The notes beneath the pieces were generated by a model. The model saw nothing but the letters and a program-made list of their open reading frames with translations. It did no database searches and was not told the DNA's origin. The position numbers and the translations under genes are program-made. 64,000 nt of DNA, taken from contig JBBDWJ010000244.1 in the NCBI GenBank assembly GCA_040902925.1, positions 20,795-84,794 of the forward strand. Direction: 5' to 3'. Source of the stretch: Bryobacterales bacterium. GTDB taxonomy: Bacteria > Acidobacteriota > Terriglobia > Bryobacterales > UBA6623. Of this stretch, positions 1-64,000 are shown piece after piece; within the stretch, counting starts at the first letter, position 1; the number at the start of each line of letters is the position of its first letter.

Positions 1-1120
1 GCAGGACCTTGCCACCGCGCGCGACCAGCGTGCCACTGACAATCTCGTCGGTTTCTTCGAGCCGCAAGCCGCCGTCTTTCACGAGATGGGCGATGAAGGT
101 CGACAGATTCTTCGAATACAACTGGCTGGCGTGAGCCGGCACCTCGGAAGGGACATTCACCGGCCCCAGGATCAAAATGCCGTTGCGATCGACTGTCTCG
201 CCAGGCTGAGTCAAAGCACAATTGCCGCCGCGCTCGGCCGCCAGATCCACTATCACCGTTCCCGGCTTCAAACCGGCGACCATCTCCTCGGTAATCAGCA
301 CAGGCGCCTTCTTGCCGGGCACCGCGGCGGTCGTAATGATCACATCCATGGCGCGCAAATGCTCGCCGAGCAACTGCTGCTGGCGCCGGTAGAACTCTTC
401 CGACTGAGCCTTGGCGTAGCCGCCAGCCGTTTCGGCCTGCTCGGTTTTGACGTCGAGCACCACGAAGCGCGCCCCAAGGCTTTCGACCTGCTCTTTGACC
501 GCCGGCCGCACATCGTATCCGTCAACCACTCCGCCGAGCCGCTTGGCGGTCGCAATCGCCTGCAGCCCGGCGACACCGGCCCCGAGCACGAACACGCGCG
601 CCGCGGTGATAGTGCCCGCCGCTGTCATCAGCATCGGGAACATGCGCGGCGCGGCGTTGGCCGCCAGAAGAACTGCTTTGTAGCCCGAAACCGTAGCCAT
701 GGAGCTCAGCGCGTCCATGCTCTGAGCGCGCGTGATGCGCGGCATCAACTCCATGGAAAGCAGGGTCAGCCCACGCTCAGCGAGGGTCTTGGTCATGGCC
801 GGGTCGTCGAGCGGGTCGAGAAATCCGGCGATGGCCGCCGCAGGCTTCATGGCGTCGAGGTCGCCCGCCGGAAACTCGTGGTGCGGTCCCGGCCCGCGCA
901 CGGTCAGCAGAATATCTGCCTCGGAAAACAGACGCCCGCGGTCGGTTTCCACGCGCGCTCCCTGCGCTTCGTAGTCGGCGTCCGCGTGCAGCGCCGCCCG
1001 CCCTGCGCCGCTTTCGATCAGCAGCTCAAGGCCGGCTTTTTTCAGCGCGGCAACGTCCTTGGGGACGATCGCCACGCGTTTCTCGCCAGGGAAGCTTTCT
1101 CTTGGAATGGCGGCAAGCAT
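1..1120 (-). CDS. pntA: NAD(P) transhydrogenase alpha subunit (alanine-dehydrogenase-like fold); the C-terminal end runs off the window
   Basis: It is absent from the ORF track because there is no stop codon inside the window. My reverse-strand translation from the ATG at 1120 reads MLAAIPRESFPGEKRVAIVP. It contains the dinucleotide-binding motif VFVLGAGVAGLQAIATAKRLGG near 530-600. The frame stays open to position 1 (...LEETDEIVSGTLVARGGKVL). The track ORF 86..1204 (+) is its antisense shadow. Confidence 0.85.
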   Translation of the reverse strand, partial: MLAAIPRESFPGEKRVAIVPKDVAALKKAGLELLIESGAGRAALHADADYEAQGARVETDRGRLFSEADILLTVRGPGPHHEFPAGDLDAMKPAAAIAGFLDPLDDPAMTKTLAERGLTLLSMELMPRITRAQSMDALSSMATVSGYKAVLLAANAAPRMFPMLMTAAGTITAARVFVLGAGVAGLQAIATAKRLGGVVDGYDVRPAVKEQVESLGARFVVLDVKTEQAETAGGYAKAQSEEFYRRQQQLLGEHLRAMDVIITTAAVPGKKAPVLITEEMVAGLKPGTVIVDLAAERGGNCALTQPGETVDRNGILILGPVNVPSEVPAHASQLYSKNLSTFIAHLVKDGGLRLEETDEIVSGTLVARGGKVL

Positions 1121-1332
1121 CGGCTGTCTGGACCATCTCGCACCGCCTCATACCAGTCCGCGGACGGCGTTGCCGTTTACGGCCGCTCGTCGAACGATGG
1201 GTAGCGGGGAGATGAAACTGGGGAGGCTAAAAGAGCCATCTACGGGCCGGGCCCGGGTTGTTCGCGCTTATAATCGTGACAACAGTAGCCCCTAAGAATA
1301 CCGCAGAACGCGGTTCGGTTGGGATAGGAATC

Positions 1333-3015
1333 ATGAAACGCTTTCTTCCGATCATCCTTTTGCTGGCCGTCCCGGGCCTCTCCCAGGAACAAGTCGACCG
1401 CGAGGCGATCCATCGCATCAAGAAGGAAGCCTTCGAGAAATCGCAGATCGACGACCACCTGTTTCAGATGGTCGAGGTCCACGGGCCGCGGCTCACTAAC
1501 TCGCCAGGCTTTCGCGCCGCCGCCGGCTGGCTGGTGACAACGTTGAAGGGCTGGGAGCTCGAAAACGTTCATCAGGAAAAATGGGGCCCCTTTGGACAAG
1601 GCTGGTCCTACAGCCGCTTCTCGGCGCATCTGGTTCAACCCGGATATGAAACGCTGATCGGCGTACCGATGGGCTGGACGCCTTCCACCGAAGGAGTGGT
1701 TTCCGGAGAGCCGGTGACGGCGCCGCTCAAGCGAGAGAACAATCTGGTTCGCGACGAGGCGGCGGTCGACGACTACATCCGGAAATACAAGGGAAAGCTG
1801 AAGGGGGAGATCGTGCTCGTTGCCCCGCTCCAGAAGATTCGCGTGCAAGCCGAGCCGGCTCTGAAGCGCTTTTCCGACGCCGAGCTGACCGAGCGCGGCA
1901 AGGCCGAGCAACCCATCCCGCCGATTGACGTGGAATATCTCGACCCCGAGCTGGAGATTCCCGAAGAGCCCGAAGACCGCCGCAATTTTTTGGCCCAGGC
2001 GCCGGCATGGTTTCGCGAATGGTCGAGCAATGAGCGCCGCCGTATTCAGGGCAAGCTCAATACATTCCTGGCCGACGAAGGAGTACGTCTGGTGATTCAC
2101 CCGGCCGGAAAGGGCGACGGCGGCACCGTATTTCCGCCCCGCTCGGGCGACCGCCGCGTTGAGCACCCCGTGCCGCCGCCTTCGATCGCGATCACGCCCG
2201 AACAATACAACCGGATCTTCCGTCTGGCCGGGAAGGGGATCGCGGCGCGGGTCGAGGTCGAGGTGACCACGGCGTTCCATCGCGACACCCTCGATTCCGT
2301 GAACGTGATTGCCGAATTGCCGGGCGGATCGAAGAAAGACGAGCTGGTGATGATCGGCGCGCACCTCGATTCGGTCGACGCCGGTTTAGGCGCCACCGAC
2401 AACGCCGCCGGTTGCGCGGTGATGATCGAGGCAATGCGTATTCTCAAAACGCTGGATTTGAAGCTTGACCGCACGGTACGCATGGCGCTGTGGGGCGGAG
2501 AAGAGCAGGGGCTGCTGGGATCCAAGGCCTACATCAAGGAGCGCTTCGGCGATCCGGAAACGATGAAGCTGACGCCGGCGCATGACAAGCTTGCCGCTTA
2601 TTTCAATGTGGATAATGGCACGGGCAAAATTCGCGGCGTCTACCTGCAAGGCAACGACATGGTACGGCCGATCTTTGATGCATGGCTGGCGCCCTTCAAA
2701 GACCTTGACGCCACCACGCTCTCAATCCGCGACACCGGCGGCACCGACCATCTTTCTTTCGACGCGGTCGGCCTGCCGGGCTTCCAGTTCATCCAGGACC
2801 CAGTGGAATACGAAACGCGCACGCACCACTCCAACATGGACGTTTATGATCGCTTGCAACTACCGGATCTGATGCAGGCCGCGGCGATCGTGGCGTCGTT
2901 CGTGTATCACGCGGCGAACCGGGCCGAGAAGCTGCCCCGTGAGCCGTTACCGGACCCGCAGCCTCTCACAAAGCCGGAACCCAAGCCCGCGCAGGCAGCG
3001 GGTGGCGGCCAATAG
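1333..3015 (+). CDS. Secreted M28-family aminopeptidase
   Basis: The N-terminus [18 protein letters not shown] looks like a signal peptide. M28-type zinc-site motifs are present: [40 protein letters not shown] and HHSNMDVYD. The track start at 1258 is probably too far upstream. Confidence 0.85.
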
Positions 3016-3082
3016 CGGCGGAGCGCGTCGGGAACGAATCTGCAGCGGTCGAGTCTATCGGGAAAAGCCTGGCATCGGTCAG

Positions 3083-4105
3083 TCACGTCCCCACGTAACG
3101 CGAGTACAGGCTGCGCGCCACGCCCAAGTCTTCCGTGCCTTTGATGATGGCCCGCCCATCGCTGAATACGGTCATCTCGTAGGGTGGGCAAACGAACCGC
3201 AAGGCGTATTCGTTAGCCCGGACTTTTCCGAGCGGCTCGAGTGCCGTTCTGAGCTCCACTAAATCCAGGGTGCGTTGCGAATCGTGAACCTGCACGGCGT
3301 TGCGGCCGCAAAGCATCGCCGAGCGCCGGCGCGCGGTCTCCAGATGCTTGAACTCGCGGCGGACGCATGCCGCGCAATCAGCGTCGCGGCTGCCAACCCC
3401 GACAGAGCGGATCGTGTTATTCCACACGTCGATCGTGAGCAGCCGCCGCTCGACCCTATCGCTCTGGCCCGAAAGGATTTTTATCGCGTCGGCCACCTGG
3501 AACGCTGCAATCGACGCTGTGATCGAATTCAGCACACCCGCGGTATCACAGGTGGGCTGGGCGCCTTCGGGAGGCTCGGGAAACACGCACGCCAGGCAGG
3601 CGCTCGTTGCCGGAAACACCGGCATGGTGACGCCATAGCTGCCCACCGCAGCCCCGTAGACCCAGGGGATACCCAGCTTCACTGCCACATCATTCACGAG
3701 ATAGCGCGTCTCGAAGTTGTCGGTCCCGTCGAGTATCACGCCGCCGGGAGCCAGCAGTTCTTCCGCGTTTCCCGCGGTCAGATCGGCCACGCGCGCCTCG
3801 ACGCGCACGCCGGAATTGATCCGTCCCAGTTTCTTTGCAGCCGCCGCCGCCTTCGGCAGCGCCTGGGCGGCGTCTTCTTCGTCAAACAGCCACTGCCGTT
3901 GCAGATTACTTGTTTCGACGTAATCGCGGTCGATGATTGTGAGTTTGCCCACGCCGGCCCGAGCCAGCGCATCCGCCTGGAAGCTGCCTAGAGCGCCGCA
4001 GCCGACGATGACGGCGTGAGCGGCCAAAAGCCTTTCCTGGCCCTGCTCACCCAGGCCCTGGAACAGGATTTGCCGCGAGTATCGCTCTCGATCGTGTTCC
4101 GTCAT
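3083..4105 (-). CDS. ThiF/MoeB-family E1-like adenylyltransferase, long form with a ~90-aa C-terminal domain
   Basis: The N-terminus reads RYSRQILFQGLGEQGQERLLAAHAVIVGCGALGS...DRDYVETSNLQRQ. Cys pairs CLAC and CAAC are present. The C-terminal CGRNAVQV...FSDGRAIIKGT resembles the long Bacillus-type ThiF. Confidence 0.8.
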   Translation of the reverse strand: MTEHDRERYSRQILFQGLGEQGQERLLAAHAVIVGCGALGSFQADALARAGVGKLTIIDRDYVETSNLQRQWLFDEEDAAQALPKAAAAAKKLGRINSGVRVEARVADLTAGNAEELLAPGGVILDGTDNFETRYLVNDVAVKLGIPWVYGAAVGSYGVTMPVFPATSACLACVFPEPPEGAQPTCDTAGVLNSITASIAAFQVADAIKILSGQSDRVERRLLTIDVWNNTIRSVGVGSRDADCAACVRREFKHLETARRRSAMLCGRNAVQVHDSQRTLDLVELRTALEPLGKVRANEYALRFVCPPYEMTVFSDGRAIIKGTEDLGVARSLYSRYVGT

Positions 4106-4312
4106 GAAAAGGCCCCATCAAAAAAGCTGTCACAAGCCGTCACGAAAGCAGGAGGTCCTCGCCCTGTCCCAACGCGGGCCGATCCTACACGCCGTCAGGC
4201 TAAGCTCCCTATTGATCCTATCAGTGAGTGTTCGGCACGCCTTGCCCCTCGATTAGTTGAGCGCATCGGCGGCTGACAACCCGTTTTGAGGCAAGGCCAC
4301 GTCTTATAATTC

Positions 4313-7300
4313 TTGATAGTGTCCCGTGGCATGCTTTGTCTATTGCTGGCGGCGCTCTGTCTGTGGACAGACCCGCTGCCTTGCGCTGACTTCGAGGGCC
4401 TGCCGCTGGGCGAGATCCGCTTCTCTCCCGATAACGATCTTCTTCTGGAACGGCACCGCAGCGAGCTGATTCTGATCGAGCCGGGCAAGCCTCTGGATAA
4501 CCGTCTGCTCGGCCAGACCATTCGCAACCTGTACGCGACAGGGCGTTTTGAAACGATCGACGCCGACGCTGAGCTCAAAGACGGAGAGGTGACGCTGACT
4601 TTCCTCGTCAGGCTGAGCCATTTCATCGGCCAAGTCAGCGTCGTTGGCGTCCCCAACCCACCGACGATCAACCAGCTTGCCAACGCCACCAAGCTGGATG
4701 CGGGTGAGTTGATGACCGAACGCCGCGTCGCCGCCGCCGAGCAAGGCGTGTTGCAGATTCTGCTCGACAACGGCTTTCCCGATGCCCTGGTAAAGACCGA
4801 TACGGCCGCTGACGACGAAACCCAACAAGCCGACATCACACTCGTCGTCGAGCCCGGCGTTCGCGCGGGCTTTGGACGCATCTTCGTGACGCCCAGCCCC
4901 GTTCTGACCGAGCCGCAAGTTCGCGAGATCACGGCATGGGGCCGCGGCGATGCGTACACCGAGCGCAGTGTGCTGCGCGGGCTGGAGCGGCTGCGCAAGT
5001 ACTACCAGAAGCAGGATCGCTGGCAGGTCAAGGTAAGCGCGATTCGCGGCGGCTTCAATGCCGACAGCGGCGAAATTGATGTGGTGCTCAACGTTGAGCC
5101 GGGTCCCCGCGTACTGGTGACCGTCGAGGGCGAGAGTTTTTCGCAGGGCCAGCTTCGGCGCTACATCCCGATCTTCGACGAAGGCGTCATCGACAACGAT
5201 CTGCTCGAGGAAGGCGCGGAAAACCTGCGCAACTATCTCCAGACCAAGGGTTACTTCAACGCTGCCGTGGAGTTCGACCCCGCCTCCGCTAGCGGCGACG
5301 AGATCCGCGTCGTCTACGATGTGAACCGCGGAAAGCGCTATGCGCTGGTACAGATCGAGATCGCCGGCAACCAGTGGTTCGACCTCGAAACCATTCGCGA
5401 GCGCATGTTGATTCGCACCAAAAGCTTCCAGATGCGCCGCGGCCGCTTTAGCCAAAGCCTTCTCGAGAGCGATATCTCCGCCATTGAAGATCTTTACCGC
5501 TCCAACGGCTTCCGCGACATCGCCATTACGTCGCGTGTGGAAGAAGACTATCAGGGAGCACAAGGCGACCTGGCGGTTTCTATCACCATCCGCGAGGGAG
5601 AGCCGACGCTGGTCGACGATCTCATCATCGAGGGAATGCAGAAGATCAAACCGGACCGCTTCCTGCCGATGCTCGCGTCGGCGCCAGGGCAGCCTTTCAG
5701 CGAATCCAGTATCGCCACCGACCGCTCGCTGATTTTGGCGGAATATTTCAACGACGGCTACCAGGATGCGAGCTTCGAGTGGGAAAGGCGGCCGGCAGGC
5801 GAGGACGGCCGCGTCATCGTCGAGTATCACATCCGCGAAGGCGAGTCGCTCTACACGCGCGGCGCCATCGTCGCCGGACTGGTTCATACCCAGCCGCATC
5901 TGGTTCAGCAACAGATTCGCCTAACCCCTGGAGAGCCGCTTTCGCAGAGCGATATGTTCGAAACCCAACGCCGGCTTTACGATCTGGGCATTTTTTCGCG
6001 GGTTGATGTAGCGCTTCAGAATCCAGAAGGCGAGGAGCCGGCCAAGAACGTGCTGCTGCAATTGGAGGAAGCCCGCCGTTGGGTGGTGGGCTTCGGCGGC
6101 GGCGCGGAATTCGCGCGCCTCGGCGGCAACACCGGTGATCTCTCCGACGCGGTTGGCGATGCCACGTTTAGTCCGCGCGTCACAATCGAGACGACCCGGC
6201 TCAACTTTCGCGGCATCGGCCACACCCTCAACGTGCGAACACGGCTTTCCAATTTGCAGCAACGCGCGCTATTCACTTATGAGGCGCCGCGCTGGACCGG
6301 CTCGGAAAAGTGGAAGATGACGCTCAGCGCCCTCTACGACTCGTCGCGCAACGTGCGAACCTTTCGTGGGACCCGCCTGGAGGGCGCGCTCCAGCTCCAG
6401 CATCGCTTGAGCCGGCCTTCGACCGCTCTCTATCGCTACACTTTCCGCCGCACGACGATCGATGAAGCGACGCTGCAGATTTCACCGTCGCTGATCCCGC
6501 TCGCATCGCGTCCCGTTCGCGTGGCATTGTTCTCGGGCACCTATATTCAGGACCGCCGCGACGATCCAACCGATGCAAGCCGCGGCATCTACAACACCGC
6601 GGACTTGGGTTTCGCGAACGGCTACTGGGGCTCGCAGCCCGACTTCGTCCGCATGCTCGGGCAAAATGCCACCTATCACCGGCTCAGCCCTCGCGTCGTC
6701 GTGGCGCGCTCGCTGCAAATTGGGCTGATGTTTGCCGCTGGAAGCCGCCCCGACAGCGACCTACCCGCTAGCGGACTGACAATTCGGTCCATCTCGAACC
6801 CCGATGTGCGAATTCCCATCACGGAGCGCTTCTATTCCGGCGGCGCCAACTCGCACCGCGGCTTTCCGGTCAATCAAGCCGGGCCGCGTGACCCGCTTAC
6901 CGGATTTCCCATCGGCGGCGGTGCGACCGTCGTGAACAGCGTGGAGCTGCGCTTCCCGTTGATCGGCGAGAACATTCGCGGGGTTCTTTTTCACGACGCC
7001 GGCAACGTCTTTTCGCGGCCCGGCGAGATCAACTTCAGCACTTCGCAGCGTTCCACGACGAGTTTGCTACCCGAGAACCTGCCGCCGCGCGCTCGCAGCC
7101 GCGCCCAGGGCACTGACCCGATCACGGTCTACGACTTCGACTACATGGTTCATGCGGTGGGTCTCGGAGTGCGCTATCGCACCCCCATCGGACCCATCCG
7201 GCTCGACCTCGCTTACAGTTTGAATCCGCCTCGCTTCGCGGGATTCACCGGGACGCGGGATGAATTGCTCGTCAACCGTGGAACCGTTAGCGAGCAGCGC

Positions 7301-7345
7301 ATCTCCCACTTCCAGTTTCATTTCTCGCTGGGCCAGACGTTTTGA
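4313..7345 (+). CDS. bamA: Outer-membrane protein assembly factor BamA (Omp85 family, POTRA repeats plus beta-barrel)
   Basis: This is a 1010-aa ORF with repeated POTRA-like segments and an Omp85 barrel. The C-terminus is typical (RFYSGGANSHRGF ... ISHFQFHFSLGQTF). The start is uncertain: TTG at 4313 or ATG at 4331 (MLCLLLAALCLW). Confidence 0.9.
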   Translation: MIVSRGMLCLLLAALCLWTDPLPCADFEGLPLGEIRFSPDNDLLLERHRSELILIEPGKPLDNRLLGQTIRNLYATGRFETIDADAELKDGEVTLTFLVRLSHFIGQVSVVGVPNPPTINQLANATKLDAGELMTERRVAAAEQGVLQILLDNGFPDALVKTDTAADDETQQADITLVVEPGVRAGFGRIFVTPSPVLTEPQVREITAWGRGDAYTERSVLRGLERLRKYYQKQDRWQVKVSAIRGGFNADSGEIDVVLNVEPGPRVLVTVEGESFSQGQLRRYIPIFDEGVIDNDLLEEGAENLRNYLQTKGYFNAAVEFDPASASGDEIRVVYDVNRGKRYALVQIEIAGNQWFDLETIRERMLIRTKSFQMRRGRFSQSLLESDISAIEDLYRSNGFRDIAITSRVEEDYQGAQGDLAVSITIREGEPTLVDDLIIEGMQKIKPDRFLPMLASAPGQPFSESSIATDRSLILAEYFNDGYQDASFEWERRPAGEDGRVIVEYHIREGESLYTRGAIVAGLVHTQPHLVQQQIRLTPGEPLSQSDMFETQRRLYDLGIFSRVDVALQNPEGEEPAKNVLLQLEEARRWVVGFGGGAEFARLGGNTGDLSDAVGDATFSPRVTIETTRLNFRGIGHTLNVRTRLSNLQQRALFTYEAPRWTGSEKWKMTLSALYDSSRNVRTFRGTRLEGALQLQHRLSRPSTALYRYTFRRTTIDEATLQISPSLIPLASRPVRVALFSGTYIQDRRDDPTDASRGIYNTADLGFANGYWGSQPDFVRMLGQNATYHRLSPRVVVARSLQIGLMFAAGSRPDSDLPASGLTIRSISNPDVRIPITERFYSGGANSHRGFPVNQAGPRDPLTGFPIGGGATVVNSVELRFPLIGENIRGVLFHDAGNVFSRPGEINFSTSQRSTTSLLPENLPPRARSRAQGTDPITVYDFDYMVHAVGLGVRYRTPIGPIRLDLAYSLNPPRFAGFTGTRDELLVNRGTVSEQRISHFQFHFSLGQTF

Positions 7346-7374
7346 GGGATTTTGTCAACCGCTGCTTGGAACCA

Positions 7375-8127
7375 ATGAGGGATTCATTGCAAGGACTGCC
7401 CAACGCGGCTATGCTGCTTGAACGGCTGGGGCTTTGTTGCCTGCTTTTCCTTGCGTGGCAGGCGATATCGCGAGCCGAGGTCATCGACCGAATCGTCGCC
7501 GTCGTCGGTCAGCATGCCATCACGGCGAGCGAAGTAGAGCTGCAACTGCGGCTGGAAGCCCTTTTCAACCGCGAGCCGCTCGAAATCACCGACGAGAAGC
7601 GGCGGCGGGCGCTGCAAAGGTTGATCGCCGTACGCGTGATTCAGAGCGAGGCCATCATGGCCGGGTTCTTGAGCACTAGCGAGCAGGACGTCCAGCTCCG
7701 CCTGCAGCAAGCCAGACGGCAAGGCTACGCCAACGGCCTTGGCTTCGAACAAGCGCTGCAAGAATACGATCTGAGAGAGCAAGACGTGGCCGATTTCTGG
7801 CGCCAGGTCATCGGCTACGAACGGTTCAAGGATTTTCGGTTCAAAACCGGCCTGGAAATCTCTGCCGAGGCCGTTGCAGCGTACTACGAGAAGAACGTCG
7901 TCGCGGAATTCAACAAAGAGGGTCAGGGCGCCGCGCCGCCGCTCGCCGAAATTTACGACCAGGTCGAGCAGGCCGTAATCGAGGAACGCGCCAACGAAAT
8001 GCTAGACGAGTGGCTCAAAGAGACTCGGCCTCAAACACGTATAGTGATCTTGGAGGAGCAGGAACCGCCGAAAAACGAAAATACGGCGCCCGACGCTGCG
8101 GCGGCTGAATCGCAAGCCCCGCGCTAG
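7375..8127 (+). CDS. SurA N-terminal-domain periplasmic chaperone-like protein (no PPIase domain seen)
   Basis: A signal-like MLLERLGLCCLLFLAWQAISRA is followed by EVIDRIVAVVGQHAITASEVELQL, which is typical of the SurA_N domain. The start is ambiguous (7342 TTG, 7375 ATG or 7411 ATG). The longest option overlaps the bamA stop. Confidence 0.7.
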   Translation: MRDSLQGLPNAAMLLERLGLCCLLFLAWQAISRAEVIDRIVAVVGQHAITASEVELQLRLEALFNREPLEITDEKRRRALQRLIAVRVIQSEAIMAGFLSTSEQDVQLRLQQARRQGYANGLGFEQALQEYDLREQDVADFWRQVIGYERFKDFRFKTGLEISAEAVAAYYEKNVVAEFNKEGQGAAPPLAEIYDQVEQAVIEERANEMLDEWLKETRPQTRIVILEEQEPPKNENTAPDAAAAESQAPR

Positions 8128-8161
8128 TGTCAGCAGAAGAAGCGCGAATGTCGCTGCGGAC

Positions 8162-11100
8162 ATGACGGAGCCGATGGCAGTCATGAAGAAGCTTCTTTCC
8201 AAACTCGGCCGGATTCGCTGGAGCCGCTGGCTCGGAATTCCCCTGCTGATCGCAATCCTACTGGTGATCGCGTTCCAGGCGACCGTACGCACCGATTGGT
8301 TTCAGCACAAGGTGCGCGACCGCGTGATCCTGGAGCTCGAACGAGCCACCGGCGGCCGCGTCGAGCTCGGCGCCTTCCTGTTCGACCCCGGAACCATGAC
8401 GGTCACCATCAACCGGCTGGTGATTCACGGCGCCGAACAGCCTCCCGAGCCTCCACTACTTAGCATTCCCACGCTGCGTATCGAGTTGACCCTCGTATCC
8501 CTTCTGTCGATGCAGGTTTCGGTTCGCGCCCTGCAGGTGCAATCGCCCGAAATTCATCTGACCGTTGCAGACGATGGGACGACGAACTTGCCTGGCGGGC
8601 AGCGCGGTGCGGCCTCGGGAGACAGCGTGGATACTCTGCTCGATCTCGCCGTTGACCGTCTCGAGGTGCAGCAAGGCAGCCTGTATTGGAACAATGTTCC
8701 CCACCGCCTTTCGGTGCGTGGCGCCGGGCTGCAGCTCGGTACACGCTACGAGCGTGCCGAAGACCGCTACGCACTCTCCTTCCGGGTCGCTGAGCTCGGT
8801 TTCGAATATGCCGAGAGCGAAACCGTGCTTTCTGAATCTGAGGGGGAGCTTTTCGTCTACCGCGATCGCGTCGAAGTGCCTCATCTCGTCGTCGGCACGA
8901 GCGGCGCGCGGATCGAAGCTCACGCCCAAATGCGCGGCTGGCAGCAGCCAGAAATAGACGCTGAGTACAAGGGCCGGTTCTCGATAGAGCCTTGGAAGGT
9001 GCGTTTCGGTTTGCAGTTCCTGGGCGAGGGATTGGCGGAGCTCGCCGGAAAGCTGGCCTGGCGCGGCGCCGACGAAAGCCTCGCCTATTCCGGGAGCGTC
9101 GCTTTAGAGAGCGCCATCAACAGCACCGGAAGCGAAGCTCCCAAGGTTCTGGCAAGCGCCGAATACTCCGGCGACGCCGCCCGCGCCCGGCTGCGCAATC
9201 TCGATGTAGCCGCTTTCGGCGGCCATTTTCACGGCGAGGCCGAGGCGGAAGTCGCGCCAACCGCGCCCCCCGGTTGGCGGCTCTCGGGCGATTTTGATGG
9301 TTACTCTATCCGCTCGGTTGCCGAAGCCGCCAGAGCCACGGGTATCGCCAACCTGCCGGCCAACTTGCCGTGGCGCAGTCTGCTCAGCGGGTGGCTTCGC
9401 GCCGAGGGCGCCGGGCTCGACGATGCTCAGCTTTCGGCTTCGCTGATCCTCGCTCCGCCGCAGGGCTTGCCCCCCGATCAGCGGCTGCTCGAAGGGGTCG
9501 TTGATGTGGTCTATCGCAGCAGCGACCAGCTCCTTCAGTTTTCGCGTATCGATCTTTCCACCGGCGCGTCGCGCGTCGCCGCGCACGGCAGTATCACCGC
9601 CGACGGCCGCTCGATTCTCGATCTCGAGGCCACACTGGACCAGCTCACGGACCTGGCCACAGCAGCACGCATGGCGGGAATCGACATCAGCGAGCTGCCG
9701 CTGCAACTGCAAGGCCAGGCTTCCCTCGAAGGTCATTTCGCCGGCCAACTCTTTCTCGACCGCCCCCCGCAAGGGCGCTTCACAGGTAAGCTCGAGGCGA
9801 ACGGCTTGCGGACGGCGGGCTACGACTGGCGCCGTTTCAGCGGGGATCTCGAGCTGGAGCCCGGCAGGCTTCGCCTCGAACAAGGCATCCTCGAGGACCC
9901 CGATGGCACGGCCCAACTTGCCCTGACGGTTCCGCTGGAAGACTACAGGCTCTCGCCCGCGGGGCCGTTGGCCGGCAACGTCAAGTTCAGCGGCTTTTCT
10001 GTTGAGCGCTTTCTGGCAACGTTCGGCCGTAGCGAGAAAATCACGGGAATCGCGGGCGGGCAGGTTCGCCTGTCTGGCGCCGTTGAGAACCCGGAATTCA
10101 CCGCCGAAGCCACCGTGCGCGAAGGCGCCGTCTGGGACGAACTTTTCCAGATCGCCACCGTGAAAGCCCAATACGCCGCTGGAAAGCTCGACGTATCGAG
10201 TTTCGAGATCCTCAAGGCCCCCCGTCCCGGCAGTGAGGGAGCGCAGCCGCGAGTGCGCGGCCAGGGGCAGTTCACCCCCGCCGACCGGCGTTTTCGATTG
10301 GACCTCAGCGGCGGCGATTGGAACCTCGCGCAGTTCGATCGATTCGAAGGCGCCGCCCGCCCGCCCAGCGGCGACGTCCAACTCGATTTGCACGCCTCTG
10401 GCCGCCTATCCGAAGGCCAGGAACTGTTCGACGAGCTCGACGTCACAGGAAACTGGAACCTCCAGAATGTCGCGCTCGGTGAGCAATCGCTCGGCTCCCT
10501 CGCCGGCAACATCGCCACGCAGGGCAAGCAGGTCTATCTCGACTGGAAGGCCGCTTTGCTGGGAGGCCAACTGAGCGGCAAAGCCGAGTTACAGCCCGCC
10601 GGCGACCAGTCGTTCCACGGGCAGATGGAGTTCCAGAAATTCCAGGCCCTCGGCGTAGCGCAACTGGCGCGCCTGCCGGTCGAACAGATGCAGGGTGAGG
10701 TTGACGGCAGCTTCACCTTCTCGGGAGACCTTGCGGAGCCCAACAATCTCAAGGCAGAGGGAACGATCACGCGCCTGGAGGTCGGCCTTACAGAAATCGC
10801 GGGCGCCAATAAGGGCTATTCGCTGTGGAATCCATTTCCTATGCGCTTTTCGCTCGCGGAACGCCGTCTGCGTCTCGATGGCATGCGCCTGCTCGGCCAG
10901 GGCACCGACATCGGCATCGACGGAACGATTCCCTTCGCGCTCATGGACCCCGCGGAAAACAAGCTTGATGTCTCGGTGGAGGGCGATTTCAACCTCTCGG
11001 TGCTGGAGAGCTTTCGTTCCGGACTCGAGGCAAGCGGCGTATCGAGCGTGGAGGTCAACATCCGCGGCACGATGGAGCAGCCGCAACTGCGCGGTCGGCT

Positions 11101-12253
11101 GCGGCTGCAAAATGCCGCATTGCGCTCCGAGGATCTGCCTGCCGGGCTCAGCGATATATCGGGCTCGATGACTTTCACCGGCCGGCGTGTACGGATCGAT
11201 GAGATCAAGGCCACTTCCGGCGGCGGCAGGGTCCGGCTTAGCGGCACGGCGGTCTACGAAGAAGGCACGGCGTCGTATCGCCTGAGCGCCGATGCCCAGC
11301 AGGTGCGCCTGCGCTACCCGACCAACATGACAAGCACCATCGACGGGCAACTGACGCTTTCGGGCAACGACCTGCAAACGCTGCTGACCGGCGAGATCAT
11401 CGTCATGCGGCTGTCGACCTCGCCGGAGGCCAACATGGGCAGCCTGATCGCCTCGCTCGGCGAGCCGCCGCGCACGCCCGCCGGAGGGCCTTTCCTCCGC
11501 AATACCCAGCTCAACGTGCGCCTCGGCTCCATACCCGACCTGCCGGTTCAAACCAGCATGTTTCGCAACATGCAGGTCGAAGTCGACATGCGCGTCGTCG
11601 GCACGGCCGTCAGCCCATCCCTGCTTGGCAACATCAGCGTTACCCAGGGCGAGATGCGCTTCCAGGGAACGCGCTACGTCATCAACCGCGGCGAGATCGA
11701 CTTCACCAACCCGTTCCGCGTCGAACCCGTACTCGACTTCGAGCTGGAAACACGCATTCGCGACGTCGATATCGCGCTCAACATCTCCGGGCCGGCACGC
11801 AACATGAATGTGAGCTACCGCTCCGATCCGCCGCTGGAATTCAACCAACTGGTTTCGCTGATCGCCGTGGGCCGGAGCCCGACTCTGGACCCGGTGCTGG
11901 CTGCGCAAGAGCGCGTCGAGGCGCAGCCGCTGATCCAGACCGGCGCCAATACGCTGCTGTCGCAGGCGCTTTCGCGGCCGTTTAGCAAGGGCTTGCAGCG
12001 TTTCTTCGGCGTCAGCCGTTTGCGGGTCGATCCCCAGGTGGGAGGGGCCGAGAGCGCCCCCACGGCGCGCATTTCAACCGAACAGCAGATCACCAACGAC
12101 CTCACGCTGATCTACAGCTACAACCTGGCCGATTCCGAACAACAGAGCGTGCGGGTCGAATGGGCGCCCAGCCGCCGCCTGTCGTTCATCGTGACGCGCG
12201 ACGAGAACGGGCTGGTCGGCGCCGACGTGCTCTACAAAAAGAGGCTGCCCTGA
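8162..12253 (+). CDS. tamB: Translocation and assembly module protein TamB (AsmA-like, C-terminal DUF490)
   Basis: This is a 1363-aa ORF with an N-terminal membrane anchor (WLGIPLLIAILLVIAFQ). It has a long beta-rich repetitive body and a DUF490-like C-terminus (...ISTEQQITNDLTLIYSYNLADSEQQSVRVEWAPSRRLSFIVTRDENG). Confidence 0.85.
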   Translation: MTEPMAVMKKLLSKLGRIRWSRWLGIPLLIAILLVIAFQATVRTDWFQHKVRDRVILELERATGGRVELGAFLFDPGTMTVTINRLVIHGAEQPPEPPLLSIPTLRIELTLVSLLSMQVSVRALQVQSPEIHLTVADDGTTNLPGGQRGAASGDSVDTLLDLAVDRLEVQQGSLYWNNVPHRLSVRGAGLQLGTRYERAEDRYALSFRVAELGFEYAESETVLSESEGELFVYRDRVEVPHLVVGTSGARIEAHAQMRGWQQPEIDAEYKGRFSIEPWKVRFGLQFLGEGLAELAGKLAWRGADESLAYSGSVALESAINSTGSEAPKVLASAEYSGDAARARLRNLDVAAFGGHFHGEAEAEVAPTAPPGWRLSGDFDGYSIRSVAEAARATGIANLPANLPWRSLLSGWLRAEGAGLDDAQLSASLILAPPQGLPPDQRLLEGVVDVVYRSSDQLLQFSRIDLSTGASRVAAHGSITADGRSILDLEATLDQLTDLATAARMAGIDISELPLQLQGQASLEGHFAGQLFLDRPPQGRFTGKLEANGLRTAGYDWRRFSGDLELEPGRLRLEQGILEDPDGTAQLALTVPLEDYRLSPAGPLAGNVKFSGFSVERFLATFGRSEKITGIAGGQVRLSGAVENPEFTAEATVREGAVWDELFQIATVKAQYAAGKLDVSSFEILKAPRPGSEGAQPRVRGQGQFTPADRRFRLDLSGGDWNLAQFDRFEGAARPPSGDVQLDLHASGRLSEGQELFDELDVTGNWNLQNVALGEQSLGSLAGNIATQGKQVYLDWKAALLGGQLSGKAELQPAGDQSFHGQMEFQKFQALGVAQLARLPVEQMQGEVDGSFTFSGDLAEPNNLKAEGTITRLEVGLTEIAGANKGYSLWNPFPMRFSLAERRLRLDGMRLLGQGTDIGIDGTIPFALMDPAENKLDVSVEGDFNLSVLESFRSGLEASGVSSVEVNIRGTMEQPQLRGRLRLQNAALRSEDLPAGLSDISGSMTFTGRRVRIDEIKATSGGGRVRLSGTAVYEEGTASYRLSADAQQVRLRYPTNMTSTIDGQLTLSGNDLQTLLTGEIIVMRLSTSPEANMGSLIASLGEPPRTPAGGPFLRNTQLNVRLGSIPDLPVQTSMFRNMQVEVDMRVVGTAVSPSLLGNISVTQGEMRFQGTRYVINRGEIDFTNPFRVEPVLDFELETRIRDVDIALNISGPARNMNVSYRSDPPLEFNQLVSLIAVGRSPTLDPVLAAQERVEAQPLIQTGANTLLSQALSRPFSKGLQRFFGVSRLRVDPQVGGAESAPTARISTEQQITNDLTLIYSYNLADSEQQSVRVEWAPSRRLSFIVTRDENGLVGADVLYKKRLP

Positions 12254-12254
12254 A

Positions 12255-12899
12255 ATGCTGACGTGGGAACAGTTGCGGCATCGTATGGTCGAAGAGCAAC
12301 TGCGCAACCGCGGCATCCGGGACGAGCGCGTTTTGCGCGCGATGGAAACCGTGCCGCGTCACGAGTTCGTCCCCAAGCCCCACCGCCACCTGGCCTACAA
12401 CGACGAGCCGCAGCCGATCGGCGCCGAGCAGACGATTTCGCAGCCCTACATGGTCGCGGCGATGGCCGAAGCGCTGGTTCTGGATGGAAACGAAAAGGTT
12501 CTCGAAGTGGGGGCGGGGTCGGGGTACGCGGCGGCTGTTATGTCGTTGCTGGCCGCCCACGTCTATGCGCTGGATACTGAGCCTGCGCTCGCCGAGCTTG
12601 CCCGCGCCAACCTGGAAAAGACCGGGTTTGCCAGCCAGGTGACGGTATTGTGCGGGGATGGCACGTTAGGCTACCCGCAAGAAGCGCCGTATCAGGCCAT
12701 CTCCGTGGCCGCCGGAGCGCCGCGCATCCCGCAAGCCTTGATCGACCAGCTCGACCCCGGGGGCGGCCGTCTGGCCATTCCCGTCGGCTCCACCCAGGAT
12801 CAGGAATTACACCTGATACGCCGCAACGGCGATAAGACCGAGACGCGCAAAGTTGCCAACTGCCGCTTCGTGCCTCTGCGGGGAGCGGAAGGCTGGTAG
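12255..12899 (+). CDS. pcm: Protein-L-isoaspartate O-methyltransferase
   Basis: Diagnostic motifs are VPRHEFVP, ISQPYMVAAM and the SAM-binding VLEVGAGSGYAAAV. The ATG lies 2 nt after the tamB stop. Confidence 0.93.
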   Translation: MLTWEQLRHRMVEEQLRNRGIRDERVLRAMETVPRHEFVPKPHRHLAYNDEPQPIGAEQTISQPYMVAAMAEALVLDGNEKVLEVGAGSGYAAAVMSLLAAHVYALDTEPALAELARANLEKTGFASQVTVLCGDGTLGYPQEAPYQAISVAAGAPRIPQALIDQLDPGGGRLAIPVGSTQDQELHLIRRNGDKTETRKVANCRFVPLRGAEGW

Positions 12900-12971
12900 C
12901 GGGATACCTTGATGCGAAATCAAGCGGCGCCCAAGGCAAGGCCGTCAGAAGCCATCGGCTCAGCCCCGCCT

Positions 12972-14777
12972 CTACCGCGACTCGGCCGGCTTCATCGTAT
13001 GCGCCCGAATCCAGCCTGAAATCGCTTCCAGAGCGGCGGGCGCCATCGTCTCCTCAATGCGGGCATACTCGAGCGGCAAACCCGTCTCGCTAGTCTGCAA
13101 TAAGTGGTTCAACTTCGCCGGCCGCATGACCTGGTAGTCATTGTTCCCGCTGGCCTTCAGCGCCTGCTCGATCGGCGGAAGATTGTTATCCGGCGGCACC
13201 TGGAGGTCGTTTTCTCCAATGATCACCAACACCGGACGCTTCACCTTTGTAAGCGCGGGAATCGGGTCATAGGTCAGGAAAAAACGGAACCACGGCGTAA
13301 GCAGCATCTTGGCCTGCTCGCCGAGCGGAGATTCTTCTGATAACCCGGCTGCCTCGCGCTGCTCGGAGCTCAGCTCCTGGACGATCTCCTTCTGCAGGGC
13401 GGCCAGCCGCTGGCGGGCCTGCGAGTCGTCGCTCTCCTCCTTCACGATGGCGTACATTCGCTCTTGCATTTCCCGGTTGGCGGCGATGGCATCGTCATCC
13501 GCCCCCATGACGCGCATCAATGCCTCCGACTGCACATGGATAATCTCTTCGCCAGTCAGCCCCGGGGCGGCGAGGAGAACCAGGAACGCGACGCTGTCGG
13601 ATTCCACCGCGGCCAAGGGAGCGACGATCGCACCCTCGCTGTGCCCGATCAAACCGATCTTCTTGGCGTTGATCTCTGGCCGTGATTTCAGAAATCCGAC
13701 GGCGGCCAAGGCGTCGCCGGCGAAATCGCGGCTGGTCGCCTCCGTGATGCTGCCCTGCGAGCCGCCAACGCCGCGATCATCGAAACGCAGCACGGCGATT
13801 CCGTGGCGGGTGAGGTGGTCGGCCAACACCAGAAACGGCCGGTGACCCATGATCGACTCGTCGCGGTCCTGTGCGCCCGAACCGGTCAGCAATACCGCCG
13901 CCGGATACGGCCCTTCCCCGCGCGGCGTGGTCAGCGTGCCGGCGAATTGCAGTCCGGCGGCTTCGTTGCGGAAAACGACCTCCTCCTCGTTGTAGGGGTA
14001 GGGTTTTTGAGGGTCTTGCGAACGGCTCAGCCGGGGCTCTTCACGGTGGCGATGGAGAGTCAGCGGCAAAGACCCGCCGCCCTGCCGCCACTCCCCATCG
14101 ATCTCCGAGCGCGGCCCGTTGAACTTGCCGGCGAATACCGCCGCCGGGCGCTTCAACTCCAGCCGCACGGAGTCCGCCTGCACCTCGATTCTCTCGATCT
14201 TGAGCCCCGCGGCTCCCTGGTCCACACTATCCAAGGTTCCGCTATAGGCTCCTTGGCCGTCTTTGGCGATGCGCGCAATCAGCCGCAGCTCGATGGCTCC
14301 GGTATCCAGCACGCCGACCCAGATACCGGCCAGGTCCTCGCCAGGAACCCCCGGCTGTGTAAAGGGAGTTGGATCGCCTCCGTCGGCCTGCTTGCGCACC
14401 GAGCGGCGCAGGCGGAACGTCAATTCCGTGATGCCCTGCGTATAGTCGCCCGCGATCGCCTTGCCGTCGTCGGAGAGCGTACCCGAAAAGGCCGGGTTTC
14501 CCGGCACGCCGGGCATGGCGAAGGCGACATCCCGCCCTTCGACCATCACATTCGCCAGGCTCAGGCCCCGGGTATCCTGGGCCGGGATATCGATAACCCC
14601 GCTCCAGACGCCTTCGGCGTCGGTTTTCAGCTCGACGGCGATATCGAGCGCGTTCCCTCGGATGTCAATCGACCCTTCCCAGTAGCCCGCAGGCGTCGCT
14701 TCTTGCGCCAGGGCGGCCGCCGTCCATAGCGCCGCCAGACCGAGAAGAAGGGCTGCCTGAGATAACCGCTTCGCCAT
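12972..14777 (-). CDS. Secreted alpha/beta-fold hydrolase (serine hydrolase, S9/dienelactone-hydrolase-like)
   Basis: The signal peptide is MAKRLSQAALLLGLAALWTAAALAQ (ATG at 14777, confirmed in the sequence). The nucleophile elbow is GLIGHSEGA. The track start at 14906 is likely too long. Confidence 0.75.
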   Translation of the reverse strand: MAKRLSQAALLLGLAALWTAAALAQEATPAGYWEGSIDIRGNALDIAVELKTDAEGVWSGVIDIPAQDTRGLSLANVMVEGRDVAFAMPGVPGNPAFSGTLSDDGKAIAGDYTQGITELTFRLRRSVRKQADGGDPTPFTQPGVPGEDLAGIWVGVLDTGAIELRLIARIAKDGQGAYSGTLDSVDQGAAGLKIERIEVQADSVRLELKRPAAVFAGKFNGPRSEIDGEWRQGGGSLPLTLHRHREEPRLSRSQDPQKPYPYNEEEVVFRNEAAGLQFAGTLTTPRGEGPYPAAVLLTGSGAQDRDESIMGHRPFLVLADHLTRHGIAVLRFDDRGVGGSQGSITEATSRDFAGDALAAVGFLKSRPEINAKKIGLIGHSEGAIVAPLAAVESDSVAFLVLLAAPGLTGEEIIHVQSEALMRVMGADDDAIAANREMQERMYAIVKEESDDSQARQRLAALQKEIVQELSSEQREAAGLSEESPLGEQAKMLLTPWFRFFLTYDPIPALTKVKRPVLVIIGENDLQVPPDNNLPPIEQALKASGNNDYQVMRPAKLNHLLQTSETGLPLEYARIEETMAPAALEAISGWIRAHTMKPAESR

Positions 14778-14918
14778 GATTGGCCTCGCCAGGTCCTTAT
14801 AGGGAAGGAGCTTACCGCCCGCCGGCCGCAAGGCCGCGAGGGCATGCAACGCCGCAAGGGTCCGCGCGTTGGAGATATAGACGCAGCCAATCCCGAATAA
14901 TTTCAAAAAACCGCGGCC

Positions 14919-15437
14919 TCACCGGCCTGTGGCCAACTCCTGAGCAAGCTCGTCCAGCCAGCCCTGAATCCGCCGCCGGTTCACGCCCAGATCCCCGTGG
15001 CCATAGTGCGAGCGGCTGTAGATCGCAATCGTTGAGCGGCCGTCATTGGCCGGCAGCAGCCGTAGGGTTACCGTGTCGGGGAAATGGATAACGGGTGTCA
15101 GCGCCTCATACTCATATTGATCCTCGTTCGAATCGCTCGACAGCAGCGTCACCCGAGCCTGCCGTTCGATCACACGGAACCAGGCCGCTCGAAGCTCCTC
15201 CAAAGAGGCATCAAACACCGGGCTTGGGGCATGAGGCTGCGCCACGCACAGTTCCCGCGGGCAGACCAGATATTGATTGGGAGACGCCTTCAGCTCCAGC
15301 GTCGAAAAGTCCACTGGCGCGCGATCCATCGGGCCAAACGCCCGCTCCAGCAGCCCGGCGCGGCCATAGATCGAGGCTAGAGCTACGTAGATGACGACCG
15401 GAGCTCCAACAATGAGCAGCAGCACTTTCCACCACAT
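14919..15437 (-). CDS. DUF1499 family membrane-anchored protein
   Basis: MWWKVLLLIVGAPVVIYVALA forms a transmembrane anchor. The family-typical tail is YSRSHYGHGDLGVNRRRIQGWL. The upstream part of track ORF 14919..15677 overlaps the sppA 3' end, so the internal ATG at 15437 was chosen. Confidence 0.75.
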   Translation of the reverse strand: MWWKVLLLIVGAPVVIYVALASIYGRAGLLERAFGPMDRAPVDFSTLELKASPNQYLVCPRELCVAQPHAPSPVFDASLEELRAAWFRVIERQARVTLLSSDSNEDQYEYEALTPVIHFPDTVTLRLLPANDGRSTIAIYSRSHYGHGDLGVNRRRIQGWLDELAQELATGR

Positions 15438-15613
15438 AGCTCCAGCATGACCGATTTGGAAACAGTGGTGGAACCGCGGCGTGATTTCGCGGCAAAACCG
15501 CGCCAGCCTGTTGAGGTTCGACCCGTGCGACAGTAGCTGGCCGCTTTTCGGGCCGTTTCGAAAGCGTTCGGCCCGAGCCCGCGGCTTCCGGCTTTTAGCT
15601 CTACTGCACAGTT

Positions 15614-17347
15614 CTACTGCACAGTGATCGTGTAGGGTGTCAGGCGCATCATGCCGCCTTCCAGCAGCGCAGGCCACGACGAGATGTCTCCGAAGTGAGC
15701 GCGCAGGAAGCCGCGCAGCCGCGAGAGATCGGCCGACTGCCGATCGAACAGCACGTCGATGAACCGTTTCGGCGTCGGGTAGGTGACCAGCCGCACGGTA
15801 TCTTCCTCTTTCAGGCCGGCCTCCCGCTTGGCGACTTCAATGGCCTTTTCGAATCCACCGATTTCGTCGATCAGGCCGTTGCGCTGCGCCTGGGACCCCA
15901 GCCAGACTCGACCCTGCGCCAGTTCGTGGATCTCGTCCCAGGCCTTGCCGCGGGCGTCGGCCACCTTCTGGACGAAAACGCGGTAGGTCTCTTCGATGCC
16001 TTCGCGCAGCTTGGCGCGTTCCACCTCGGTGAGGCTGCGGTAGTCGGTGTAAATGTCGGCATAGCGTCCGCGCGTGAGAATCTCCTTCTTCAGGCCGATC
16101 TTTTCATAAAACCCGTGCAAGTTCAGCTTCCCGAAAAATACGCCAATCGAACCGGTGTAGGTGCCGGGATACGCCACCAGCGGGGCCTTCGTCATCGCCA
16201 GATAATAGCCTCCGGAAGCCGCTACGTCGCTCATCGAAACCACCAGCGGCTTGGCCTCTTGAAGTAGTTGCATCTCGCGCCACATCTCGTCGGAAGCAAA
16301 GGCATCACCGCCGGGCGAATCCACGCGCAAGATGACCGCCTTGGTCTCTTCGTCCTCGCGCACGCTACGCAGCGTTTCGACAAAGCTGTCTGAGCCCAGG
16401 ATGCGGCTTCCAAACGGATCGTTGTCGTTGTCTCCCTGCATGATCGCGCCGACCGCGTAAACAACCGCCACCTTGTTGTCGCCGCCGAGCCCAAGCGATT
16501 CGCGGGACACCTTGCGGTAGCGCTTGGAACTGATCTCGTTCAGCTCCTCGACGCTGAGCTGCTCCTCCAGTTTGTCGTGGAACTCATCCTCGTACAGCAT
16601 TCCGTCGACCAGCCCGGCTTCGAGCGCTTTCGAGGAAAGAAAGGGGCCGTCGTCAACGATCGCCCGCATCTGTTCGGGCGTTTTGCCGCGCGACTCGCTG
16701 GTGGCGGCGAGAAACTGCTCAAAAATCTCGTCGAGGATCGAATTGGTGACTTCACGGAAGGCGTCGGACATTTCATTGCGCGAGTAGGGCTCGACGGCGC
16801 TCTTGTACTTGCCTACGTTTTCCATTTCCGCCTGGATGCCCATCTTGGCGAGCGTGTCCTTGAAGAAGGAAACCTCGGCGCGGAACCCGCGCACGTCGAG
16901 CAGCGCCTCCGGCAGGATGTACACCTGATCGGCGGCGCTGGCGACGTAGTAGTCCAGCGAGCTGCCGCCCGAAAGCAAAGCGACTACGGGCTTGCCGGAC
17001 TTCTGGAATTGCTCAATGTCCCAACGGAGCTCCTGGGCGCGGGCCCAGCCCACTTCGAGGCCATCGCAATAAAGCGCCACGGCCCGGATGCGCTTGTCCG
17101 CCGCCGCATTTTGGAACATATTGCGCACGTCCAGCATCGTCACCGACGTGCCCTGGCCCAGGAAATCCAGCGAAAAATCCATAAACTGATGCTCTGGAAG
17201 GTCGCCGGAAAGCTCGATCGAGAGCACGGAATCGGTTTCGATGCCGGGCTCGCGCGATTCCAAAGACGCAAACACCATGGCGCCAATCACCACCATCATG
17301 ACGACGAGAATGATGCCGGTCAGCACACCGAGCAGATACTTGAGCAT
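15614..17347 (-). CDS. sppA: Signal peptide peptidase SppA, 67K (tandem-domain) type
   Basis: This is a 577-aa ORF with an N-terminal transmembrane segment. It has two ClpP/crotonase-like halves (AVALYCDGLEVGWA...; VILRVDSPGGDAFASDEM...SMSDVAASGGYYLA). Confidence 0.9.
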   Translation of the reverse strand: MLKYLLGVLTGIILVVMMVVIGAMVFASLESREPGIETDSVLSIELSGDLPEHQFMDFSLDFLGQGTSVTMLDVRNMFQNAAADKRIRAVALYCDGLEVGWARAQELRWDIEQFQKSGKPVVALLSGGSSLDYYVASAADQVYILPEALLDVRGFRAEVSFFKDTLAKMGIQAEMENVGKYKSAVEPYSRNEMSDAFREVTNSILDEIFEQFLAATSESRGKTPEQMRAIVDDGPFLSSKALEAGLVDGMLYEDEFHDKLEEQLSVEELNEISSKRYRKVSRESLGLGGDNKVAVVYAVGAIMQGDNDNDPFGSRILGSDSFVETLRSVREDEETKAVILRVDSPGGDAFASDEMWREMQLLQEAKPLVVSMSDVAASGGYYLAMTKAPLVAYPGTYTGSIGVFFGKLNLHGFYEKIGLKKEILTRGRYADIYTDYRSLTEVERAKLREGIEETYRVFVQKVADARGKAWDEIHELAQGRVWLGSQAQRNGLIDEIGGFEKAIEVAKREAGLKEEDTVRLVTYPTPKRFIDVLFDRQSADLSRLRGFLRAHFGDISSWPALLEGGMMRLTPYTITVQ

Positions 17348-17610
17348 GAGAAACCTCGCGGGGACCCGTCGGGGCGGGCTCGCCTTACACGCAGCGCTGC
17401 GAGTTGCCGCGGCAAGCCTTCCAACGCATTATATCCTGTGGCGTGAGAACGACTTGGTGATTGTCCGCTGAGGAGATCCAAGCTGGCAAGCGCTACAGGC
17501 GCATCGAGAAACGATGGCCAAAGGCCGGCGAATCGAAGGGCCTTCGAGCGCCGCTTGTTATAATTTCTGTCGTATCGCTTTGGAATCGTTTTTCTCGCCA
17601 GGAGCACTCG

Positions 17611-19092
17611 ATGGACGTGATGGAAGCCGGCGTCGCCGATGCCGCCACAATCGCCAAGTACGAGCCGGTTATCGGGCTCGAAGTGCATGTCCAGCTCGGC
17701 ACGAGAACCAAGATTTTCTGCGGCTGCTCGACCGAATTCGGCAATCCTCCCAATACGCAAACCTGCCCGGTATGCCTGGGCCTGCCCGGCGCGCTGCCTG
17801 TTTTGAATCGCCAGGCCGTCACGCTCGCCGTCCGGGCGTCGCTGGCGCTCAACTGCCAGGTGCGCTCGTTCTCGCGGTTCGCGCGAAAAAATTACTTCTA
17901 TCCGGACCTGCCCAAGGGCTACCAGATCTCCCAGTATGACCAGCCGGTGGCCGAACACGGCTGGATCGAGGTCGTGCTCGAGGACGGAACCACCAAACGC
18001 ATCGGCATCACGCGGCTGCATCTGGAAGACGATGCCGGGAAAAACTCCCACGAGGGCTTCCCTGACAGCGGCCGCTACAGCTATGTCGATTTGAATCGCA
18101 CCGGCGTGCCGCTGGCCGAGATCGTCAGCGAGCCTGACCTGCGCAGCGCCGACGAGGCCTTCGCCTACCTCACTGAACTCAAGCAGATCATGCAATTCGT
18201 TGGCGTCTCCGACTGCGATATGGAAAAAGGACAATTGCGCTGCGACGCCAATGTTTCGGTGCGGCTCAAGGGCGCGGAAAAGTTCGGCACCAAGGCCGAA
18301 GTCAAAAATCTCAACTCGTTCCGCTTCGCGAAGCTCGCTATCGAGTACGAAATCGCGCGCCAGGTAGCGGTGCTCGAAGCGGGCGGCGTGATTCCGCAAG
18401 AGACACGGCTGTACAACACCGTGACGGGCGAAACGGTAACCATGCGCAGCAAGGAAGAAGCGCACGATTACCGTTACTTCCCCGAGCCCGACCTGATGCC
18501 GCTGGTCATCGGCGACGAGTGGCGCGAGGAAATCGAACGCGCCATGCCGGAATTGCCGGCCGCCAAGCGGCAGCGCTTTATCGGCGTCTACGGGCTCTCC
18601 GAATACGACGCCCGCGTGCTCTCTTCGACGCAACTGCTGGCGGACTATTTCGAAGCAGCGGCCAAGGCGTCGGGAGACCCGAAAATCGCCGCCAACTGGG
18701 TGCAAGGCGAGCTCGCCGGCGCTTTGAACACCACGGGCAAAACGATCGCCGACTCGCCCGTATCGGCCGCCCGGCTTGCGGAGCTGGTAAAGCTTGTCGC
18801 CGACGGCACGCTCTCAGGCAAGCTCGGCAAGGACGTCTTCGCCAAAATGTTCGCATCCGGAAAAACCGCGGCTGAAATCGTGGAAGCCGAAGGGCTCAAG
18901 CAGATCAGCGACACCGGTGCGCTGCAAAAAATCATCGATGACGTGCTGGCGAAAAACGCGGGCCAGGTCGCGACTTACAAAGGCGGCAAGACCAGCGTGC
19001 TCGGCTTCTTCGTCGGCCAGGTGATGAAGGCGACCCGCGGGCAAGCCAACCCCCAGGCCGTCAACGATTTATTGAAGAAGGCGCTCGAGTAG
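17611..19092 (+). CDS. gatB: Asp-tRNA(Asn)/Glu-tRNA(Gln) amidotransferase subunit B
   Basis: The motif [50 protein letters not shown] is diagnostic, and a YqeY-like C-terminal domain follows. The ATG at 17611 was confirmed; the track start at 17461 is too long. Confidence 0.95.
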
Positions 19093-19159
19093 CGGAACGG
19101 TAGAGGGCTAGTAGCGCGACAGGTTGCGCCCGCGGCCGCCTTTCGCCGAGGATTACAGC

Positions 19160-20116
19160 ATGCCGAAGACAACCCATCCTTGGACTCGCCGCGAAATGTT
19201 TTTAGGCGCCGCGGCATCGCTGGCAGCGGCATCCTCACCGGCCGCGGCTCCCGATGAAGCGCCGGCCGGCAAGCCGACCCTGTGCATGTTCTCGAAGCAC
19301 CTGGCGCACCTGAACTACAAAGACCTCGGCCGCACTCTCCGCGAATTGGGTTTTCCGGGGGTCGATCTGACCACCCGCCCGGGCGGACACGTGCTTCCCG
19401 AACGGGTCGCGGAAGACCTTCCCAAGGCCTTTCAGGCTCTCGAAGGCGAGGGCATCCGGACGCCGATGATCACTACCGGTCTGACGTCGCTGAAAGACCC
19501 CGCCGCGCGGCCGACGCTGCAAACGGCGGCAAAGCTGAAAATTCCCTACTGGAAACCTGGATACTACCGCTACCGCGATCTCTCGAAGCTCGAAGAGACG
19601 CTAAACGAGGTGAAGCGGGAGATCGAAGCACTGGCCGCGGTAGGCCAGCAAGCCGGAATCCAAGGGGGATTTCACAACCACTCCGGAACTTATGTCGGCG
19701 CGGCGATGTGGGACCACTGGTGGATCTTGCGCGACACGGACCCCAAGACGTTCGGCTTCTACTTCGACCCCTGTCACGCCACGATTGAGGGCGGCGACGC
19801 GGGCTGGCAGATCGGCTTCCATCGTCTGGCCGGCCGCATCAACATGGTCTCGATCAAGGATTTCTACTGGGAGAAACAGGGCGGCGAGTGGCAGGTGCGC
19901 ATGTGTCCTCTCGGCGAAGGCATGGTCAACTTCCCGAAGTTTTTTGAGCTGCTCGCCGCGAGCGGGTTTGCAGGCCCAATCTCCCTGCACATCGAGTACG
20001 AACTGGATGCCCCAACCGAATCCGCGCGTCACGAAAAGGAACTAGCCGCCATCGAGAAGGACCACGCCTTTCTGAAGCAGCAGGTGGAGAAGGCGTACGG
20101 GACGTTGGTCGGTTGA
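19160..20116 (+). CDS. Xylose-isomerase-like TIM-barrel protein (sugar phosphate isomerase/epimerase family) with a Tat-type signal
   Basis: The N-terminus MPKTTHPWTRREMFLGAAASLAAASSPAAA looks like a twin-arginine signal. The body has the AP-endonuclease-2/TIM-barrel pattern (GFHNHSG...FDPCHA...HIEYE). Confidence 0.7.
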   Translation: MPKTTHPWTRREMFLGAAASLAAASSPAAAPDEAPAGKPTLCMFSKHLAHLNYKDLGRTLRELGFPGVDLTTRPGGHVLPERVAEDLPKAFQALEGEGIRTPMITTGLTSLKDPAARPTLQTAAKLKIPYWKPGYYRYRDLSKLEETLNEVKREIEALAAVGQQAGIQGGFHNHSGTYVGAAMWDHWWILRDTDPKTFGFYFDPCHATIEGGDAGWQIGFHRLAGRINMVSIKDFYWEKQGGEWQVRMCPLGEGMVNFPKFFELLAASGFAGPISLHIEYELDAPTESARHEKELAAIEKDHAFLKQQVEKAYGTLVG

Positions 20117-20197
20117 TCGGTTGAGCCGTCGTCGTTAGAGATTCGCCGAGCACCCATGAAAAGGCGCCTGGCCAAGTATCGCCGCAGGCGATCCGAG

Positions 20198-20217
20198 CCC
20201 CATGCGCAAGCATGGGG
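20198..20217 (+). terminator. GC hairpin with a GCAA tetraloop downstream of the TIM-barrel gene (weak terminator candidate)
   Basis: CCCCATGC-GCAA-GCATGGGG forms a perfect 8-bp stem. Only a short TTA follows, so there is no proper U-tract. Confidence 0.3.
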
Positions 20218-20288
20218 TTACACGCGGCAGCGCGCCACGCCAGCCGTCCCCAACTCCCGGCCACTCAAAATCAAGAGCCACTACCGGC

Positions 20289-20344
20289 GGATAAACCGAT
20301 AAACGGATCAACGGATCAACGGATCAACGGATCAACGGACCAGA
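20289..20344. repeat. Tandem 8-bp repeat (GGATCAAC)n, about 7 units with 4 perfect
   Basis: The units read ggataaac cgataaac ggatcaac ggatcaac ggatcaac ggatcaac ggaccaga. The array sits between two convergent genes and ends right at the pyrE stop codon (20345-20347). Each perfect unit carries GATC. Confidence 0.9.
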
Positions 20345-20908
20345 TCACCGATCCACCAACTCCGCCATCGCAAAAACCCGGTCAAACGGGCAGTTGTGCT
20401 TCTGCTCGATCGCCTCGCGCCCTCCTTGTTCCCGATCGACAAGGCAAAGCGCGCCAAGGACTTCCATGCCCGCCTCCCGCGACACCTCGATCGCTTGAAT
20501 GGTCGATCCGCCCGTCGTACAGACGTCGTCGACAATGACGACTTTCCTGCCGGCCGGGTCGTCGATGCCTTCAATGAATTTCTGACGCCCGTGCTTTTTC
20601 GCTTCTTTGCGGATCAGAAAAGCGTTGATGGGCGAGGCGGAGTCGAGCGACTCGCGAGCAACGGCGGTGACGACCGGGTCGGCCCCCATCGTAAGGCCGC
20701 CCACCACGTCTGGCATCCAACCCCGTTCCCGCATTTTGGCCAGCATCAGCCGCCCGATCAACGGCATCGCTTCCGCCCGCAGCGTGGTCAGCCGGCAATC
20801 CACATACAGATTGCTGCGCTGCCCCGAGGCGAGCACAAAGTCTCCAAAACGCACCGAGTGGGTCTTGAGGATCTGTTTCAGGCTTTCGCGGTCCTGTGGA
20901 TTGCTCAA
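20345..20908 (-). CDS. pyrE: Orotate phosphoribosyltransferase
   Basis: The N-terminal region reads FGDFVLASGQRSNLYVDCR. The PRPP-binding loop is VVIVDDVCTTGGSTIQAIE. Confidence 0.93.
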   Translation of the reverse strand: MSNPQDRESLKQILKTHSVRFGDFVLASGQRSNLYVDCRLTTLRAEAMPLIGRLMLAKMRERGWMPDVVGGLTMGADPVVTAVARESLDSASPINAFLIRKEAKKHGRQKFIEGIDDPAGRKVVIVDDVCTTGGSTIQAIEVSREAGMEVLGALCLVDREQGGREAIEQKHNCPFDRVFAMAELVDR

Positions 20909-21039
20909 ACTCTGTCTCTCCTGGATGCTCAGCGGGTATTCTCACACACGGAAAGGATTGGCCGTGCACGGCAGACTACCCCGGAGCGCCACAGACAATC
21001 TTTATGTGCTCCACAGACAGGTTTGTCTGTGCTGCTGGA

Positions 21040-22170
21040 TCAGCCTCTGAGCTCTTCCGGGATCTCCGCCACATAAACCTGAGTATGTCCGCTGCGGTCG
21101 CTGGCGAAGGCGACCATCGTCTCGTCCGGCGAAAGCGAGGGATGAGGGTGAGTCCATTGCGGTCCGTAGACCGAATCCGTTGCCATTTCCATCCAGCTCA
21201 GGGCCTTGCCTTTCTCGCCGGCGGACTTGGCGGCTTCCCAATCCTCGGCCAACGCGTATCGCGACCGCCGCCATTGGCTTCCCTGGTTGGAACTCTGCGC
21301 CATGCAGATAGTGCGGCTTTCTCCGGTGGCGACGTCGATCAGTTGCAGACCGATGTCGGGATGGTTGGTGTCGCACAGAACCTTCGTGCCGGCGCGGTTG
21401 GGCGAGATATGCCAGGCGTTGAGCTCGGCGATGGTGGTGATGCGCCGGGTCTTCCAATCCATGCGCTTGAGCGCTTTGGGCCACACGGTAAACACCAGAT
21501 CGCCGGTCGAGCCCAGAAACGTTTCGTGAACTACGAACTCTTCGTTGTCGTGGTCGTACAGGCATTCGAGCCCGCTGCCGTCGCGCCGCATGCGAAACAT
21601 ACGCGGCGCCGGGTCGGCCGCGAACTCGATCCACTCAGGATCGACGGGCGAGAATTGCGGGTGAATCACTGTTCTCGGGAAGGGAAAAAACCCCGCGCTA
21701 TCGCCCGAGGTTCTTCCGGCAACGATGCCCCACGCGCCGCGAAGGCGGCAAGCCGCCGTGAACCACGAGCCGTCCCCGCTGAGTGAGCATTCGCCAAGCT
21801 GGCCGTCGAACGCGGCGACCAGCCGCTCGGCAAGACTCTGGCGGTCGATTTCCCAGATCGAGCCGCCGCGGACAAAAAAAATACTTGCGCCCGACGAGGC
21901 CATGGCCGGCGAGAACGGATGGATCGGCTCGCCGCCGGTCAACTGCCGAATTTCGCCCTTGGGAAACCCGGCTTCAAAAAGCTGCGCTTGCCCGGTGCGA
22001 TAGGACGTAAACACGAGCGCCCGCTGGTCCGGCGGGAACGAGCTGTTCAGAAAGTAGGTGGGGTGGTTGATCGACGGATGGTTGGTTACCTGGTGGACGC
22101 GCGCCCCCGTGGCCTCGTCCACGAATGACGAAAGCTCCGAAGGATAGACAGCGCCTTTTGAAGTTTGCAT
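21040..22170 (-). CDS. Beta-propeller protein of the oligogalacturonate-lyase / TolB-like family
   Basis: The N-terminus FVDEATGARVHQVTNHPSINHPTYFLNSSFPPDQRALVFTSYRTGQAQLF resembles the Ogl family. The C-terminus has a PD40-like SLSPDETMVAFASDRSGHTQVYV. Confidence 0.6.
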   Translation of the reverse strand: MQTSKGAVYPSELSSFVDEATGARVHQVTNHPSINHPTYFLNSSFPPDQRALVFTSYRTGQAQLFEAGFPKGEIRQLTGGEPIHPFSPAMASSGASIFFVRGGSIWEIDRQSLAERLVAAFDGQLGECSLSGDGSWFTAACRLRGAWGIVAGRTSGDSAGFFPFPRTVIHPQFSPVDPEWIEFAADPAPRMFRMRRDGSGLECLYDHDNEEFVVHETFLGSTGDLVFTVWPKALKRMDWKTRRITTIAELNAWHISPNRAGTKVLCDTNHPDIGLQLIDVATGESRTICMAQSSNQGSQWRRSRYALAEDWEAAKSAGEKGKALSWMEMATDSVYGPQWTHPHPSLSPDETMVAFASDRSGHTQVYVAEIPEELRG

Positions 22171-22212
22171 GTGTGCCAGACACCTACTGCCGCACCGGCC
22201 GGCCTGATCCCA

Positions 22213-22513
22213 TCACTGGCCTGGCGTTCCCGAACTCCCGGCGCGAAGCGCGTCAACTGCCTGCCCTTTTCTTTCCAGGGTCGAGGGCGCGTGGTCCGGA
22301 GCCGCGGGTCGCGGTTCGGAAACCGGGGCGAGCACGTCGCCAATGAGGGTTTTGTGCGAGTTGCCGACCCACCCACCTGACGCCGTCAAGCCGCGAGAGC
22401 GGCTCCGGGCTGCGCTGCGCGTAGCAGCCAGTCACCAGGATTTCCGCGGCGGGGTTTTCGCGATGGATGCGGCAGACGGCCGTCCAACCAGCCGCTTTCC
22501 GGCCACCGGAAAT
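22213..22513 (-). pseudogene. Relic of a MiaB/MtaB-type radical-SAM methylthiotransferase (N-terminal-domain fragment, frameshifted and truncated)
   Basis: Hand translation of the minus strand gives ...AVCRIHRENPAAEILVTGCYAQRSPEPLSRLDGVRWV. After a 1-nt frame change it continues VGNSHKTLIGDVLAPV... until TGA at 22213-22215. The first frame is closed upstream by TAG at 22514-22516. No start codon and no radical-SAM CxxxCxxC core are present. Confidence 0.55.
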
Positions 22514-22540
22514 CTACTATGCCACAATAGGAAGGGCCGT

Positions 22541-22575
22541 CAACAACAAACCCCCGGGGGTCGCCCGGGGGCCGT
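22541..22575 (-). terminator. Intrinsic terminator of rpsU
   Basis: The minus strand reads GGCCCCCGGGCGACCCCCGGGGG followed by TTTGTTGTTG. It lies about 45 nt downstream of the rpsU stop. Confidence 0.55.
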
Positions 22576-22619
22576 TGAAGTTTGCTGAATATCGCCGGAA
22601 AACCGGGTGCAATGCTTAG

Positions 22620-22817
22620 CTAGTCGGAGTCCCGCCGCATCTTCTTGCGGCTGCGTTTCCTGGCCAGCGCCTGCTTCATGCGGCGCTTCTCGCCAGGCTT
22701 CAGATAGTACGAATGGCGCTTCACTTCTTTGATGATGTCTTCCTGCTGAACTTTTCGTTTGAAACGCCGCAGCGCGGCGTCGAGTGATTCGCCATCATTT
22801 ACGCGTACTTCAGCCAA
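22620..22817 (-). CDS. rpsU: 30S ribosomal protein S21
   Basis: The protein reads (L/M)AEVRVNDGESLDAALRRFKRKVQQEDIIKEVKRHSYYLKPGEKRRMKQALARKRSRKKMRRDSD. The probable TTG start at 22817 is preceded by GGAGGTGTATTGC. The remainder of track ORF 22620..23711 is antisense to glgC. Confidence 0.9.
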   Translation of the reverse strand: MAEVRVNDGESLDAALRRFKRKVQQEDIIKEVKRHSYYLKPGEKRRMKQALARKRSRKKMRRDSD

Positions 22818-23015
22818 GCAATACACCTCCCAACTGTGGACGGATTCCTGGGGTGCCGAAGAGAAATAGACTGGAAGTCGTCTTCCCCGAGCGTCTTCGC
22901 ATTTTACACCAGATAATATCGGTAAGCCAGCGACGCTTGGGAAGGCTGCCGAGCGGAAACCAGGTCTCGGCCTCGCTAAGTGGCCCCGAGAGTCTCTGGA
23001 AGAGGTGACGGATTG

Positions 23016-24296
23016 ATGACCGAAGTTCTCGCCGTGATGTTGGCCGGCGGTGTCGGGGAGCGCTTGTACCCCCTCACCAGGGAGGTCGCCAAGCCGGCGG
23101 TCCCGTTCGGCGGGATCTACCGCATCATCGATATCACACTTTCCAATTGCATCAACGCGGGCCTGCGCAAGATCTACATCCTCACGCAGTACAAGGCGAT
23201 CACCCTCAACCGGCACATTCGCCGCACCTGGAACATCGTCTCGCCCGAGTTGGACGAGTTCATCGAGGTCCTGCCGCCCACCAAGCGCATCAGCGAAGAC
23301 TGGTATCTTGGCACGGCCAACGCCGTCTACCAGAACTCGCAGAGCGTCGCCGTCGAGGGTCTTCCCTTCACGCTTGTGCTGTCGGCGGATCACGTCTATA
23401 AGATGAACTATCAAAACATGCTCGATTGGCACGTCGAGCATGGCGCCGACCTCACCGTAGCCACGACGCAGGTCTCGCCGTCCGAGGCCGATCAATTCGG
23501 CATCGTCGACATCGACGCCGGCCTGCGCATTCAGGGTTTTGAGGAAAAGCCCAAGCACGGCCAGCCGATGCGCTCGCGGTTCAACCCCCAGATGTGCAGC
23601 GCGTCGATGGGGATCTATCTTTTCAACACCGCCACCCTGATCGAGGAGCTCGAGGCCGACAACGCGCTCGAAGGCTCCTCCCACGATTTCGGCAAAGACG
23701 TGCTGCCCCAAATGATCGCCGGCGGCCGCAAAGTCCTCGCCTACGACTTTGTCGACGAGAACCGCACCGACATCCGCTACTGGCGCGACATCGGGACGCT
23801 GGACGCCTTCTATGAAGCCAATATGGATCTAGTGGCCGTCTCACCCGTCTTCAACCTCTACGACGACAAATGGCCGATCCGGAGCGCGCAATGGACCTAT
23901 CCGCCGGCGAAATTCGTCTTCGCCGAAGAAGGCCGCCGGATGGGCGTCGGGGTGAACTCGATGGTCTGCGCCGGCTGCATCATCTCGGGCGGCCGGGTCG
24001 TCAACAGCATCCTGTCGCCGGGGGTTCGCGTCCACAGCTACTCCGAGGTCGAGTTCTCGATCCTGTTCCCGCACGTCAATATCGGCCGCCATAGCCGCAT
24101 CCGCCGCGCCATCATCGACACCGACCTCACCATCGAGGAACACACCGAGATCGGCTTCGACCCCGAGGCGGACCGGCGCGCCGGCCACTTCGTCACCGAG
24201 TCCGGCATCGTCATCGTGCACGCCGATTCCCCCAATGTTCAGAAAAAACCGAACGGCGGCGAGCGCCAGGACCGCTTTCTGCAAGCATCCCGTTAA
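23016..24296 (+). CDS. glgC: Glucose-1-phosphate adenylyltransferase
   Basis: The N-terminus reads MTEVLAVMLAGGVGERLYPLTREVAKPAVPFGGIYRIIDITLSNCINAG. YWRDIGT and a left-handed beta-helix C-terminus follow. The ATG at 23016 was confirmed. Confidence 0.93.
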   Translation: MTEVLAVMLAGGVGERLYPLTREVAKPAVPFGGIYRIIDITLSNCINAGLRKIYILTQYKAITLNRHIRRTWNIVSPELDEFIEVLPPTKRISEDWYLGTANAVYQNSQSVAVEGLPFTLVLSADHVYKMNYQNMLDWHVEHGADLTVATTQVSPSEADQFGIVDIDAGLRIQGFEEKPKHGQPMRSRFNPQMCSASMGIYLFNTATLIEELEADNALEGSSHDFGKDVLPQMIAGGRKVLAYDFVDENRTDIRYWRDIGTLDAFYEANMDLVAVSPVFNLYDDKWPIRSAQWTYPPAKFVFAEEGRRMGVGVNSMVCAGCIISGGRVVNSILSPGVRVHSYSEVEFSILFPHVNIGRHSRIRRAIIDTDLTIEEHTEIGFDPEADRRAGHFVTESGIVIVHADSPNVQKKPNGGERQDRFLQASR

Positions 24297-24458
24297 CCAC
24301 CCCAGTCGAGGGGAAAGCCAGGACCACCAGGTTCGGGAATCCCCACTTGTCTTTAAAATTCAATATAATATCGTCGGAAGCTGATTCATTTCCCCACCGT
24401 TGGCGGCGGATTTTTTCGCAGGGACGAACTCCGGGGAGCGTCAGGGTGTTGCGTTTCT

Positions 24459-25388
24459 ATGGCAGTCACGGCACGCCAGCACATCAAACGCATGCGGGGA
24501 GGCGCCAACGCCCACCTGATGCTGGCCGCCGACAATGCCTATTACGTCATCAAGTTTCGCAACAACCCGCAGCACCCGCGTGTCCTGGTCAACGAGCTGA
24601 TCTGTTACGTTCTGCTCTCCTATTTGCAGCTCCCCGTCCCGGATTGGGAGATCGTCGAGGTGCCCGCCAGGCTGCTGGAAATATCGCCTGAGCTGGTGAT
24701 GGAAGCCGGCCGCTCGGTACGCCGCTGTGAGCCGGGGCTTCATTTTGGGTCCCGCTATCCGGTGGATCCGTTGCGGCAGGCGGTTTACGACTACCTGCCC
24801 CTTTCCCTGCTGCGAGTCGTGCTGAATGCCGATAGTTTCTGCGGGATGCTGGCCTTCGACAAGTGGGTTAGCAACGCCAACGGCCGCCAGGCGGTTTTTT
24901 TTCGGGACCGCGCGCGCCGCTGGCTGCCGGCCGTGGAAGCAGTTTCGCTGCATCCCTCGCTGGCGGCGAGTTCGTCATCGATGGGACCCGGAATTCCGCC
25001 GCGGCCCGGAATTTCGCCGCGCTCGCTGGTCTACGTGGCGGCGATGATCGACCACGGCTTCGCTTTTGAGGCGCAGAACTGGTCGTTCTCGGACTCCCCC
25101 GAGCGCGGTCTTTATAGCCGCCGCGAGGTCTACGAGCGGGTCCGCGGTTTCGCCGCCTTCGAGCCTTGGCTCGACCGCATTTGCCATTGCTCGAGCAGCG
25201 TGCTCGACGATGTCTATAAGAAAGTGCCCCCCCAATGGCACGGCGGCGAATGGGACAGCCTCGAGGCGCTGCTCGAGCAGCTTTACCGCCGCCGCAGCCG
25301 GGTTCCCGACCTCGTGCGCGACGCCAAGAACGCCGGCCGCGATCCGTTCCCCAATTGGTCGACGGCCGCAACGGCGGTGGCGCGGTGA
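24459..25388 (+). CDS. HipA-like (PI3/4-kinase-fold) putative Ser/Thr kinase, partner of DUF3037
   Basis: The N-terminus IKRMRGGANAHLMLAADNAYYVIKFRNNPQHPRVLVNELICYVLLSYLQLPVP matches my memory of the HipA-like kinase family that neighbours DUF3037. Later motifs are FDKWVSNANGRQ and MIDHGFAF. A Pro/Ser-rich insertion of about 40 aa lies between them. Confidence 0.6.
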   Translation: MAVTARQHIKRMRGGANAHLMLAADNAYYVIKFRNNPQHPRVLVNELICYVLLSYLQLPVPDWEIVEVPARLLEISPELVMEAGRSVRRCEPGLHFGSRYPVDPLRQAVYDYLPLSLLRVVLNADSFCGMLAFDKWVSNANGRQAVFFRDRARRWLPAVEAVSLHPSLAASSSSMGPGIPPRPGISPRSLVYVAAMIDHGFAFEAQNWSFSDSPERGLYSRREVYERVRGFAAFEPWLDRICHCSSSVLDDVYKKVPPQWHGGEWDSLEALLEQLYRRRSRVPDLVRDAKNAGRDPFPNWSTAATAVAR

Positions 25389-25458
25389 TGGGGGGATGCA
25401 AAGGCAGGTGGGAGACAGGGCTTGTGAGGGCCGGTGCTTGGGAAACCGCGGGCGCGTG

Positions 25459-25546
25459 GCAAAGAAAAAAAGGCACGGAAGGCGCAAGGCAAAAGGCAAA
25501 GTGCAAAAGGAAAAAGGCAAAATTGGAGAGAGAGAGAGAGAGAGAA
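25459..25546. repeat. Polypurine tract with reiterated AAGGCAAA-like units and a (GA)10 microsatellite
   Basis: The tract reads ggcaaagaaaaaaaggcacggaaggcgcaaggcaaaaggcaaagtgcaaaaggaaaaaggcaaaattg. It ends with gagagagagagagagagaga at 25526-25545. It fills much of the 183-bp spacer between the kinase and DUF3037 ORFs. Confidence 0.9.
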
Positions 25547-25571
25547 CAGGCCGGGGATACGGAGGTGAGCG

Positions 25572-26375
25572 ATGGCGGAAACCGTGGGATCGGCGATCGA
25601 TTACCGGTTCGAGCTTCTGCGCTACGTACCGAACGTAGTCGCGGGCGAGGCGTTCAATATCGGCGTGTTGCTGTATGACGGCGCGGGGCGGCTGCTCGAT
25701 GCGCGCTTTGCCCAGGAATTCCGGCGTCTGAAGTGTCACCCGCTGGTCGACTTCGATTATCTGCACGCGCTGCGCAACGAGTTCGAGGACAGGCGTCTGA
25801 CCGGAGAAGGCTTTTCCGACTACGTTACCGGGTTGAAGAAAAACCTGTCGAACAGTTTGCAGATTTCCACCGCCACGGCCTTGCGCGGCGAAAGCGCGGT
25901 TGCGGAGATCGAGCGGCTGTTTTCGAGCTACGTGGCGACTCCGGTCCCCGCGGACAGGGAGACCGGGGACCCCGAACCGCAGCCCGGCAGCCGGCGCGCT
26001 CTGAAGCGCCGCATGGACGACGCCTTCCGCAGCCATCAACTGTTCGCCAATGGCGACCGCCTGCGCCCCGACGCGCGCGTTAGCTACGGCAGCGCGCGGC
26101 TGCAATTCAGCTTTGACTACGCCTACCAGCCCGACGACGCCACACGCTACGTGCACGGCCTGGCTCTCAACGAGGAGATCCACCGCGCCGAGAAGCTGTG
26201 TTTTGTGTATGACCGCCTGCGCGGACGCCAGCCCGGGATCGGCCTGACGGTGGTGCTGGACGACGGCGTCCAGGACGATGTGAAGCAGTTGCTCGAGTCC
26301 AGCGAGGCCACGACGTGGGAAATCGGGCGTGTCGATGAGCTGGCGTTCGCAATCCGCACAGAGATGGGCCTCTAA
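25572..26375 (+). CDS. DUF3037 domain-containing protein
   Basis: The N-terminus MAETVGSAIDYRFELLRYVPNVVAGEAFNIGVLLYDGAG has the Y..l.RyvP....GE..NiGvvl signature I associate with DUF3037. The Shine-Dalgarno GGAGG ends 6 nt before the ATG. Confidence 0.65.
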   Translation: MAETVGSAIDYRFELLRYVPNVVAGEAFNIGVLLYDGAGRLLDARFAQEFRRLKCHPLVDFDYLHALRNEFEDRRLTGEGFSDYVTGLKKNLSNSLQISTATALRGESAVAEIERLFSSYVATPVPADRETGDPEPQPGSRRALKRRMDDAFRSHQLFANGDRLRPDARVSYGSARLQFSFDYAYQPDDATRYVHGLALNEEIHRAEKLCFVYDRLRGRQPGIGLTVVLDDGVQDDVKQLLESSEATTWEIGRVDELAFAIRTEMGL

Positions 26376-26485
26376 GGCGCTGCTGCGGCCAATCGCCCGG
26401 GTGCGTGCTCCAGGCGTAGTTTCACCCGCCAAAACGCTGCCGGCCGGAGCCTCACGGCATTGGAAATCCACGCTAAGATGGGGCC

Positions 26486-28153
26486 ATGAAGCGCCTTTTC
26501 AAGTTGCTGTTAGGCGTCGTCATTGGCTTCGCGGCCCTGATGCTTCTGTCGGGCCTGGCGATCCGGGCGATGCTGTCGGGCTCGGCCAGCAAAGCGGTTT
26601 TGGCCTCCCTGGAATCGCGCCTCCAAGCCCCCGTTGCGATCGAGCGCGGCGACTTCGACTTGGCGCGTTGGTTCCGCTTTACGCCTGCTGTCACCCTGTA
26701 CGGCTTTTCGGTCGGCAACCCGCCGGGCTTTACGTCCGGCAACATGCTCGAAGCCGAGGAGGTCGCGGCCGAAGTTTCGCTGCTGTCGCTGTTCTCCGAT
26801 CGCATCGTGATTCATAGCGTCGTCCTTCGCCGGCCTCGATTCATCCTGGAGACTAACGCGGCGGGGCAAAGCAATCTTAGCGCCCTGTTCCCGTCATCCT
26901 CCGAGCCGGCGGCGGAATCGGAGCCCGGCGCCTCGCCGACCACGCTCGCCATCCACAGCCTCTATCTCGAGGACGGCACGGTGCGCTACATCGAATCCGG
27001 CGGCGCCGAGCCGCTTACCGTCGAGGGAATCGCGCTGCAGTTGACCGACTTCGCACCAGACTCGAGCTGCCGCTTCGAGTTGCAGGGGCGGCTTTTCGGC
27101 GCCGAGCATTGCCGGCTTCAATTTGCGGGGAACGCCGGGCCGTTCGGAGAAGCCTCGATTCCGGCCACCGGAGACCTGGACCTGGAACTCGCTCCCATCG
27201 AGATCCCCGCCGCCATTCGGCAAAAGTACTTCGGAACGGTATTGGCCGACCCTGGCGACGCCAGCCGCGTACGCCTTTCCGCGAACGTCGGTGGCGATCT
27301 GTTTGCCGAGCTGCGCGGCAAGGGGGAGCTGAATTTCGCGGAATTTCAGGTCGGCCCCGATGCGGAGAACCGCCTCGGGCTCGAGGGCCAGGCGCCCCTG
27401 GAGTTAAACGTCAATCACCTGTTGGGCGAGCCGGCTGTTCACCTGAACGCCTCTGGCGCGTCGTTGCGTATCGGTAGCGGCGAGTGGCAGGGCAAGAGCG
27501 AATTCCACTTCGCCAAATCGCAGTTCAAGGGCTACCTGAACGGCGCGATTCGCGACGTCGACATCGACCAGTTGCTGAGCGCCTTCTCCGACGCGAAAGG
27601 GACCATCTTCGGAACCGCCCAGATTCCTGACCTGCAACTCAGCTTCGCCGGAGGCGATCCCGACACGCTTCTCAATTCGCTTTCCGGGCGCGGCACGATC
27701 GCGATGGAAGACGGCCGCATCGCCGCGCTCGACATCTTCAACTCCGTGATCAGCCAGGCGGAAAAGATGCTCAGCGGCGAGATCGCGGCGCCGGGCGAGA
27801 CCAAGTTTGTGCGCCTGTTCAGCCAGTGGCAAATCGGCAGCCGCCGGCTCCAGCTCAGCGAGATTTTGCTCGAGAGCGGGGCCTCGGCGCTTTCCGGCGC
27901 CGGCACCATGAGCTTCGATCACGAGCTCAATTTCGATCTGCAAACAACCATCAGCGGGCCGGTCGCGGCCAAGCTTGGCGGCAAGCCGAATGCCCAGGGA
28001 ATCCCCGTGGCGCCGGTCCCGGTGAAGGTCAGCGGAACGCTGGAGGCTCCCAAGGTGCGGCCCGATCTGGGACGCGTGGCCAAGCAGCAGGTGAAAGAAC
28101 GAGTCACCGACCTGCTGGATTCGCTGTTCAAAAAACGCGACCCGCAGCCGTAA
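26486..28153 (+). CDS. asmA: AsmA-family outer-membrane biogenesis protein
   Basis: An N-terminal anchor MKRLFKLLLGVVIGFAALMLLSGLAI is present. An AsmA-type N-domain follows (...IHSVVLRRPRFILETNAAGQSNLSAL), and the C-terminus is AsmA_2-like. Confidence 0.75.
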   Translation: MKRLFKLLLGVVIGFAALMLLSGLAIRAMLSGSASKAVLASLESRLQAPVAIERGDFDLARWFRFTPAVTLYGFSVGNPPGFTSGNMLEAEEVAAEVSLLSLFSDRIVIHSVVLRRPRFILETNAAGQSNLSALFPSSSEPAAESEPGASPTTLAIHSLYLEDGTVRYIESGGAEPLTVEGIALQLTDFAPDSSCRFELQGRLFGAEHCRLQFAGNAGPFGEASIPATGDLDLELAPIEIPAAIRQKYFGTVLADPGDASRVRLSANVGGDLFAELRGKGELNFAEFQVGPDAENRLGLEGQAPLELNVNHLLGEPAVHLNASGASLRIGSGEWQGKSEFHFAKSQFKGYLNGAIRDVDIDQLLSAFSDAKGTIFGTAQIPDLQLSFAGGDPDTLLNSLSGRGTIAMEDGRIAALDIFNSVISQAEKMLSGEIAAPGETKFVRLFSQWQIGSRRLQLSEILLESGASALSGAGTMSFDHELNFDLQTTISGPVAAKLGGKPNAQGIPVAPVPVKVSGTLEAPKVRPDLGRVAKQQVKERVTDLLDSLFKKRDPQP

Positions 28154-28263
28154 CACGGGCAGCGGTATTCACTGGTCGAACCGATGCAGGCTCTTGATTC
28201 GATGATCGGGCGGCTGTCCCCTCGCGATGCTCGCGAACCGGCGGCGGCGCCGTCCCTACCGAA

Positions 28264-29058
28264 ATGAAGCTATACCTCGATCTTTTGGCCGACATCCTAG
28301 CCAACGGTGCGCTCAAGGGAGACCGTACGGGAACCGGCACACGAAGCGTTTTCGGACGCCAACTGCGTTTCGATCTGCGGGCTGGATTCCCGCTGCTGAC
28401 CACCAAAAAGGTGCACACGCGTTCGATCATCCACGAGTTGTTGTGGTTCATCCGGGGGGAAACCAACGTCCGCTATCTCAACGAGCACGGCGTCAGCATT
28501 TGGGATGAATGGGCCGACGAGCAGGGGGAATTGGGCCCGATCTACGGCAACCAATGGCGGTCCTGGCCGGCGCCCGACGGCCGCACGATTGATCAGCTTT
28601 CCCAGGTGATCGCTGAGATTCGCGCCAACCCCGATTCCCGCCGGCTGATCGTCAGCGCCTGGAACGTGGCGCAGATCCACGAGATGGCCTTGCCGCCGTG
28701 TCATGCGCTGTTTCAGTTTTACGTGGCGGAGGGCGCTCTGTCGTGCCAGCTTTACCAGCGAAGCGCCGACGTTTTCCTGGGCGTGCCGTTCAACATCGCG
28801 TCCTACAGCCTATTGACGATGATGGTGGCGCAAGTGACGGGCCTGGCGCCGGGAGAGTTTGTGCACACTTTCGGGGATGTGCATCTCTACCTCAATCACG
28901 TTGACCAAGCGCGGACGCAGCTTGCCCGCCAGCCGCGCCCCTTGCCGACGATAGAGATCAACCAGGCAGTGTCGAGTATCTTCGACTTCCGCTTTGAAGA
29001 TTTTGATCTCAAAAACTACGACCCGCATCCCGCGATAAAAGCTCCTATAGCCGTATGA
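28264..29058 (+). CDS. thyA: Thymidylate synthase
   Basis: The N-terminus reads [31 protein letters not shown]. The active-site motif is [12 protein letters not shown], and the ORF is 264 aa. Confidence 0.97.
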
Positions 29059-29546
29059 TCCTTTCCTGCATTGCGGCCGTGGCCGACAACGGCGTGATCG
29101 GACGCAACAACGGCCTGCCCTGGCGGCTTTCGGCCGATCTGCGCCGCTTCAAGAAGCTGACCACGGGCCATTGGACGATCATGGGCCGCAAGACATTCGA
29201 GTCGATGGGCGGGCCGCTGCCGAACCGCACCGCGGTCGTGCTGACGCGAAACCGCGGCTACGAAAGGCCGGGAGCAATCGTCGTCGATAGCCTCGATGAG
29301 GCTCTGGAGCGCTGCCAGGGCCAGCAGGAAGTGTTTGTGCTAGGAGGAGAGGCGGTCTTTCAAGAAGCTCTGCCGCGCTCGCAAAAACTCTACCTGACGC
29401 GCGTTCACGCCGAAGTCGAAGGCGACGCGCGCTTCCCTGCGGTGAACTTCGAGGAATGGGAACGCGTCGAGCACGCTTCGCTGCCGGCGGATGAAAAAAA
29501 CGACCACCCCACGACGTACGAGGTATACGTCCGAAAATCAGCCTAG
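29055..29546 (+). CDS. folA: Dihydrofolate reductase
   Basis: The N-terminus reads [49 protein letters not shown]. The start overlaps the thyA stop by 4 nt (ATGA). Confidence 0.93.
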
Positions 29547-29555
29547 GCGAGGTGA

Positions 29556-29577
29556 GGGCCGGTATTTATGCCGGTCC
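29556..29577 (+). terminator. Post-stop hairpin GGGCCGGTA-TTTA-TGCCGGTCC (terminator-like, no U-tract)
   Basis: The stem has 9 bp including G-U pairs and starts 10 nt after the folA stop. A near-identical hairpin core occurs at 62752-62769. Confidence 0.35.
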
Positions 29578-29645
29578 GCCGCTGCGGCGCAATGGCTTCT
29601 TCCCAAACTCCCAGGCTCACAAAACGCAAACGATCACCCTCTGGT

Positions 29646-30893
29646 CTACCGCGGCGCGGCGACCCACGGGAACTGGTTGGTGAACTGATAACCCAAGGCC
29701 GTGTGCGCGTAGTACGCAGCTCCCGCGGCGATCAGCAGTAGCACCAGGATGATCACGGCGTATACCTTGGCCGGCATTTTGCGGCCTTCGCGGCTCAAAA
29801 CCAGCAGGTAGGAAGCAAAGATGCCGACATAGAACAACAGGATCATCGGGCCGGCGAACAGGATCATGTTGAACACGTCGGGCGTCGGCGTGACAGCGGC
29901 GGCCAATACAAAGATGAGCAGAATAGCGTACCGGACGTTGTTCAGCAGGAACGTCGGCGTGACGAGCCGGATCAGGGTCAAAAAGAAGATCACGACCGGC
30001 ATCTGGAAGACCACGCCCAGGCCAAGGATGATCGCGATACCGGTGTTGAAGTAGGAGTCGGCGCTGATCATCGGCTGAATGCCGATGTCGGCCCCCACGC
30101 CGACCATGAAGGCGATCGCGTAGCGCAATGCGATGTAGTATCCGAAAACCCCGCCTAGCACGAACAAAGCTGCCGTGCTGACGACAAAGGGCAGCGCCCA
30201 TCGCCGCTCGCGTTTGTACAGCCCCGGCGCGATAAACGCCCAGGCCTGATACATCAACCAAGGAGCGGCGACAAATATGCCGAACACCAGCGGGACCTTG
30301 AGATAGACCAGGTAGAACGATTCGGAAACCGCGATTTGCGTCAGGTGAAGCGGCGGGTCATAGTTCGCGACGGCCCCCATAAAAGGCTCGGCGACAATCG
30401 TCCAAAGATTCTGCGCAAAGATCAGGCAGACTAGGTAGATTGCCCCCAGGCCGTAAACCGAGTGCAGGATTCGGGTGCGCAGTTCATCGAGGTGCTCGAG
30501 GAACGACATGCGCGACATGCCTTCACCGTCGTCATCCTCGTCGGATCCGTCCCCGCCGGGCGGCGGAGGAGGAGGCGGCGGAATCTGTTTCGATTCGGTT
30601 TTGGCTTTCTCAACCGCTGTCGACGACGCCTTGGACTTGTCGCTATAAGGGTCGTCGTCCTGATAGTCGTAGTCGTCGTAATAGGTGGGTGGCTTTCGCG
30701 GCTCGGTCCCGGACGCCGGTTTGAGCTCAGGTTCGGCGTCAGCGGCCGGCGAATCACTACTCGCTGCGCTGGCGCCGTCCCCGCTGCTCGGGGCGCCTGC
30801 GGAGGCCTCGTCCGGGCTGGGCTCAGACTCCTCCGGCTCAGGCGACGCGCCGCTATAGGGCGCGTCCCCCGGTTTCTGTTCCTCGGAGCTCAT
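29646..30893 (-). CDS. tatC: Twin-arginine translocase subunit TatC with a ~135-aa acidic/Pro-rich N-terminal extension
   Basis: The core begins MSFLEHLDELRTRILHSVYGLG, followed by six predicted transmembrane segments. The ATG at 30893 directly abuts the tatA stop (30894-30896). Codon usage in the extension looks coding. Confidence 0.88.
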   Translation of the reverse strand: MSSEEQKPGDAPYSGASPEPEESEPSPDEASAGAPSSGDGASAASSDSPAADAEPELKPASGTEPRKPPTYYDDYDYQDDDPYSDKSKASSTAVEKAKTESKQIPPPPPPPPGGDGSDEDDDGEGMSRMSFLEHLDELRTRILHSVYGLGAIYLVCLIFAQNLWTIVAEPFMGAVANYDPPLHLTQIAVSESFYLVYLKVPLVFGIFVAAPWLMYQAWAFIAPGLYKRERRWALPFVVSTAALFVLGGVFGYYIALRYAIAFMVGVGADIGIQPMISADSYFNTGIAIILGLGVVFQMPVVIFFLTLIRLVTPTFLLNNVRYAILLIFVLAAAVTPTPDVFNMILFAGPMILLFYVGIFASYLLVLSREGRKMPAKVYAVIILVLLLIAAGAAYYAHTALGYQFTNQFPWVAAPR

Positions 30894-31331
30894 TTACGTG
30901 ATGGCGCCAGATTTGGCTTCCGCGCCGCTGACGCCGTTGTGCGGCTCGTCGGCGGTGGCGGCGCCGTTGGCGTTCTCGGTCTTGCTTGCATCCGCCGTTA
31001 AGGTCTGGCTGCTGGAACTTTCGGTGGAAGAGGACGACGGCTTGGCGGAAGGCGAGTCGTAGTCGGAGTAGTAGTCTTCTCCGGTATCGTCGTAGTAGCT
31101 GGTCTTGACGTCCCGGGTTATTTCGCTGGCGGATTCCTTGACATGGCGGGTCTCCGACTCGATCGTATCCATCTCGCGCTGGAAGGTGCTCTTCAATTCG
31201 TTGGACGCGCGGCGGAACTCCGCCAGCCCCTTGCCGAACGAGCGGCCGAGCTCGGGCAGCTTCTTCGGCCCGAAAATCAGCAGGGCCAGCACGAAGATAA
31301 AGATCATTTCCGTTATGCCGAATGGACCCAT
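30894..31331 (-). CDS. tatA: Twin-arginine translocase subunit TatA/E with a long acidic Ser/Tyr-rich tail
   Basis: MGPFGITEMIFIFVLALLIFGPKKLPELGRSFGKGLAEFRRASNE is canonical TatA. The C-terminal ~90 aa are low-complexity. Confidence 0.92.
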   Translation of the reverse strand: MGPFGITEMIFIFVLALLIFGPKKLPELGRSFGKGLAEFRRASNELKSTFQREMDTIESETRHVKESASEITRDVKTSYYDDTGEDYYSDYDSPSAKPSSSSTESSSSQTLTADASKTENANGAATADEPHNGVSGAEAKSGAIT

Positions 31332-31503
31332 ATAAATACCCTCCCTCGTGCGAGGGACGCCATTGTTGATGATAACGACGCGTCGAACAGGGCGTCAACC
31401 AACGCAGGAGCGGCTCAGAACGTCTGGAACGTGAAAAATCCGGGCTGCCGCCGATCGCTTCCGCAACGGCCACACCCCGTTGCTGCGCGGCCTTCCGCGG
31501 CGG

Positions 31504-32733
31504 CTAGCGGGTTTCCGCCTCGACCCACTTGACGCTGTGGTCGCCGCTGACGGCCAGCGTTTCAGGCGGCGAATCGATCTTGAAGATCGACCACGGCCCC
31601 GGCTGGAAGGGATAACGCTCGATGACGCTCTCGTCGATCGGAACTCCCAGCCCGGGCCCGTTGGGGACGATCAGGTCGCCGTTTTCCATCGCCAGCGGTT
31701 CGGCCAGAATTTCGTCCGCCGCCGGAAAGGCGTACATCCCTGGGCGGCCCTGATTCGAATAACAGGGGTATTCGAGCCACTCGACCACGTCGGCGTCGTA
31801 GCAGACGCCGAGGTGAGCCGCGGCGAGCACCTCCAGGACCGTGCCCCAGCTATGGAAGGCGAAGCGCAGGCCTTGCTGCTTGGTGGCCTCGAACACCCGG
31901 CGGCCCATCTCGAAGCCGCCCTGGCAGCACACATCCATCTGCACCCAGTCGACCGCGCGAGAGTTGATCAGGTCGAGGAACGATTCCTCGTCGGGTTCGT
32001 GCTCGCCGGAAGCCAGCGGAAACGGAATGGTGCGGTGGAACTCGCGGTAGGCTTCGTGATCGTCCGGAGGCAGCGGCTCCTCGAGCCAGGCAGGTTTGTA
32101 GACGGCCATTTTTTGGGCCAGATCCCGGATGGTTTCCAGGCCGTAGCTGCGGTCGCCCATGCGCCACCAGCCGTGGGCGTCGATCATCAGCCCGACGTCG
32201 GGGCCCACCGCGGCGCGCATTTTGGCAAGGGTTTCGAGGTCTTTGTCAGGGCCCGCGGCCGGCCGCATCTTATAGGCGGAAAAGCCCATGGCGGCGATGG
32301 CGGCGGCTTCCTCGGCGTAGCCCTCCGGCGTCATATACATGCCGGCGCTGCCGTAGCACTTGATGCGGTCGCGGCGGCGCCCGCCGGTCAGCTCCGACAG
32401 CGGCGCACCCTCGTAACGCGCCGCCAGATCGATCAGAGCAATTTCCACGGCCCGGTAGGTCTTGATTGTTTCGAGGTCCGCCTGAAAGTCGAAGCTGGAC
32501 CACTGCCGCGGGTCGCGTCCATCGAGAAACGGTCCGATGAAGGAGCTGATTTCCGTCCGCGCGCGCTCGTGGGCAGGGCCCGGCGCATAACCCTTCAAGC
32601 CGTTGTCAGCGGTGACGCGGATCAGCATCGCATCGCGCTTGAGGATGGTACGCTCACCGCCAAAGAACGGCATCACCAGCGGCTCATCGAGCGGGCACGA
32701 CATCAGAAACGCTTCAACCTTCGAAATCTTCAA
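31504..32733 (-). CDS. Enolase-superfamily enzyme (mandelate racemase / muconate lactonizing enzyme family)
   Basis: The capping domain is MKISKVEAFLMSCPLDEPLV...MLIRVTADNGLKGYA. The barrel carries acidic metal ligands (MIDAHGWW, LEEPLPPDD, SGEHE). Confidence 0.8.
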   Translation of the reverse strand: MKISKVEAFLMSCPLDEPLVMPFFGGERTILKRDAMLIRVTADNGLKGYAPGPAHERARTEISSFIGPFLDGRDPRQWSSFDFQADLETIKTYRAVEIALIDLAARYEGAPLSELTGGRRRDRIKCYGSAGMYMTPEGYAEEAAAIAAMGFSAYKMRPAAGPDKDLETLAKMRAAVGPDVGLMIDAHGWWRMGDRSYGLETIRDLAQKMAVYKPAWLEEPLPPDDHEAYREFHRTIPFPLASGEHEPDEESFLDLINSRAVDWVQMDVCCQGGFEMGRRVFEATKQQGLRFAFHSWGTVLEVLAAAHLGVCYDADVVEWLEYPCYSNQGRPGMYAFPAADEILAEPLAMENGDLIVPNGPGLGVPIDESVIERYPFQPGPWSIFKIDSPPETLAVSGDHSVKWVEAETR

Positions 32734-32835
32734 ACGGACCTCCTGATTACTTGGACTGCAGTGCTTGGCTGGCGCCAGGCTAGCAAGAGGATTAGCCTCT
32801 GTTTACCGGAATTCGACACGGCCTGGTTGGACGCT

Positions 32836-33705
32836 TCACGCCTCAGGCTTTGTCCTTGCGGCTCCTCGTTGCACGGCCAGGACTCGCTCCCAGCCGGCCA
32901 GATCGCGGTAAACGCTGGGTTTCTCCCACGCCGCGCCATCGAACATCGGCTTGACCGCCGCCGAGGTATTATAGCCGACCTCCAACAGCAGCCATCCGCT
33001 GGGCCGCAGCAGGTCACAGACCGTGGCGCTGAGCCGCCGGTAGGCATCCAGACCGTCCTCTCCTCCAAATAAAGCCAGGTGCGGCTCATAGTCACGGACT
33101 TCCTTCTGTAGGGAGGACATGTCCATCGACGAAATATATGGCGGATTACAAACAATCATGTCGAGGACGCCTTTTTTAAACGCTTCGGACAGGTCCGCCT
33201 GGACCAGGGGAAGATCCAAGCTCAGACTGCGGGCGTTATCTCCGGCAACCGACAGCGCGGCGCGGGAAACGTCGCAAGCGAAGACCCTGGCCCCGGGAAG
33301 ATGCCCCAGGATCGCCAGCGCCACCGCTCCCGAGCCGGTACCAATGTCAAGGATGCAGTCGCCTGCGGACGCACGCGCCAGGGCCTGCTCCACGAGCAGC
33401 TCCGTCTCCGGCCGCGGAATCAGAACATCGGGCGTGACGCGGAACGGCAGGCCGTAAAACTCCTGGCTGCCCGTAATGTACTGGGTCGGCACGCCGCTGC
33501 AGCGGCTTTCCATGTCGGCCTGAAAGCGGGCCGCTTGCCCGGGGTCGAGATCATCGCCGGCGTGAGCGTAAAGAAAGGCCTTGTCGCGCCCAAGCGCGGC
33601 GCACAACAGCACTTCGGCCGTCAGGCGGGGCTCGCCCACATGGGCTTGTTGGAGCGTCGCGACGGCTTGCTGCAGGGCCTTCGAGATGGAGATTGGGGGT
33701 CCCAT
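32836..33705 (-). CDS. prmC: Release-factor glutamine N5-methyltransferase
   Basis: The SAM motif is ILDIGTGSGAVALA and the NPPY motif is IVCNPPYIS. The gene lies downstream of prfA. Confidence 0.92.
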   Translation of the reverse strand: MGPPISISKALQQAVATLQQAHVGEPRLTAEVLLCAALGRDKAFLYAHAGDDLDPGQAARFQADMESRCSGVPTQYITGSQEFYGLPFRVTPDVLIPRPETELLVEQALARASAGDCILDIGTGSGAVALAILGHLPGARVFACDVSRAALSVAGDNARSLSLDLPLVQADLSEAFKKGVLDMIVCNPPYISSMDMSSLQKEVRDYEPHLALFGGEDGLDAYRRLSATVCDLLRPSGWLLLEVGYNTSAAVKPMFDGAAWEKPSVYRDLAGWERVLAVQRGAARTKPEA

Positions 33706-33791
33706 CGGTGTCGCGGGTTAGGACCGTTGCGAGGTCTCCGGAACCGACCCCGGGAGCCCGCCGGGCGCCGTTCCAAACGCCGGGGACGCCG

Positions 33792-34871
33792 TCAGGCGGC
33801 GTCCAGTCCCTGATTCATTAACTCGGCCTGGAAGTGCGACGACAACGGCTCAACCAGCGGGTCGAGGCGGCCCTCGATGATCTGGTCGAGCTGGTGTAAC
33901 GTCAGGCCGATGCGGTGGTCGGTCACGCGGTTCTGCGGGAAGTTGTACGTGCGGATCTTCTCGCTGCGGTCGCCCGTGCGCACCATGCTGCGGCGTTCCT
34001 CGGCCTGCTTGGCGTGTTGCTTGTCGTGCTCCAGCTCGTAGAGCCGCGACCGCAGCACTTGCAGAGCTTTGGCCTTGTTCTTGATCTGCGATTTCTCGTC
34101 CTGGCAGGAAACCACCAGGTTGGTGGGCAGATGGGTCACGCGGACGGCGGAATACGTCGTGTTGACCGACTGGCCGCCGGGGCCGGACGAGCAGAACGTG
34201 TCGATGCGGATATCTTTGGCGTCGATCTGGATCTCGACCTCATCGACCTGCGGCATCACCGCCACCGTTACGGCCGAGGTGTGAACGCGGCCCTGCGCTT
34301 CGGTCTGCGGCACGCGCTGCACGCGGTGCACGCCGCTTTCGAACTTCAGCTTGCTGTAGACACGTTTCCCTGTGACCAGGGCGATGATTTCGCGGAATCC
34401 GCCGCCTTCCGATTCGCTGCTGGAAATGACTTCCATCTTCCAGCGCTGCAGTTCGGCAAAGCGTGTGTACATCCGGAAAATCTCGGCCGCGAACAGGGTG
34501 GCCTCCGTGCCGCCGGTACCCGCGCGGACCTCGAGCACAGCGCCTTTCTCGTCGTTGGGATCAGTAGGCAATAGCAGCACGCCGATGTCCGACAGCAGGC
34601 CATCCATCTCCTGCTGCAGGCCGGCAATTTCCTGGCGCGCCAGCTCGACCATCTCGCCGTCGGAATCCTGGAGCATCGCCCGCGCCGACTCCAACTCCGC
34701 CGCCTTCGTCTTCCAGACGCGGAACTTTTCGACAACGTCTTCGATCTCGGCGGCGGCCTTGGCGGTTTTCTTGTATTGATCGATGTCCTGAGCCAGGGCA
34801 GGGTTAGCCATTTCCGCCGACAAGTTGTCGTAGCGGCGCTCAAGCTGACTCAGCTTCTCAATAAGTTGCAT
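33792..34871 (-). CDS. prfA: Peptide chain release factor 1
   Basis: A GGQ motif ([23 protein letters not shown]) and a PxT-type RF1 tripeptide region are present. There is no internal frameshift site, as expected for RF1. Confidence 0.96.
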
Positions 34872-34892
34872 GGGGGGCCTGCCGGAGCAGCG

Positions 34893-35927
34893 TTAAGCGA
34901 TGACCAGCTCGCCGTCTTGCTTCTCTTCGAGCGCCATGGCCCTGGTCAGCGCGTGGATCGAGACTTCCACCTGGTCGTCGGCCGGGTTCTTGGTGGTAAT
35001 GCGCTGCAGCCAAAGGCCCGGCGCCACCATGCCGTTGAACAAGCGGCTCCGGCGGCGGGATGCGAAACGAATTACCTCGTAGCTCACCCCGGCGATCACC
35101 GGTAGCAGCACGATACGCGCCGCGAACTGCATCGCGAAACCCTCGTAGGGAACCAGCGCGTAGACGAGGATGCTCATCAGCATCACGACCATCAGGAAGC
35201 TCGTGCCGCAGCGCGGATGGAAGGTGACAAACTTCTGCGCCTCGGCGATGGTAACCGGCTGGCCCGACTCATAGTTGAAGACAACCTTGTGCTCGGCGCC
35301 GTGGTACTCGAAAACACGCCGGATGTCGCTCAGTCGCGAGATCACTCCCAGCACGGTGAGAAAGATCGCCAGGCGGATCACTCCGTCGACCAGGCTGAAG
35401 GCGAACTGCCCGTCCAGCCAGGTAACCCGCGCCTTGAGCTGACTGGTTAGCACCAGAGGGACAAACTTATAAAGGAACAGAAAAAACCCGAGCGAAAAGG
35501 CGACGTTGAGGGCCATCATCCAGCCCGGTACTTCCGCCGGCTTCTGATTCTCTTTGCTTACCGCTTCTGTGCCCTCGTCGATGGCGTTATCGGCCGAAAA
35601 TTTGAGCGCCTTGATACCCAGGCTCATCGCCTGCCCGAGCGTGCCCAGGCCGCGAATTACAGGCAGCTTCCAGAACTTCGAGACTTCCGAGAGGCGGTGC
35701 GAAACACCCTCCTGCTGGATGATTTCCCCGTTGGGACGGCGCACCGATATGCAATAGCTGTGCGGCGTGCGCATCATGACGCCTTCGATCACCGCCTGCC
35801 CCCCGATCAAAGGGTCATCGCCGCTCTCGAGCACGGGCATCAACTGCAAGTGGGTCGCCAAGCGGAAGAATTGTCGGAGCCTGTTTTTCATGGCAGCGTA
35901 CCGGCCAGTCTGGAGCCAGTTTCTCAT
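34893..35927 (-). CDS. DUF1385 domain membrane protein (conserved prfA/prmC neighbour)
   Basis: IGGQAVIEGVMMRTPHSYCISVRRPNGEI and YHGAEHKVV are family hallmarks. The start is ambiguous (35927, 35891 or 35840). Confidence 0.85.
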   Translation of the reverse strand: MRNWLQTGRYAAMKNRLRQFFRLATHLQLMPVLESGDDPLIGGQAVIEGVMMRTPHSYCISVRRPNGEIIQQEGVSHRLSEVSKFWKLPVIRGLGTLGQAMSLGIKALKFSADNAIDEGTEAVSKENQKPAEVPGWMMALNVAFSLGFFLFLYKFVPLVLTSQLKARVTWLDGQFAFSLVDGVIRLAIFLTVLGVISRLSDIRRVFEYHGAEHKVVFNYESGQPVTIAEAQKFVTFHPRCGTSFLMVVMLMSILVYALVPYEGFAMQFAARIVLLPVIAGVSYEVIRFASRRRSRLFNGMVAPGLWLQRITTKNPADDQVEVSIHALTRAMALEEKQDGELVIA

Positions 35928-35947
35928 TTTACGATAAAATGTGATTC

Positions 35948-36319
35948 ATGCTGAAACGGGTTTTGCAGGCCGTGGGCCGGGCCATATTTTCGAACTACCG
36001 CCGCGGCTCGTGGCAATACGACCTAATCGTAGCGGGCATATTGGCGTTTATCTTCATCGCGCCGCGGTTCATCAACTTCGGCGACCAGCCGCGGCCGCCG
36101 GCCGTTCAACAGATCGAGTCCCTTTCCGACGGCTCCGGGACGCTGCTGTTCTGGGTGGATCCCGATGTGATTGACGGGACCCCGCCCGAGGAGGTTCCCG
36201 GCAAGCTTCGCTTGCTGCTGCGCCAGCGGACCGGCAGGAACCTGGAAGTAGTAGACACCAAGCCGACGACCGACGCCGAAGGCGCCGTCCGGGCTTACCT
36301 CGTCTACGCGCGCCCCTAG
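35948..36319 (+). CDS. Hypothetical small membrane protein
   Basis: This is a 123-aa ORF with one hydrophobic segment (YDLIVAGILAFIFIAPRF). Its composition is coding-like. I recognise no family. Confidence 0.45.
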   Translation: MLKRVLQAVGRAIFSNYRRGSWQYDLIVAGILAFIFIAPRFINFGDQPRPPAVQQIESLSDGSGTLLFWVDPDVIDGTPPEEVPGKLRLLLRQRTGRNLEVVDTKPTTDAEGAVRAYLVYARP

Positions 36320-36428
36320 AGATCGCCCTCGGCCGCCTGCGGCTGCCTGCGGCGAGGACGGCTGCTGCCCACAAAAGCGCAACCCATCTGCTCCGGGGCG
36401 AATCTAGACTTATAGAGGGCCAACCGCT

Positions 36429-37214
36429 GTGGGGAAATTTTCTCCGCGGCCGCGGCCATGGTTGGACAATCGCGGCTTTGATGCGAGTTCACCCGGAGAC
36501 ATCGTGCTGAGACCCCTTGCCGCCATCCTGGTTTTGTCGCTGGCCCCCGCGTCACTGATTTCCACGCTGAGCGCGGCGGTCGATCAAGAAACCGTGCTGC
36601 GCAACATGGATGCGACGGCCGCGAAGTTTCAGGGTCTGAAAGCGAACGTCGAATGGGTTAAATACACGGCGATCGTTGGAGTGAAGTCCGCGGAACAAGG
36701 GGAAGTCATCGCCCGGCGCAACAAGAACAAATCGGTCGACGTGATGATCGAGTTCAAGACGCAGGACGGAAAACCCTACAACTATTTCGTGACCGTCCAG
36801 GGAGCCAAGGCGCAGATCTACCGCCCGCAAATCGCGACGGTCGAGGAATACGACGTTTCGAAGTCGAAGGACCTCATGGACCAGGTCTTGTTGTTGGGTT
36901 TCGGCACCTCCGGGAGCTACCTCGAAAAAAACTACAACGTCACCATCAAAGGCGAGGAGACGGCTGCCGGTGAAGAGACCGTCAAGCTCGAGCTCGTCCC
37001 TAAGTCCGAAGAGCTGATGAAGAAGATTCCGCGCCTGGAAATGTGGGTTTCCAAAAGCAAGTGGCACCCCGTCCAGGAAAAGCTATACGAACAGAACAGC
37101 GGCGACTACCGGCTGCACACCTACACCAACATCGTCTTCAATCCGCCGCTGAAGGATTCTCAGTTTCGCCTCAAACTGCCCGGAAACGTCAAAAAGGTCA
37201 ACCCTCAGAAGTAA
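36429..37214 (+). CDS. LolA-like outer-membrane lipoprotein carrier/sorting protein
   Basis: Signal-like LRPLAAILVLSLAPASLISTLSAA suggests an in-frame GTG start at 36504 is possible. The LolA-like pattern is ...FQGLKANVEWVKY...LELVPKSEELMKKIPRLEMWV...FNPPLKDSQFRLKLP. Confidence 0.7.
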   Translation: MGKFSPRPRPWLDNRGFDASSPGDIVLRPLAAILVLSLAPASLISTLSAAVDQETVLRNMDATAAKFQGLKANVEWVKYTAIVGVKSAEQGEVIARRNKNKSVDVMIEFKTQDGKPYNYFVTVQGAKAQIYRPQIATVEEYDVSKSKDLMDQVLLLGFGTSGSYLEKNYNVTIKGEETAAGEETVKLELVPKSEELMKKIPRLEMWVSKSKWHPVQEKLYEQNSGDYRLHTYTNIVFNPPLKDSQFRLKLPGNVKKVNPQK

Positions 37215-37331
37215 GATCTTCGCTGGAAGCGCGGGCGTGAGCATCGCCCGCGGCGATGCCCTGATCTCGCAATCCCAGAACCCCTGGCATTCGTGAAGAC
37301 ATTCGCGCTCACCACACTTCAGCGATACGTA

Positions 37332-37380
37332 CGCGCTCCTTCTTGCCTGACACGCGCCTTCTTTGCCTGACGCGCGCCTG
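37332..37380 (+). promoter_or_regulatory. Direct repeat CGCGC(T)CCTTCTT(T)GCCTGAC x2 (plus a partial third copy) upstream of the ATP-grasp operon
   Basis: The copies are at 37332-37351 and 37353-37371, then GCGCGCCTG. The repeat lies about 100 nt upstream of the ATG at 37476. A regulatory role is only a guess. Confidence 0.3.
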
Positions 37381-37475
37381 CGCCGCGCTTCAAACTTCCC
37401 TTCCTCCCCTTACAATCGGCGAGCTTGGTACATTGATTCTGCAAAGGGGCGGCCGTTCGCGGTCGAGCAGAACTG

Positions 37476-39683
37476 ATGAAGATCGCCATCGTCTACAACC
37501 GTGAGAGCCGCAGCGTTATCAACCTGTTTGGCCGGCCGAATCGCGAAAAGATCGGCATGAAAACCATCCGCCGCCTGGAAGAGGCTTTGAAGAAAGGCGA
37601 TCACCAGGTGATTGCGCTCGAAGGCGACAAAGACTTGATCGACCGCCTTGGGGCATTCATGCCGCGGGTGCTCAAAGGCGAGCGGCCGGGCATGGTTTTC
37701 AACGTGTCCTACGGCATTCAAGGCCAAGCCCGCTACACGCATGTCCCCAGCATCCTTGAAATGGTCGGCATCCCCTACGTTGCTTCGGGGCCGCTAGCCC
37801 ACTCGCTGGCGCTCGACAAAGTCGTCACCAAGATGATTCTGCGGCAGCACAATCTGCCTACGCCGGACTTCATCGTGCTCGACAGCCCCGAGGCGGAGAT
37901 CCCCAAGCTCACGTATCCGATGATCGTCAAGCCCAAGAACGAGGCGGTCTCGTTCGGCCTCAAAGTGGTCCACAACGAGAAGGAGCTGCGGGAGGCCGCG
38001 GGCGTGATCTTCAAGGAGTTCGAGCAGGCGGTACTGGCCGAGCAGTTCATCGAGGGCCGCGAAGTCAACGTCGGGCTATTGGGGAACAACCCGCCGGAAG
38101 CATTCCCCCCGGTCGAGTTGAAATTCGGCAAGGGCGGACCGGGCATTTATACGTACGAGGACAAAACGGGCCGCAGCGGCCGTGAAATCGGCCACGAATG
38201 CCCCGCCAAGATCGGCCCCGAGCTGACGGCCAGGGCGGTCGAAATCTCGAAGAAAGCGTTCATGGCGCTGGGCTGCTACGATTGCGCCCGCGTCGATATG
38301 CGGCTCGACAAAAAGGGCAACCTCTACATCCTCGAGATCAACAGTCTGCCCAGCCTGGGCGAGCACGGTTCCTACCTGGTAGGCGCCGCCGCCGTGGGCC
38401 TCGATTTCACGAAATTCGTCAACCGCCTGGTGGAGGTCGCCAGCTCGCGCTACTTCGGAACGCCGCAGCCGCCGCAGTTCGACACCAAGGAGGTCGACAC
38501 CGCCACGCACGCCTTCTCGTTTCTCACCGAGCGGCGCGAACGGATGGAAAAGCGGCTGCGGGAATGGACGTCGCTTTCCAGCCGCACCGGCGATGCCATC
38601 GGCATGCAGCGCGCCGTAAGCCTGGCGAGCGAGATGTTCGACGAACTGGGCATGAAGCCGGTCGTGGAGTTCACCAACGAGCGCGAAGTATGGACCTGGG
38701 AGACGGCCAAGAAAATGGACGACGGCACGCTCTTCATTGGGCACCTTGACGTGCCGTTGGAGGGTTCCGCCCCGCACCAACCATTTCGCCGCGACCCGGA
38801 GTGGCTTTACGGCGAAGGCATCGGCTCCTCGCGCGCGCCGCTGGTGATGCTGGAGTTCGCTTTGCGGTCGTTGCGCAGCATCCGACGGCTGCGCAGCCTG
38901 CCGCTGGGCGTCCTGCTCTATGGTGATGAAGGCTCGGACGCACGGGCCAGCAAAGCCTTTATTGAAGCGGCGGCGGCGCGCGCCAAGCAGGTCCTGATTC
39001 TGCGGCCAGGCAACCTCGGCGATCACATGATCGTGCAGCGCCGCGGCCACCGCAAATACCGTTTTCGCGTCGAGGGCGACGCGCTACGCCCCGGCAGATT
39101 GATCAAGAAGCTGCCCCCGATTCGCTGGACCTGGAAAAGGCTCGAAGAGCTCGCCGAGCTTACCTCTCACAAGAACCGCATCTCTGTCTCAACCCTGGAT
39201 ATGCGGACCGAGCGGCTTCCCATGCGCCTGCCGCACCGCATCACGTCGACGATTCTGGTGACCTACCCCGACCCGGACGTGATCGGGCCGCTGGAGGAGC
39301 GTATGCGGGCGATTCCCGGCAAGAGCGGCCCGCGGTGGGAACTTGAGCTGCTTTCCGATCGCCCTCCGATGCGGGAACGCAAAGGCAACCAGCGGCTCGC
39401 CAAGTCGCTTGCCGAAGTCGCGAAGAACTGGGAGATTCCCCTCAAGTACGAATCTTCGACGTACCCCTCGGTGGCAGGACTGGTGCCGGTCAAGACACTA
39501 TGCCTCTGCGGCGCCGGGCCTGTGGCGCGCGACCTGGGCAACCCCGGCGAGTCGATCCAGCGCATCAGTCTGGTTCAGAGAACGCTGCTGCTGGCCGAGT
39601 TTCTCGCGCAACAACTCCAACCCAAGCAGGACGGCAAGCTGCCACCACCACCAAAACAGGACACCAAGCGGGCGGGGAAATAG
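37476..39683 (+). CDS. Fusion protein: N-terminal D-Ala-D-Ala-ligase-like ATP-grasp domain plus a C-terminal M20/M28-like (possibly degenerate) peptidase domain
   Basis: The first ~330 aa are ATP-grasp (MKIAIVYNRE..., YPMIVKPKNEAVSFGLKVV, AEQFIEGREVNVGLLGN, YILEINSLPSLG). The C-terminal ~380 aa have an M20-like layout (FIGHLDVPL, LYGEGIGSSRAP, LLYGDEGSD). Confidence 0.7.
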   Translation: MKIAIVYNRESRSVINLFGRPNREKIGMKTIRRLEEALKKGDHQVIALEGDKDLIDRLGAFMPRVLKGERPGMVFNVSYGIQGQARYTHVPSILEMVGIPYVASGPLAHSLALDKVVTKMILRQHNLPTPDFIVLDSPEAEIPKLTYPMIVKPKNEAVSFGLKVVHNEKELREAAGVIFKEFEQAVLAEQFIEGREVNVGLLGNNPPEAFPPVELKFGKGGPGIYTYEDKTGRSGREIGHECPAKIGPELTARAVEISKKAFMALGCYDCARVDMRLDKKGNLYILEINSLPSLGEHGSYLVGAAAVGLDFTKFVNRLVEVASSRYFGTPQPPQFDTKEVDTATHAFSFLTERRERMEKRLREWTSLSSRTGDAIGMQRAVSLASEMFDELGMKPVVEFTNEREVWTWETAKKMDDGTLFIGHLDVPLEGSAPHQPFRRDPEWLYGEGIGSSRAPLVMLEFALRSLRSIRRLRSLPLGVLLYGDEGSDARASKAFIEAAAARAKQVLILRPGNLGDHMIVQRRGHRKYRFRVEGDALRPGRLIKKLPPIRWTWKRLEELAELTSHKNRISVSTLDMRTERLPMRLPHRITSTILVTYPDPDVIGPLEERMRAIPGKSGPRWELELLSDRPPMRERKGNQRLAKSLAEVAKNWEIPLKYESSTYPSVAGLVPVKTLCLCGAGPVARDLGNPGESIQRISLVQRTLLLAEFLAQQLQPKQDGKLPPPPKQDTKRAGK

Positions 39684-39686
39684 CCG

Positions 39687-41303
39687 ATGGTCTCGAAACT
39701 TCGACGCGCCCCCGTGGACACCGAACGGCTTGATATCGGAAACCGCCGCATCCGCTTCCCGCAGCGCGTGGGGGTCTCACGCAACGGCATGGTCGCGACG
39801 GCGCAGCACCGCGCCACCGACGCCGGCGTCGAAATTCTCGAGGAAGGCGGCAACGCCATCGACGCCGCCGTGGCCGCGGCCTTCGCACTCGGCGTCTGCG
39901 AGCCGGCAGCCTGCGGGCTCGGCGGACAGACCATGATGCTGATTCACCAGGCCGAATCCCGCCGCACGATTGCTCTCGATGGCTCTTCGCGAGCGCCCAA
40001 CCGCGCCGTGCCGGGTTTGCTCGACAAGCCAGAACGGCGCATGGGCTATCGGGCGATGACGGTCCCGAGCACGCCGGCGTGTCTGCGCTACGCCCTAGAG
40101 CAGTACGGCACGCTCAAACTGCCGCGCCTGCTAGAACCGGCCATTCGCCTTGCCGAAGAGGGTTATGAGATCACGCCGTTGCAGCACTGGCTTGCCCGGC
40201 GCGAGCTCAAGCTTCTCAAGTCGGGCACAGCGGCCCGCTTCTTTCTGCGCGATGGCGAGCGGCCGTATGCCACGGGCGCTTTGTTTAAGCAACCAGTTCT
40301 CGCCGAGACGTTGCGCCGCCTTGCGAAGAAGGGCGTCCGGGATTTTTACTCCGGAGAAATCGCAGCGCAGATCGAGCAGGACATGCTCCGCAACGACGGG
40401 CTCATCCATCGCGACGACCTGGCGCAAGTGCCCCGTCCGATCGAGCGGCGCCCAGTTTCGGGCCACTACATGGGCTACCGCGTGTTCACGTTCCCTCCGC
40501 CGGCCGCCGGACGTACGTTGATTCAGATGATCAACGTGTTCGACCACCTGCCAGCCAAGAATCGCAACCTCGACACGCCGGAAGGCGCGGTTGCCCTCGC
40601 CGAGGTGATTCGGCGCGCGTTTCTCGACCGCCAGGATCGTCCCTATGATCCGAACTTCTACCTGCAAGTCAACTCGAAGCGTATGTTGAGCACGGGGCAC
40701 GCCAAGACCGTGGCCCGCCAGGTTCTCAAGCGGCTTCGCACATCGGGTGAGACCACGCATCTTTCCGTGATGGACCGGTACGGCAACGCCGTGGCGCTGA
40801 CGCAGTCCATCGAAAACGTCTTCGGGTCATGCTCGGCGACGGCGGAGCTGGGCTTTCTTTACAACAACTACATGAACGCGTTCGATTACTCGGACATCTC
40901 GCACCCGCACTACATGCGGCCGAACGCGGTGCCCTGGGCGAGCGTCGCGCCAACGATCGTATTTCGCGGCAAGCGCCCCTGGATGGCGATCGGGTCCCCG
41001 GGAAGCGAGCGCATTACGCCCTCAATCTTTCAGGTATTGCACCGCCTGCAGACGCACACTCCGTTCGCGGCCGTGGACGCGCCGCGACTGCACTGCTCGC
41101 TGACCGGCACGGTTTCGTTCGAGGCGGCCCGCATGCGCGACGACATACCGGCGGCGTTGCTACGTCATGGCTATCAGCTCGATATTCGCGATCCCTACTC
41201 GTTCTATATGGGCTGCGTGCAATTGGTTATGCACGAGGGCGAAGAATTCATCGGCGTCGCCGACCCGCGCCGGGATGGCTCGGCCCGGGGTCCCGCCAAG
41301 TGA
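39687..41303 (+). CDS. ggt: Gamma-glutamyltransferase-family protein without an obvious signal peptide
   Basis: The N-terminal region reads GMVATAQHRATDAGVEILEEGGNAIDAAVAAAFALGV. The autoprocessing/nucleophile region is SGETTHLSVMDRYGNAVALTQS, and GSPGSERI follows. The start lies 4 nt after the upstream stop. Confidence 0.88.
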   Translation: MVSKLRRAPVDTERLDIGNRRIRFPQRVGVSRNGMVATAQHRATDAGVEILEEGGNAIDAAVAAAFALGVCEPAACGLGGQTMMLIHQAESRRTIALDGSSRAPNRAVPGLLDKPERRMGYRAMTVPSTPACLRYALEQYGTLKLPRLLEPAIRLAEEGYEITPLQHWLARRELKLLKSGTAARFFLRDGERPYATGALFKQPVLAETLRRLAKKGVRDFYSGEIAAQIEQDMLRNDGLIHRDDLAQVPRPIERRPVSGHYMGYRVFTFPPPAAGRTLIQMINVFDHLPAKNRNLDTPEGAVALAEVIRRAFLDRQDRPYDPNFYLQVNSKRMLSTGHAKTVARQVLKRLRTSGETTHLSVMDRYGNAVALTQSIENVFGSCSATAELGFLYNNYMNAFDYSDISHPHYMRPNAVPWASVAPTIVFRGKRPWMAIGSPGSERITPSIFQVLHRLQTHTPFAAVDAPRLHCSLTGTVSFEAARMRDDIPAALLRHGYQLDIRDPYSFYMGCVQLVMHEGEEFIGVADPRRDGSARGPAK

Positions 41304-41989
41304 GCCTGCCGCTGCTGCTTTCGGTGCCGCATGCCGGCTTGCGGGTGCCGCCTGAGGTGGAATCTTTCTGTACCCTCACACCGCGCGAGATTGCCGAAGA
41401 TAGCGACGAAGGCGCAGCGGAAATCTACGCGCTCGAATCGCACGTGGCGGCCTACCAGACCGCCGATGTGGCGCGCGCCGTCGTCGATCTGAATCGCGCG
41501 CCCGGCGACCGCCGGCCCGACGGCGTCGTCAAAACTCACACCTGCTTCCATGTGCCCGTTTATCGCGAGTTTCCTCCGGAGCCGGTCGTCGAAGCCCTCC
41601 TCGAGCGTTACTACTGGCCCTATCAGCAGGCGCTGACGCGGCTGGCGTCCCGCGATGTGATGCTTGCGGTCGACTGCCATACGATGCTCGCCAAGGGCCC
41701 GCCGATCGGGCCTGGCCCGGGCATCGAGCGTCCCTGGGTTTGCCTTAGCAACGCGGATGGCACTTGTCCTCAATCCTGGATCGAGGCGCTGCAGCGTTGT
41801 TTCCAGGATGTGTTTGAAGGGCCGGTCACGATCAACGATCCCTTCCGGGGCGGTTACATCACTCGCACCCATGCCGCCGAAATGCCTTGGGTGCAACTGG
41901 AACTGTCGCGCGCTGCGTTTCTGAGCCTGGCCGAGAAACGCGAACGCGTACTGGCAGCCCTCGCCGCCTGGTGCCGCCGGAACTTGTGA
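41300..41989 (+). CDS. N-formylglutamate amidohydrolase (FGase) family protein
   Basis: VSLPLLLSVPHAGLRVPPEV...AVVDLNR...LAVDCHTM resembles the FGase/HutG family. The GTG start overlaps the ggt stop (GTGA). The upstream part of track ORF 40829..41989 is out of frame within ggt. Confidence 0.65.
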   Translation: MSLPLLLSVPHAGLRVPPEVESFCTLTPREIAEDSDEGAAEIYALESHVAAYQTADVARAVVDLNRAPGDRRPDGVVKTHTCFHVPVYREFPPEPVVEALLERYYWPYQQALTRLASRDVMLAVDCHTMLAKGPPIGPGPGIERPWVCLSNADGTCPQSWIEALQRCFQDVFEGPVTINDPFRGGYITRTHAAEMPWVQLELSRAAFLSLAEKRERVLAALAAWCRRNL

Positions 41990-42158
41990 CCGGGGCAGTG
42001 CATCGCGCTTGTCCAAAGACTCAAAAAACCCGAAACACCCCAACCACAAGGAGCCCGGCGCTGCGATCGGTATAATTGCGGCCAGGTGCAGCGCCCGGCC
42101 GTCAGAGCCGCCGCGCCCGCAATTGCCTGGAAGGCCCACTCATTCCTGGGAGGCATTC

Positions 42159-43286
42159 ATGAATCTTCGCCATCGCCGTTCGTCGCTGTTCACGCTCCTC
42201 GTCATCGTTCTGGCTTTCGCCCTGACAGTACCGAACACGTCGGCGGCTTCGGCGGACCGCTTCGAGCAGGCCATCAAGGCAGGCCGCGCCGCTGTCGAGG
42301 AACTGGTCGAGTCTCCGAAGGGTCCTCCCGGAATCGGCGTCGCCGTGTTGGTGGATGGCAGAATCGTTTGGGCGGATGGTTTTGGCTTTGCCGATCTCGA
42401 ACAACGCGTGGCGCTCTGGCCCCATACGAAGATGCGCATCGGCAGCGTCTCGAAACCAATCACCTCGGCCGCGCTTGGCCTGCTCTACGAGCAGAACAAA
42501 CTCGACCTCGATGCGCCTGTCCAGAAATACGTGCCGTCGTTCCCCAAGAAAAAATACCCCATCACTACGCGGCAGGTCGCCGGGCATCTTTCCGGCATCC
42601 GTCACTATGAGGACCGCACGGATGCCGAGGTCTTCAATACACGCCACTTCGCCACGGTGCTCGAAGGGCTTTCGCTTTTCAAGGATGATCCGTTGCTGTT
42701 TGAGCCCGGTGAGAAGTTTCACTACTCCAGCCACGGCTGGAATCTGCTCAGCGCGGTGGTCGAAGGCGCCTCCGGGCAGGACTTCCTCAGCTATATGCAA
42801 CGGAACGTCTTCGACGCGGCCGGAATGCGCCACACCATCGCCGACCTCAACGCGCTAATCGTTCCAAATCGCGCGCGGTTTTACGTCCGCGACGAACAGG
42901 GGCATTGGAAGAACGCGCCCTATGTCGACAACAGCTACAAGTGGGCCGGCGGTGGGTTTCTGTCCACGCCGGAAGATCTGGTGCGCTTCGGCTGGGCGAT
43001 CATCGGCGGACGTCTGCTGAAACCGGAAACCGTCACCCTGTTTACCACCTCGCAGCGAACCAGCGACGGCAAAGAGACCGGCTACGGCATCGGCTGGGAT
43101 GTCTCAACAGACAGCAAGGGACGCCGCACGATCGGGCACGGTGGAGGTTCGGTGGGCGGAGCCTCGGGGCTGTTGGCTTACCCCGAACAGCGCGTCGTTG
43201 TCGCCATCATCGTCAACACCGGCGAGATCCCCGATCGTGACAAACTCATGCAACGCATCGCCGAGGGATTTATCGCAGCGCCGTAG
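42159..43286 (+). CDS. Secreted beta-lactamase-fold serine hydrolase (class C / esterase family)
   Basis: The signal peptide is MNLRHRRSSLFTLLVIVLAFALTVPNTSAASA. The SxxK motif is IGSVSKPITSAALG, followed by YSSHGW and GHGGGSVGG. The ATG at 42159 was confirmed. Confidence 0.85.
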   Translation: MNLRHRRSSLFTLLVIVLAFALTVPNTSAASADRFEQAIKAGRAAVEELVESPKGPPGIGVAVLVDGRIVWADGFGFADLEQRVALWPHTKMRIGSVSKPITSAALGLLYEQNKLDLDAPVQKYVPSFPKKKYPITTRQVAGHLSGIRHYEDRTDAEVFNTRHFATVLEGLSLFKDDPLLFEPGEKFHYSSHGWNLLSAVVEGASGQDFLSYMQRNVFDAAGMRHTIADLNALIVPNRARFYVRDEQGHWKNAPYVDNSYKWAGGGFLSTPEDLVRFGWAIIGGRLLKPETVTLFTTSQRTSDGKETGYGIGWDVSTDSKGRRTIGHGGGSVGGASGLLAYPEQRVVVAIIVNTGEIPDRDKLMQRIAEGFIAAP

Positions 43287-43451
43287 CTCAATTCGCTGCG
43301 AATGGACGCTCCCGGGCGCCCGCGCCTCCATCCGCGTGCCGCGGGAAATCTCGCGCAGACGGCGCGGCGGTTGACCGGCAAAACAGATCGGCGTCCCAGG
43401 GGGCATGTCGCGCTCCCGGCCAGGCACCACAAGGCTCTCCAGGAAACTCCG

Positions 43452-46400
43452 CTAGAAAACCAGGCGCAGCGACAATTGCACGGTTCGCGCCAGCCCCTCG
43501 GTCCTGACGATCCCGAAATGAGGATCATCGATGTTGGTGAACGGAAAATCCCAGTTCCTGTTGTTGAACACGTTGAGGAAGTCGAAGCTGATGTCCGCAG
43601 ACAGGATTTCGCTGACGGCAAGCTGCCTAGTCAGCCTCAGGTCCCATTGCTGAAAACCCTGCATGCGAAATTGGTTGCGCGTCACTGTCCCCGGGCGAAG
43701 TTCATTGAAGTTGGTGGGATCGACATTTTGGAACACCGTCGGGTCGAAAGCGAACCTGCCGGTGATGGTTCGGCCGTCCTGAAGCGTGAACGTACGGACC
43801 TCACTGGGATCGAGCAACTGGAACTCGCCGACCAGGTCGGGCCGCCCGATGCGCTGAAAGCTGTAGGTGGGGTCCTTGGTTTGGCGGATATCGAGCGGCA
43901 GGCCCGAGCGCCAGCGCCACAAGCCGGTGACCTGCCAGTTGTCGAGCCAGGCGAGTTTGCCGTTCCAGCTTCGCGGCAACCGCCATTGATAAAACCACGA
44001 GGCCGTCAGAGTGTGCGTGCGGTCGAAGCTGGAGGGCGACCACGGCGCGGTGATGAGCTCGTCGCCAAAATCGCTGCTGCCATTGTCGAATGACTGCGAC
44101 CAGGTGTAGTTGAGATCAAACGCCAAGCCGCGGGCAAGGTAGCGGTTGGCGCGCAACTGCGCACCATGGTAGCGGCCGCTGCCTGAGCTCTCGAACGAGC
44201 GGATGTCGCGGTATTGCGAAAACCGCCGCATGTTGTCGATGAAGGCAAAACTGAGCACCGGATTTCGCTCGAACAGATTCAACTCGCGCTGGCGCTGCAG
44301 CGATAGGGTTCGCGTGCCGACGTAGACCGCGCTGGCGAATACGCGCCCGGCCAATAGCCGCTGCCAGCCGATGGTCCAATGGTGAGCCCTGGCGTTGTCG
44401 AAGTTGGGGTCGAACACCAGGATGGGGTAGGAGACCTGGTTGGAAATGATCTGTCCGGGCTCGAGGCGAGGCACGGTGGAAAGCGGCGCGCGAAAGCTGC
44501 CCTTCGTGCCGAGCCGGCTGAACTCGAAGCGGTTGTCAGTGCTCCAGGGCGGATACGTGGCGCGAAACAGCGCCGTAGCGCTCGATCCCGCGAAAGTTCC
44601 AAAATCGTAAAACACCCCGTAGGAAGCGCGGAATACCGAGCGGCCCGACTCGCCCAGGATCCAACGCGACAGCCGGTTATCCCAGCCAGGCGAAAAAGCC
44701 AGACCGACCCGCGGAGCCCAGTTGCGGCCGTCGGTGCCTACCGTCGAGCGCGGCAACGCGCCGCCCAAAGGGTCGGGGTCGCCCGGGAAGATCAAGTTCG
44801 GGAGGGTGTTGGGAAATTTCTGAGTCGTCACGCCCTCGCGGAAAGCGGCGATGCGGTCAAAGCGGTCGACCGCCGGGGGCTGCGACTCGTAACGAATACC
44901 CAAAGTCAGTTGCAGGCCGCGCGCCAGCCGGAAGTCGCCCTCGCCGTAGAAAGCAAACTCCTCCCAGCGCAAATCGAGGCTGCGCGGGCTCTGTAGGCGA
45001 TAACGTCCCGGAACGCCCATCAACAGGTTGGCCACGCTGTTGCGCGTTCCCTGAAAGGCGCCGGCAATGAAATCGAAGCTGCCGGCGAAGTTTTCCGTAT
45101 TCGTAAACGGCCAGATGCCTCGCCGAAACAGCGCGCCGCCGCGCAGCACGTGGCCCCGCGGGCGGTACTCGAAATCGTTGCGGATCTGGTAGGTCGTTTC
45201 GATCGACGACTCCGAAGAAACGAACGGCGCGATCCGAAATCGCTGCGCGCCCGTGTTCGTGAATAGCGTCACATCGGGGATCGTTCCTGGATCTACACCG
45301 CTGAAGCTGGCGTAGTCGAACCCAAACGTGCCGGCCGACGTATCGTGATAGTCCAAATGGCCCGTCCAGCGACCGATCGACAAACGCTGGCCGGAAAGCT
45401 GCACGGCGTGAGTGATGTTCGGCGTCGGCGTATGGATGACCGAAATTTGCGCGTTGTGGGAGAGCTGACGGCGCCGCGAGACCGCGCGCGGAGACGGTGT
45501 CAGGAAATCGCTAAGGGGATCGCGCACCACGTTGCGGAACCCTACGTGGCTGGCGTTGATGGCCCACTTTGACAAGCGATAATCGAGCCGCCCCAGGAAC
45601 ATTTCCCCGGTGCTTTCGAGATTGTTTTCGGCCTGGTGCAGCGCTTGCCCGAACACGTTCGGTTCCGGGACAAACGTGGCCAAGTACTTTTGCATCAGGG
45701 GATCAAAACGGCTTTCGGGAACCTTGCCGTCGGGGAACAGTTGTCCGCTTTGCGGATCCAAAGGAGCGGTGGCGGGGTCGCTCGAAAAATCGCCCAGCCG
45801 TTCCTGGAAACTCAGGACGGGATATTGTGCCGTATGCCGGCGCTCAGCGCGCCAGATCTCTCCATCGAGCAACAGGAACAAGCCGCGCGCGAGCGGACCG
45901 CCGGCCTGGCCGCCGCCCGCGAATCCCTCCAGCGAATCCGTCGAGCCGTCGTAGGTCTCCAGAAGATTTCCAAGATGCGGGCGCCAGAAGCCGCGCGCCT
46001 GGCCGTGCCAGTTGGGCCCGCCGCCGCGGGTCACCGGAGCGACCACGGCTCCGGCGTTGCGGCCGTCGCGGGCGGAATAGGTGTGGGTCACGACGCGGAA
46101 GGTTTCGATCGCTTCCGGCGCCGGCCCGTAGGTGCCGGCCTGGGAGCCGGTGAGCCGGTTCTGGGCGTTGTTCGATCCGCCATCAAGCTGGTAGTTGATC
46201 GCCGAGCGCCGCGACCCGTTGGCGGAAACAGCCGCGCCGCGCCCCGAAAACGGATTAACCTCAAGGGCCTCGACAGGGCTCATGCCCGGCACCAAGAGAA
46301 GCATCTTGTCGAGCGCCGTGCGGCCCTCGGTGCCAAGCAAAACCGGGACCGCTTCGATCTGCTCGCGCACCAGCCCGTATTCCAGTGCGATGCCTTCCAA

Positions 46401-46766
46401 GCCGGCCGTCGGCCGCGTCAACGGACGGGACAACTTCTCCAATTGCACGACGACATCGACAGGGCTGTCGGGCAGCAGCTCATAAGGACCGAGGCGTTGA
46501 ACTGCGTAGCTTTCGATCTCGAACGAAAGAGAGTAGCGGCCGGTGCGCAGTCCGCCGAAGGAGAATAGGCCGGCGATATCGGTGTGCGCGGTGATGAGTT
46601 TGGCGCTCGAAAGGTCGATCAGCCCGACCTCGACGTCCCGCAGCGGGAGGCCGCTCGAATCGTGCACGCGACCTTGGATGGTTCCGGGGGAAAAGATCTG
46701 CGCGGAAGCGCTAACCACCGCCATCGAGAAAGCGGCGAGCGCCAGCAAAGTCCACGCTCGAAGCAT
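43452..46766 (-). CDS. TonB-dependent-receptor-like outer-membrane beta-barrel with an N-terminal carboxypeptidase-regulatory-like domain
   Basis: The signal peptide is MLRAWTLLALAAFSMAVVSASAQ. The CarboxypepD_reg pattern is GTIQGRVHDSSGLPLRDVEVGL...TDIAGLFSFGGLRTGRYSL. A barrel of about 1000 aa ends ...LSLRLVF. Confidence 0.8.
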   Translation of the reverse strand: MLRAWTLLALAAFSMAVVSASAQIFSPGTIQGRVHDSSGLPLRDVEVGLIDLSSAKLITAHTDIAGLFSFGGLRTGRYSLSFEIESYAVQRLGPYELLPDSPVDVVVQLEKLSRPLTRPTAGLEGIALEYGLVREQIEAVPVLLGTEGRTALDKMLLLVPGMSPVEALEVNPFSGRGAAVSANGSRRSAINYQLDGGSNNAQNRLTGSQAGTYGPAPEAIETFRVVTHTYSARDGRNAGAVVAPVTRGGGPNWHGQARGFWRPHLGNLLETYDGSTDSLEGFAGGGQAGGPLARGLFLLLDGEIWRAERRHTAQYPVLSFQERLGDFSSDPATAPLDPQSGQLFPDGKVPESRFDPLMQKYLATFVPEPNVFGQALHQAENNLESTGEMFLGRLDYRLSKWAINASHVGFRNVVRDPLSDFLTPSPRAVSRRRQLSHNAQISVIHTPTPNITHAVQLSGQRLSIGRWTGHLDYHDTSAGTFGFDYASFSGVDPGTIPDVTLFTNTGAQRFRIAPFVSSESSIETTYQIRNDFEYRPRGHVLRGGALFRRGIWPFTNTENFAGSFDFIAGAFQGTRNSVANLLMGVPGRYRLQSPRSLDLRWEEFAFYGEGDFRLARGLQLTLGIRYESQPPAVDRFDRIAAFREGVTTQKFPNTLPNLIFPGDPDPLGGALPRSTVGTDGRNWAPRVGLAFSPGWDNRLSRWILGESGRSVFRASYGVFYDFGTFAGSSATALFRATYPPWSTDNRFEFSRLGTKGSFRAPLSTVPRLEPGQIISNQVSYPILVFDPNFDNARAHHWTIGWQRLLAGRVFASAVYVGTRTLSLQRQRELNLFERNPVLSFAFIDNMRRFSQYRDIRSFESSGSGRYHGAQLRANRYLARGLAFDLNYTWSQSFDNGSSDFGDELITAPWSPSSFDRTHTLTASWFYQWRLPRSWNGKLAWLDNWQVTGLWRWRSGLPLDIRQTKDPTYSFQRIGRPDLVGEFQLLDPSEVRTFTLQDGRTITGRFAFDPTVFQNVDPTNFNELRPGTVTRNQFRMQGFQQWDLRLTRQLAVSEILSADISFDFLNVFNNRNWDFPFTNIDDPHFGIVRTEGLARTVQLSLRLVF

Positions 46767-46774
46767 GGGCACGA

Positions 46775-48373
46775 CTATAAAGCCTGCGTGCGGTTCTTGA
46801 TACGGCGGATATGGGTACGGATACGATGGAGCAGCTCCCCGCAGGATTGCTCGGGGCTGGCGGCATCAACGGTCATCGACGAGGAGCCGAACAACGCGGT
46901 CAAATTGGAGTCGAGATTGAGCGTAGCCTGCAACAGCCCATGACTCTCTTCCCGCCAGTCGAGGGTTTCGTTCGATTCGGCGGCATCGCCGCGGCGGCTC
47001 CAGATCTTACGGGGTAGGGCTTCCGACAGACGATCGTAGATCGCCCCTTCGCGCTCGTCCAGGGCGCGCACGTGAAATCGGACGAGGTCGCGGAAGCGGC
47101 GCGTTGTTTGCGGGTCGGCTGACGCCAGTTGGTCCGCATCCACTCGCCCGAGAAAACGATGCAGTGCGTAGACGTGAGAGAGCAACTCCGACTGGCTGCT
47201 GTAGACCTCACTCACGTAGCGCCCCAATTCGCTTTCGAGCACGGAAGGCTGCGGCGATACGAACGAGCGCCTGGCCGCGTCGGAGAAATGGCTCAGCAGC
47301 GAGCGGCGGACGGCGCCACCGGCGGGGCCTCTATAGACGGTGTGGACAACGCGTGCCATCCGGCTCGTCTGCTGGCCGGCGGGCAGGTCTTCGCGAAGTC
47401 GAATCTGGAAGGCCGGCGGTTCGGACGACTGCCGGAGCACGGCGACCCGCACTCCTTCGCGAACCTCAGAGTCTTCCACCGTTCCTTCGATGAGCAGGCC
47501 GCGTGAAGTCCAGACCGGATGCAGGTCCTCCTGCCAAACCCGCGCCTGCGTCAGCAGCCAATACCCTTCGATAACGTTGGCAAACGCCAGCGGATCGGAA
47601 AGACGCGCGGGCTCGGCCTGAGCTAACTCTTCCACGACCGCTCGAAACGTGGCCAGAGGCAGGCGGGGAATCAACGCCGCTGGTACGCTGGCTGGCGCGG
47701 CGGAAACGCTCGGCGGCTCAATCCACGCCACCTGTTGCGAGCCGGCCTGAGGGCGCGGCGCAACAGCTAACTCGAATCTCACAAGCTCGGCTTCATTGGC
47801 GGGCGTCTCGATCTCGGCGGGATCGCCAACGAACGCCGGTTGGGGCGGGTTCAAGCCCGGGCCGGCGACCAGATCGACGTCAATTTCGCTTTCGCCGGCT
47901 GGTTCCTGTACGCCTTGCGCGGTCTCTTGCACCGCTTCTTGTAAGGCGGGTTCGGCTTCCAAAACCGCGGAGCCCGGTACCCCCGCCATTTGGGGTACTG
48001 CGGTCATTGGGGGCACGGCTGCCATTTGGGGCATGTCCGCGGCCGGCGGCTGGCTGGTGCTCAAATAGCCGCTCAACACCATGAGCGTGAGCGCAGCCGC
48101 CACGCTGTATACGACCGACCACCGTAACGGAAACTCGTTGTGGTTCTTCGGCGGATAAAGCGCCAGCTCCAGGTTGCGGTGCGACGCTATCTTGTGACCG
48201 TCCGGTTCGGCAGACACCGACGCCCGCAGAGCACATTCAGCCTCGAACAAGACAGTCTGCAGATGGAGCCACGAGTCCCGGCATGCGGGACACTCCTCCA
48301 TGTGGACTGCCAGTTCGGCGGCTAACGCACCGTCACAATGCAGCAGTAGTTCTTCTGTGGTGAGGTGTCTCAC
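46775..48373 (-). CDS. Anti-sigma factor (zf-HC2 N-terminus, one transmembrane segment, large uncharacterised periplasmic domain)
   Basis: The zinc-finger region is LLLHCDGALAAELAVHMEECPACRDSW. The transmembrane segment is WSVVYSVAAALTLMVLSGYL. The stop is 8 nt upstream of the receptor ATG. The GTG start at 48373 overlaps the sigma gene by 41 nt. Confidence 0.75.
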   Translation of the reverse strand: MRHLTTEELLLHCDGALAAELAVHMEECPACRDSWLHLQTVLFEAECALRASVSAEPDGHKIASHRNLELALYPPKNHNEFPLRWSVVYSVAAALTLMVLSGYLSTSQPPAADMPQMAAVPPMTAVPQMAGVPGSAVLEAEPALQEAVQETAQGVQEPAGESEIDVDLVAGPGLNPPQPAFVGDPAEIETPANEAELVRFELAVAPRPQAGSQQVAWIEPPSVSAAPASVPAALIPRLPLATFRAVVEELAQAEPARLSDPLAFANVIEGYWLLTQARVWQEDLHPVWTSRGLLIEGTVEDSEVREGVRVAVLRQSSEPPAFQIRLREDLPAGQQTSRMARVVHTVYRGPAGGAVRRSLLSHFSDAARRSFVSPQPSVLESELGRYVSEVYSSQSELLSHVYALHRFLGRVDADQLASADPQTTRRFRDLVRFHVRALDEREGAIYDRLSEALPRKIWSRRGDAAESNETLDWREESHGLLQATLNLDSNLTALFGSSSMTVDAASPEQSCGELLHRIRTHIRRIKNRTQAL

Positions 48374-48878
48374 GACCCTCGTTCTCCGATGCCCGCAGCT
48401 TTTTCACTGCTCGCGAAATGTAGCTGACTACAGTCGAAACCGATAATCCCAGCACTTCCCCGACCTCGCGAAACTTCAAACCCTCCGCCCGTAGCCGCAG
48501 ACACCCCATTTCCATGGGGCTAAGGCGATTCCACGGGAGTTGCGAGAGTTGCACTTTGGCATCAACATTCGATTTGGACAGGAATCTGTCCTCGATTTTC
48601 AGCCAGCTAGCGTTGTCGAGAAGTTCAGGCTTCTTCTTTCTTCCCTGATCGACGAGCAGATTGTGAGCAACACGGAAGATCCAGGCCCGTGGCTGCAGAA
48701 TCGATTCGTTCTGCGTACGGGCGCGGAAAAAACGGATGAAACTTTCCTGGGCTATGTCTTCCGCCTCCGATAGATCGTCGAGGTGATAGCGGAGGTAACG
48801 GACCAAACTGTCACGGCACTCTGCGAAGAGTTCTTCAGTCTCCCAGGCGGCAGTGTTTGCGGTGCCGAAAACAGTCAC
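48333..48878 (-). CDS. ECF-type RNA polymerase sigma-70 family factor
   Basis: Region 2 reads DIAQESFIRFFRARTQ...AWIFRVAHNLLVDQGRKKK. The region 4 helix-turn-helix reads LKFREVGEVLGLSVSTVVSYISRAVKKLR. The start codon is GTG. Confidence 0.88.
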   Translation of the reverse strand: MTVFGTANTAAWETEELFAECRDSLVRYLRYHLDDLSEAEDIAQESFIRFFRARTQNESILQPRAWIFRVAHNLLVDQGRKKKPELLDNASWLKIEDRFLSKSNVDAKVQLSQLPWNRLSPMEMGCLRLRAEGLKFREVGEVLGLSVSTVVSYISRAVKKLRASENEGRETPHHRRTTAAL

Positions 48879-49600
48879 GAGTGATGTCCCCGTGCCGTCC
48901 GTGCCGAACTGCCTGAAAACGTAAGACGATCCAGGCGGCTGTTCTTACGGCAGGATATGGCTAGTTAGTATTTTGCGCCCGCCTCCGCGGGCTTGTCAAA
49001 CTTTGTTTTTGGGCAACCGCGAGGCGGCTCAAAGGGGACCTTGCGGACGACGTCTAGTACGACGCCTTAGCTACTATATACAGTATCATCTAACCAAAAT
49101 AGCACAACGGAATGCGCTAATGAGATAAACTAGAGGTAGCGTCAAGCCCGTTGGGATCGTAGTCGGAGGACGTATCGAAAGTGTGGCAAACGTGCAACAA
49201 CTGTTACGCCCAAAATTTTTGTCTCCTTAGGACTACTAGAACTACGCCATTCCCGCCATATTGACGCTTCATCCCGGCGCCGACTCATCTTTGCTAATTC
49301 TCGGCGGCGGGTTCGATCTGCCCTGGCCGCCCAACGCGCGGCCCGGCTCGTAAGCCTGCCACCTTGCTGCACCCAAGACGCTCGCTTGACCGGCCCCAGA
49401 TCCATGCGCCATCCCGAGGTTCAGGAAGCCCGGGCAACGGCGCGGATCGCGGCCCGGTATCCTTCCGCACTCACTCCGCAACGGAGTTGGCGCCAAAACC
49501 GCCCCCGAGTTCGTCTATTGAGATGAGGACCGTCGGGATTGGACGCGGTCCAGGCCGCGTTCTCACGAATCTCGGCTCTTCTCTTAAAATGACCCACCTT

Positions 49601-49655
49601 GCCGGCGTGGGAGGAGGCGCCTCCTTACCTCTCCCACGCCGGCTCTTTGTTTTGC
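49601..49655 (+). terminator. Strong intrinsic terminator with no upstream plus-strand CDS
   Basis: GCCGGCGTGGGAG ... CTCCCACGCCGGC forms a perfect 13-bp outer stem. It encloses an inner GAGGC/GCCTC stem. TCTTTGTTTTG follows on the plus strand. Confidence 0.6.
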
Positions 49656-49846
49656 CTCACCGGCTTGCGACGCGGGTGTAAAACGGCCGGTCGGCTGGCC
49701 TACCCTCCATATCTCGCCTGACTCACCCTCCAGTGAGCTGCGAACCCCTTTGTGGCCCCGTAGTGGAGGCCAAAACGCTATATTGGTTCGTCCTGCCGGA
49801 GCCTTGCCTCTCGACGCGGCTCCGCCGATCACAAGGGAGCGTACTG

Positions 49847-51205
49847 ATGGTGGAAATGTCCGAAAAGGCTCGCGCGGAGTTTAACCGCTTCATGAATGGC
49901 TTGGTCCGGCGCAACGGGGGCCAGTCGGAGTTCCACCAGGCGGTTCGCGAAGCGGCCGAATATCTCGTTCCTTTCGTGCTCGACCGGCCGGGCTACCAGC
50001 GAGGCCAGATTCTTGAGCGCCTGACCGAACCGGACCGCATCGTCATTTTTCGCGTCTGTTGGACGGACGACGCCGGCAACATCCGCACGAATCGCGGTTG
50101 GCGGGTGCAGTTCAGCAATGCGATCGGGCCTTACAAAGGCGGCCTCCGCTTCCATCGCACGGTCGACCTCAGCGTGCTGAAGTTCCTTGGCTTCGAGCAA
50201 ACCTTGAAAAACAGCTTGACGACGCTGCCGATGGGCGGCGCCAAAGGCGGGTCGAACTTCAACCCCAAAGGCAAGTCCGACGCCGAAGTGATGCGCTTCT
50301 GCCAGTCGTTCATGACAGAGCTGTATAAATACATCGGCGACGACATCGACATTCCGGCGGGCGACATCGGCGTGGGCACGCGCGAAATCGGTTACTTGTT
50401 TGGCCAGTACAAGCGGTTGAGCAACCGTTTCGGCGGCTCGATCACCGGCAAAGGTCCGAGCTTCGGCGGCAGCCTCATTCGCTCCGAGGCGACCGGCTAT
50501 GGTTGCGTTTATTTTGCCCGCGAGATGATGAAGGGCGCCAGCCAGGGTTTGCCGGGCAGCACATGCCTGGTTTCGGGTTCAGGGAACGTGGCGCAGTTTG
50601 CCGTCGAGAAAGCCATTCAGCTCGGCGCCAAAGTCGTCACCATCTCTGACTCCGACGGCTTTATCTACGATCCAAGCGGCATCGACGAAGAAAAGCTGGC
50701 CTACGTGATGGAGTTGAAAAACGTCAAGCGCGGCCGGATCCGGGAATACGCCGAAAAATACGGCTGCGAGTTCCATGCGGACAAAACGCCTTGGGGAATC
50801 AAGGCGGATGTGGCTTTTCCGTGTGCGACGCAAAACGAGATCAACGGCGACGACGCCAAAGAGATGGTCAAAAACGGCGTGCGGGTGGTCGCCGAAGGGG
50901 CCAACATGCCGACCGATCCCGATGGCGTCGAGGTCTTTCTCAACGCCCGGATTTTGTTCGCTCCCGGCAAGGCGGCCAACGCGGGCGGCGTCGCTGTTTC
51001 CGGGTTTGAGCGCAGCCAGAACCAAACGTTTTTGCCTTGGAGCCGCGCCGAGGTCGATCAGAAGCTCCAGGAAGTGATGCATCGCATCCACCAGCAGTGC
51101 GTCAAATACGGCGACGAGGGCGGCTTCGTCAACTACGTGCGGGGAGCGAATCTGGCCGGGTTCGTGAAGGTCGCCGACTCGATCACGGCGCTCGGCGTGG
51201 TCTGA
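49847..51205 (+). CDS. gdhA: NADP-specific glutamate dehydrogenase
   Basis: The diagnostic motif is GGLRFHRTVDLSVLKFLGFEQTLKNSLTTLPMGGAKGGSNFNPKGKS. The Rossmann motif is VSGSGNVAQFA. The Shine-Dalgarno AAGGGAG precedes the ATG at 49847, and the track start at 49733 is too long. Confidence 0.95.
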   Translation: MVEMSEKARAEFNRFMNGLVRRNGGQSEFHQAVREAAEYLVPFVLDRPGYQRGQILERLTEPDRIVIFRVCWTDDAGNIRTNRGWRVQFSNAIGPYKGGLRFHRTVDLSVLKFLGFEQTLKNSLTTLPMGGAKGGSNFNPKGKSDAEVMRFCQSFMTELYKYIGDDIDIPAGDIGVGTREIGYLFGQYKRLSNRFGGSITGKGPSFGGSLIRSEATGYGCVYFAREMMKGASQGLPGSTCLVSGSGNVAQFAVEKAIQLGAKVVTISDSDGFIYDPSGIDEEKLAYVMELKNVKRGRIREYAEKYGCEFHADKTPWGIKADVAFPCATQNEINGDDAKEMVKNGVRVVAEGANMPTDPDGVEVFLNARILFAPGKAANAGGVAVSGFERSQNQTFLPWSRAEVDQKLQEVMHRIHQQCVKYGDEGGFVNYVRGANLAGFVKVADSITALGVV

Positions 51206-51330
51206 CGCATCCGCCACTGATCGAACGCGTCCAGCGTTTTCGTTCCATCGCCTTGCTTGCTCGCTGAGTTGCTCCGCGGCGCCGGGCCGGATAGGATGGA
51301 GACCTACTTGTTCTCGAGAGGAGATGTTTG

Positions 51331-52230
51331 ATGCGGCGCTCGTTGTTTTTCTTGTTCCTTCTCACCCTGGCTGCGTTTTCGCAATCGGATCTCCCCCAGC
51401 TTAGCTACAAGGCGGACCCCGATTGGCCTCAACTGCCGCCCAACACCAACCTGGTCGAGACGCCGGCCGTGACGGTAGACCCGGCCGAGAACGTTTACAT
51501 CTTCCACCGCGGCAATCCGCCGATCCTCGTTTACGACAAGAGCGGCAAGTTCCTGCGCGGTCTCGGCCACGGCTTGTTCGACAGCCCTCATGGCCTGCGC
51601 ATTGCGCCCGATGGGTCCCTATGGGCGATCGACAATGGATCGCACTTCGTAGTCAAGATGGACGCGATGACCGGCCGCGTGAAAATGGTTCTGGGCAGGC
51701 GGCGGACGGCCGGCGAGGCGGAGAATCTGTTCGACAAGCCGACGGATGTGGCCTTCGGCCCCAACGGTGACATCTACGTTTCCGACGGCTATGGCAACTC
51801 GCGCGTGGCGCAGTTTTCCAAAGACGGCAAGTTCATTCGCGCCTGGGGCAAGCGCGGCGTCAACCCCGGCGAATTCAACACGCCTCACGCCGTCGTGCTC
51901 GACAAGCAGAACAAGCTCTACGTGGCCGATCGCGAAAACTTCCGCATTCAGATCTTTGATCAGGAAGGGAAATTCCAGCAGATGTGGACCCATGTCGGCT
52001 CGCCGTGGGGGCTTTCCCTGACCCAGGACGACATGCTGTTCATGACCGACGGTTATAACAACCGCATCCTGAAACTCGATCTGGACGGTAAGATTGTCGG
52101 CTCGCTCGGAGAGTTCGGCAAGCTCCCCGGGCAACTGGACCTTCCGCACCACATGGCCGTCGGCCCTAGCGGCAACATTTACGTGGGTGAGATTGTGAAT
52201 TTGCGGGCGCAGCGTTTCGTGCCGCGGTAG
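51331..52230 (+). CDS. Secreted NHL-repeat six-bladed beta-propeller protein (peptidyl-alpha-hydroxyglycine-lyase-like)
   Basis: The signal peptide is MRRSLFFLFLLTLAAFSQ. NHL-like blades repeat (PHGLRIAPDGSLWAID, PTDVAFGPNGDIYVSDGYGN, PHAVVLDKQNKLYVADREN, PHHMAVGPSGNIYVGE). The Shine-Dalgarno GAGAGGAG lies upstream. Confidence 0.8.
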   Translation: MRRSLFFLFLLTLAAFSQSDLPQLSYKADPDWPQLPPNTNLVETPAVTVDPAENVYIFHRGNPPILVYDKSGKFLRGLGHGLFDSPHGLRIAPDGSLWAIDNGSHFVVKMDAMTGRVKMVLGRRRTAGEAENLFDKPTDVAFGPNGDIYVSDGYGNSRVAQFSKDGKFIRAWGKRGVNPGEFNTPHAVVLDKQNKLYVADRENFRIQIFDQEGKFQQMWTHVGSPWGLSLTQDDMLFMTDGYNNRILKLDLDGKIVGSLGEFGKLPGQLDLPHHMAVGPSGNIYVGEIVNLRAQRFVPR

Positions 52231-52303
52231 GCGTCGCTGGCTGCGGCGCCAAGAATATCCTGTTTCCGCTGGCGCGCTTGGTACGGGCAAGCGTGGATAC
52301 AAC

Positions 52304-54151
52304 ATGAAAAGCACCGCTCCGTCTGGGATTTGGGCGCGCGTCGGCAGCGCCTTCGTCATCGCCGGCTTATGTGTCGCTCCGCTGATAAAAGCGGAAAACA
52401 CCAGGCCCATGATCATGGGTAAGCGTGGCCTCGTGGTTTCGGGCCACCACCAAGCGAGCGCCGCCGGCCTCGAGATGATGCGGCAAGGCGGCAACGCCAT
52501 CGACGCCGGAGTGGCAACGGTGTTTGCCCAGACCGTGGTCGAATTTGACCGCGTCGGCGTGGGCGGCGAAGTGCCGGTTCTGATCTACTTGGCCGATCAG
52601 AAACGCGTCGTGGCGATCAACGGTCACGGCTTTGCGCCGCGCGCCGCCACCCTGGAATGGTTCCGCGAGCGAAACATCGAGCACATCGCCGGCGACGGCT
52701 TTCTTCCCGCCACCGTTCCGGCTGTCGTCGAGTCGCTGATCCTGGCGCTTGACCGCTTCGGCACGAAGTCTTTGGCCGAAGTGCTGGCTCCTGCCATCGA
52801 TCTGGCGGCCAACGGCTTTCCGGTCTATCCGCATTTCCAGGAACACGTCGAGCAATACTCGGCGCGCTTCCGCAGCGAGTGGCCCAGCTCGGCGAAGATT
52901 TTTCTCCCTGACGGAAAAGTTCCCAAAGTCGGCGACGTGTTCGTGCAGCAGGATCTCGCTCGAACCTTTAAGCGGCTCGCTGCGGCGGAAGCCGAAGCGC
53001 TCTCGAACGGATCGGACCGTAGCGCCGGCCTGAAGGCGGCGCGCGATTTGTTCTATGACGGCGAGATGACACGCGAGATCGTGCGATTTCAGCGCGAGTT
53101 CAAGACCCGTGATGACACCGGCATCGTATCAAACGGGCTGTTCACCGAAGAGGACTTCGCCGCGTTCCATGCCCGCGTGGAAGACGCCGCCAAGACGACT
53201 TATCGTGGCGTAGATGTCTACAAGTTGGGGTTTTGGTCGCAGGGGCCGGTGCTGCTTCAGGCGCTCAACATCCTCGAAGGCTACGACGTGCGCTCAATGG
53301 GCCATAACTCGCCGGCTTATATCCATCTACTCGGCGAGGCGATGAAGCTGGCGTTTGCGGACCGCGAATGGTATTACGCCGATCCGGATTTCGTGGGCGT
53401 ACCGGAGGAAGGGCTGCTTTCGAAAGAGTATGCCGCCGAGCGCCGTAAGCTGATCAACCTTGAGGCGCCGTCTCTGGAGCTTCGCCCGGGCGACCCGTAT
53501 CCGTTTCAACCTCGCGCCATGGCGCACGCGGCGATTCCTCAATCCATCGAGCTGCGGCCCGACCCGCCAGGCACGACGGGCACGCGTGTCGCCGACGGCG
53601 ACGGGAACGTTTTCTCGGCAACGCCAAGCGGCGGCTGGTTCTACTCTTCGCCCATCATCGAAGGGCTTGGCTTTGTGCTCGGCACCCGCGGGCAAAGTTT
53701 CTGGCTCGATGCGGATCGAGCGAATCGGATCGAGCCGCACAAGCGCCCGCGCACGACATTGACGCCGAGCCTGGCGATGAAAGACGGCAAGCCATTTCTG
53801 GCATGGGGCACCCCTGGAGGCGATGTGCAAAACCAGGTCAACCTGCAAATCTTTCTCAACGTCGTCGAGTTCGGCATGGACGTTCAACAGGCCGTCGAGG
53901 CGCCCCTGTTCCAGATCCTCGATTTCCCGGTTTCGTTTTATCCGCGCGACGCTTCTCCCGGAGTGATGCGCGTGGAAACGCGGATACCGGAGGCGGTTGC
54001 TGAAAAACTGCGCCAGATGGGCCATCAGATTCGGCCCGCCGGCGCGTGGTCCATCGGTGACGGCACGGCCCTGATGGTGGACGCGGACCGTGGCGTGTTA
54101 TTCGGCGCAGCCGGGCCTCGACGCGACAAATCGTACGCGCTGGCCTGGTAA
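52304..54151 (+). CDS. Gamma-glutamyltransferase-family protein (second paralog, with an N-terminal signal/anchor)
   Basis: The N-terminal region reads GLVVSGHHQASAAGLEMMRQGGNAIDAGVATVFAQTVV. The putative nucleophile region is PPGTTGTRVADGDGNVFSATPSGG, followed by WGTPGGDVQ. Confidence 0.85.
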   Translation: MKSTAPSGIWARVGSAFVIAGLCVAPLIKAENTRPMIMGKRGLVVSGHHQASAAGLEMMRQGGNAIDAGVATVFAQTVVEFDRVGVGGEVPVLIYLADQKRVVAINGHGFAPRAATLEWFRERNIEHIAGDGFLPATVPAVVESLILALDRFGTKSLAEVLAPAIDLAANGFPVYPHFQEHVEQYSARFRSEWPSSAKIFLPDGKVPKVGDVFVQQDLARTFKRLAAAEAEALSNGSDRSAGLKAARDLFYDGEMTREIVRFQREFKTRDDTGIVSNGLFTEEDFAAFHARVEDAAKTTYRGVDVYKLGFWSQGPVLLQALNILEGYDVRSMGHNSPAYIHLLGEAMKLAFADREWYYADPDFVGVPEEGLLSKEYAAERRKLINLEAPSLELRPGDPYPFQPRAMAHAAIPQSIELRPDPPGTTGTRVADGDGNVFSATPSGGWFYSSPIIEGLGFVLGTRGQSFWLDADRANRIEPHKRPRTTLTPSLAMKDGKPFLAWGTPGGDVQNQVNLQIFLNVVEFGMDVQQAVEAPLFQILDFPVSFYPRDASPGVMRVETRIPEAVAEKLRQMGHQIRPAGAWSIGDGTALMVDADRGVLFGAAGPRRDKSYALAW

Positions 54152-54167
54152 ATTCGCGCTGGCCTAT

Positions 54168-54416
54168 TCAAAGCCACACCGGCTCGAGCGCCTCCTCAAC
54201 CTGGTGAACGGGGGCGCTGTTGGGCGGCCCTGCCTCCGGGGCGAGCAGCATAGGCACCCCCTGCTTGATCAGCGTATGGCCTACGCCGGTCCAATACCCC
54301 AGCCAGAAGAAGCCGCTGAAGAGCAGCACCAGCACGGCAACCGTCAGGGTGATTCTCCGCAAACCCTGGAGATCGAATGCGCTCAACGTGGGCAGTTTCG
54401 GCAACGGAATAGACAA
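54168..54416 (-). CDS. Hypothetical small membrane protein
   Basis: This is an 82-aa ORF with one transmembrane segment (ITLTVAVLVLLFSGFFWLGYW). It is co-oriented with and downstream of the amidohydrolase gene. I recognise no family. Confidence 0.35.
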   Translation of the reverse strand: MSIPLPKLPTLSAFDLQGLRRITLTVAVLVLLFSGFFWLGYWTGVGHTLIKQGVPMLLAPEAGPPNSAPVHQVEEALEPVWL

Positions 54417-54523
54417 CTTCGTTGTCTTATCGGCAGGAACTGTTGGATGCTCCAGGATCTTGCGCTCAGTCGTAAGACTTGTCCGGACGTCGAAATTGGT
54501 GCTGGCGCCGTTTCATCATCGCG

Positions 54524-56302
54524 TTAGCGCCGGTAGGCGATCTTGCCCGCCACGATTGTTATCTCACAGCGCGTTTGAGGAATCAGCGACTCCTCGACCG
54601 TCATAATGTCCCGCGAAAGCACTGTCAGATCAGCCCACTTTCCTGCCGCCACCGACCCTCGCGTACTCTCCTCGAACGTCGCGTAGGCCGCCCAGAGCGT
54701 CAACATCTTTAGGGCCTCTTCGCGCGATACGCGCTGCTCGGCATGCCAGTGCTGCTCCGATTTCCCTTGCAAGTCTTTGCGCGTCACCGCTGCGTAGAAT
54801 TCCACCAGCGGGTCCCCTTTCTCGACCGGCGCATCGCTGCCACCGGCGAGGCGGGCCCCCGCGTCGAGCAAGCTCCGCCAGGCATAGGCCCCCGCCAACC
54901 GCTCCTCGCCGAGCCGGCTTTTCGCGAAATAGAGATCCGTAATCGCGTGGGACGGTTGCATCGAGGCGATTACGCTGAGCTTTGCGAACCGCGGAATGTC
55001 CGGCGGCGCGAGAATTTGCGCATGCTCGATCCGCCAGCGCGGCTCCGCAACTTTCCGCTCGCCCAGCGGGACGCGGCGGAATGCCTCTTCGTATAAGTCC
55101 AGCACGAAGCGATTGGCGCGATCGCCGATTGCGTGCGTCTGCACTTGAACTCCGGCGCGCAACGCCCGTTCGAGCAGCGGCAGCAGGGCGTCCGTCTCAA
55201 ACATCAGCAGACCGTTGCTGTCGTGATCGTCGTATTTTTCGAGCAATGCCGCTCCACGCGACCCCAACGCCCCGTCCGCCATGAGCTTGATACCGCGCAG
55301 CGTGAATAGGCCTCCGTAGCCTTCGATGTTTGGGCCTTCCCGCAGAATCCTGTCCGCATCCGGCCCGGGCCCGCCAACAGCGTCGTAGAGGCGAAGCGGA
55401 ATCTCGCCCGCGTCGTAGAGCGAGCGCAATAGCTCGACTTCTTCATAGAAATTGCCCGCGATTCCCAATTGCGTCCAACCCATCTCGAGACTGCGGCGAA
55501 CACCGAGCAGCAGCGCTTGTCTTTTTCGTTCCGGCGTGTCCTCGGGAAGGAACCGCCGGATGATCGACTGCGCTCGATCGATCAGCATTCCGGTCGGCTC
55601 GCCGGTCTTCGGGTCGCGAAGGATCTCGCCGCCGGGCGGGTCCTTGACGCCTTTGTGCACGCCGATAACACGCAATGCGAGCGAGTTGGCCACTCCGGCG
55701 TGGCCGTCGGCGCGCACCAGCCATACCGGGTGCTGTGGGGACACCTTGTCGAGATCCCAGCGCGTCGGAAAGACGGGCGGGTCCCACTGAGCCTCGATCC
55801 AGCCGCGGCCCACGATCCACTCTCCCGGCTCGGATTTTTGGGCCTGCTCGCGGACCCTTTCGAGCAGCTCGGCGACGCTCCCGGCGGTGTCGAGATTGAG
55901 CTGCATCTCTCGCGCGCCGATGCCGCTCAGGTGAGCGTGAGAATCGGAAAACCCCGGCACGACGGTCTTACCTGCCAGGTCGATGACCTCGCTGTCCGGG
56001 CCACGGTACGCAGCCGCCTCGCCGCCTGCGCCAACGAAAACGATGCGGCCGTCTCGGATCGCTACCGCCTGCGCGACAGGCTGCACGGCATCCAGGGTGT
56101 GAACGATGCCGTTTGTTAGCAGCAGGTCCGCCGGCTCCGGCGAACGAGTGCAGCCAAAACTCAGCAGACACAGCCAAAGGGCGCCCGCTCCGGCCACAGC
56201 TCCGGCTCGAAACACGCTAATCCGAAATAGAAATAGAGGAAACAAGAGGCGACCCTCCGTGCGCTTTAACGGGAAGAGTACCACTTCCCGGCGCAAGCCC
56301 AT
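54524..56302 (-). CDS. Amidohydrolase-family metallo-hydrolase (Amidohydro_3 / YtcJ-like), probable lipoprotein
   Basis: The N-terminal region LLLTNGIVHTLD...AVAIRDGRIVFVG...VVPGFSDSHAHLSGIG carries an HxH metal motif. LWLCLLSFGC looks like a lipobox. The ATG at 56302 is chosen tentatively. Confidence 0.82.
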   Translation of the reverse strand: MGLRREVVLFPLKRTEGRLLFPLFLFRISVFRAGAVAGAGALWLCLLSFGCTRSPEPADLLLTNGIVHTLDAVQPVAQAVAIRDGRIVFVGAGGEAAAYRGPDSEVIDLAGKTVVPGFSDSHAHLSGIGAREMQLNLDTAGSVAELLERVREQAQKSEPGEWIVGRGWIEAQWDPPVFPTRWDLDKVSPQHPVWLVRADGHAGVANSLALRVIGVHKGVKDPPGGEILRDPKTGEPTGMLIDRAQSIIRRFLPEDTPERKRQALLLGVRRSLEMGWTQLGIAGNFYEEVELLRSLYDAGEIPLRLYDAVGGPGPDADRILREGPNIEGYGGLFTLRGIKLMADGALGSRGAALLEKYDDHDSNGLLMFETDALLPLLERALRAGVQVQTHAIGDRANRFVLDLYEEAFRRVPLGERKVAEPRWRIEHAQILAPPDIPRFAKLSVIASMQPSHAITDLYFAKSRLGEERLAGAYAWRSLLDAGARLAGGSDAPVEKGDPLVEFYAAVTRKDLQGKSEQHWHAEQRVSREEALKMLTLWAAYATFEESTRGSVAAGKWADLTVLSRDIMTVEESLIPQTRCEITIVAGKIAYRR

Positions 56303-56345
56303 CGGCGGGCCGGCGGCATCACGCCGCCATGTTAGGATCGAGCCA

Positions 56346-57107
56346 ATGAGCCTCGAAACCGGCCGCCAATGGATCGAGCAGGCGCGCAACATCGTCGGGT
56401 TTACCGGGGCCGGTATCTCGACCGAATCCGGCATCCCCGACTTCCGCAGCCCTAACGGCGTCTGGGCCCGCAACCGCACTGTGTACTTCGATGAGTTCGT
56501 GCGCAGTGAAGACGATCGGATCGAATACTGGCGTCAGAAAACGGAAAGCTGGCCTGACATGCGCAACGCCAAACCAAACGCTGGTCATCAGGCTTTCGTG
56601 GAGCTCGAGCGGCAGGGCAAGCTGAAGGCTCTCATCACCCAGAACATCGACGGATTGCACCAGGCCTCGGGCCTCGACCCGGCGCTCGTGATGGAGCTGC
56701 ACGGCAACGGCACCGTATCCGGCTGTCTGAGCTGCCGCGACCGGATTCCGATGGACGAGGCGATAGAGCGCATCGCGAAGGGCGAGCGGGCGCCGCGCTG
56801 CCGGCTCTGCAACGGGCTCCTCAAGCCCGCCACGATTTCCTTCGGCCAAACACTGCCGCAGGACGTTCTCTCGAATTGCCAAGCCGCCGCCGAGGCGTGT
56901 GAAGTGTTCCTGGCGGTCGGTTCTTCGCTGGTGGTGTACCCGGCGGCTGGCTTGCCCATCGTGGCTAAGCGGGCTGGCGCCCGTTTGATCATCCTCAACC
57001 GCACCGCAACGCCGCTCGACGAGTTAGCTGACTTGGTGATTCACGACGAAATTGGAAAGGCGCTGCCCGCGCTCGTGGGTGTTGCAGTGTCCCGGCAAAC
57101 CACCTAG
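56346..57107 (+). CDS. cobB: NAD-dependent protein deacylase (Sir2 family)
   Basis: Diagnostic motifs are GFTGAGISTESGIPDFRSPNGVW and ITQNIDGLH. The zinc-ribbon cysteines are CLSCR...CRLCNG. The ATG at 56346 was confirmed. Confidence 0.9.
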   Translation: MSLETGRQWIEQARNIVGFTGAGISTESGIPDFRSPNGVWARNRTVYFDEFVRSEDDRIEYWRQKTESWPDMRNAKPNAGHQAFVELERQGKLKALITQNIDGLHQASGLDPALVMELHGNGTVSGCLSCRDRIPMDEAIERIAKGERAPRCRLCNGLLKPATISFGQTLPQDVLSNCQAAAEACEVFLAVGSSLVVYPAAGLPIVAKRAGARLIILNRTATPLDELADLVIHDEIGKALPALVGVAVSRQTT

Positions 57108-57169
57108 CGTGGGGTTCCGCGGCCAGGTCGAGGCGCCATGTGCCTAACTTGCAAAGATGCCGGAAGCCG

Positions 57170-57961
57170 TCACGAACCGGTGCTTGAGTAGTTACGAACC
57201 CCGCGGTTCCAAAGCAGAATCGCCGCGGTCAGAAACACCGCCGTCAGCGCCGGCAGCGCCGCCACGTACTGACGATATTCTGAGCGCCCGAGCAGCTCCG
57301 TGGAAGGATAGAAAGCCGCGAACCCAAACGGAATAATCCAGCTCAGCAGAAACCGGATGAACGGGTTATAGATATCCAGCGGATACCTGCCGAAAGCCAG
57401 CATGTTGTACACCGGCGGGATGATCCCGACGCGATCCTCGACCCAGAAGGAAACACAGGTCAGGATCAGAAACACGGAGATGTAGATCAGCAGCCCGCAA
57501 AACACCGCCGCGACGAGAAACAGCCAATCCACGATTGCAAAATTGAGCCGCAGAGCCCGCGACGCGTACGCCACAATCGCCATTCCGACCACCGCGTCGG
57601 TCAGAGCTTCCAGGCGGTACTGCTCGCTCATCACCTGGAACAGCGAATGCACCGGGCGCAGCAGCACGCGGTCAAACTTTCCCTCGACGATGTAGACCTG
57701 CCCGAAATAGTAAAGATTGACGCTGATGGTGTTAAACATCGCCAGCGGAATCAAGCCGAAGCCGTAGAGGAAGAGGATTTCCTCAAAACGCCAGCCGGCG
57801 ATTTCGGGTGATTTGTGGAACAACAGAAAAACCAGCGCCAGCCCAAACACGGTGGCCACCAGCGCCGTGATGATCGAAACGATCAGGTCGCCCTTATAAG
57901 CCAGACGGACCTTCGTGTACTGCACGAAGTAGAGGAAGAAAAGCCGCAGGTAGCGCCGCAT
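57170..57961 (-). CDS. ABC-2-family transporter permease (DUF990-like), no ATPase partner in the window
   Basis: The N-terminus is MRRYLRLFFLYFVQYTKVRLAYKGDLIV, and six hydrophobic segments follow. The motif YIVEGKFDRVLLRPV is typical of this permease family. The ATG at 57961 was confirmed. Confidence 0.6.
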   Translation of the reverse strand: MRRYLRLFFLYFVQYTKVRLAYKGDLIVSIITALVATVFGLALVFLLFHKSPEIAGWRFEEILFLYGFGLIPLAMFNTISVNLYYFGQVYIVEGKFDRVLLRPVHSLFQVMSEQYRLEALTDAVVGMAIVAYASRALRLNFAIVDWLFLVAAVFCGLLIYISVFLILTCVSFWVEDRVGIIPPVYNMLAFGRYPLDIYNPFIRFLLSWIIPFGFAAFYPSTELLGRSEYRQYVAALPALTAVFLTAAILLWNRGVRNYSSTGS

Positions 57962-58141
57962 GAAAAGGTCTCGGGTCTGAGGGTCATTGTAAGTCTCCGC
58001 AATGGCCTCATGTATGGCCTCATGCGGGTGCCGGACCGATCTGCCCCGGGCGACCGTGATGAGTGGGAGGGAGATGAAGGCGAGAGGAGGGGCGGGTCGA
58101 GCAAATGGGCACGCGCGGAAAACGCGAAGGTACCACCACAC

Positions 58142-59332
58142 TCAAAGCCCAAGCAGCTTCTTCCAGCCAGAAGCCACCGGCTGGCGTAGCTCTTCGCCCG
58201 TGATGTGGCGAGCCATGCTGTGGATCTGGCTGCCTAAACCTGAATCCGTGTCGAGTAGCAAGCCCTTCATGGCGGCCCCGGAAACGGAGGCGTAGTCGTT
58301 GCTGAGAGCGCAAGCCACGGGCAGTCCGACTGCCTGCTCGATCTCTTTTTCCCGCAACGGTTGTTTGGAGTCGATGCGGTTCACGATCAACTTGATGCGC
58401 TCTTTCGGCACTCCGATTTCGAGAAGCTCGGAGACTCGACGCCGCGCCAAGTGGAGCGCCACCACCTCGGGCGCCGTCACCAGATACACCTGATCGGCGT
58501 TCTGGAGCACGCTTTCGCTGACAGAAAACATGCCGGGGGGCATGTCGACAACAACGTGGGGATAGGTCTCTAGCGCGGATTGAAACAGTTCGGGGAGCCG
58601 GCCCAGGTTCTCCAACGGCATCGACTTAAACGAGGCGGGGGCCGCCAAGACTTCGAAGCCTTCCCTCTGATAGGCGAGTCTCTGCCACAGCTCGTCAATG
58701 ATGTCGATGCGTCCCAGCGCGTCCGCGAGCGTGAACTCCGGATTGACCCCTAAGCGGAAGGCGATCGATCCGGCCTGAAAATCGAAATCCACCAACAAGA
58801 CTCTGCATTTCGAGATCCGCGAAATCGAGTTGGCAAGGTGCACTGCCACCATCGACGCTCCGCTGCCGCCTCGCGACGGCAGAACCGCCGTCAGCCGTCC
58901 AGGCTTCTTGGTTCCATTGCCCGCGGAACGCTTGTCGAGGGCCTCCTGCAAGTGCAGGAACTCGAACGGGGGAGCAAGAAACTCGGTCGCTCCCGCGCGC
59001 ATGGCTGCGATCACCGCTTCGGACTCGCGTGTGTTGTTCGCGGCGGCAATAACGATCTCCGGCCGCGAGCGGCTGATCTCCTGGATCAGGGCCAGGGCAT
59101 GCTGTTGTTCGGTCAGCCCCACCACCACGACCTGGGTTGTTTTTTCCGCGCCCAGCGAAGTACTCACGTCGGTGACGCTCGGATACGAGACGTCGACTCG
59201 AGGATTTCGGGCAAATCCGCGCGAGGTCATGGTCCCGGCCAGTTCCGACGCCAAGGGGGAGTCCGGCCAGAAAATCGTTACTTTGTTGGCCACTGTCGAA
59301 TCCTCGATGCTGGCGGCTTCTGCCGAAAGCAC
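58142..59332 (-). CDS. CpaE/TadZ-like protein (pseudo-receiver domain plus MinD/ParA-type atypical ATPase domain)
   Basis: The receiver-like N-domain is VVVVGLTEQQHALALIQEISRSRPEIVIAAANNTRESEAVIAAMRAGATEFL. The atypical Walker A SRGGSGASMVAVHLA is, as I recall, characteristic of CpaE/TadZ. VVVDMPPG follows. Confidence 0.75.
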   Translation of the reverse strand: MLSAEAASIEDSTVANKVTIFWPDSPLASELAGTMTSRGFARNPRVDVSYPSVTDVSTSLGAEKTTQVVVVGLTEQQHALALIQEISRSRPEIVIAAANNTRESEAVIAAMRAGATEFLAPPFEFLHLQEALDKRSAGNGTKKPGRLTAVLPSRGGSGASMVAVHLANSISRISKCRVLLVDFDFQAGSIAFRLGVNPEFTLADALGRIDIIDELWQRLAYQREGFEVLAAPASFKSMPLENLGRLPELFQSALETYPHVVVDMPPGMFSVSESVLQNADQVYLVTAPEVVALHLARRRVSELLEIGVPKERIKLIVNRIDSKQPLREKEIEQAVGLPVACALSNDYASVSGAAMKGLLLDTDSGLGSQIHSMARHITGEELRQPVASGWKKLLGL

Positions 59333-59433
59333 GCCTTCTCAAGCACTTATCGGCTGTTTCCGGAAAAAGCTTTGCGGCGCCGTAGGCCGCGATCCGGCCC
59401 GAGTCTTGCCGCCTACAGCGAGGCTCCGCGCTG

Positions 59434-59462
59434 TTGACCGCCTCTAAGTGGCTTGCTACACT
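59434..59462 (+). promoter_or_regulatory. Sigma-70-type promoter candidate for rpmH-rnpA-yidD-yidC-jag
   Basis: TTGACC (59434-59439), a 17-nt spacer, then TACACT (59457-59462). It lies about 58 nt upstream of the rpmH ATG. Confidence 0.45.
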
Positions 59463-59519
59463 GAGTTTTTCCGTCGGGGCTTTCGTGTGCCCAGGGCTGC
59501 CGGCGGGTGTGAGAAATCC

Positions 59520-59669
59520 ATGCCGAAAAGAACATTTCAGCCCAATCGACGTCACCGGTCCAAGACGCACGGTTTTCGCGCCCGTATGAAGAGCCCGGGC
59601 GGCCGTCGTGTTCTCTCCGCCCGGCGGGCGAAGGGCAGGAAGAATCTTACTGTCAGCTCGGAAAGATAG
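59520..59669 (+). CDS. rpmH: 50S ribosomal protein L34
   Basis: The protein reads [49 protein letters not shown]. The ATG at 59520 was confirmed. Confidence 0.96.
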
Positions 59670-59670
59670 T

Positions 59671-60096
59671 TTGTGCCCGTCCGTCCCGCCTGGCTCACAG
59701 GGCTTCCCCAAGTCCCGCCGTCTGCGAAAAAGAGTCGAATATCAGAGGGTTTACGAGAACGGGGTGCGGCTGCGCGGCGCCTGTTTTGCGGTGTTCTGCC
59801 GGCCTGCGGAAGCTGCGGGGCCAGGGCGCGTCGGCTTCAGCGTGCCGCGGCGTATCGGCGGCGCGGTGGTGCGCAGCCGGGTCAAGCGGCGGCTGCGCGA
59901 ACTGATTCGGCGACACTGGAACGAACTGCCGGACGGCTGTGAGCTCGTCTTCCATGTCTACCCGGCTATCCTCGGCGCAACCGCCGCCGAGTTGGAAGCT
60001 CAAATTGCACGCGCCTTTCACGAAAGTTCGCGAGCGCTCCGGCGCAGCCGCGGCGGCGACCAGCCCGGGCCGCGAAGGCCCGCTGCCGGCGCTTGA
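59671..60096 (+). CDS. rnpA: Ribonuclease P protein component
   Basis: [23 protein letters not shown]...[27 protein letters not shown] is canonical RnpA. The only in-frame start after the rpmH stop is TTG at 59671, so the start is uncertain. Confidence 0.85.
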
Positions 60097-60202
60097 GCCG
60101 AAGCTCGGCCCGGCGCGGCCGATCTCGTTGGGCGACTGCCATGCGCCTACCGGCGGAGCGGCGCGAACCGGCCCTTCTTCGGCACCGCGGCCCGGCGCTC
60201 GC

Positions 60203-60409
60203 GTGCTGATTTTTCTGCTCTCGCTCTACAAAGCCTTCGTGTCGCCTTTGCTGCCGTCGAGCTGCAAGTTCTATCCAACCTGCTCGGAATATGCCAAAGA
60301 AGCCGTCGGGCGGCACGGCGTGGCTCGAGGGCTCAACTTGGCGCTAAGGCGTTTGCTGCGATGCCGTCCGTTTTCACCCGGCGGCTACGACCCGGTACCC
60401 GATGCCTGA
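60203..60409 (+). CDS. yidD: Membrane protein insertion efficiency factor YidD
   Basis: The protein reads (V/M)[65 protein letters not shown]. The GTG at 60203 is the most plausible start. The long track ORF from 59939 overlaps rnpA. Confidence 0.85.
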
Positions 60410-62174
60410 AGACAACGAAGAACAATTCATGCAGCGGCGCTTGCTGCTGGCCTCGGTACTGTCCGCCGTGGCGATGATGGGCTATTTCTACATGAACACG
60501 CGGAATGCGCCGCCGCTTCCGCCGCTCTCGGAGAATCCCGCCGTCGTCGAACAGCTCGCCGAACCCGAGGCTTCGGCCGCGGAGCCGGGCGCCGGCTCTC
60601 CCGAACAACCCGCCGAGCAGGCTTCTCCGCCACCGGCCGAGGTCGCCGAAGCGCCGGCCGGCGACGTTGCCGCCGAAGCCGAGCAGGAGATCGTGGTCGA
60701 ATCCGATACCTACCGGGTCACGTTTTCCAACCGCGGGGCCGTGGTCAAGAGCTGGATTCTCAAGCAGTACGAAAACTCCATCGGCGAGCAGCTCGACTTG
60801 GTTCACATTGCCGGAACCAAGCAGTATGGCTACCCATTCCAGCTACAGTTGCCCGGCGGAGAAGCCATCAAAGCTGTCAACGAGGCGCTGTTCGCCGTCG
60901 ACGAAGGGGGCAGCCCGCGCACCGCGCCCGCGACGATCACATTCAACTACGCCGCCGGTGGTTGGAGTGCGCGCAAGACCTTCCGGTTCGAGCCGCAGGG
61001 CTATGTGCTGCATCTGGAAACCGAGCTGCGCCAGGCCGGCGAGCCTCGCTCGCACCTTGTCGCCTGGCCCGGCGGCTTCGGCGACCTGACGCAGGTAACC
61101 GACGCGGCCCACAGCCAGACTTTTTACTTCGATCCGGCCGCCGACAAGCCCGTGCGCAACACTGCCGAGGATGCGGCCGAACAGAGAATCAGCAACACCG
61201 GGCCGCACCCCTACGCCGGCATCGACGACCTGTTTTTCACGGCTGTTTTCAGTCCCGCCGAGGGACAGCCGCTGACGCTCGAAAGCTGGGCGGCCAAACT
61301 CATTCCCGAGAGTGTTGTGCCGCCGGAAGGCGCCGACCAAGCCGCTCTGGAAGAGCTCAAGGAAACCTTTGCGGCCGCGGCCGTGGGCGGCTCCGCCGAA
61401 AACTCGTTCGAACTCTACGTCGGGCCCAAGAGCATTCCGATTCTCGCCGCCGTCAGCCCGCGCCACCGCCAGATCGTGGATTTCGGCTGGCTCAGCTTCC
61501 TCGCCCTGCCGCTGTTTTACATGTTGCTGTGGACCCACGAACACATGGTCGCCAACTACGGTTGGGCGATCGTGCTGGTCACCGTCGCCATCAACTTCGT
61601 GTTGTTCCCTCTCAAGTGGAAGAGCACCAAGTCCATGAAGCGGATGCAGGCGCTTCAGCCGCTGATCAAGCAGATCAACGAGAAATACAAGGGTCTCAGC
61701 ATGCGGGACCCCAAGAAGGCCCAGCAGAACGAAGAAATGATGGCGCTATACAAAAAGTATGGCGTCAACCCGATGGGCGGCTGTCTGCCGATGGTGTTGC
61801 AGATGCCGTTCTTTATCGCCTTCTACTGGGTGCTGACCTCGGCGATTGAAATGCGCCACGCAAGCTGGTTGTGGGTGGACGACCTGTCGCGCCCCGAAAC
61901 GCTGGCTATCCGCGTCTTACCGCTGGCAATGATCATCACTCAGTTTTGGCAGCAGCACATGACGCCGCAGCCGACTATCGATCCGGCGCAAGCGCGGCTG
62001 ATGAAATTCATGCCGCTGATGTTCGGCTTCTTCTTCTACGGGTTCCAAAGCGGCCTGGTGTTATACTGGTTGACGATGAATTTGGTCGGGGTCGGGCAGC
62101 AGGCCCTTCTGAACCGCTTGCCGTCGGAACCCCTTGAGATCGAGCAACCCCGCCGCCGTAAAAAGAAAAAATAA
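60402..62174 (+). CDS. yidC: Membrane protein insertase YidC
   Basis: This is a 590-aa ORF with a large periplasmic P1 domain. The conserved core is ...[47 protein letters not shown]...[16 protein letters not shown]. It overlaps yidD by 8 nt. Confidence 0.95.
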
Positions 62175-62228
62175 TCACCCGGCTGCAGATTGTCTCCTGT
62201 TACGCCCAGTTGGACACTGATTCAAAGA

Positions 62229-62732
62229 ATGTCGGAACCGATCTGGACGGCTGAGGAGATTCAGCAAAAAATCACCGGCTTTCTGGAGCCCGCGTTGCGG
62301 CTTGCCCGGCTGCAGGTGGAGTTCGAAGTCCTTCCCGCAAACCTCGACAACGACCTCATCACGCCCGACTACATCGTCGACTTTCGAGGCCGCGACGTTG
62401 GCCTGCTGCTGGAGCAGCGCGGCGAACTGTTGCTCGCTCTCGAGCAGTTGACGTTGGAAGCCTTGCGCGTATCGAGCGATGACCGCTACCGGCTGATCTT
62501 CGACGCCGAGGACTATCGCTTGATGCGCATCGAAGAGTTGCGCCTTGCCGCCGAAACAGCCGCCGAGCAGGTCAAGAAATCGGGTTCGCCTTACCGCTTC
62601 AGTCCGATGAGTTCCCGAGAACGCCGGATTCTCCACTTGGCGCTGCGCAACGACCCCGCCGTCGAAACGGTATCCGAGGGCGTCGTGCCCAACCGCTATA
62701 CGGTCATTTACGTCGCGAAGAAGAAAAAGTAG
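62229..62732 (+). CDS. jag: Jag/KhpB-like RNA-binding protein (KH plus R3H domains)
   Basis: It occupies the conserved position after yidC. R3H-type FSPMSSRERRILHLAL is present. The ATG at 62229 was confirmed. Confidence 0.8.
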   Translation: MSEPIWTAEEIQQKITGFLEPALRLARLQVEFEVLPANLDNDLITPDYIVDFRGRDVGLLLEQRGELLLALEQLTLEALRVSSDDRYRLIFDAEDYRLMRIEELRLAAETAAEQVKKSGSPYRFSPMSSRERRILHLALRNDPAVETVSEGVVPNRYTVIYVAKKKK

Positions 62733-62751
62733 CGCTCCCCAGGCCTTGAGA

Positions 62752-62769
62752 ACCGGTACTCATGCCGGT
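62752..62769 (+). terminator. Post-stop hairpin ACCGGTA-CTCA-TGCCGGT (second copy of the 29556 hairpin type)
   Basis: The stem has 7 bp and starts 20 nt after the jag stop. It shares the CCGGTA-N4-TGCCGGTCC core with 29556-29577. Confidence 0.35.
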
Positions 62770-62908
62770 CCCGGACAAGCGTAGCGTGCCCAGGTGTGGC
62801 TTAGCCGCGAAGGAAATCGCAGATTAGGCCTGGATAACGCGGCGGTCACGGCGGCCACGCCCAACTCAGTCCTCGTGACCCGCGAAGAGGGGCCGATACT
62901 GCGACTTG

Positions 62909-63769
62909 TTACGGCTGCGGCTCGGACGGAGCCGGCTCCGTCTCCGGTCCTTCCGTGGGCTTCTCCGTCGTCTCGGCGCCGGTGGTCTCATCCACGATGC
63001 CGCCGAACGTGATGTCCACGTCGCTCTTGAACTGCTTGTAGTCTTCGTAGCGAATGACCATGCGAATGCGCTGATCGCCGGTCTTGAAGTGCAGCACGTC
63101 GTCCGCGCGCGTGTAGGTCGGGAACCAGTATTTGCCGTCGATCTGCTGGCGGTAGGTTTCAAAGCGGGGAAACTGGTGGTCGTCGCTCTTCTTTTGGACG
63201 CCCACACCCTTGCCGTAAGTCTTGACGATCTGCAGGTCGAGCTGGTCGACCCAGATCTGTCCTTCAAAATACCGCTCGCCCTTTTCCATCTGTTTGGGCT
63301 TCACCGAGAACGAGTAGCAATCGATCTCATCGATGCGCTCGGTCCCAAGATAGTCAACCTGGTACTTGTGGGCGTCGGCATTAGTCATCACGAAGGGCTG
63401 CACGCTGCGCAAGTCCTCCATGTCCTGGGGAGTCAAAATGATACGGGAGAGCGTCGAGACCGGCGCGTAGACGACGCGTTCGGTGCGCTTGTCGTTGGCG
63501 CTGAAAATGACGTCTTGAACCAGCTCCCACTTGCCGCGGGCGTTCCCCACTTCGTCGAACTCGGTGATCTTGACGCTTTGCCGGTATGTGTAGGCCTCGC
63601 GGGCCCGCGCGAAGGCCGTTTCCTTATCCACGAACTGCTTGACGATCTGGTCAACGGGAATCTTCGGCTGCCCGGCCGCGGTGTCGGCCGCCGCCAGAAC
63701 CCAGGGGGCCGCAACGGCGATCGCCAAGACGACCGCAGTAGTCCCGATCATCCGCCCGGCATGTTTCAT
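62909..63769 (-). CDS. LolA-like / outer-membrane lipoprotein-sorting family protein with an acidic Thr/Glu/Pro tail
   Basis: The signal peptide is MKHAGRMIGTTAVVLAIAVAAPWVLAAA. The body reads ...YSFSVKPKQMEKGERYFEGQIWVDQLDLQIVKTYGKG...YWFPTYTRADDVLHF. The ATG at 63769 was confirmed. Confidence 0.65.
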   Translation of the reverse strand: MKHAGRMIGTTAVVLAIAVAAPWVLAAADTAAGQPKIPVDQIVKQFVDKETAFARAREAYTYRQSVKITEFDEVGNARGKWELVQDVIFSANDKRTERVVYAPVSTLSRIILTPQDMEDLRSVQPFVMTNADAHKYQVDYLGTERIDEIDCYSFSVKPKQMEKGERYFEGQIWVDQLDLQIVKTYGKGVGVQKKSDDHQFPRFETYRQQIDGKYWFPTYTRADDVLHFKTGDQRIRMVIRYEDYKQFKSDVDITFGGIVDETTGAETTEKPTEGPETEPAPSEPQP

Positions 63770-63854
63770 CAAGCAGCCTCCCATCGACGATCCGCGTCTT
63801 TAGCCCGCATGTGTAGGGGACGTACCAACCCCGCAACGCGTTGCCCCTGCCGTC

Positions 63855-63883
63855 AACTTACAGCAGGTATACCGAGAGGTCAA
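63855..63883 (-). promoter_or_regulatory. Sigma-70-type promoter candidate for the 62909..63769 gene
   Basis: The minus strand reads TTGACC (63883-63878), a 17-nt spacer, then TAAGTT (63860-63855). It lies about 85 nt upstream of the ATG. Confidence 0.35.
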
Positions 63884-64000
63884 GCCAGCGCTGCGGCAGA
63901 GCGCCGCCCGATTCCTGCTTAGTTCTTTCGTCTTAGCTGCTTACGTGCGTCAGGCGGTTTGATCCCAACTCCCGCGTGCGCCGCTGCTTGGCTCTCACTG

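Follow-up and report, generated by a model that had tools for sequence, protein, structure and literature searches.

A divergent acidobacterial HipA_2–DUF3037 gene pair with asparagine at the catalytic position of its kinase: a candidate attenuated toxin–antitoxin-like switch

Two co-oriented genes of a Bryobacterales MAG (Acidobacteriota), lying between glgC and an asmA-thyA-folA block, had been predicted from their sequence to encode a HipA-like kinase and a DUF3037 protein, and we asked what kind of system they form and what the unusual active site of the kinase implies for its function. The window, by which we mean the whole 64-kb stretch of DNA that was analysed, has a G+C content of 62.2%. 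Both ORFs and their neighbours were present as claimed, and the peptides RMRGGANAHLML, FDKWVSNANGRQ, MIDHGFAF and YRFELLRYVPNVVAGEAFNIGVLLYD were all found in the two ORFs. The locus is arranged as follows:

22980..24296, glgC, upstream neighbour of the kinase gene
24459..25388, + strand, HipA_2-family kinase-fold gene, 309 aa (Pfam PF20613, PADLOC PDC-M66A, phrog_3162)
25389..25571, + strand, purine-rich intergenic spacer of 183 bp, with repeats and the Shine-Dalgarno sequence GGAGGTGA at 25561-25568
25572..26375, + strand, DUF3037-family partner gene, 267 aa, two domains (Pfam PF11236, PADLOC PDC-M66B)
26486..28153, AsmA-family gene downstream of the pair, with thyA and folA further on

Both family assignments, which had been made from family signatures, were borne out by Pfam profile searches. 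The kinase matched HipA_2 (PF20613) with an E value of 9.7e-12 (45.1 bits, cutoff 27), and the partner matched DUF3037 (PF11236) with an E value of 1.4e-11 (45.1 bits, cutoff 22.6), its aa 14-121 covering profile positions 2-118 of 118. The kinase match spans only positions 7-121 of the 240 in PF20613 and ends at aa 140, in the N-lobe; for comparison, DS-6A, the kinase of a validated anti-phage system, matches positions 1-239 (E 1e-76). A further match was to phrog_3162 (E 1.4e-18). When the kinase profile was aligned with DS-6A in hhalign, the two matched with a probability of 98.1% (E 1e-13) over 206 columns, which span the whole kinase. The AF2 model of the kinase (pLDDT 91.7, pTM 0.90) matched Fam20C/Fam20A, PI4KII-alpha, CtkA and HipA in a Foldseek search of the PDB (E 6e-5 to 1e-2, TM about 0.45-0.5), with Fam20A and Fam20C the best structural matches, and on this modelling the gene product has a protein-kinase-like fold. 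At the sequence level the PDB yielded no match for the kinase.

The original prediction held that the pair had no experimentally assigned function and might be an undescribed system. That view is outdated, as the combination of HipA_2 and DUF3037 corresponds to the PADLOC candidate PDC-M66, relatives of which have been validated (PMC13092281, PMC12548924); it is already known as an anti-phage type, and the locus reveals no new kind of system. Experiments on these relatives do point towards the toxin–antitoxin or abortive-infection reading that was proposed at the same time. DS-6/HipAD of E. coli (DeWeirdt et al., Science 2026) is a validated anti-phage system in which a D139A mutation of DS-6A abolishes defence, the A:B complex is predicted by AF3 with an ipTM of 0.76-0.79, and restraint of the kinase by the DUF3037 protein was inferred (PMC13092281). 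In the Retron-Sda1 operon, deletion of the kinase abolishes defence and deletion of the DUF3037 gene is toxic (PMC12548924). Protection from phages that depends on the kinase, with a partner that neutralises its toxicity, is known only from these two pairs.

Judged by sequence, similarity of the window pair to these validated systems is remote. DS-6 likewise consists of a HipA_2 kinase gene followed by a DUF3037 gene on one strand, an order found also in a Pantoea plasmid pair and a Klebsiella phage pair, and the two kinases have the motifs FDKW..NA[D/N] and IDH in common. The window proteins matched no PADLOC-DB models other than those of PDC-M66, one each, and these matches are weak and partial (A, E 3.4e-6, aa 3-107; B, E 1e-8, aa 10-54), whereas DS-6A and DS-6B match at 6e-15 and 3.8e-16, B over its full length. 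Identity between the window kinase and DS-6A is 28%, in the N-lobe only; the window kinase has Asn in place of D139, followed by a loop shorter by 7 residues (GRQ, compared with RTLTDKGGN in DS-6A), and it carries an additional insertion and is extended at its C-terminus. Its gene lies 183 bp from that of its partner, whereas the DS-6 genes overlap by 4 bp, and the pair resides among housekeeping genes of acidobacterial chromosomes, whereas a close DS-6 homologue pair is found in Klebsiella phage Kp4864-1. The Retron-Sda1 pair, compared here by description, has the same two domains adjacent but beside a retron RT and ncRNA, and the C-terminus of its partner resembles a retron type III DNA-binding protein. 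The working name HipAD originates in an E. coli prophage study, and Brenes & Laub (2025) are cited for this system in PMC13092281.

The canonical HipBA systems (E. coli, Shewanella HipA) have the kinase fold in common with the window kinase (Foldseek TM about 0.42-0.46), and there is a weak alignment in the N-lobe motif and in the catalytic loop. They differ from the window pair in that the antitoxin-like gene here lies downstream, not upstream, and the loop D-x-H-x-K-N has become N-G-R-Q. HipA_C scored below cutoff against the window kinase (E 0.01), which begins directly at the Gly-rich loop. The locus does not have the make-up of a HipBA type II system: the upstream gene is glgC, and the locus has neither a HipB HTH nor a HipA N-terminal domain.

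The most informative point of the original prediction was that the catalytic loop (NANGRQ) is atypical, and here it was correct. It had also described a Pro/Ser-rich insertion ahead of IDHG, which is indeed present. The features concerned are:

24879..24881, + strand, codon AAC for Asn141, where HipA-type kinases have their catalytic Asp
24936..25022, + strand, lineage-specific insertion at about aa 160-188, rich in Pro and Ser and disordered, which follows the catalytic loop and precedes IDHG
25050..25058, + strand, codons of D198-H199-G200 (IDHG), a DFG-like metal-binding motif aligned to DS-6A LIDHN

In BLASTP, AFDKWVSNAN141 of the window kinase aligned to VFDKWILNAD139 of DS-6A; the hhalign register likewise pairs Asn141 with Asp139, and Asn141 falls on GNADahGKN of Shewanella HipA in a weak profile alignment. 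All 87 acidobacterial homologues have either D or N here; single mutations could give several further residues, and we therefore take the site to have a constrained active-site role. The remaining motifs are retained: K32, E46, D134, N139, R143, Q144, D198 and G200 are invariant or nearly so (D198 and G200 without exception among 87-105 homologues), and K32 and D198, the ATP-binding Lys and metal-binding Asp, align to VLK and LIDHN of DS-6A. Structure-search matches of the kinase model included PDB entry 3tpt, "HipA(D309Q) bound to ADP"; D309 is presumably the equivalent catalytic Asp of HipA, and D309Q presumably served as an inactive mutant. HER3/ErbB3 is a pseudokinase with Asn at the catalytic-base position, and Fam20A is also a pseudokinase; in both the catalytic Asp is replaced and nucleotide-binding residues are kept, an analogy with no homology beyond the protein-kinase-like fold. 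The Pro/Ser-rich insertion is confined to the window copy and its closest relatives (P0002 and P0005) and varies in length; it is modelled with low confidence (pLDDT 55-72) and contains a tandem duplication (24987-25021, period 18 bp, 1.9 copies by TRF).

The state of position 141 follows the presence of the partner. In a census of 86 related loci, the kinase gene is followed immediately by a co-oriented DUF3037 gene in 40, in keeping with the predicted association of the two families and with the published survey (PMC12548924). Of 39 paired kinases, 31 lack the catalytic Asp, and the partner-less clade has D. Three clades make up the kinase tree, in broad agreement with the organisms named in the records. 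Clade I, with 24 paired species loci and the solo kinase of L038, is N141 throughout. A large sister clade has Asp-type kinases with no DUF3037 gene within 8 kb, an observation that counts against an obligate toxin–antitoxin pair. Because solo kinases have the same EF-G-like and SLT/LysM-like upstream neighbours as the paired locus L085, vertical descent with loss of the partner is suggested. In L094-L096 and L038 a DSPc phosphatase gene lies directly upstream of an N-type kinase, a hint that phosphorylation still matters in these relatives.

The partner protein aligns with DS-6B in its first domain only; its second domain is located as follows:

25992..26363, + strand, C-terminal alpha/beta domain of the partner, aa 141-264, topology a-b-b-b-a-b-a-b-a

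All 45 partner homologues matched PF11236, and an exhaustive profile search with the partner recovered 2,342 representative proteins (50% identity clusters), mostly full length. Alignment with DS-6B by hhalign (probability 95-97.6%) was limited to the N-terminal (DUF3037) domain, even with a 91-sequence profile. The C-terminal domain of DS-6B is annotated as DUF1829 (HHpred, p 0.78); that of the window partner could not be aligned to it, and no member of its family matches DUF1829 or any other Pfam family in this domain. In the AF2 model (pLDDT 82), Foldseek comparison of the C-terminal domain with the PDB returned Can2/Card1-like, Cdn1, AF1548, OkrAI, MspJI, Mus81 and R2 RLE structures (E 1e-3 to 1e-1, about 130-140 columns). 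The modelled domain thus weakly resembles the PD-(D/E)xK nuclease fold, which leaves a distant equivalence to the DS-6B C-terminal domain possible. It contains no (D/E)xK or other canonical catalytic motif; R141, D182 and Y185 of the partner are nearly invariant.

Two noncoding regions may bear on expression of the pair, the first of which contains one further feature:

24355..24369, + strand, conserved AT-rich box AAATTCAATATAAT, with TATAAT at 24364-24369

The AT-rich stretch noticed upstream of the kinase gene (24341-24400) is exactly 40% G+C and carries the TATAAT as described; only one 60-bp stretch in the 64 kb is richer in A+T than 24332-24391 (35% G+C). AAATTCnnTATAAT is retained in the window and in the related loci L087 and L002, and the remaining intergenic sequence diverges. 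From its sequence, the AAATTCAATATAAT box is likely a -10 promoter element for the pair; a simple sigma-70 scan called no full promoter upstream of the pair. The polypurine spacer ending in (GA)10 was also found as reported, with 78% purine over its 183 bp; a 150-bp stretch within it reaches 80% purine, and the next richest in the window 64%. It holds 5.3 copies of AAGGCAA (25486-25522) and a perfect (GA)10 (25526-25545). GGCAAA-type repeats are common to the window and L087, (GA)10 occurs in the window copy alone, and the tract is absent from L002, L083, L003 and L009, so that it is not kept beyond the nearest relative. The spacer matched no Rfam family and has no predicted terminator-like site.

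The explanation that we favour, tentatively and with somewhat less than even confidence, is that the locus is a chromosomal, highly divergent acidobacterial member of the HipA_2/DUF3037 (PDC-M66/DS-6/HipAD) family that works as an attenuated toxin–antitoxin-like switch. A single promoter containing the conserved TATAAT box would drive both genes; growth would be arrested by the kinase-fold protein as effector, and the DUF3037 protein, made from its own strong ribosome-binding site, would bind and restrain it, in line with what is deduced for DS-6 and shown by genetics for the Retron-Sda1 pair. Homology, gene order, the Asn substitution, purifying selection and context were observed directly in the sequences, whereas we infer complex formation, neutralisation, residual activity and a trigger for the switch. 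In the proposed effector the catalytic-base Asp has become N141 and the H-x-K-N part of the HipA loop is reduced to G-R-Q, with the ATP-binding Lys, helix-C Glu and metal-binding Asp intact; because of this combination we expect a nucleotide-binding protein whose phosphotransfer is strongly reduced but probably not zero. The role would be that of a stress or phage response switch, not of a fully active abortive-infection kinase. Against this reading, the window kinase lacks the Asp on which defence by DS-6A depends, and toxicity through the kinase may therefore not occur here. The remote similarity to the validated systems, the housekeeping contexts, the rarity of the clade in viral contigs, the partner-less sister clade and the IS-truncated partner gene of L084 beside an intact D-type kinase also count against it.

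The genomic context raises the possibility, which we take seriously without preferring it, that the pair is instead a domesticated housekeeping module: a HipAD-like ancestor turned into a pseudokinase or slow-kinase signalling pair with no phage defence or addiction, its DUF3037 protein a regulatory or nucleic-acid-binding partner, not an antitoxin. The kinase is carried by at least 584 species-representative genomes, the best 80 all Acidobacteriota, as against 1 of 2.9 million viral contigs carrying the acidobacterial clade. GC3 and dS of both genes match those of flanking core genes, so that their divergence is in step with the flanks, and dN/dS (window against L087) is 0.14 for the kinase and 0.15 for the DUF3037 gene, again like flanking core genes; both genes are under purifying selection. 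The original prediction had the pair "inserted" among housekeeping genes, and this is only loosely true: GC3 and dS match the flanks, no integrase or flanking repeat was found at the locus and no tRNA in the whole window, and the order rpsU-glgC-kinase-DUF3037 is common to all examined relatives with kinase identity of at least about 80%. The position of the pair varies between lineages: paired loci with annotated neighbours fall into four differing chromosomal contexts, and in L092 and L093 no pair accompanies the asmA-thyA-folA block. The pair stays together while its surroundings change, as the predicted self-contained module should. Among the contexts seen there were no defence islands or prophages, the neighbours being glgC, asmA, thyA, folA, rpsU, EF-G-like, PNT and similar genes. 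Domestication would also fit the tree's broad agreement with organism names, the apparent vertical descent of the solo kinases, the replaced Asp in most paired kinases and the phosphatase neighbour, which points to a reversible phospho-switch. It fits less well with the changes in position just described and with the toxicity and defence that relatives of the same architecture display in experiments (PMC12548924, PMC13092281); no housekeeping pathway is linked consistently to the pair, and toxin–antitoxin systems may also be old chromosomal residents.

A bolder proposal, about which we are doubtful, is that the N141 clade derives from the HipAD defence kinase and has become a natural pseudokinase, or an enzyme of atypical chemistry, fixed in the core genome for non-defence regulation. 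Loss of the Asp would then co-evolve with retention of DUF3037 (paired kinases mostly Asn, solo kinases Asp), and output or sensing would fall to the PD-(D/E)xK-like domain of the partner and not to the kinase.

We consider it unlikely that the pair is a fully active HipAD-type abortive-infection system that works like DS-6, with Asn141 tolerated and, for example, the invariant D134 acting as base. The pair architecture is identical to that of DS-6, the other kinase motifs are all invariant, D134-x4-N139 is itself a D-x4-N pattern, and clade I is conserved despite N141. However, D309Q of HipA, an equivalent change, reportedly serves as an inactive mutant. Furthermore, D134 sits within a predicted helix (126-137, AF2) and aligns to the structural "FD" Asp of DS-6A, D132, rather than to catalytic D139; DS-6A has this FD Asp too, yet D139A abolished its defence (PMC13092281).

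That the locus is an eroding toxin–antitoxin remnant, in which inactivation of the toxin (D to N) came first and the two genes are heading for loss, is very improbable: chromosomal toxin–antitoxin systems are described as decaying in two steps, toxin inactivation before antitoxin loss (PMC13617665), and L002 has a frameshifted kinase (possibly an assembly error) and L084 an IS-truncated DUF3037 gene beside an intact D-type kinase, but the low dN/dS of both genes, the intact ORFs with motifs invariant over deep divergence, and the fixation of N141 throughout an entire old clade all speak against it.

The HipA_2–DUF3037 pair has only recently been validated as an anti-phage system, and the present locus belongs to a large, old and chromosomally stable acidobacterial branch of that family. 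In this branch the catalytic site switches between Asp and Asn while purifying selection acts on the genes, and its state tracks the presence of DUF3037. These genomes therefore offer a natural "mutant series" with which to ask whether phosphotransfer is the toxic activity and what role DUF3037 plays, and which also bears on the domestication of defence and toxin–antitoxin modules in slow-growing soil bacteria.

The two open reading frames, the peptides quoted from them and the flanking genes of the original prediction (glgC upstream, asmA-thyA-folA downstream) were all found as described:

24459..25388, plus strand: HipA-like kinase gene (309 aa)
25572..26375, plus strand: DUF3037 gene (267 aa)

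A Pfam profile search bore out both family calls, HipA_2 for the first protein (PF20613, E 9.7e-12) and DUF3037 for the second (PF11236, E 1.4e-11), and in PADLOC-DB the two proteins matched PDC-M66A and PDC-M66B, of a phage-defence candidate, and no other model. Broadly defined, the HipA_2/DUF3037 family includes this locus, and the pair as such is already known. The statement that it had no assigned function is out of date, because the pair is entered in PADLOC as PDC-M66 and relatives have been tested experimentally in DS-6 and Retron-Sda1. The observation thus stood, and its interpretation as an undescribed kinase-based toxin-antitoxin, abortive-infection or signalling module is only partly supported.

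DS-6 of Escherichia coli consists of a HipA-family kinase, DS-6A, and a DUF3037+DUF1829 protein, DS-6B, for which an A:B complex was predicted by AF3; it protects against phage, and protection is lost in a catalytic mutant, D139A (PMC13092281). The sequences are given in the supplement, and DS-6 was renamed HipAD after independent discovery in prophages (PMC13092281). In the Retron-Sda1 operon, defence against Bas51 needs the HipA-like kinase, deletion of DUF3037 is toxic, and the retron parts are dispensable; HipA-like genes and DUF3037 are described there as "strongly associated" across genomes (PMC12548924).

By profile comparison the window kinase is homologous to DS-6A over its full length (hhalign probability 98.1%, E 1e-13, 206 columns), whereas pairwise identity is just 28% and confined to the N-lobe. 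In Pfam, PADLOC, PHROG and tblastn searches its alignment always ends at residue 139-141, unlike that of DS-6A, which matches HipA_2 end to end (E 1e-76). The confident AF2 model (pLDDT 91.7, pTM 0.90) adopts a protein-kinase-like fold and best matches Fam20C/Fam20A, PI4KII-alpha, CtkA and HipA. By BLASTP, hhalign and MAFFT alike, Asn141 of the window kinase aligns with Asp139 of DS-6A (AFDKWVSNAN versus VFDKWILNAD), the residue whose change in D139A abolishes defence (PMC13092281). A sub-threshold profile alignment with Shewanella HipA (GNADaHGKN) matches position 141 to the Asp of this motif, and R143 and Q144 to the Lys and Asn of the loop, respectively. This agrees with D309, K313 and N314 of E. 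coli HipA, which we take to be the corresponding loop residues. The loop (NANGRQ) had been flagged as atypical, a remark both correct and important: Asn occupies the catalytic-base position, with the remaining loop cut to G-R-Q. The Gly-rich loop, K32, E46, D134, N139 and IDHG (D198) are invariant in the kinase homologues. Position 141 is exclusively D or N, although several other residues are one mutation away, which indicates selection on the site.

For the partner, the DUF3037 domain alone could be aligned with DS-6B (hhalign probability 95-97.6%). In none of 45 homologues did its C-terminal half (aa 141-264) match a Pfam family, and even a 91-sequence profile did not align this half with the C-terminus of DS-6B. 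In the AF2 model (pLDDT 82) this half has the topology a-b-b-b-a-b; its weak Foldseek matches (E 1e-3 to 1e-1) are nearly all PD-(D/E)xK nuclease-fold proteins (Can2/Card1, Cdn1, AF1548, OkrAI, MspJI, Mus81, R2 RLE), and the conserved R141, D182 and Y185 form no (D/E)xK site. The two-domain architecture of ~270 aa is common (2,342 representative proteins from 50%-identity clusters, E<=1e-3); alignments over nearly the full length predominate among the 150 partner matches listed.

The order rpsU-glgC-kinase-DUF3037 was kept in all relatives examined at ~80% or more kinase identity, and the block downstream varies (PCMT/TamB in contigs with the homologue P0013). In two loci without the pair, L092 and L093 (AsmA identity 68-71%), the gene in front of the asmA-thyA-folA block encodes a MIP channel or pyruvate carboxylase; the cassette/asmA junction in the window therefore reflects a rearrangement between two blocks that are each conserved separately. 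Relatives at 53-67% identity carry the pair in other housekeeping contexts, and SLT/LysM-like and EF-G-like upstream genes are common to solo kinases (those lacking the downstream DUF3037 gene) and the paired locus L085. No defence island was found among the pair and kinase contexts examined, nor any tRNA within the window. In IMG/VR, one contig only carries the acidobacterial clade of the kinase; more distant DS-6-type relatives occur in a Klebsiella phage and on a Pantoea plasmid, there with a phage tail gene alongside. The unannotated record of Klebsiella phage Kp4864-1 (OK490416; L090, ~2950-4520) holds a close DS-6A/DS-6B homologue pair, kinase then DUF3037. On Peribacillus sp. R9-11 plasmid pB (L088, 2977-3753), a solo kinase gene of the HipA family overlaps a GT4 glycosyltransferase gene at the latter's end and adjoins dTDP-rhamnose (rfb) genes, an unexpected cell-envelope context.

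A pattern scan in which each species was represented by a single genome gave at least 584 genomes carrying a relative of the kinase, and the best 80 of these are all Acidobacteriota. A same-strand DUF3037 gene lies directly downstream in 40 of 86 loci, and the remaining 46 have none within 8 kb. In the Bryobacteraceae/Solibacteraceae clade as a whole (L013-L081; 46/86 loci) the kinase is retained, always with Asp141, there is no DUF3037 within 8 kb, and the SLT/LysM-like and EF-G-like genes are conserved upstream. A neighbour-joining tree rooted on DS-6A has three clades.

Clades of the kinase tree, with pairing and residue 141
Clade I, Acidoferrum/Terriglobia: paired, with L038 as the one solo exception; N141 throughout
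Clade II, Bryobacterales, with the window among them: paired apart from L086; D and N alternate, with about 4 switches
Clade III, Bryobacteraceae/Solibacteraceae: solo; D141 throughout

Paired kinases number 31 with N and 8 with D, solo kinases 45 with D and 1 with N. By Fitch parsimony 5 D/N changes and 3 pair/solo changes suffice, and the association of residue with pairing, though striking, is therefore based on few independent events. In L094 (2597-4807), L095 and L096, a DSPc gene (152 aa, PF00782 dual-specificity phosphatase) immediately precedes, on the same strand, an N-type HipA_2 kinase followed by DUF3037, and L038 (7489-8813) has the same arrangement without DUF3037. This hints that phosphorylation still matters in those N-type relatives.

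Between the window and its nearest relative, L087, dN/dS is 0.14 for the kinase, 0.15 for DUF3037 and 0.03 to 0.18 for the flanking genes, and the pair's dS (0.27) and GC3 match the flanks. Selection maintains both genes, and their divergence has gone along with that of the neighbourhood. In L084 (8989-10959; ena:ERZ21829562 ctg255039l) an IS element (rve/HTH_Tnp_1 genes) truncates the DUF3037 gene to 198 aa, and the D-type kinase upstream is intact and identical to the homologue P0019; this appears to be a natural case of tolerated partner disruption. In L002 (~9000-9909; ena:ERZ25039549 contig_33139) the orthologous kinase is ~82% identical, carries a +1 frameshift beyond ~residue 70 and is called as a 209-aa gene; either an indel in the assembly or genuine pseudogenisation could account for this.

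The AT-rich stretch and TATAAT reported upstream of the kinase were located at 24341-24400 (40% G+C; window, 62.2%) and 24364-24369. The TATAAT-containing box, AAATTCnnTATAAT, is kept in the window, L087 and L002 while the spacer around it diverges, and this conservation supports the candidate as a real -10 element. Downstream of the box and ahead of the start codon of the kinase, a short hairpin rich in G+C, with a T-run after it (CCGTTGGCGGCGG ATTTTTT; 24397-24419), is largely conserved in L087 and could be a glgC terminator or leader attenuator, but shuffled sequence yields matches of this kind about as often (4 found, 2.9 expected). A Shine-Dalgarno sequence, GGAGGTGA, precedes the second gene, and no terminator was predicted between the two genes. 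The spacer between them is, as had been noted, a polypurine tract (183 bp, 78% purine) with a perfect (GA)10 at 25526-25545, and it includes the window's most purine-rich 150 bp (80%, next 64%). The tract matched no Rfam family and is only partly common to the nearest relative (GGCAAA repeats), with (GA)10 unique to the window; we treat it as simple-sequence expansion and not as a conserved element. The Pro/Ser-rich insertion of the kinase is a disordered, lineage-specific expansion holding an 18-bp tandem duplication. A 560-bp stretch contains three slipped-strand-type repeats: this coding duplication (PGIPPR/PGISPR, 24987-25021) and, within 25486-25545 of the spacer, AAGGCAA x5.3 and (GA)10. 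The (GA)10 tract, 26 bp ahead of the DUF3037 start codon, could differ in length from cell to cell; in L001, the only other sample with the window sequence, the repeats are identical.

The window locus departs from the validated DS-6/HipAD type in several features: it lacks the catalytic Asp, the C-terminal domain of its partner does not correspond to that of DS-6B, and its context is neither mobile nor defensive. The main rival explanation, that the two genes are a domesticated signalling pair outside defence, is possible, if rather doubtful. The best reading, which we favour tentatively, is that the pair may be an attenuated toxin–antitoxin-like kinase switch.

Follow-up and report, generated by a model that had tools for sequence, protein, structure and literature searches.

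A conserved three-gene cassette joining a predicted Ddl-type amide ligase to GGT- and FGase-family hydrolases, with a possible role in ion or osmotic homeostasis

Modules in which a ligase is accompanied by a hydrolase include glutathionylspermidine synthetase/amidase, carnosine synthase (an ATP-grasp enzyme) with carnosinase (M20) and LysX (ATP-grasp) with LysK (M20); the association of ATP-grasp and M20 proteins is a recurring ligase/hydrolase pairing. Glutamate amides are common substrates of the carboxypeptidase G2 (CPG2), N-formylglutamate amidohydrolase (FGase) and GGT families. In the operon of the osmoprotectant NAGGN (asnO-ngg-peptidase), a dipeptide osmoprotectant is associated with a co-encoded peptidase (PMC8070244), and 7TM_transglut/ATP-grasp systems have been tied to osmotic stress tolerance, as with the rloABC osmotic-stress operon of P. 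aeruginosa (PMC12239564).

The 64,000-nucleotide stretch of Bryobacterales DNA analysed here (the window) carries three tightly coupled plus-strand genes, whose open reading frames all lie where the first-pass annotation had placed them. They encode an ATP-grasp::M20-fold fusion (gene 1, 37476-39683), a leaderless GGT-family (T03) Ntn hydrolase (gene 2, 39687-41303) and an FGase-family, N-formylglutamate amidohydrolase-like hydrolase (gene 3, 41300-41989). Both junctions read as described earlier: the TAG of gene 1 (39681-39683) is separated by CCG, a 3-nt gap, from the ATG of gene 2 at 39687, and genes 2 and 3 share a 4-nt GTGA overlap at 41300-41303. Translational coupling of the three genes is predicted. 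The start of gene 3 has to be the GTG at 41300, its orthologues beginning directly 5' of the same LPLL.SVPHAG motif. On the same strand, about 60 nt 5' of the gene 1 start codon, a consensus scan gave a sigma-70-like promoter match (TTCAAA, 16 nt, TACAAT; 37389-37416), a consensus match only, at 9/12 positions; just 5' of it, a repeat search found an imperfect tandem direct repeat of TTGCCTGAC(A/G)CGCGCCT (two copies with a period of about 20 nt, 37331-37379), a candidate regulator-binding site. A riboswitch search found none. None of the three products has a signal peptide or a membrane segment, in agreement with the cytoplasmic pathway initially supposed.

The N-terminal half of gene 1 (residues 1-335, 37476-38480) belongs to the Ddl-type ATP-grasp ligases, as indicated by Pfam (Dala_Dala_lig_C, PF07478, residues 138-320, E 8e-39), by matches to Ddl entries of the PDB (E 1e-31) and by a Foldseek search with the AF2 model of the gene 1 product (pLDDT 84.7), which retrieved the P. 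aeruginosa DdlB (8evz, TM 0.80). Weak TTL and RimK Pfam matches also occur in gene 1, and many members of the family are automatically annotated as ‘D-alanine--D-alanine ligase’. When mapped on E. coli DdlB, the equivalents of K97, K144, E180, K215, R255, D257, E270 and N272 are kept, and all the ATP-, Mg2+-binding and catalytic residues are intact. The half thus shares with the Ddl/VanA family the fold, the ATP-, Mg2+- and acyl-phosphate-stabilising residues, a conserved omega loop (YTYEDKTGRSGR) bearing the catalytic Lys (K230) and, by prediction, a small-molecule dipeptide ligase chemistry. It differs from that family by the replacement of the D-Ala-binding positions (S150 by V158, Y216 by T231, S281 by G298, L282 by S299 and H63 by Y79), by a GxSGR insertion bearing the invariant R236 and by the fused M20-fold domain, and it was never seen in a cell-wall gene cluster. 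G276 is moreover changed to S293, and GEDG is changed to GQAR within the signature YGIQGQARYTH; R86 is likewise invariant, as is Cys270, which adjoins the catalytic Arg272. The half scores below the cut-offs of all NCBIfam Ddl models, at 180 against 243 for the broadest one and far under all equivalogs; it is not a bona fide Ddl. On sequence and structure, we consider the ligase half competent in catalysis, with a novel substrate pocket. The rebuilding of the D-Ala pockets, together with the invariant R86 and R236, suggests that its partner is acidic, glutamate or glutamine for instance.

An M20-peptidase layout had been recognised by eye in the C-terminal half (residues ~341-717, 38496-39626). 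The Pfam Peptidase_M20 match (residues 419-709) is sub-threshold, at 22.5 bits against a gathering score of 24.6; the assignment is made solid by separate profile and structure searches, both retrieving CPG2 (1cg2; E 1.2e-11 with the family profile, TM 0.75 over 392 columns with Foldseek, which also matched PahZ2, 7ljh). The domain is accordingly modelled with the carboxypeptidase G2 fold, comprising catalytic and dimerisation sub-domains, and it shares the whole-domain fold, dimerisation (lid) sub-domain included, with the CPG2/M20A metallopeptidases and the poly-aspartate hydrolase PahZ2. It differs from them at the metal site, where four of the five CPG2 ligands are substituted. Two of these changes had been rightly noticed from the sequence, GIGSSRAP standing in place of GxxDxKGG, with S452 at the bridging Asp (D141), and DEG in place of DEE, with G486 at the second Glu (E176); the alignment adds R510 at the E200 and G688 at the H385 equivalents. 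The fifth ligand, H112, corresponds to H423 and is H/N variable among relatives, and Arg538 stands where the lid His would be. The equivalents of D114 (D425) and of the general base E175 (E485) are kept, whereas in an alignment with canonical M20 proteins the more divergent fused relatives have lost the general base as well. All ligands are kept in canonical standalone M20 relatives, and no fused member has the full set. With these substitutions this half is no metallopeptidase, and the earlier suggestion of a pseudo-enzyme is upheld: it is a long-standing pseudo-peptidase without an intact metal site. It remains strongly conserved despite the dead site (46-65% identity across phyla), as would suit a domain that binds, regulates or scaffolds. 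The product ends with a Lys/Pro-rich low-complexity tail (PKQDGKLPPPPKQDTKRAGK; 39627-39683, stop codon included), which is missing in most orthologues and modelled with a pLDDT below 50 (residues 717-735).

Gene 2 is a full-length homologue of E. coli and Bacillus GGT (MEROPS T03), with matches to G_glu_transpept (PF01019, E 2e-115) and 2e0w (E 6e-69), and scores below the cut-off of TIGR00066 (338 against 358). The TTH nucleophile region reported at first sight corresponds to Thr356 (codon 40752-40754), located in the invariant autoprocessing motif GETTHLSVMD. The lack of a signal peptide, also reported, was corroborated, as no upstream extension of the frame is possible and the N-terminus is not hydrophobic (its first 56 residues reach a Kyte-Doolittle value of 0.65 at most); the product should therefore be cytoplasmic. 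In addition to being leaderless, it differs from the E. coli and Bacillus enzymes by its donor pocket, which is non-canonical: four of the six gamma-glutamyl-binding residues of E. coli GGT are replaced (R114 by S100, Q430 by Y395, D433 by A398 and S462 by A418) and G484 is changed to Ser, while T409 becomes Ser, S463 is retained and the N411 equivalent is Glu, a feature shared with Bacillus GGT. Since the replaced residues bind the free alpha-amino and alpha-carboxylate groups, a donor with a blocked or missing alpha-amino group may be expected; the D433N variant of E. coli GGT reportedly gains glutaryl-7-ACA acylase activity, that is, accepts a donor without alpha-amino group. Two GGT paralogues occur in some cassettes. 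The resemblance of gene 3 to N-formylglutamate amidohydrolase was equally substantiated (FGase, PF05013, E 4e-40; profile match to 2q7s, E 3e-10), with the invariant His/Asp motifs SxPHxG, DxD, RxxxDxNR, DCHT and NxPFxGG. It shares these traits with HutG, from which it differs by a score far under the equivalog cut-off (62 against 279), by the absence of nearby hut genes and by its constant partnership with the ligase and the GGT homologue.

Relatives are encoded in 304 species-representative genomes, and the locus counts given here rest on the best 80 of them. The order of the three genes is kept in about 65 of these 80 loci, far beyond chance, with 52-82% identity for all three proteins; the conserved neighbourhood extends over about a dozen phyla, a spread that the first-pass annotation had overlooked. 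The phyla are Planctomycetota, Acidobacteriota, Actinomycetota, Pseudomonadota, Verrucomicrobiota, Desulfobacterota, Nitrospinota, Zixibacteria, Cloacimonadota, Ignavibacteria, Sumerlaeota and Eisenbacteria. The ligase half is the most conserved part (68-82% identity) and its gene always comes first. Identity between phyla (median 55-62%) is about equal to that within Acidobacteriota and Planctomycetota (63-64%), the closest relative of the window protein is planctomycetal, and the cassette was probably spread by horizontal transfer. It was absent from viral contigs; integrase-like and phage-like genes surround one copy. All of the best 80 loci come from MAGs, none from a cultured host, and the cassette family has no characterised member.

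A recurrent link with Mg2+ transporters and mechanosensitive channels, overlooked in the first reading, is newly reported here. Genes for a Mg2+ transporter (CorA, MgtE, CNNM) or MscS lie beside the cassette in 28 of the 80 loci, the transporters within 7 kb in 22 and MscS in 12, these counts being inflated by related genomes and the enrichment being gauged against a rough and unmatched background rate for Mg2+ transporter genes, about one per Mb. Twenty-one of these genes are less than 400 bp from the cassette, of which 12 share its strand, and the transporter family varies from phylum to phylum. The association is absent from the 64-kb window itself. Osmoadaptation depends centrally on the import and efflux of Mg2+ through MgtE and MpfA, a CNNM protein (PMC8844918).

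The closest ligase relative found in cultured organisms belongs to a sister ligase and GGT pair that rhizobial symbiosis plasmids carry in the midst of IS elements. The rhizobial ATP-grasp is 41-45% identical and has the signatures YGIQGExRYTH, FMPP and RYFG in common with gene 1, and the neighbouring GGT (43% identity) displays the same pocket signature as gene 2, suggesting that the ligase and GGT partnership is ancient. A KamA-type aminomutase, PanD, EctB and an Orn/Lys/Arg decarboxylase, enzymes whose products are beta-amino acids, diamino acids or amines, are encoded nearby, as is a second LAL-type ATP-grasp, and this context points to compounds of that kind.

Taken together, these features lead us to propose, tentatively and at somewhat less than an even chance, that the cassette is a conserved cytoplasmic operon in which one amide-forming and two amide-cleaving enzymes act on one small metabolite in ion/osmotic homeostasis. 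Judging from enzyme families only, it probably makes and recycles a small, amide-linked conjugate of amino acids, with N-aminoacyl-glutamate as the probable type, and a role in salt/Mg2+ balance is possible. The ligase half would activate an amino-acid carboxylate as acyl phosphate and couple an amine under the omega loop, whose closing over the substrates suggests a small-molecule dipeptide or amide rather than a protein tail. The dead M20 half, whose former active-site region and dimerisation sub-domain are still conserved, most probably binds the N-acyl-glutamate-like product or substrate, or keeps the enzyme dimeric, and would be a sensing or scaffolding pseudo-enzyme. The leaderless GGT would autoprocess at Thr356 and cut a side-chain (gamma-type) amide. 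The N-acyl-glutamate thus released would then lose its N-acyl or aminoacyl group to the FGase-family enzyme, which would free the building blocks. From the gene neighbourhood, the conjugate may serve as compatible solute or counter-ion buffer. The apparent convergence of the CPG2, FGase and GGT chemistries on glutamate amides favours this proposal; the case for a glutamate core is weakened by the GGT pocket changes, the sister-clade contexts point away from glutamate, and the transporter/MscS association concerns only about one third of the loci. Of the initial interpretation, the conserved unit, its cytoplasmic location, the non-Ddl ligase and the pseudo-M20 domain stand; glutamate or a gamma-glutamyl bond in the metabolite is a putative feature. 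One ligase and two hydrolases in one operon would run a futile cycle unless regulated, and no conserved regulator was found in the neighbourhood.

With hydrolases as two of its three enzymes, the cassette could instead be a catabolic or salvage module with no role in homeostasis: it would break down an N-acyl or gamma-linked glutamyl compound, either taken up or arising from damage, and the ligase would re-use a moiety set free. Amino-acid permeases near the cassette in one Acidobacteriota locus and an Amidohydro_1 gene adjoining it in Acidimicrobiales loci agree with this, but the cassette has no conserved uptake transporter, its products are all cytoplasmic, and the most conserved, always first gene encodes an ATP-consuming ligase, superfluous in pure degradation; we regard this reading as unlikely. 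Antibiotics such as bacilysin or tabtoxin are made by ATP-grasp dipeptide ligases, and an LAL-type dipeptide antimetabolite, with hydrolases for pro-drug processing or self-protection, would accord with the plasmid-borne sister clade, its IS elements, unusual amino-acid-forming enzymes and second LAL-type ATP-grasp, and with the integrase-like and phage-like flanks of one copy. It is improbable given that the cassette has neither precursor-modifying enzyme nor exporter, is absent from viral contigs and keeps a fixed three-gene content over about a dozen phyla, at 55-74% identity, unlike variable biosynthetic clusters.

We give little credence to a modification of protein or peptide tails in RimK/TTL style, where the ligase would append amino acids to a protein C-terminus, the dead domain would recognise that C-terminus, as CPG2 recognises C-terminal glutamate, and the GGT and FGase homologues would be erasers. 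In its favour are the weak TTL and RimK matches and one genome where gene 1 adjoins a MATCAP/QEGLA peptidase, a GshB-like ATP-grasp as well as an FGase-like gene. Against it, the QEGLA adjacency is confined to that genome, Ddl is by far the best homology, with a conserved omega loop that closes over small substrates, small molecules are the substrates of the GGT and FGase families, and the neighbourhood holds no conserved gene for a candidate target. In the gamma-glutamyl cycle GGT works with an M20 dipeptidase and an ATP-grasp synthetase, and this similar composition, with the invariant Cys270, could evoke a variant cycle or low-molecular-weight thiol pathway in which the ligase acts as GshB, a Cys-Gly dipeptidase is the ancestor of the M20 domain and GGT cuts the gamma-glutamyl bond; this is highly improbable, the ligase being of Ddl and not GshB type, the M20 domain dead, the gamma-glutamyl-binding residues mostly replaced and no gamma-glutamylcysteine ligase being linked to the cassette. 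An ordinary D-Ala-D-Ala ligase of peptidoglycan synthesis fused by chance to a peptidase, as the automatic annotations, fold and best matches would have it, is practically negligible in view of the sub-cut-off scores, the five replaced D-Ala positions, the lack of mur/ftsQ neighbours and the GGT and FGase partners.

The proposed conjugate-recycling operon can be compared with the known ligase-plus-hydrolase modules. Like glutathionylspermidine synthetase/amidase, NAGGN, carnosine and LysX/LysK, it associates an ATP-dependent amide ligase, fused or co-encoded, with a hydrolase of the same bond class; it differs in that the fused M20 domain is dead, hydrolysis being left to the GGT and FGase homologues, and its proteins are not orthologous to the components of these systems. 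The NAGGN operon illustrates that a non-ribosomal dipeptide can serve as osmoprotectant with a peptidase in the operon (PMC8070244). The rhizobial cluster (KamA-family aminomutase, GGT, RloB-like 7TM_transglut and ATP-grasp), likewise uncharacterised, shares the ligase type and GGT subtype, and differs by the lack of the M20 domain and FGase gene, by another omega loop and by its coupling to beta-/diamino acid or amine enzymes and a membrane protein; the P. aeruginosa rloABC operon (PMC12239564) is a more distant comparison.

The three plus-strand genes of the cassette were found, as described in the first-pass annotation, in a closely packed arrangement: gene 1 (37476-39683, an ORF of 735 aa) and gene 2 (39687-41303, an ORF of 538 aa) are separated by a 3-nt gap (TAG-CCG-ATG), and gene 3 (229 aa, its functional start set by its orthologues) runs from a GTG at 41300 to 41989, sharing a 4-nt GTGA overlap with gene 2. 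A longer ORF starting at ATG-40829 was ruled out as gene 3 because gene 3 orthologues start directly before the same LPLL.SVPHAG motif. No intrinsic terminator was found between the cassette genes, and hydropathy analysis revealed neither a hydrophobic N-terminus nor a membrane segment in any of the three proteins. Upstream of gene 1, a consensus match to a sigma-70-like promoter is located at 37389-37416, directly preceded by an imperfect tandem direct repeat (37331-37379, period of about 20 nt, TTGCCTGAC(A/G)CGCGCCT) retrieved by a repeat search, which may constitute an operator for the operon. Rfam gave no match at E<=1 across 33000-44000, and a leader RNA or riboswitch ahead of the operon was accordingly discarded. 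The genes on either side seem to have no relation to the cassette: on one side, two ORFs resembling PrmC (32836-33705) and PrfA (33792-34871) by eye only, a DUF1385 gene on the minus strand (34893-35927, Pfam), a 123-aa ORF having no Pfam match (35948-36319) and a LolA-like protein gene (36429-37214, Pfam), and on the other side a beta-lactamase-family serine hydrolase gene (42009-43286, Pfam).

The N-terminal half of the gene 1 product is related to D-alanine-D-alanine ligases (Ddl). Gene 1 matches the Pfam family Dala_Dala_lig_C (E 8e-39), its residues 1-335 are closest to solved Ddl enzymes (E ~1e-31, phmmer against the PDB), and in its AlphaFold model (pLDDT 84.7, pTM 0.76) this half superimposes on Pseudomonas aeruginosa DdlB (8evz_A; Foldseek, TM(target) 0.80, E 3e-22), hence a Ddl-type ATP-grasp fold in the predicted structure. 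Residues were mapped on what we take to be the sequence of E. coli DdlB (EcDdlB), the register of which matches the 1iov range found by phmmer against the PDB. The EcDdlB residues that handle ATP, Mg2+ and the transition state, K97, K144, E180, K215, R255, D257, E270 and N272, correspond to K115, K152, E189, K230, R272, D274, E287 and N289 of gene 1; all eight equivalents are invariant in a family alignment of 61 sequences, therefore the ligase half should be catalytically competent. Within the D-Ala-binding set (the E15-S150-Y216 triad, H63, S281 and L282), the equivalent of E15 (E24) is the sole residue kept: S150 is replaced by V158, Y216 by T231, H63 by Y79, S281 by G298 and L282 by S299. 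Likewise, G276 is replaced by S293, the GEDG loop by an invariant QGQARYTH, and the omega loop bears a GxSGR insertion with an invariant arginine (R236). All the NCBIfam Ddl/Van models, equivalogs included, score far under their cut-offs, the best curated one being NF002378 (180.5 bits for a cut-off of 243), and mur or fts genes never adjoin gene 1 in the window or in the related loci, where its companions are the GGT (gamma-glutamyltranspeptidase) and FGase homologues. A genuine D-Ala-D-Ala ligase (EC 6.3.2.4) is therefore excluded for practical purposes by the loss of the D-Ala residues, the sub-cut-off scores and the lack of cell-wall neighbours. These comparisons instead identify a Ddl-type ligase with a predicted novel substrate pocket.

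The C-terminal half is only remotely recognizable from a single sequence, its match to Peptidase_M20 being sub-threshold (22.5 for a GA of 24.6) and carboxypeptidase G2 (CPG2, PDB 1cg2) being barely detected (E 9e-4). A profile of 27 sequences matched CPG2 with an E of 1.2e-11, and in the predicted model this half aligns with 1cg2 over 392 columns and both sub-domains (Foldseek, TM 0.75), the next M20 match being the poly-aspartate hydrolase PahZ2. The five co-catalytic metal ligands of CPG2 are not preserved as a set: D141, E176, E200 and H385 correspond to S452, G486, R510 and G688, respectively, and H112 to H423, a position occupied by H or N among close relatives and by A, Q, P or R further away in the family. 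The conserved aspartate D114 is represented by an invariant D425, and the lid histidine involved in substrate binding by R538. The general base E175 corresponds to E485, invariant within the close family and lost in divergent fused relatives, where DAG, DSG, DRG or DCS takes its place. An exhaustive search of 1.8 billion representatives retrieved 762 relatives; none of the fused ones, down to 26-36% identity, has the metal-ligand set and some lack the general base, whereas standalone M20 proteins of 375-395 aa (22-29% identity) keep all of HxD, GxGxxDxKGG, DEE, EP and HxxxE. The M20 half is therefore an old pseudo-peptidase, a domain predicted to be dead that is conserved and keeps the CPG2 fold, as suspected in the first-pass annotation. 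This half is still strongly constrained (46-65% identity across phyla) and several invariant arginines surround its former metal site, which argues for a retained role in ligand binding and/or dimerisation. Two proteins of standalone length recovered in the database searches, P0125 (380 aa) and P0128 (428 aa), are 40-45% identical to the pseudo-M20 half and span all of it; they may represent unfused, split forms of the protein or fragments of genes. The Lys/Pro-rich low-complexity tail at residues 716-735 (39627-39683; PKQDGKLPPPPKQDTKRAGK) is missing from most orthologues.

Gene 2 belongs to the GGT family (Pfam G_glu_transpept PF01019, E 2e-115) and aligns end-to-end with E. coli GGT (EcGGT, E 6e-69), its score for the GGT equivalog TIGR00066 (338.4) lying just under the cut-off of 357.85. 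T356 occupies the position of the EcGGT nucleophile T391 and the GeTTHLSvMD motif is kept in at least 97% of 70 orthologues, so that the nucleophile and the predicted autoprocessing motif are intact; the product is also leaderless, its N-terminus being non-hydrophobic and an upstream extension of the ORF impossible. The TTH nucleophile region and the missing signal peptide noted initially are thus both recovered. In the GGT structures of E. coli and B. subtilis, six residues hold the gamma-glutamyl group (EcGGT R114, N411, Q430, D433, S462 and S463). Four of these six are replaced in the alignment (R114 by S100, Q430 by Y395, D433 by A398 and S462 by A418), the two kept positions being S463 (S419) and N411 (E376, a glutamate as in Bacillus GGT), and the oxyanion residue G484 is a serine. 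These replacements, that of G484 included, are fixed in orthologues. EcGGT deprived of its acidic alpha-amino-binding residues accepts donors that lack the alpha-amino group, and its D433N variant gains glutaryl-7-ACA acylase activity. By analogy with this behaviour, the changes in the pocket lead us to infer that the donor of gene 2 would be N-blocked or not an amino acid. A second GGT-family paralogue lies inside the cassette of a planctomycete (L004, 10769-12418) and of a Vicinamibacteria MAG (L023, 9935-11494).

Gene 3 was initially likened to N-formylglutamate amidohydrolase, a resemblance that holds at the family level (FGase PF05013, E 4e-40, 138.8 bits for a GA of 28.9), yet not at that of the HutG equivalog. 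H11, D34, D36, D125, H127 and H191 are invariant in the orthologue alignment; a single-sequence phmmer search gave no PDB match, and a profile was required to reach 2q7s (E 3e-10). The assignment of gene 3 as HutG was rejected, given its score of 62.2 for TIGR02017 (cut-off 278.75), and since neither the window region nor the related loci contain any hut gene.

Relatives of gene 1 are encoded in 304 of 185,579 species-representative genomes. The best 80 of these 304 are all MAGs and belong to Planctomycetota, Acidobacteriota, Actinomycetota (Acidimicrobiales, including the Candidatus genera Poriferisodalis and Aldehydirespirator), Pseudomonadota, Verrucomicrobiota, Desulfobacterota, Nitrospinota, Zixibacteria, Cloacimonadota, Ignavibacteria, Sumerlaeota and Eisenbacteria. 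Conservation of the three-gene neighbourhood, which the first-pass annotation had left as a check, is borne out, GGT and FGase orthologues (52-73% identity) following gene 1 in unchanged order in about 65 of the 80 loci; the others are mostly truncated contigs, besides the two carrying a second GGT paralogue, and the GGT/FGase arrangement is convergent in L006, L024, L028 and L044. The three genes are tightly coupled and co-conserved across phyla. The median identity between phyla (55-62%) is close to that within Acidobacteriota or Planctomycetota (63-64%), and the sequences closest to the window protein come from Planctomycetota (71%), with copies from other Bryobacterales at about 65%; this similarity across phyla and these closest sequences indicate a history of strong constraint combined with horizontal transfer of the cassette, as judged from protein identities. 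The cassette of locus L083 is flanked (2512-6368 and 15537-15932) by phage integrase, HTH_17 and DNA polymerase A genes and a weak match to a terminase small subunit, and may be carried by a prophage or integrative element. Despite this integrase- and terminase-flanked copy, a phage auxiliary gene was rejected, no relative being found in IMG/VR viral contigs, and so was an anti-phage defence function, PADLOC giving no match for any of the three proteins.

The closest cultured relatives, retrieved by tblastn against plasmids, are standalone ATP-grasp proteins that correspond to the N half only (41-45% identity), encoded on plasmids of Bradyrhizobium, Mesorhizobium, Rhizobium and Sinorhizobium. 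They have the YGIQGExRYTH, FMPP and RYFG signatures in common with gene 1 and differ in the omega loop. On B. barranii pBb323S2b (L087, 3282-8047), genes for a KamA-family radical-SAM aminomutase, a GGT and a 7TM_transglut (RloB-like) protein precede, in this order, the ATP-grasp gene, this GGT being 43% identical to that of the cassette and bearing the same DGxSRAP, LTQSI and LYNNY signatures. A Mesorhizobium plasmid (L089) associates PanD, KamA, the ATP-grasp and an Orn/Lys/Arg decarboxylase, and a S. meliloti plasmid (L088) EctB, a LAL-type ATP-grasp, the ATP-grasp and Asd. The predicted functions of these genes link the sister clade to beta-amino acids, diamino acids or amines; KamA, 7TM_transglut and decarboxylase homologues were not found near the cassette. 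The occurrence of a ligase-GGT pair without M20 implies that the ligase-GGT partnership pre-dates the fusion. The rhizobial system sits among IS elements and has no characterised member.

Two rounds of neighbour clustering revealed no universal fourth gene. A gene of a Mg2+ transporter family is nevertheless present within 7 kb of the cassette in 22 of the 80 loci (CorA with the GMN motif, 9; MgtE, 11; CNNM/CorC, 7) and an MscS-type channel gene in 12, one or the other occurring in 28. No more than 400 bp separates the cassette from 21 Mg2+ transporter or MscS genes, of which 12 share its strand; a planctomycete, an acidobacterium and a zixibacterium each have a CorA gene that overlaps the cassette or comes directly after it. 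Examples include L002 (MgtE, 5578-6777; CorA, 11595-12569), L043 (CorA, 5616-6782), L012 (CNNM, 3766-5007) and L086 (CNNM, 797-1849; MscS, 6561-8246). The flanks, about 1.1 Mb in total, contain about 27 Mg2+ transporter genes, a roughly 20-fold excess over an expected 1 per Mb, this expectation being our own crude estimate and not a matched control. CorA, MgtE and CNNM/CorC, which are unrelated families, as well as MscS, adjoin the cassette in at least five phyla, and the filling of this position by different transporter families in different phyla points to a functional connection and not to descent from a single ancestral arrangement. No Mg2+ transporter or MscS gene occurs in the 64-kb window. 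In an Acidobacteriota MAG (L082, 12550-16649, on a contig shared with L008), gene 1 is not followed by GGT and FGase orthologues; a QEGLA/MATCAP-type peptidase gene (TIGR02421), a GshB-like ATP-grasp gene (PRK12458) and a divergent FGase-like gene come after it, and amino-acid permease genes and several genes with mechanosensitive-channel domains lie in the flanks. These three genes are real but were not retained as regular partners of gene 1, being restricted to this one genome.

The first-pass annotation read the operon as a unit that makes and breaks a glutamate-containing peptide or conjugate. This reading is upheld in part: the trio is coupled and co-conserved and the M20 domain is a pseudo-enzyme, the make-and-break part being suggested by the enzyme families. 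A glutamate core is favoured chiefly by the fact that glutamate amides are the common target of CPG2, FGase and GGT chemistry; what speaks most against it is the changed pocket of the GGT homologue, together with the gene contexts of the sister clade. In the mechanism that we propose, the product of the ligase would be a small conjugate, either of the X-Glu/Gln type (N-aminoacyl-glutamate) or of the amino-acid-amine type, the GGT homologue would cleave the side-chain amide of an N-blocked residue and the FGase homologue would next cleave the N-acyl-glutamate bond, while the pseudo-M20 could bind an N-acyl-glutamate-like ligand or mediate dimerisation. The gene neighbourhood and precedents in other systems are consistent with a putative role in homeostasis, of ions or of osmotic balance. 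In B. subtilis, osmoadaptation depends centrally on the Mg2+ that MgtE and the CNNM protein MpfA move (PMC8844918), mechanosensitive channels are solute release valves (PMC5924519), P. aeruginosa needs rloABC, encoding RloB-type 7TM proteins and an ATP-grasp, to tolerate osmotic stress (PMC12239564), and the operon of the dipeptide osmoprotectant NAGGN contains a peptidase gene (PMC8070244). We put forward, as a tentative proposal that is more doubtful than probable, that the cassette makes an undiscovered cytoplasmic amide-linked amino-acid conjugate (e.g. N-aminoacyl-glutamate/glutamine or amino-acid-amine), with a wide distribution among uncultured bacteria of marine, sediment, soil and sponge habitats, the level of which would be set by a Ddl-type ligase under its own fused dead M20, and that it acts with CorA, MgtE, CNNM and MscS in Mg2+ and osmotic homeostasis.

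If this is true, Acidobacteriota, Planctomycetota, sponge-associated Acidimicrobiales and other major uncultured lineages would possess a new small-molecule pathway; the cassette would also offer a clean and ancient case of a pseudo-peptidase recruited as a ligase domain and a naturally occurring GGT whose donor pocket has been remodelled, and would add a biochemical partner to Mg2+ and osmotic homeostasis. The cassette is real, conserved and mis-annotated, and its association with Mg2+ transporters and MscS was unexpected. In hundreds of genomes the highly conserved gene 1 product (716-735 residues) currently carries the wrong label, “D-alanine-D-alanine ligase” or “M20 metallo-hydrolase”, and the minimum outcome is a corrected annotation, as it is neither a cell-wall Ddl nor an active peptidase.

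Every component of the cassette departs from its nominal family in one or more defining traits (Ddl in substrate residues, cut-offs and context; M20 in metal ligands; GGT in donor pocket, leader and cut-off; HutG in cut-off and context), and a literature search found no publication on the ligase-M20 fusion or on the gene trio. The cassette resembles glutathionylspermidine synthetase/amidase, the carnosine synthase-carnosinase and LysX-LysK pairs and the NAGGN operon, and is a member of none of them. It has in common with such ligase/amidase modules (GspSA-like or NAGGN-operon-like) that a ligase and one or several hydrolases are co-encoded and co-conserved, and it stands beside them as an uncharacterised, widely distributed make-and-break unit with a ligase-pseudo-peptidase fusion.

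Follow-up and report, generated by a model that had tools for sequence, protein, structure and literature searches.

The 3' 150-200 bp of the non-coding gap between an ECF sigma factor gene and gdhA probably form an independent plus-strand gene, the product of which would be a small, structured RNA about 135-145 nt long, as judged by sequence comparison. In two clades of Bryobacterales-like Acidobacteria the predicted RNA stays back-to-back with a sigma/anti-sigma/TonB-dependent-receptor-like operon, whatever its other neighbour. In the window (the whole stretch of DNA analysed here, 64 kb in length) the gap spans 968 bp (48879-49846); besides the RNA unit it contains the promoters of the sigma gene, an AT-richer spacer of constant length, the conserved DNA motif Block B, a second spacer that varies, and the region of the gdhA promoter; gdhA itself is a neighbour only. 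The features are, by window coordinates:

43452-46772, same operon as the sigma gene: gene for a TonB-dependent-receptor-like outer-membrane protein of 1106 aa (Pfam CarboxypepD_reg and OMP_b-brl_4)
46775-48373, same operon: anti-sigma gene, ZAS motif
48333-48878, minus strand: ECF sigma factor gene (Pfam Sigma70_r2 and r4_2), GTG start at 48878, first gene of the operon
48924-48943, minus strand: sigma-proximal box pair GTAAGAAC-N9-GATCGTCT(TAC), about 50 nt upstream of the sigma start codon
48970-48999, minus strand: sigma-70-like promoter of the sigma gene, TTGACA-N18-CAAAAT (promoter scan, 10/12 match)
49002-49178, no strand: AT-richer spacer, variable in sequence, constant in length
49179-49247, no strand: Block B, conserved DNA motif, near-invariant in seven lineages
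49248-49460, no strand: variable G+C-rich spacer, roughly 50 to 230 nt among relatives, unalignable
49462-49516, plus strand: upstream boxes of the predicted RNA gene, conserved, with spacers fixed in length and variable in sequence
49462-49470, plus strand: Box1, (C/G)TTCCGCAC
49488-49499, plus strand: Box2, TGGCGCCAAAAC, A-rich, followed by a 9-nt variable spacer
49509-49516, plus strand: Box3, GTTCGTCT
49524-49583, plus strand: stem-loop 1, with basal helices GAGGA / UUCUC and GUCGGGAUU / AAUCUCGGC (RNAalifold)
49584-49600, plus strand: single-stranded linker, C-rich, with ACCCACCU at 49592-49599 (unpaired in the MFE and consensus folds)
49601-49654, plus strand: Rho-independent terminator, with a 13-bp perfect outer stem, an inner GGAGG/CCUCC region and a U-rich tail
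49774-49793, plus strand: gdhA upstream element CCAAAAC-GCTATATTG-GTTCGTCC (regex scan and alignment of relatives)
49847-51205, plus strand: gdhA, NADP-specific glutamate dehydrogenase (Pfam ELFV_dehydrog)

The sigma/gdhA arrangement was common to six related lineages (L093, L092, L098, L095, L154 and, in part, L138), and their alignment resolved the gap into conserved blocks alternating with variable spacers, the main conserved block being 49509-49654. The order of the sigma, anti-sigma and outer-membrane protein genes was likewise found in relatives; the outer-membrane protein matched the Pfam Plug family weakly, under the family cut-off, and GdhA was 100% identical to a protein of a Bryobacterales MAG. 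A scan of the genome collection with GdhA returned, among the matches listed, only distant phyla at <=66% identity, which were used solely as a negative set. By scanning metagenomes for the pattern GTTCGTC..GAGGACNGTCGGG we recovered 55 matches, 53 of them by chance in G+C-rich coding DNA and only two (L127 and L138) at genuine loci. A second clade (L086-L090), with a sigma orthologue 66% identical to that of the window, was matched by our covariance model of the RNA (model R1) over the full model length with E of about 1e-7. There the RNA lies about 230 nt upstream of the sigma gene in divergent orientation and faces the 3' end of an acyltransferase gene convergent with it; gdhA is absent from the locus. 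Placed between a convergent gene end and a divergent sigma gene, with the boxes upstream, the RNA has a context that speaks for a putative free-standing unit. In L091 the same RNA is interrupted by an insertion sequence.

The predicted plus-strand transcript has three parts: a long stem-loop, a single-stranded linker and the terminator. Stem-loop 1 is topped by a covarying 7-9 bp hairpin (49541-49562); in helix 2 all 9 pairs vary, compensatory changes are present in 3, and pairing holds in 98% of the cells. The ACCCACCU of the linker is invariant in both clades and the linker is presumed, from the modelled folds, to be a candidate seed. The terminator (stem 49601-49613 / 49631-49643; tail TCTTTGTTTTG (UCUUUGUUUUG) reaching 49654) folds at -33.4 kcal/mol with z = -5.45, and none of 200 shuffles was as good; within its helix 3 (15 pairs) compensatory changes occur in 3 pairs and one-sided changes in 6. 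U-rich tails were present in five of the six window-type lineages and in L087. The MFE folds of the window RNA (z = -5.7) and of the L087 RNA (z = -6.4) both show the same succession of stem-loop 1, linker and terminator. The register in which the conserved 3' strand of this stem-loop pairs differs slightly between the two clades. L087-type RNA carries the C-rich motif CCCAC twice, likewise unpaired. A simple terminator scan overlooked the hairpin at 49601-49654.

Comparative evidence for the fold rests on approximately eight distinct, related sequences from two clades, so that its covariation counts (six pairs with double, i.e. compensatory, changes in a MAFFT alignment not fitted to structure; 10 pairs with double changes when the second clade is included in an alignment fitted to the model) are small. 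In the same MAFFT alignment, 96.6% of the cells pair under the consensus fold of 39 pairs (RNAalifold), against 48.7-57.5% with the partners slid, and the observed pairing or covariation score was reached by none of 500 shuffles. Strand was assessed from the 43 G-U cells, which would not pair on the opposite strand: pairing stands at 96.6% on the plus strand and falls to 79.4% when read from the minus strand.

Although ORFs of 30-105 aa are present in the gap, a six-frame comparison between relatives found no conserved reading frame. We judge the gap to be without a conserved ORF since inter-relative peptide similarity extends over several frames and both strands at once, the frame switches from lineage to lineage, and the indels of the conserved block are not multiples of three. 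This agrees with the first-pass annotation, which had seen no credible ORF between the sigma GTG and the gdhA ATG. Its AT-richer core was equally well founded (G+C of 0.485-0.525 in 200-nt windows over 48900-49299, about 0.60-0.70 on both sides), and the plus-strand terminator that it had described is genuine, both by its z-score and by the compensatory changes that conserve it. Conservation in relatives, which it had put forward as a check, extends to the RNA block, Block B and the boxes, and is lacking in the AT-richer core sequence and the variable spacers. Three hairpins listed as structured elements fared less well: those at 48977-48992, 49303-49330 and 49424-49466 do fold, but with z-scores of only -2.3, -1.9 and -1.0, respectively. 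The latter two lie inside the spacer of variable sequence and length, outside the conserved feature, and the former occupies the variable promoter spacer of the conserved sigma-upstream block, where its sequence is not kept. A tRNA-like reading of the 'TTCGATC ... CCA' hairpin (z -1.9) was dropped, as neither ARAGORN nor Rfam returned a match and the region is not conserved.

The first annotator had recognized no tmRNA, RNase P, SRP or 6S RNA signature by eye. Rfam 15 returned no family at gathering score in the whole window. A relaxed scan of 48700-50000 gave five matches, all at chance level (E 1.6-9; microRNA, lncRNA or Mycobacterium sRNA models), and three of them coincided with or overlapped the terminator hairpin; nothing at E<=1 was found in five homologous loci, and ARAGORN predicted 0 tRNA or tmRNA genes. 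We read the RNA as one that fits no described RNA family and as a candidate new sRNA family.

The boxes at 49462-49516 are presumed, from their pattern of conservation, to be the promoter or operator region of the RNA. The distant L087 clade has the same three boxes at the same 47-nt Box1-to-Box3 distance. The sigma-proximal box pair, which reads GGTTCGTCTTAC in relatives, is kept throughout the six window-type lineages as well as in the L087/L091 clade, and its GWTCGTCT box is common to the RNA upstream region, so that in either clade the RNA and the sigma gene are each preceded by a Box2-N8/9-Box3 layout. The sigma gene is additionally preceded by the sigma-70-like promoter, of which both hexamers are conserved in relatives and the spacer is variable. 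Canonical ECF promoters combine a -35 element with an AAC core and a -10 element of CGTC/TC type, 16-17 nt apart. Here, the AAC of the A-rich box and CGTC (AAAAC-N8/9-GTTCGTCT) are only 11-12 nt apart, which makes an ECF promoter doubtful; moreover, as Box3 of the L087 clade lies just 2 nt from the base of stem-loop 1, it could be the RNA 5' end rather than a -10 element. On manual inspection, neither Block B nor Boxes 1-3 could be read as sigma-54, sigma-70 or canonical ECF promoter elements, because the spacings or hexamers did not fit. The Box2-N9-Box3 pattern is also repeated in the gdhA upstream region of the window. No usable spacing figures were found in the text of Rhodius et al. 2013 (PMC3817407).

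The first-pass annotation had offered a gdhA attenuator or riboswitch leader as one reading of the region, that is, a cis-acting element in which termination at 49601-49654 or read-through would be set by a signal at stem-loop 1. The block does share the orientation of gdhA, leaves about 190 nt between its end and that gene both in the window and in five relatives, and is followed, in the window, by the repeated box pattern mentioned above. However, the RNA of the L086-L090 clade has no downstream gene, being convergent with the acyltransferase gene, and in 81 further gdhA loci model R1 matched nothing significantly upstream of the gene (two matches were at chance level, E 0.28 and 0.012), among them L155, where in spite of a GdhA 75% identical there was no match whatever. 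From these two observations we conclude that the RNA travels with the sigma operon and that a gdhA attenuator is not supported. The spacer between terminator and gdhA, moreover, varies in sequence and length and contains its own invariant portion, GCTATATTG (49777-49785), which resembles a -10 element (TATATT); the MFE, centroid and consensus folds contain stem-loop 1, the linker and the terminator and no further element, no conserved antiterminator pairing was seen, and the terminator is the most stable element. Taken together, a leader function appears highly improbable. Less improbable, albeit still unlikely, is that a non-coding RNA of greater length (300-560 nt) has the block as its 3' domain, takes in the variable region and starts at Block B, around 49247, or from the TATA-like palindromes close to 49080. 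Such an RNA would suit the 'few hundred nt' initially envisaged, and Block B and the TATA-like motifs are conserved, upstream and in the same orientation; against it, the intervening 49248-49460 segment shrinks or expands between roughly 50 and 230 nt and is unalignable, Block B fits no sigma-70 promoter in either orientation (manual inspection), and the AT-richer 240-nt segment shows no folding signal (z about 0 on both strands in six lineages). The L087 clade, furthermore, keeps Boxes 1-3 and the RNA, and neither Block B nor the AT-rich segment was seen in it by eye. The original suggestion of a plus-strand sRNA gains from the covariation, the strand asymmetry and the two-clade conservation, and has to be shortened to about 135-145 nt at 49509/49524-49654.

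Conservation solely at the DNA level, with incidental hairpins, is in our opinion very doubtful, whether the block is taken as a part of the divergent sigma promoter that binds protein or has an architectural role, or as the remnant of a mobile or foreign element. The conserved Boxes 1-3, with their variable spacers of fixed length, do look like DNA sites, and the composition of the AT-richer core is atypical; yet compensatory and G-U changes preserve the helices, the G-U cells marking a strand-specific structure, a canonical terminator with its U-tail is maintained in both clades, and the 64-kb window contains no second copy of the RNA or of Block B. Decayed foreign DNA, another of the early proposals, is excluded for the RNA block but may apply to the AT-richer core, the sequence of which diverges at an oddly constant length. 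Scarcely credible is a small protein or dual-function RNA, read either from 49523-49525 (MRTVGI...) or as the 105-aa ORF at 49364-49681. Codon 49523-49525 is ATG, TTG or GTG in all lineages and its frame is open in the window, but one- or two-nt indels right after GTCGGGAT shift the frame among lineages, peptide similarity is spread over frames and strands as described, no suitably spaced ribosome-binding site was found on manual inspection, and the ORF would run through the terminator hairpin.

For the independent small RNA, we propose that transcription would start from its own promoter within 49462-49516 and that termination at 49601-49654 would yield a transcript of about 135-145 nt. The RNA and the sigma gene may be co-regulated, since each is preceded by an A-rich box with GWTCGTCT 8-9 nt behind it; the shared boxes could be the promoter type of the sigma factor itself or the site of a shared regulator. 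The RNA would act in trans, its C/U-rich single-stranded segment pairing with the G-rich ribosome-binding regions of target mRNAs, and could serve the sigma regulon as its non-coding arm, much as RybB, MicA and MicL serve that of sigma-E. When the linker and the 5' box were scanned against the translation-initiation region of every window ORF of >=120 aa (139 in all), no target stood out: the neighbours were unremarkable and the best matches reached only about 2 sd, and whole-sequence duplex folding was uninformative. We tentatively entertain the possibility that the RNA is a dedicated non-coding output of the sigma/anti-sigma/TonB-dependent-type receptor surface-signalling module, induced with sigma via the shared A-rich/GWTCGTCT boxes and silencing mRNAs through its ACCCACCU seed, with envelope or nitrogen-assimilation genes as possible targets (the latter because the gdhA promoter of the window carries the same boxes).

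Among known systems, the predicted RNA resembles the sigma-E-dependent sRNAs (RybB, MicA and MicL of enterobacteria; FoxI/FoxJ of Fusobacterium, PMC11005410) in its small size, its intrinsic terminator and its association with an envelope ECF-type sigma circuit. Those RNAs pair with mRNAs via a short conserved single-stranded segment, which for the present RNA is only proposed by analogy; there is no sequence or Rfam relationship, the phylum is here Acidobacteriota, and sigma dependence is putative, being suggested by a shared box with non-canonical spacing. The predicted RNA gene is, in addition, physically coupled to and divergent from the sigma gene, which to our knowledge is not the case for the genes of RybB, MicA and MicL. 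DonS-type RNAs are similarly small, divergent and located within SusC/TonB-dependent-receptor-type outer-membrane protein loci, which are also under ECF sigma/anti-sigma control. They are, however, antisense RNAs of the receptor gene's 5' end, whereas the present RNA (49509-49654) overlaps no ORF of the operon and has no sequence similarity to them; as it lies upstream of the sigma gene, with >5 kb of operon before the start of the receptor (46772), we do not count it as DonS-like. RsaE/RoxS of Firmicutes share, on the modelled fold, the succession of stem-loops, unpaired C-rich motifs that could pair with G-rich Shine-Dalgarno sequences and a terminator hairpin, but they are not homologous (no Rfam match, another regulator and phylum), and ribosome-binding-site pairing is here putative. 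In OxyS/oxyR and GcvB/gcvA, too, an sRNA gene stands back-to-back with a regulator gene across a common upstream control region; the regulator there is an activator of the LysR type that binds in the space between them, while the neighbour of the present RNA is a sigma factor gene and 165-555 bp separate the two box pairs.

Acidobacteriota are among the most abundant soil bacteria, and our literature search found no study of an acidobacterial sRNA. With its clear structure, defined terminator and fixed genomic partner, the candidate offers a route into post-transcriptional control in this phylum. If the signalling-module reading given above is right, it would be the first sigma-coupled sRNA family described in Acidobacteriota and an sRNA gene inherited as part of a sigma module; should the coupling hold, the repressing RNA arm of ECF regulons would extend past Proteobacteria and Fusobacteria. 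For annotation, the terminator should not be taken for a gdhA attenuator, nor should a 214-aa gene call within the gap of L093, which is spurious, be taken for a gene.

The remainder of the gap has regularities of its own. The AT-richer spacer contains two TATA-centred near-palindromes (about 49071-49090 and 49102-49119), and in six lineages the sigma -35 box and the Block B core lie 240-243 nt apart. Block B itself comprises an imperfect palindrome, TGTKGC-N6-GCAACA (49182-49199), followed after 31-33 nt by GGACTACTAGAAC (49230-49242).

We propose that the orphan plus-strand terminator upstream of gdhA belongs to a candidate new family of sRNAs linked with an ECF sigma operon. The gap in which it lies (48879-49846) parts two divergent units, and its anatomy was derived from alignments of the intergenic regions of relatives, gathered by using the sigma factor and GdhA as search queries and fetching the matching contigs.

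Features of the sigma/gdhA locus
48333-48878, minus strand: ECF sigma factor gene, first of a three-gene operon
same operon, minus strand: anti-sigma factor of 532 aa with an HxxxCxxC motif (no Pfam match)
same operon, minus strand: outer-membrane protein of 1106 aa (CarboxypepD_reg/Plug/beta-barrel)
48879-49013: (A) conserved sigma upstream region with a sigma-70-like TTGACA-N18-CAAAAT and, nearer to the gene on the sigma strand, the boxes GTAAGAAM-N8/9-GWTCGTCTTAC
49002-49178: (B) AT-richer segment, almost unalignable in sequence
49179-49247: (C) Block B, an imperfect palindrome (TGTKGC-N6-GCAACA), a stretch of about 32 nt and GGACTACTAGAAC
49248-49460: (D) variable spacer (roughly 50 to 230 nt among relatives), holding two hairpins of the first-pass annotation
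49462-49654: (E) conserved block ending in the terminator
terminator to gdhA: (F) variable spacer
49777-49785: (G) gdhA upstream element, invariant GCTATATTG, with the gdhA ribosome-binding site downstream
49847-51205, plus strand: gdhA; downstream of it come genes encoding an NHL-repeat protein and a gamma-glutamyltranspeptidase

The divergent layout is also present in contigs L093, L098, L095 and L154, with gaps of 786-949 bp (L095 is the same contig as L083, and its gap is identical in L096), while L092 has no sigma side and L138, recovered by a pattern scan, is cut by the contig end. The Logan contig L081 is 100% identical to the window over 2 kb, and GdhA of the window is 100% identical to the NCBI entry 'MAG: NADP-specific glutamate dehydrogenase [Bryobacterales bacterium]'. 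In a more distant clade (L086-L091), whose sigma factor shows 66% identity, an acyltransferase gene takes the place of gdhA upstream of the sigma gene; L155 encodes a GdhA with 75% identity and has no sigma neighbour.

The sequence-based description of the gap as AT-richer agrees with our counts for its core (0.485-0.525 G+C at 48900-49299 vs about 0.60-0.70 around). Its statement that no credible ORF is present holds as far as conservation goes, although ORFs of 30-105 aa do exist. Translated similarity between relatives extends over several frames and both strands at once, with frame switches by lineage, and a small protein is contradicted by indels that shift the frame. A 214-aa gene called within the homologous region of L093 (2976-3620, locus minus strand) probably reflects the G+C-rich DNA there rather than a real gene, since it has no Pfam match and no frame conserved with the other lineages. 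Searches of the gap for tRNA and tmRNA returned none, and no Rfam family matches the gap or the candidate RNA.

The plus-strand terminator (49601-49654) proved highly non-random (-33.4 kcal/mol, z = -5.45); a simple consensus terminator scan missed it, and the three matches of that scan were at chance level. The hairpins at 48977-92, 49303-30 and 49424-66, previously listed as structured elements, do fold, but with z of only -2.3, -1.9 and -1.0. RNAalifold of six lineages folds the conserved RNA into three parts: stem-loop 1, an unpaired linker and the hairpin of the terminator. The base of stem-loop 1 is formed by GAGGA/UUCUC and GUCGGGAUU/AAUCUCGGC, with a variable hairpin of 7-9 bp on top. 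This three-part architecture is common to the window and the distant (L087) type (MFE z of -5.7 and -6.4, respectively), and the linker contains ACCCACCU, invariant in all sequences of both clades. The conserved 3' strand CUCGGCUCUUC pairs in a slightly shifted register between the two. At the terminator apex (49618-49627) GGAGG pairs with CCUCCUUA, which has the same sequence as the anti-Shine-Dalgarno end of 16S rRNA; the terminator loop of the L087 type is likewise CU-rich (UCUCCUCCC).

In the six-lineage MAFFT alignment 96.6% of cells fall in standard pairs (vs 48.7-57.5% with partners slid by 1-3 columns), six pairs are changed on both sides, and none of 500 column shuffles reached the observed pairing or covariation score. 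With the second clade added, ten pairs carry double changes, in an alignment fitted to the model. None of the nine pairs of the apical hairpin is constant (e.g., G-C to A-U, C-G to U-A), and the loop sequence differs as well (CCAG, UUCG, UGCG, AAAU). Pairing read from the other strand, given 43 G-U cells, falls to 79.4%, which marks the plus strand as functional; the reverse strand also folds less well. Such strand-specific compensatory changes contradict a role at the DNA level alone.

R1, a covariance model of these six sequences, recovers all copies with the window-type layout at E below 1e-33 and gives full-length matches in L086-L090 at E of about 1e-7. There the RNA lies about 230 nt upstream of the sigma gene, on the opposite strand, and faces the 3' end of an acyltransferase gene that converges on it, which rules out a 5' leader. 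In 81 other gdhA loci R1 found no significant match upstream of gdhA (none in L155), and the only two matches in those loci (L014, E 0.28; L011, E 0.012) lie at or beyond the gdhA 3' end. The RNA thus follows the sigma gene, not gdhA, and the gdhA leader or attenuator suggested by the first-pass annotation fails this test of context. The L091 copy (4507-5782, locus minus strand) looks inactivated, as an IS630/Tc1-like insertion of about 1.1 kb (HTH and DDE_3 ORFs; ends TTGAGTCCCGC...GCGGGATTCAA) splits the apical part of stem-loop 1 and the 5' stem base is also mutated.

Conserved boxes, separated by spacers variable in sequence but fixed in length, precede stem-loop 1.

Boxes 5' of stem-loop 1
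Box1: GTTCMKCAC, about 17-20 nt before Box2
Box2: (TGGCAY)CAAAAC, 8-9 nt before Box3
Box3: GTTCGTCT, 7 nt (window type) or 2 nt (L087 type) before the stem

Box1 and Box3 stand 47 nt apart in both clades, and the sigma gene carries, also in both, TGCCGTAAGAAM-N8/9-GWTCGTCTTAC about 50 nt before its start codon. As an 8-mer common to two conserved regions of ~150 nt is improbable by chance (roughly 0.005, our estimate), we read it as a sign that RNA and sigma gene are under common control. The shared boxes may be the site of a common regulator or reflect the promoter type of this ECF sigma factor, although at 11-12 nt the AAC-to-CGTC distance falls short of the 16-17 nt that ECF promoters typically have. 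Alternatively, Box3 could mark the RNA's 5' end.

The best-supported reading is a free-standing sRNA gene coupled to the ECF sigma module, for which conservation, structure, strand, the terminator and the link with the sigma gene have been demonstrated. The plus-strand sRNA anticipated from sequence alone is hence retained as a structured conserved RNA, but at about 135-145 nt rather than a few hundred. An RNA extending back to Block B is improbable, since neither Block B nor the AT-rich segment was seen in the distant clade that keeps the RNA, and the intervening spacer is unconstrained. Block B is nearly invariant among relatives (single copy in the window) and fits no standard promoter spacing; its core lies 240-243 nt from the sigma -35 box in six lineages (window 48993-49242). 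In the AT-richer segment neither a conserved ORF nor an RNA folding signal was seen, and its two TATA-centred near-palindromes (about 49071-49090 and 49102-49119) stay at fixed positions.

The candidate sRNA would be driven by an independent promoter, co-regulated with the sigma gene, and would act by base pairing via its C-rich linker. It is antisense to no gene, and a target search within the 64-kb window gave no candidate. Functionally closest are RybB, MicA and MicL, which are sigma-E-dependent sRNAs. The same category includes FoxI/FoxJ of Fusobacterium (PMC11005410). Our literature search found no described acidobacterial sRNA of such kind.

The sigma 5' region also contains an inverted repeat (CGTAAGA-N16-TCTTACG, then UUUU; 48919-48948, minus strand) that overlaps the GWTCGTCTTAC box; it is kept in the window-type clade and not in the L087 clade, with a folding z of only -1.6. 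The sigma and anti-sigma ORFs, as listed, overlap by 41 nt (48333-48373), and the anti-sigma N-terminus reads HMEECPAC, i.e. the zinc-binding HxxxCxxC motif. Upstream of gdhA, CCAAAAC-GCTATATTG-GTTCGTCC (49774-49793) copies the Box2-N9-Box3 layout of the sRNA; in relatives only its central GCTATATTG, a -10-like element (TATATT), is invariant. The order gdhA, NHL-repeat beta-propeller protein, gamma-glutamyltranspeptidase (49847-54151) recurs in L092, L093 keeps the first two genes, and in L096 and L098 the transpeptidase gene directly follows gdhA; these genes may form a small glutamate/glutathione-related cluster.
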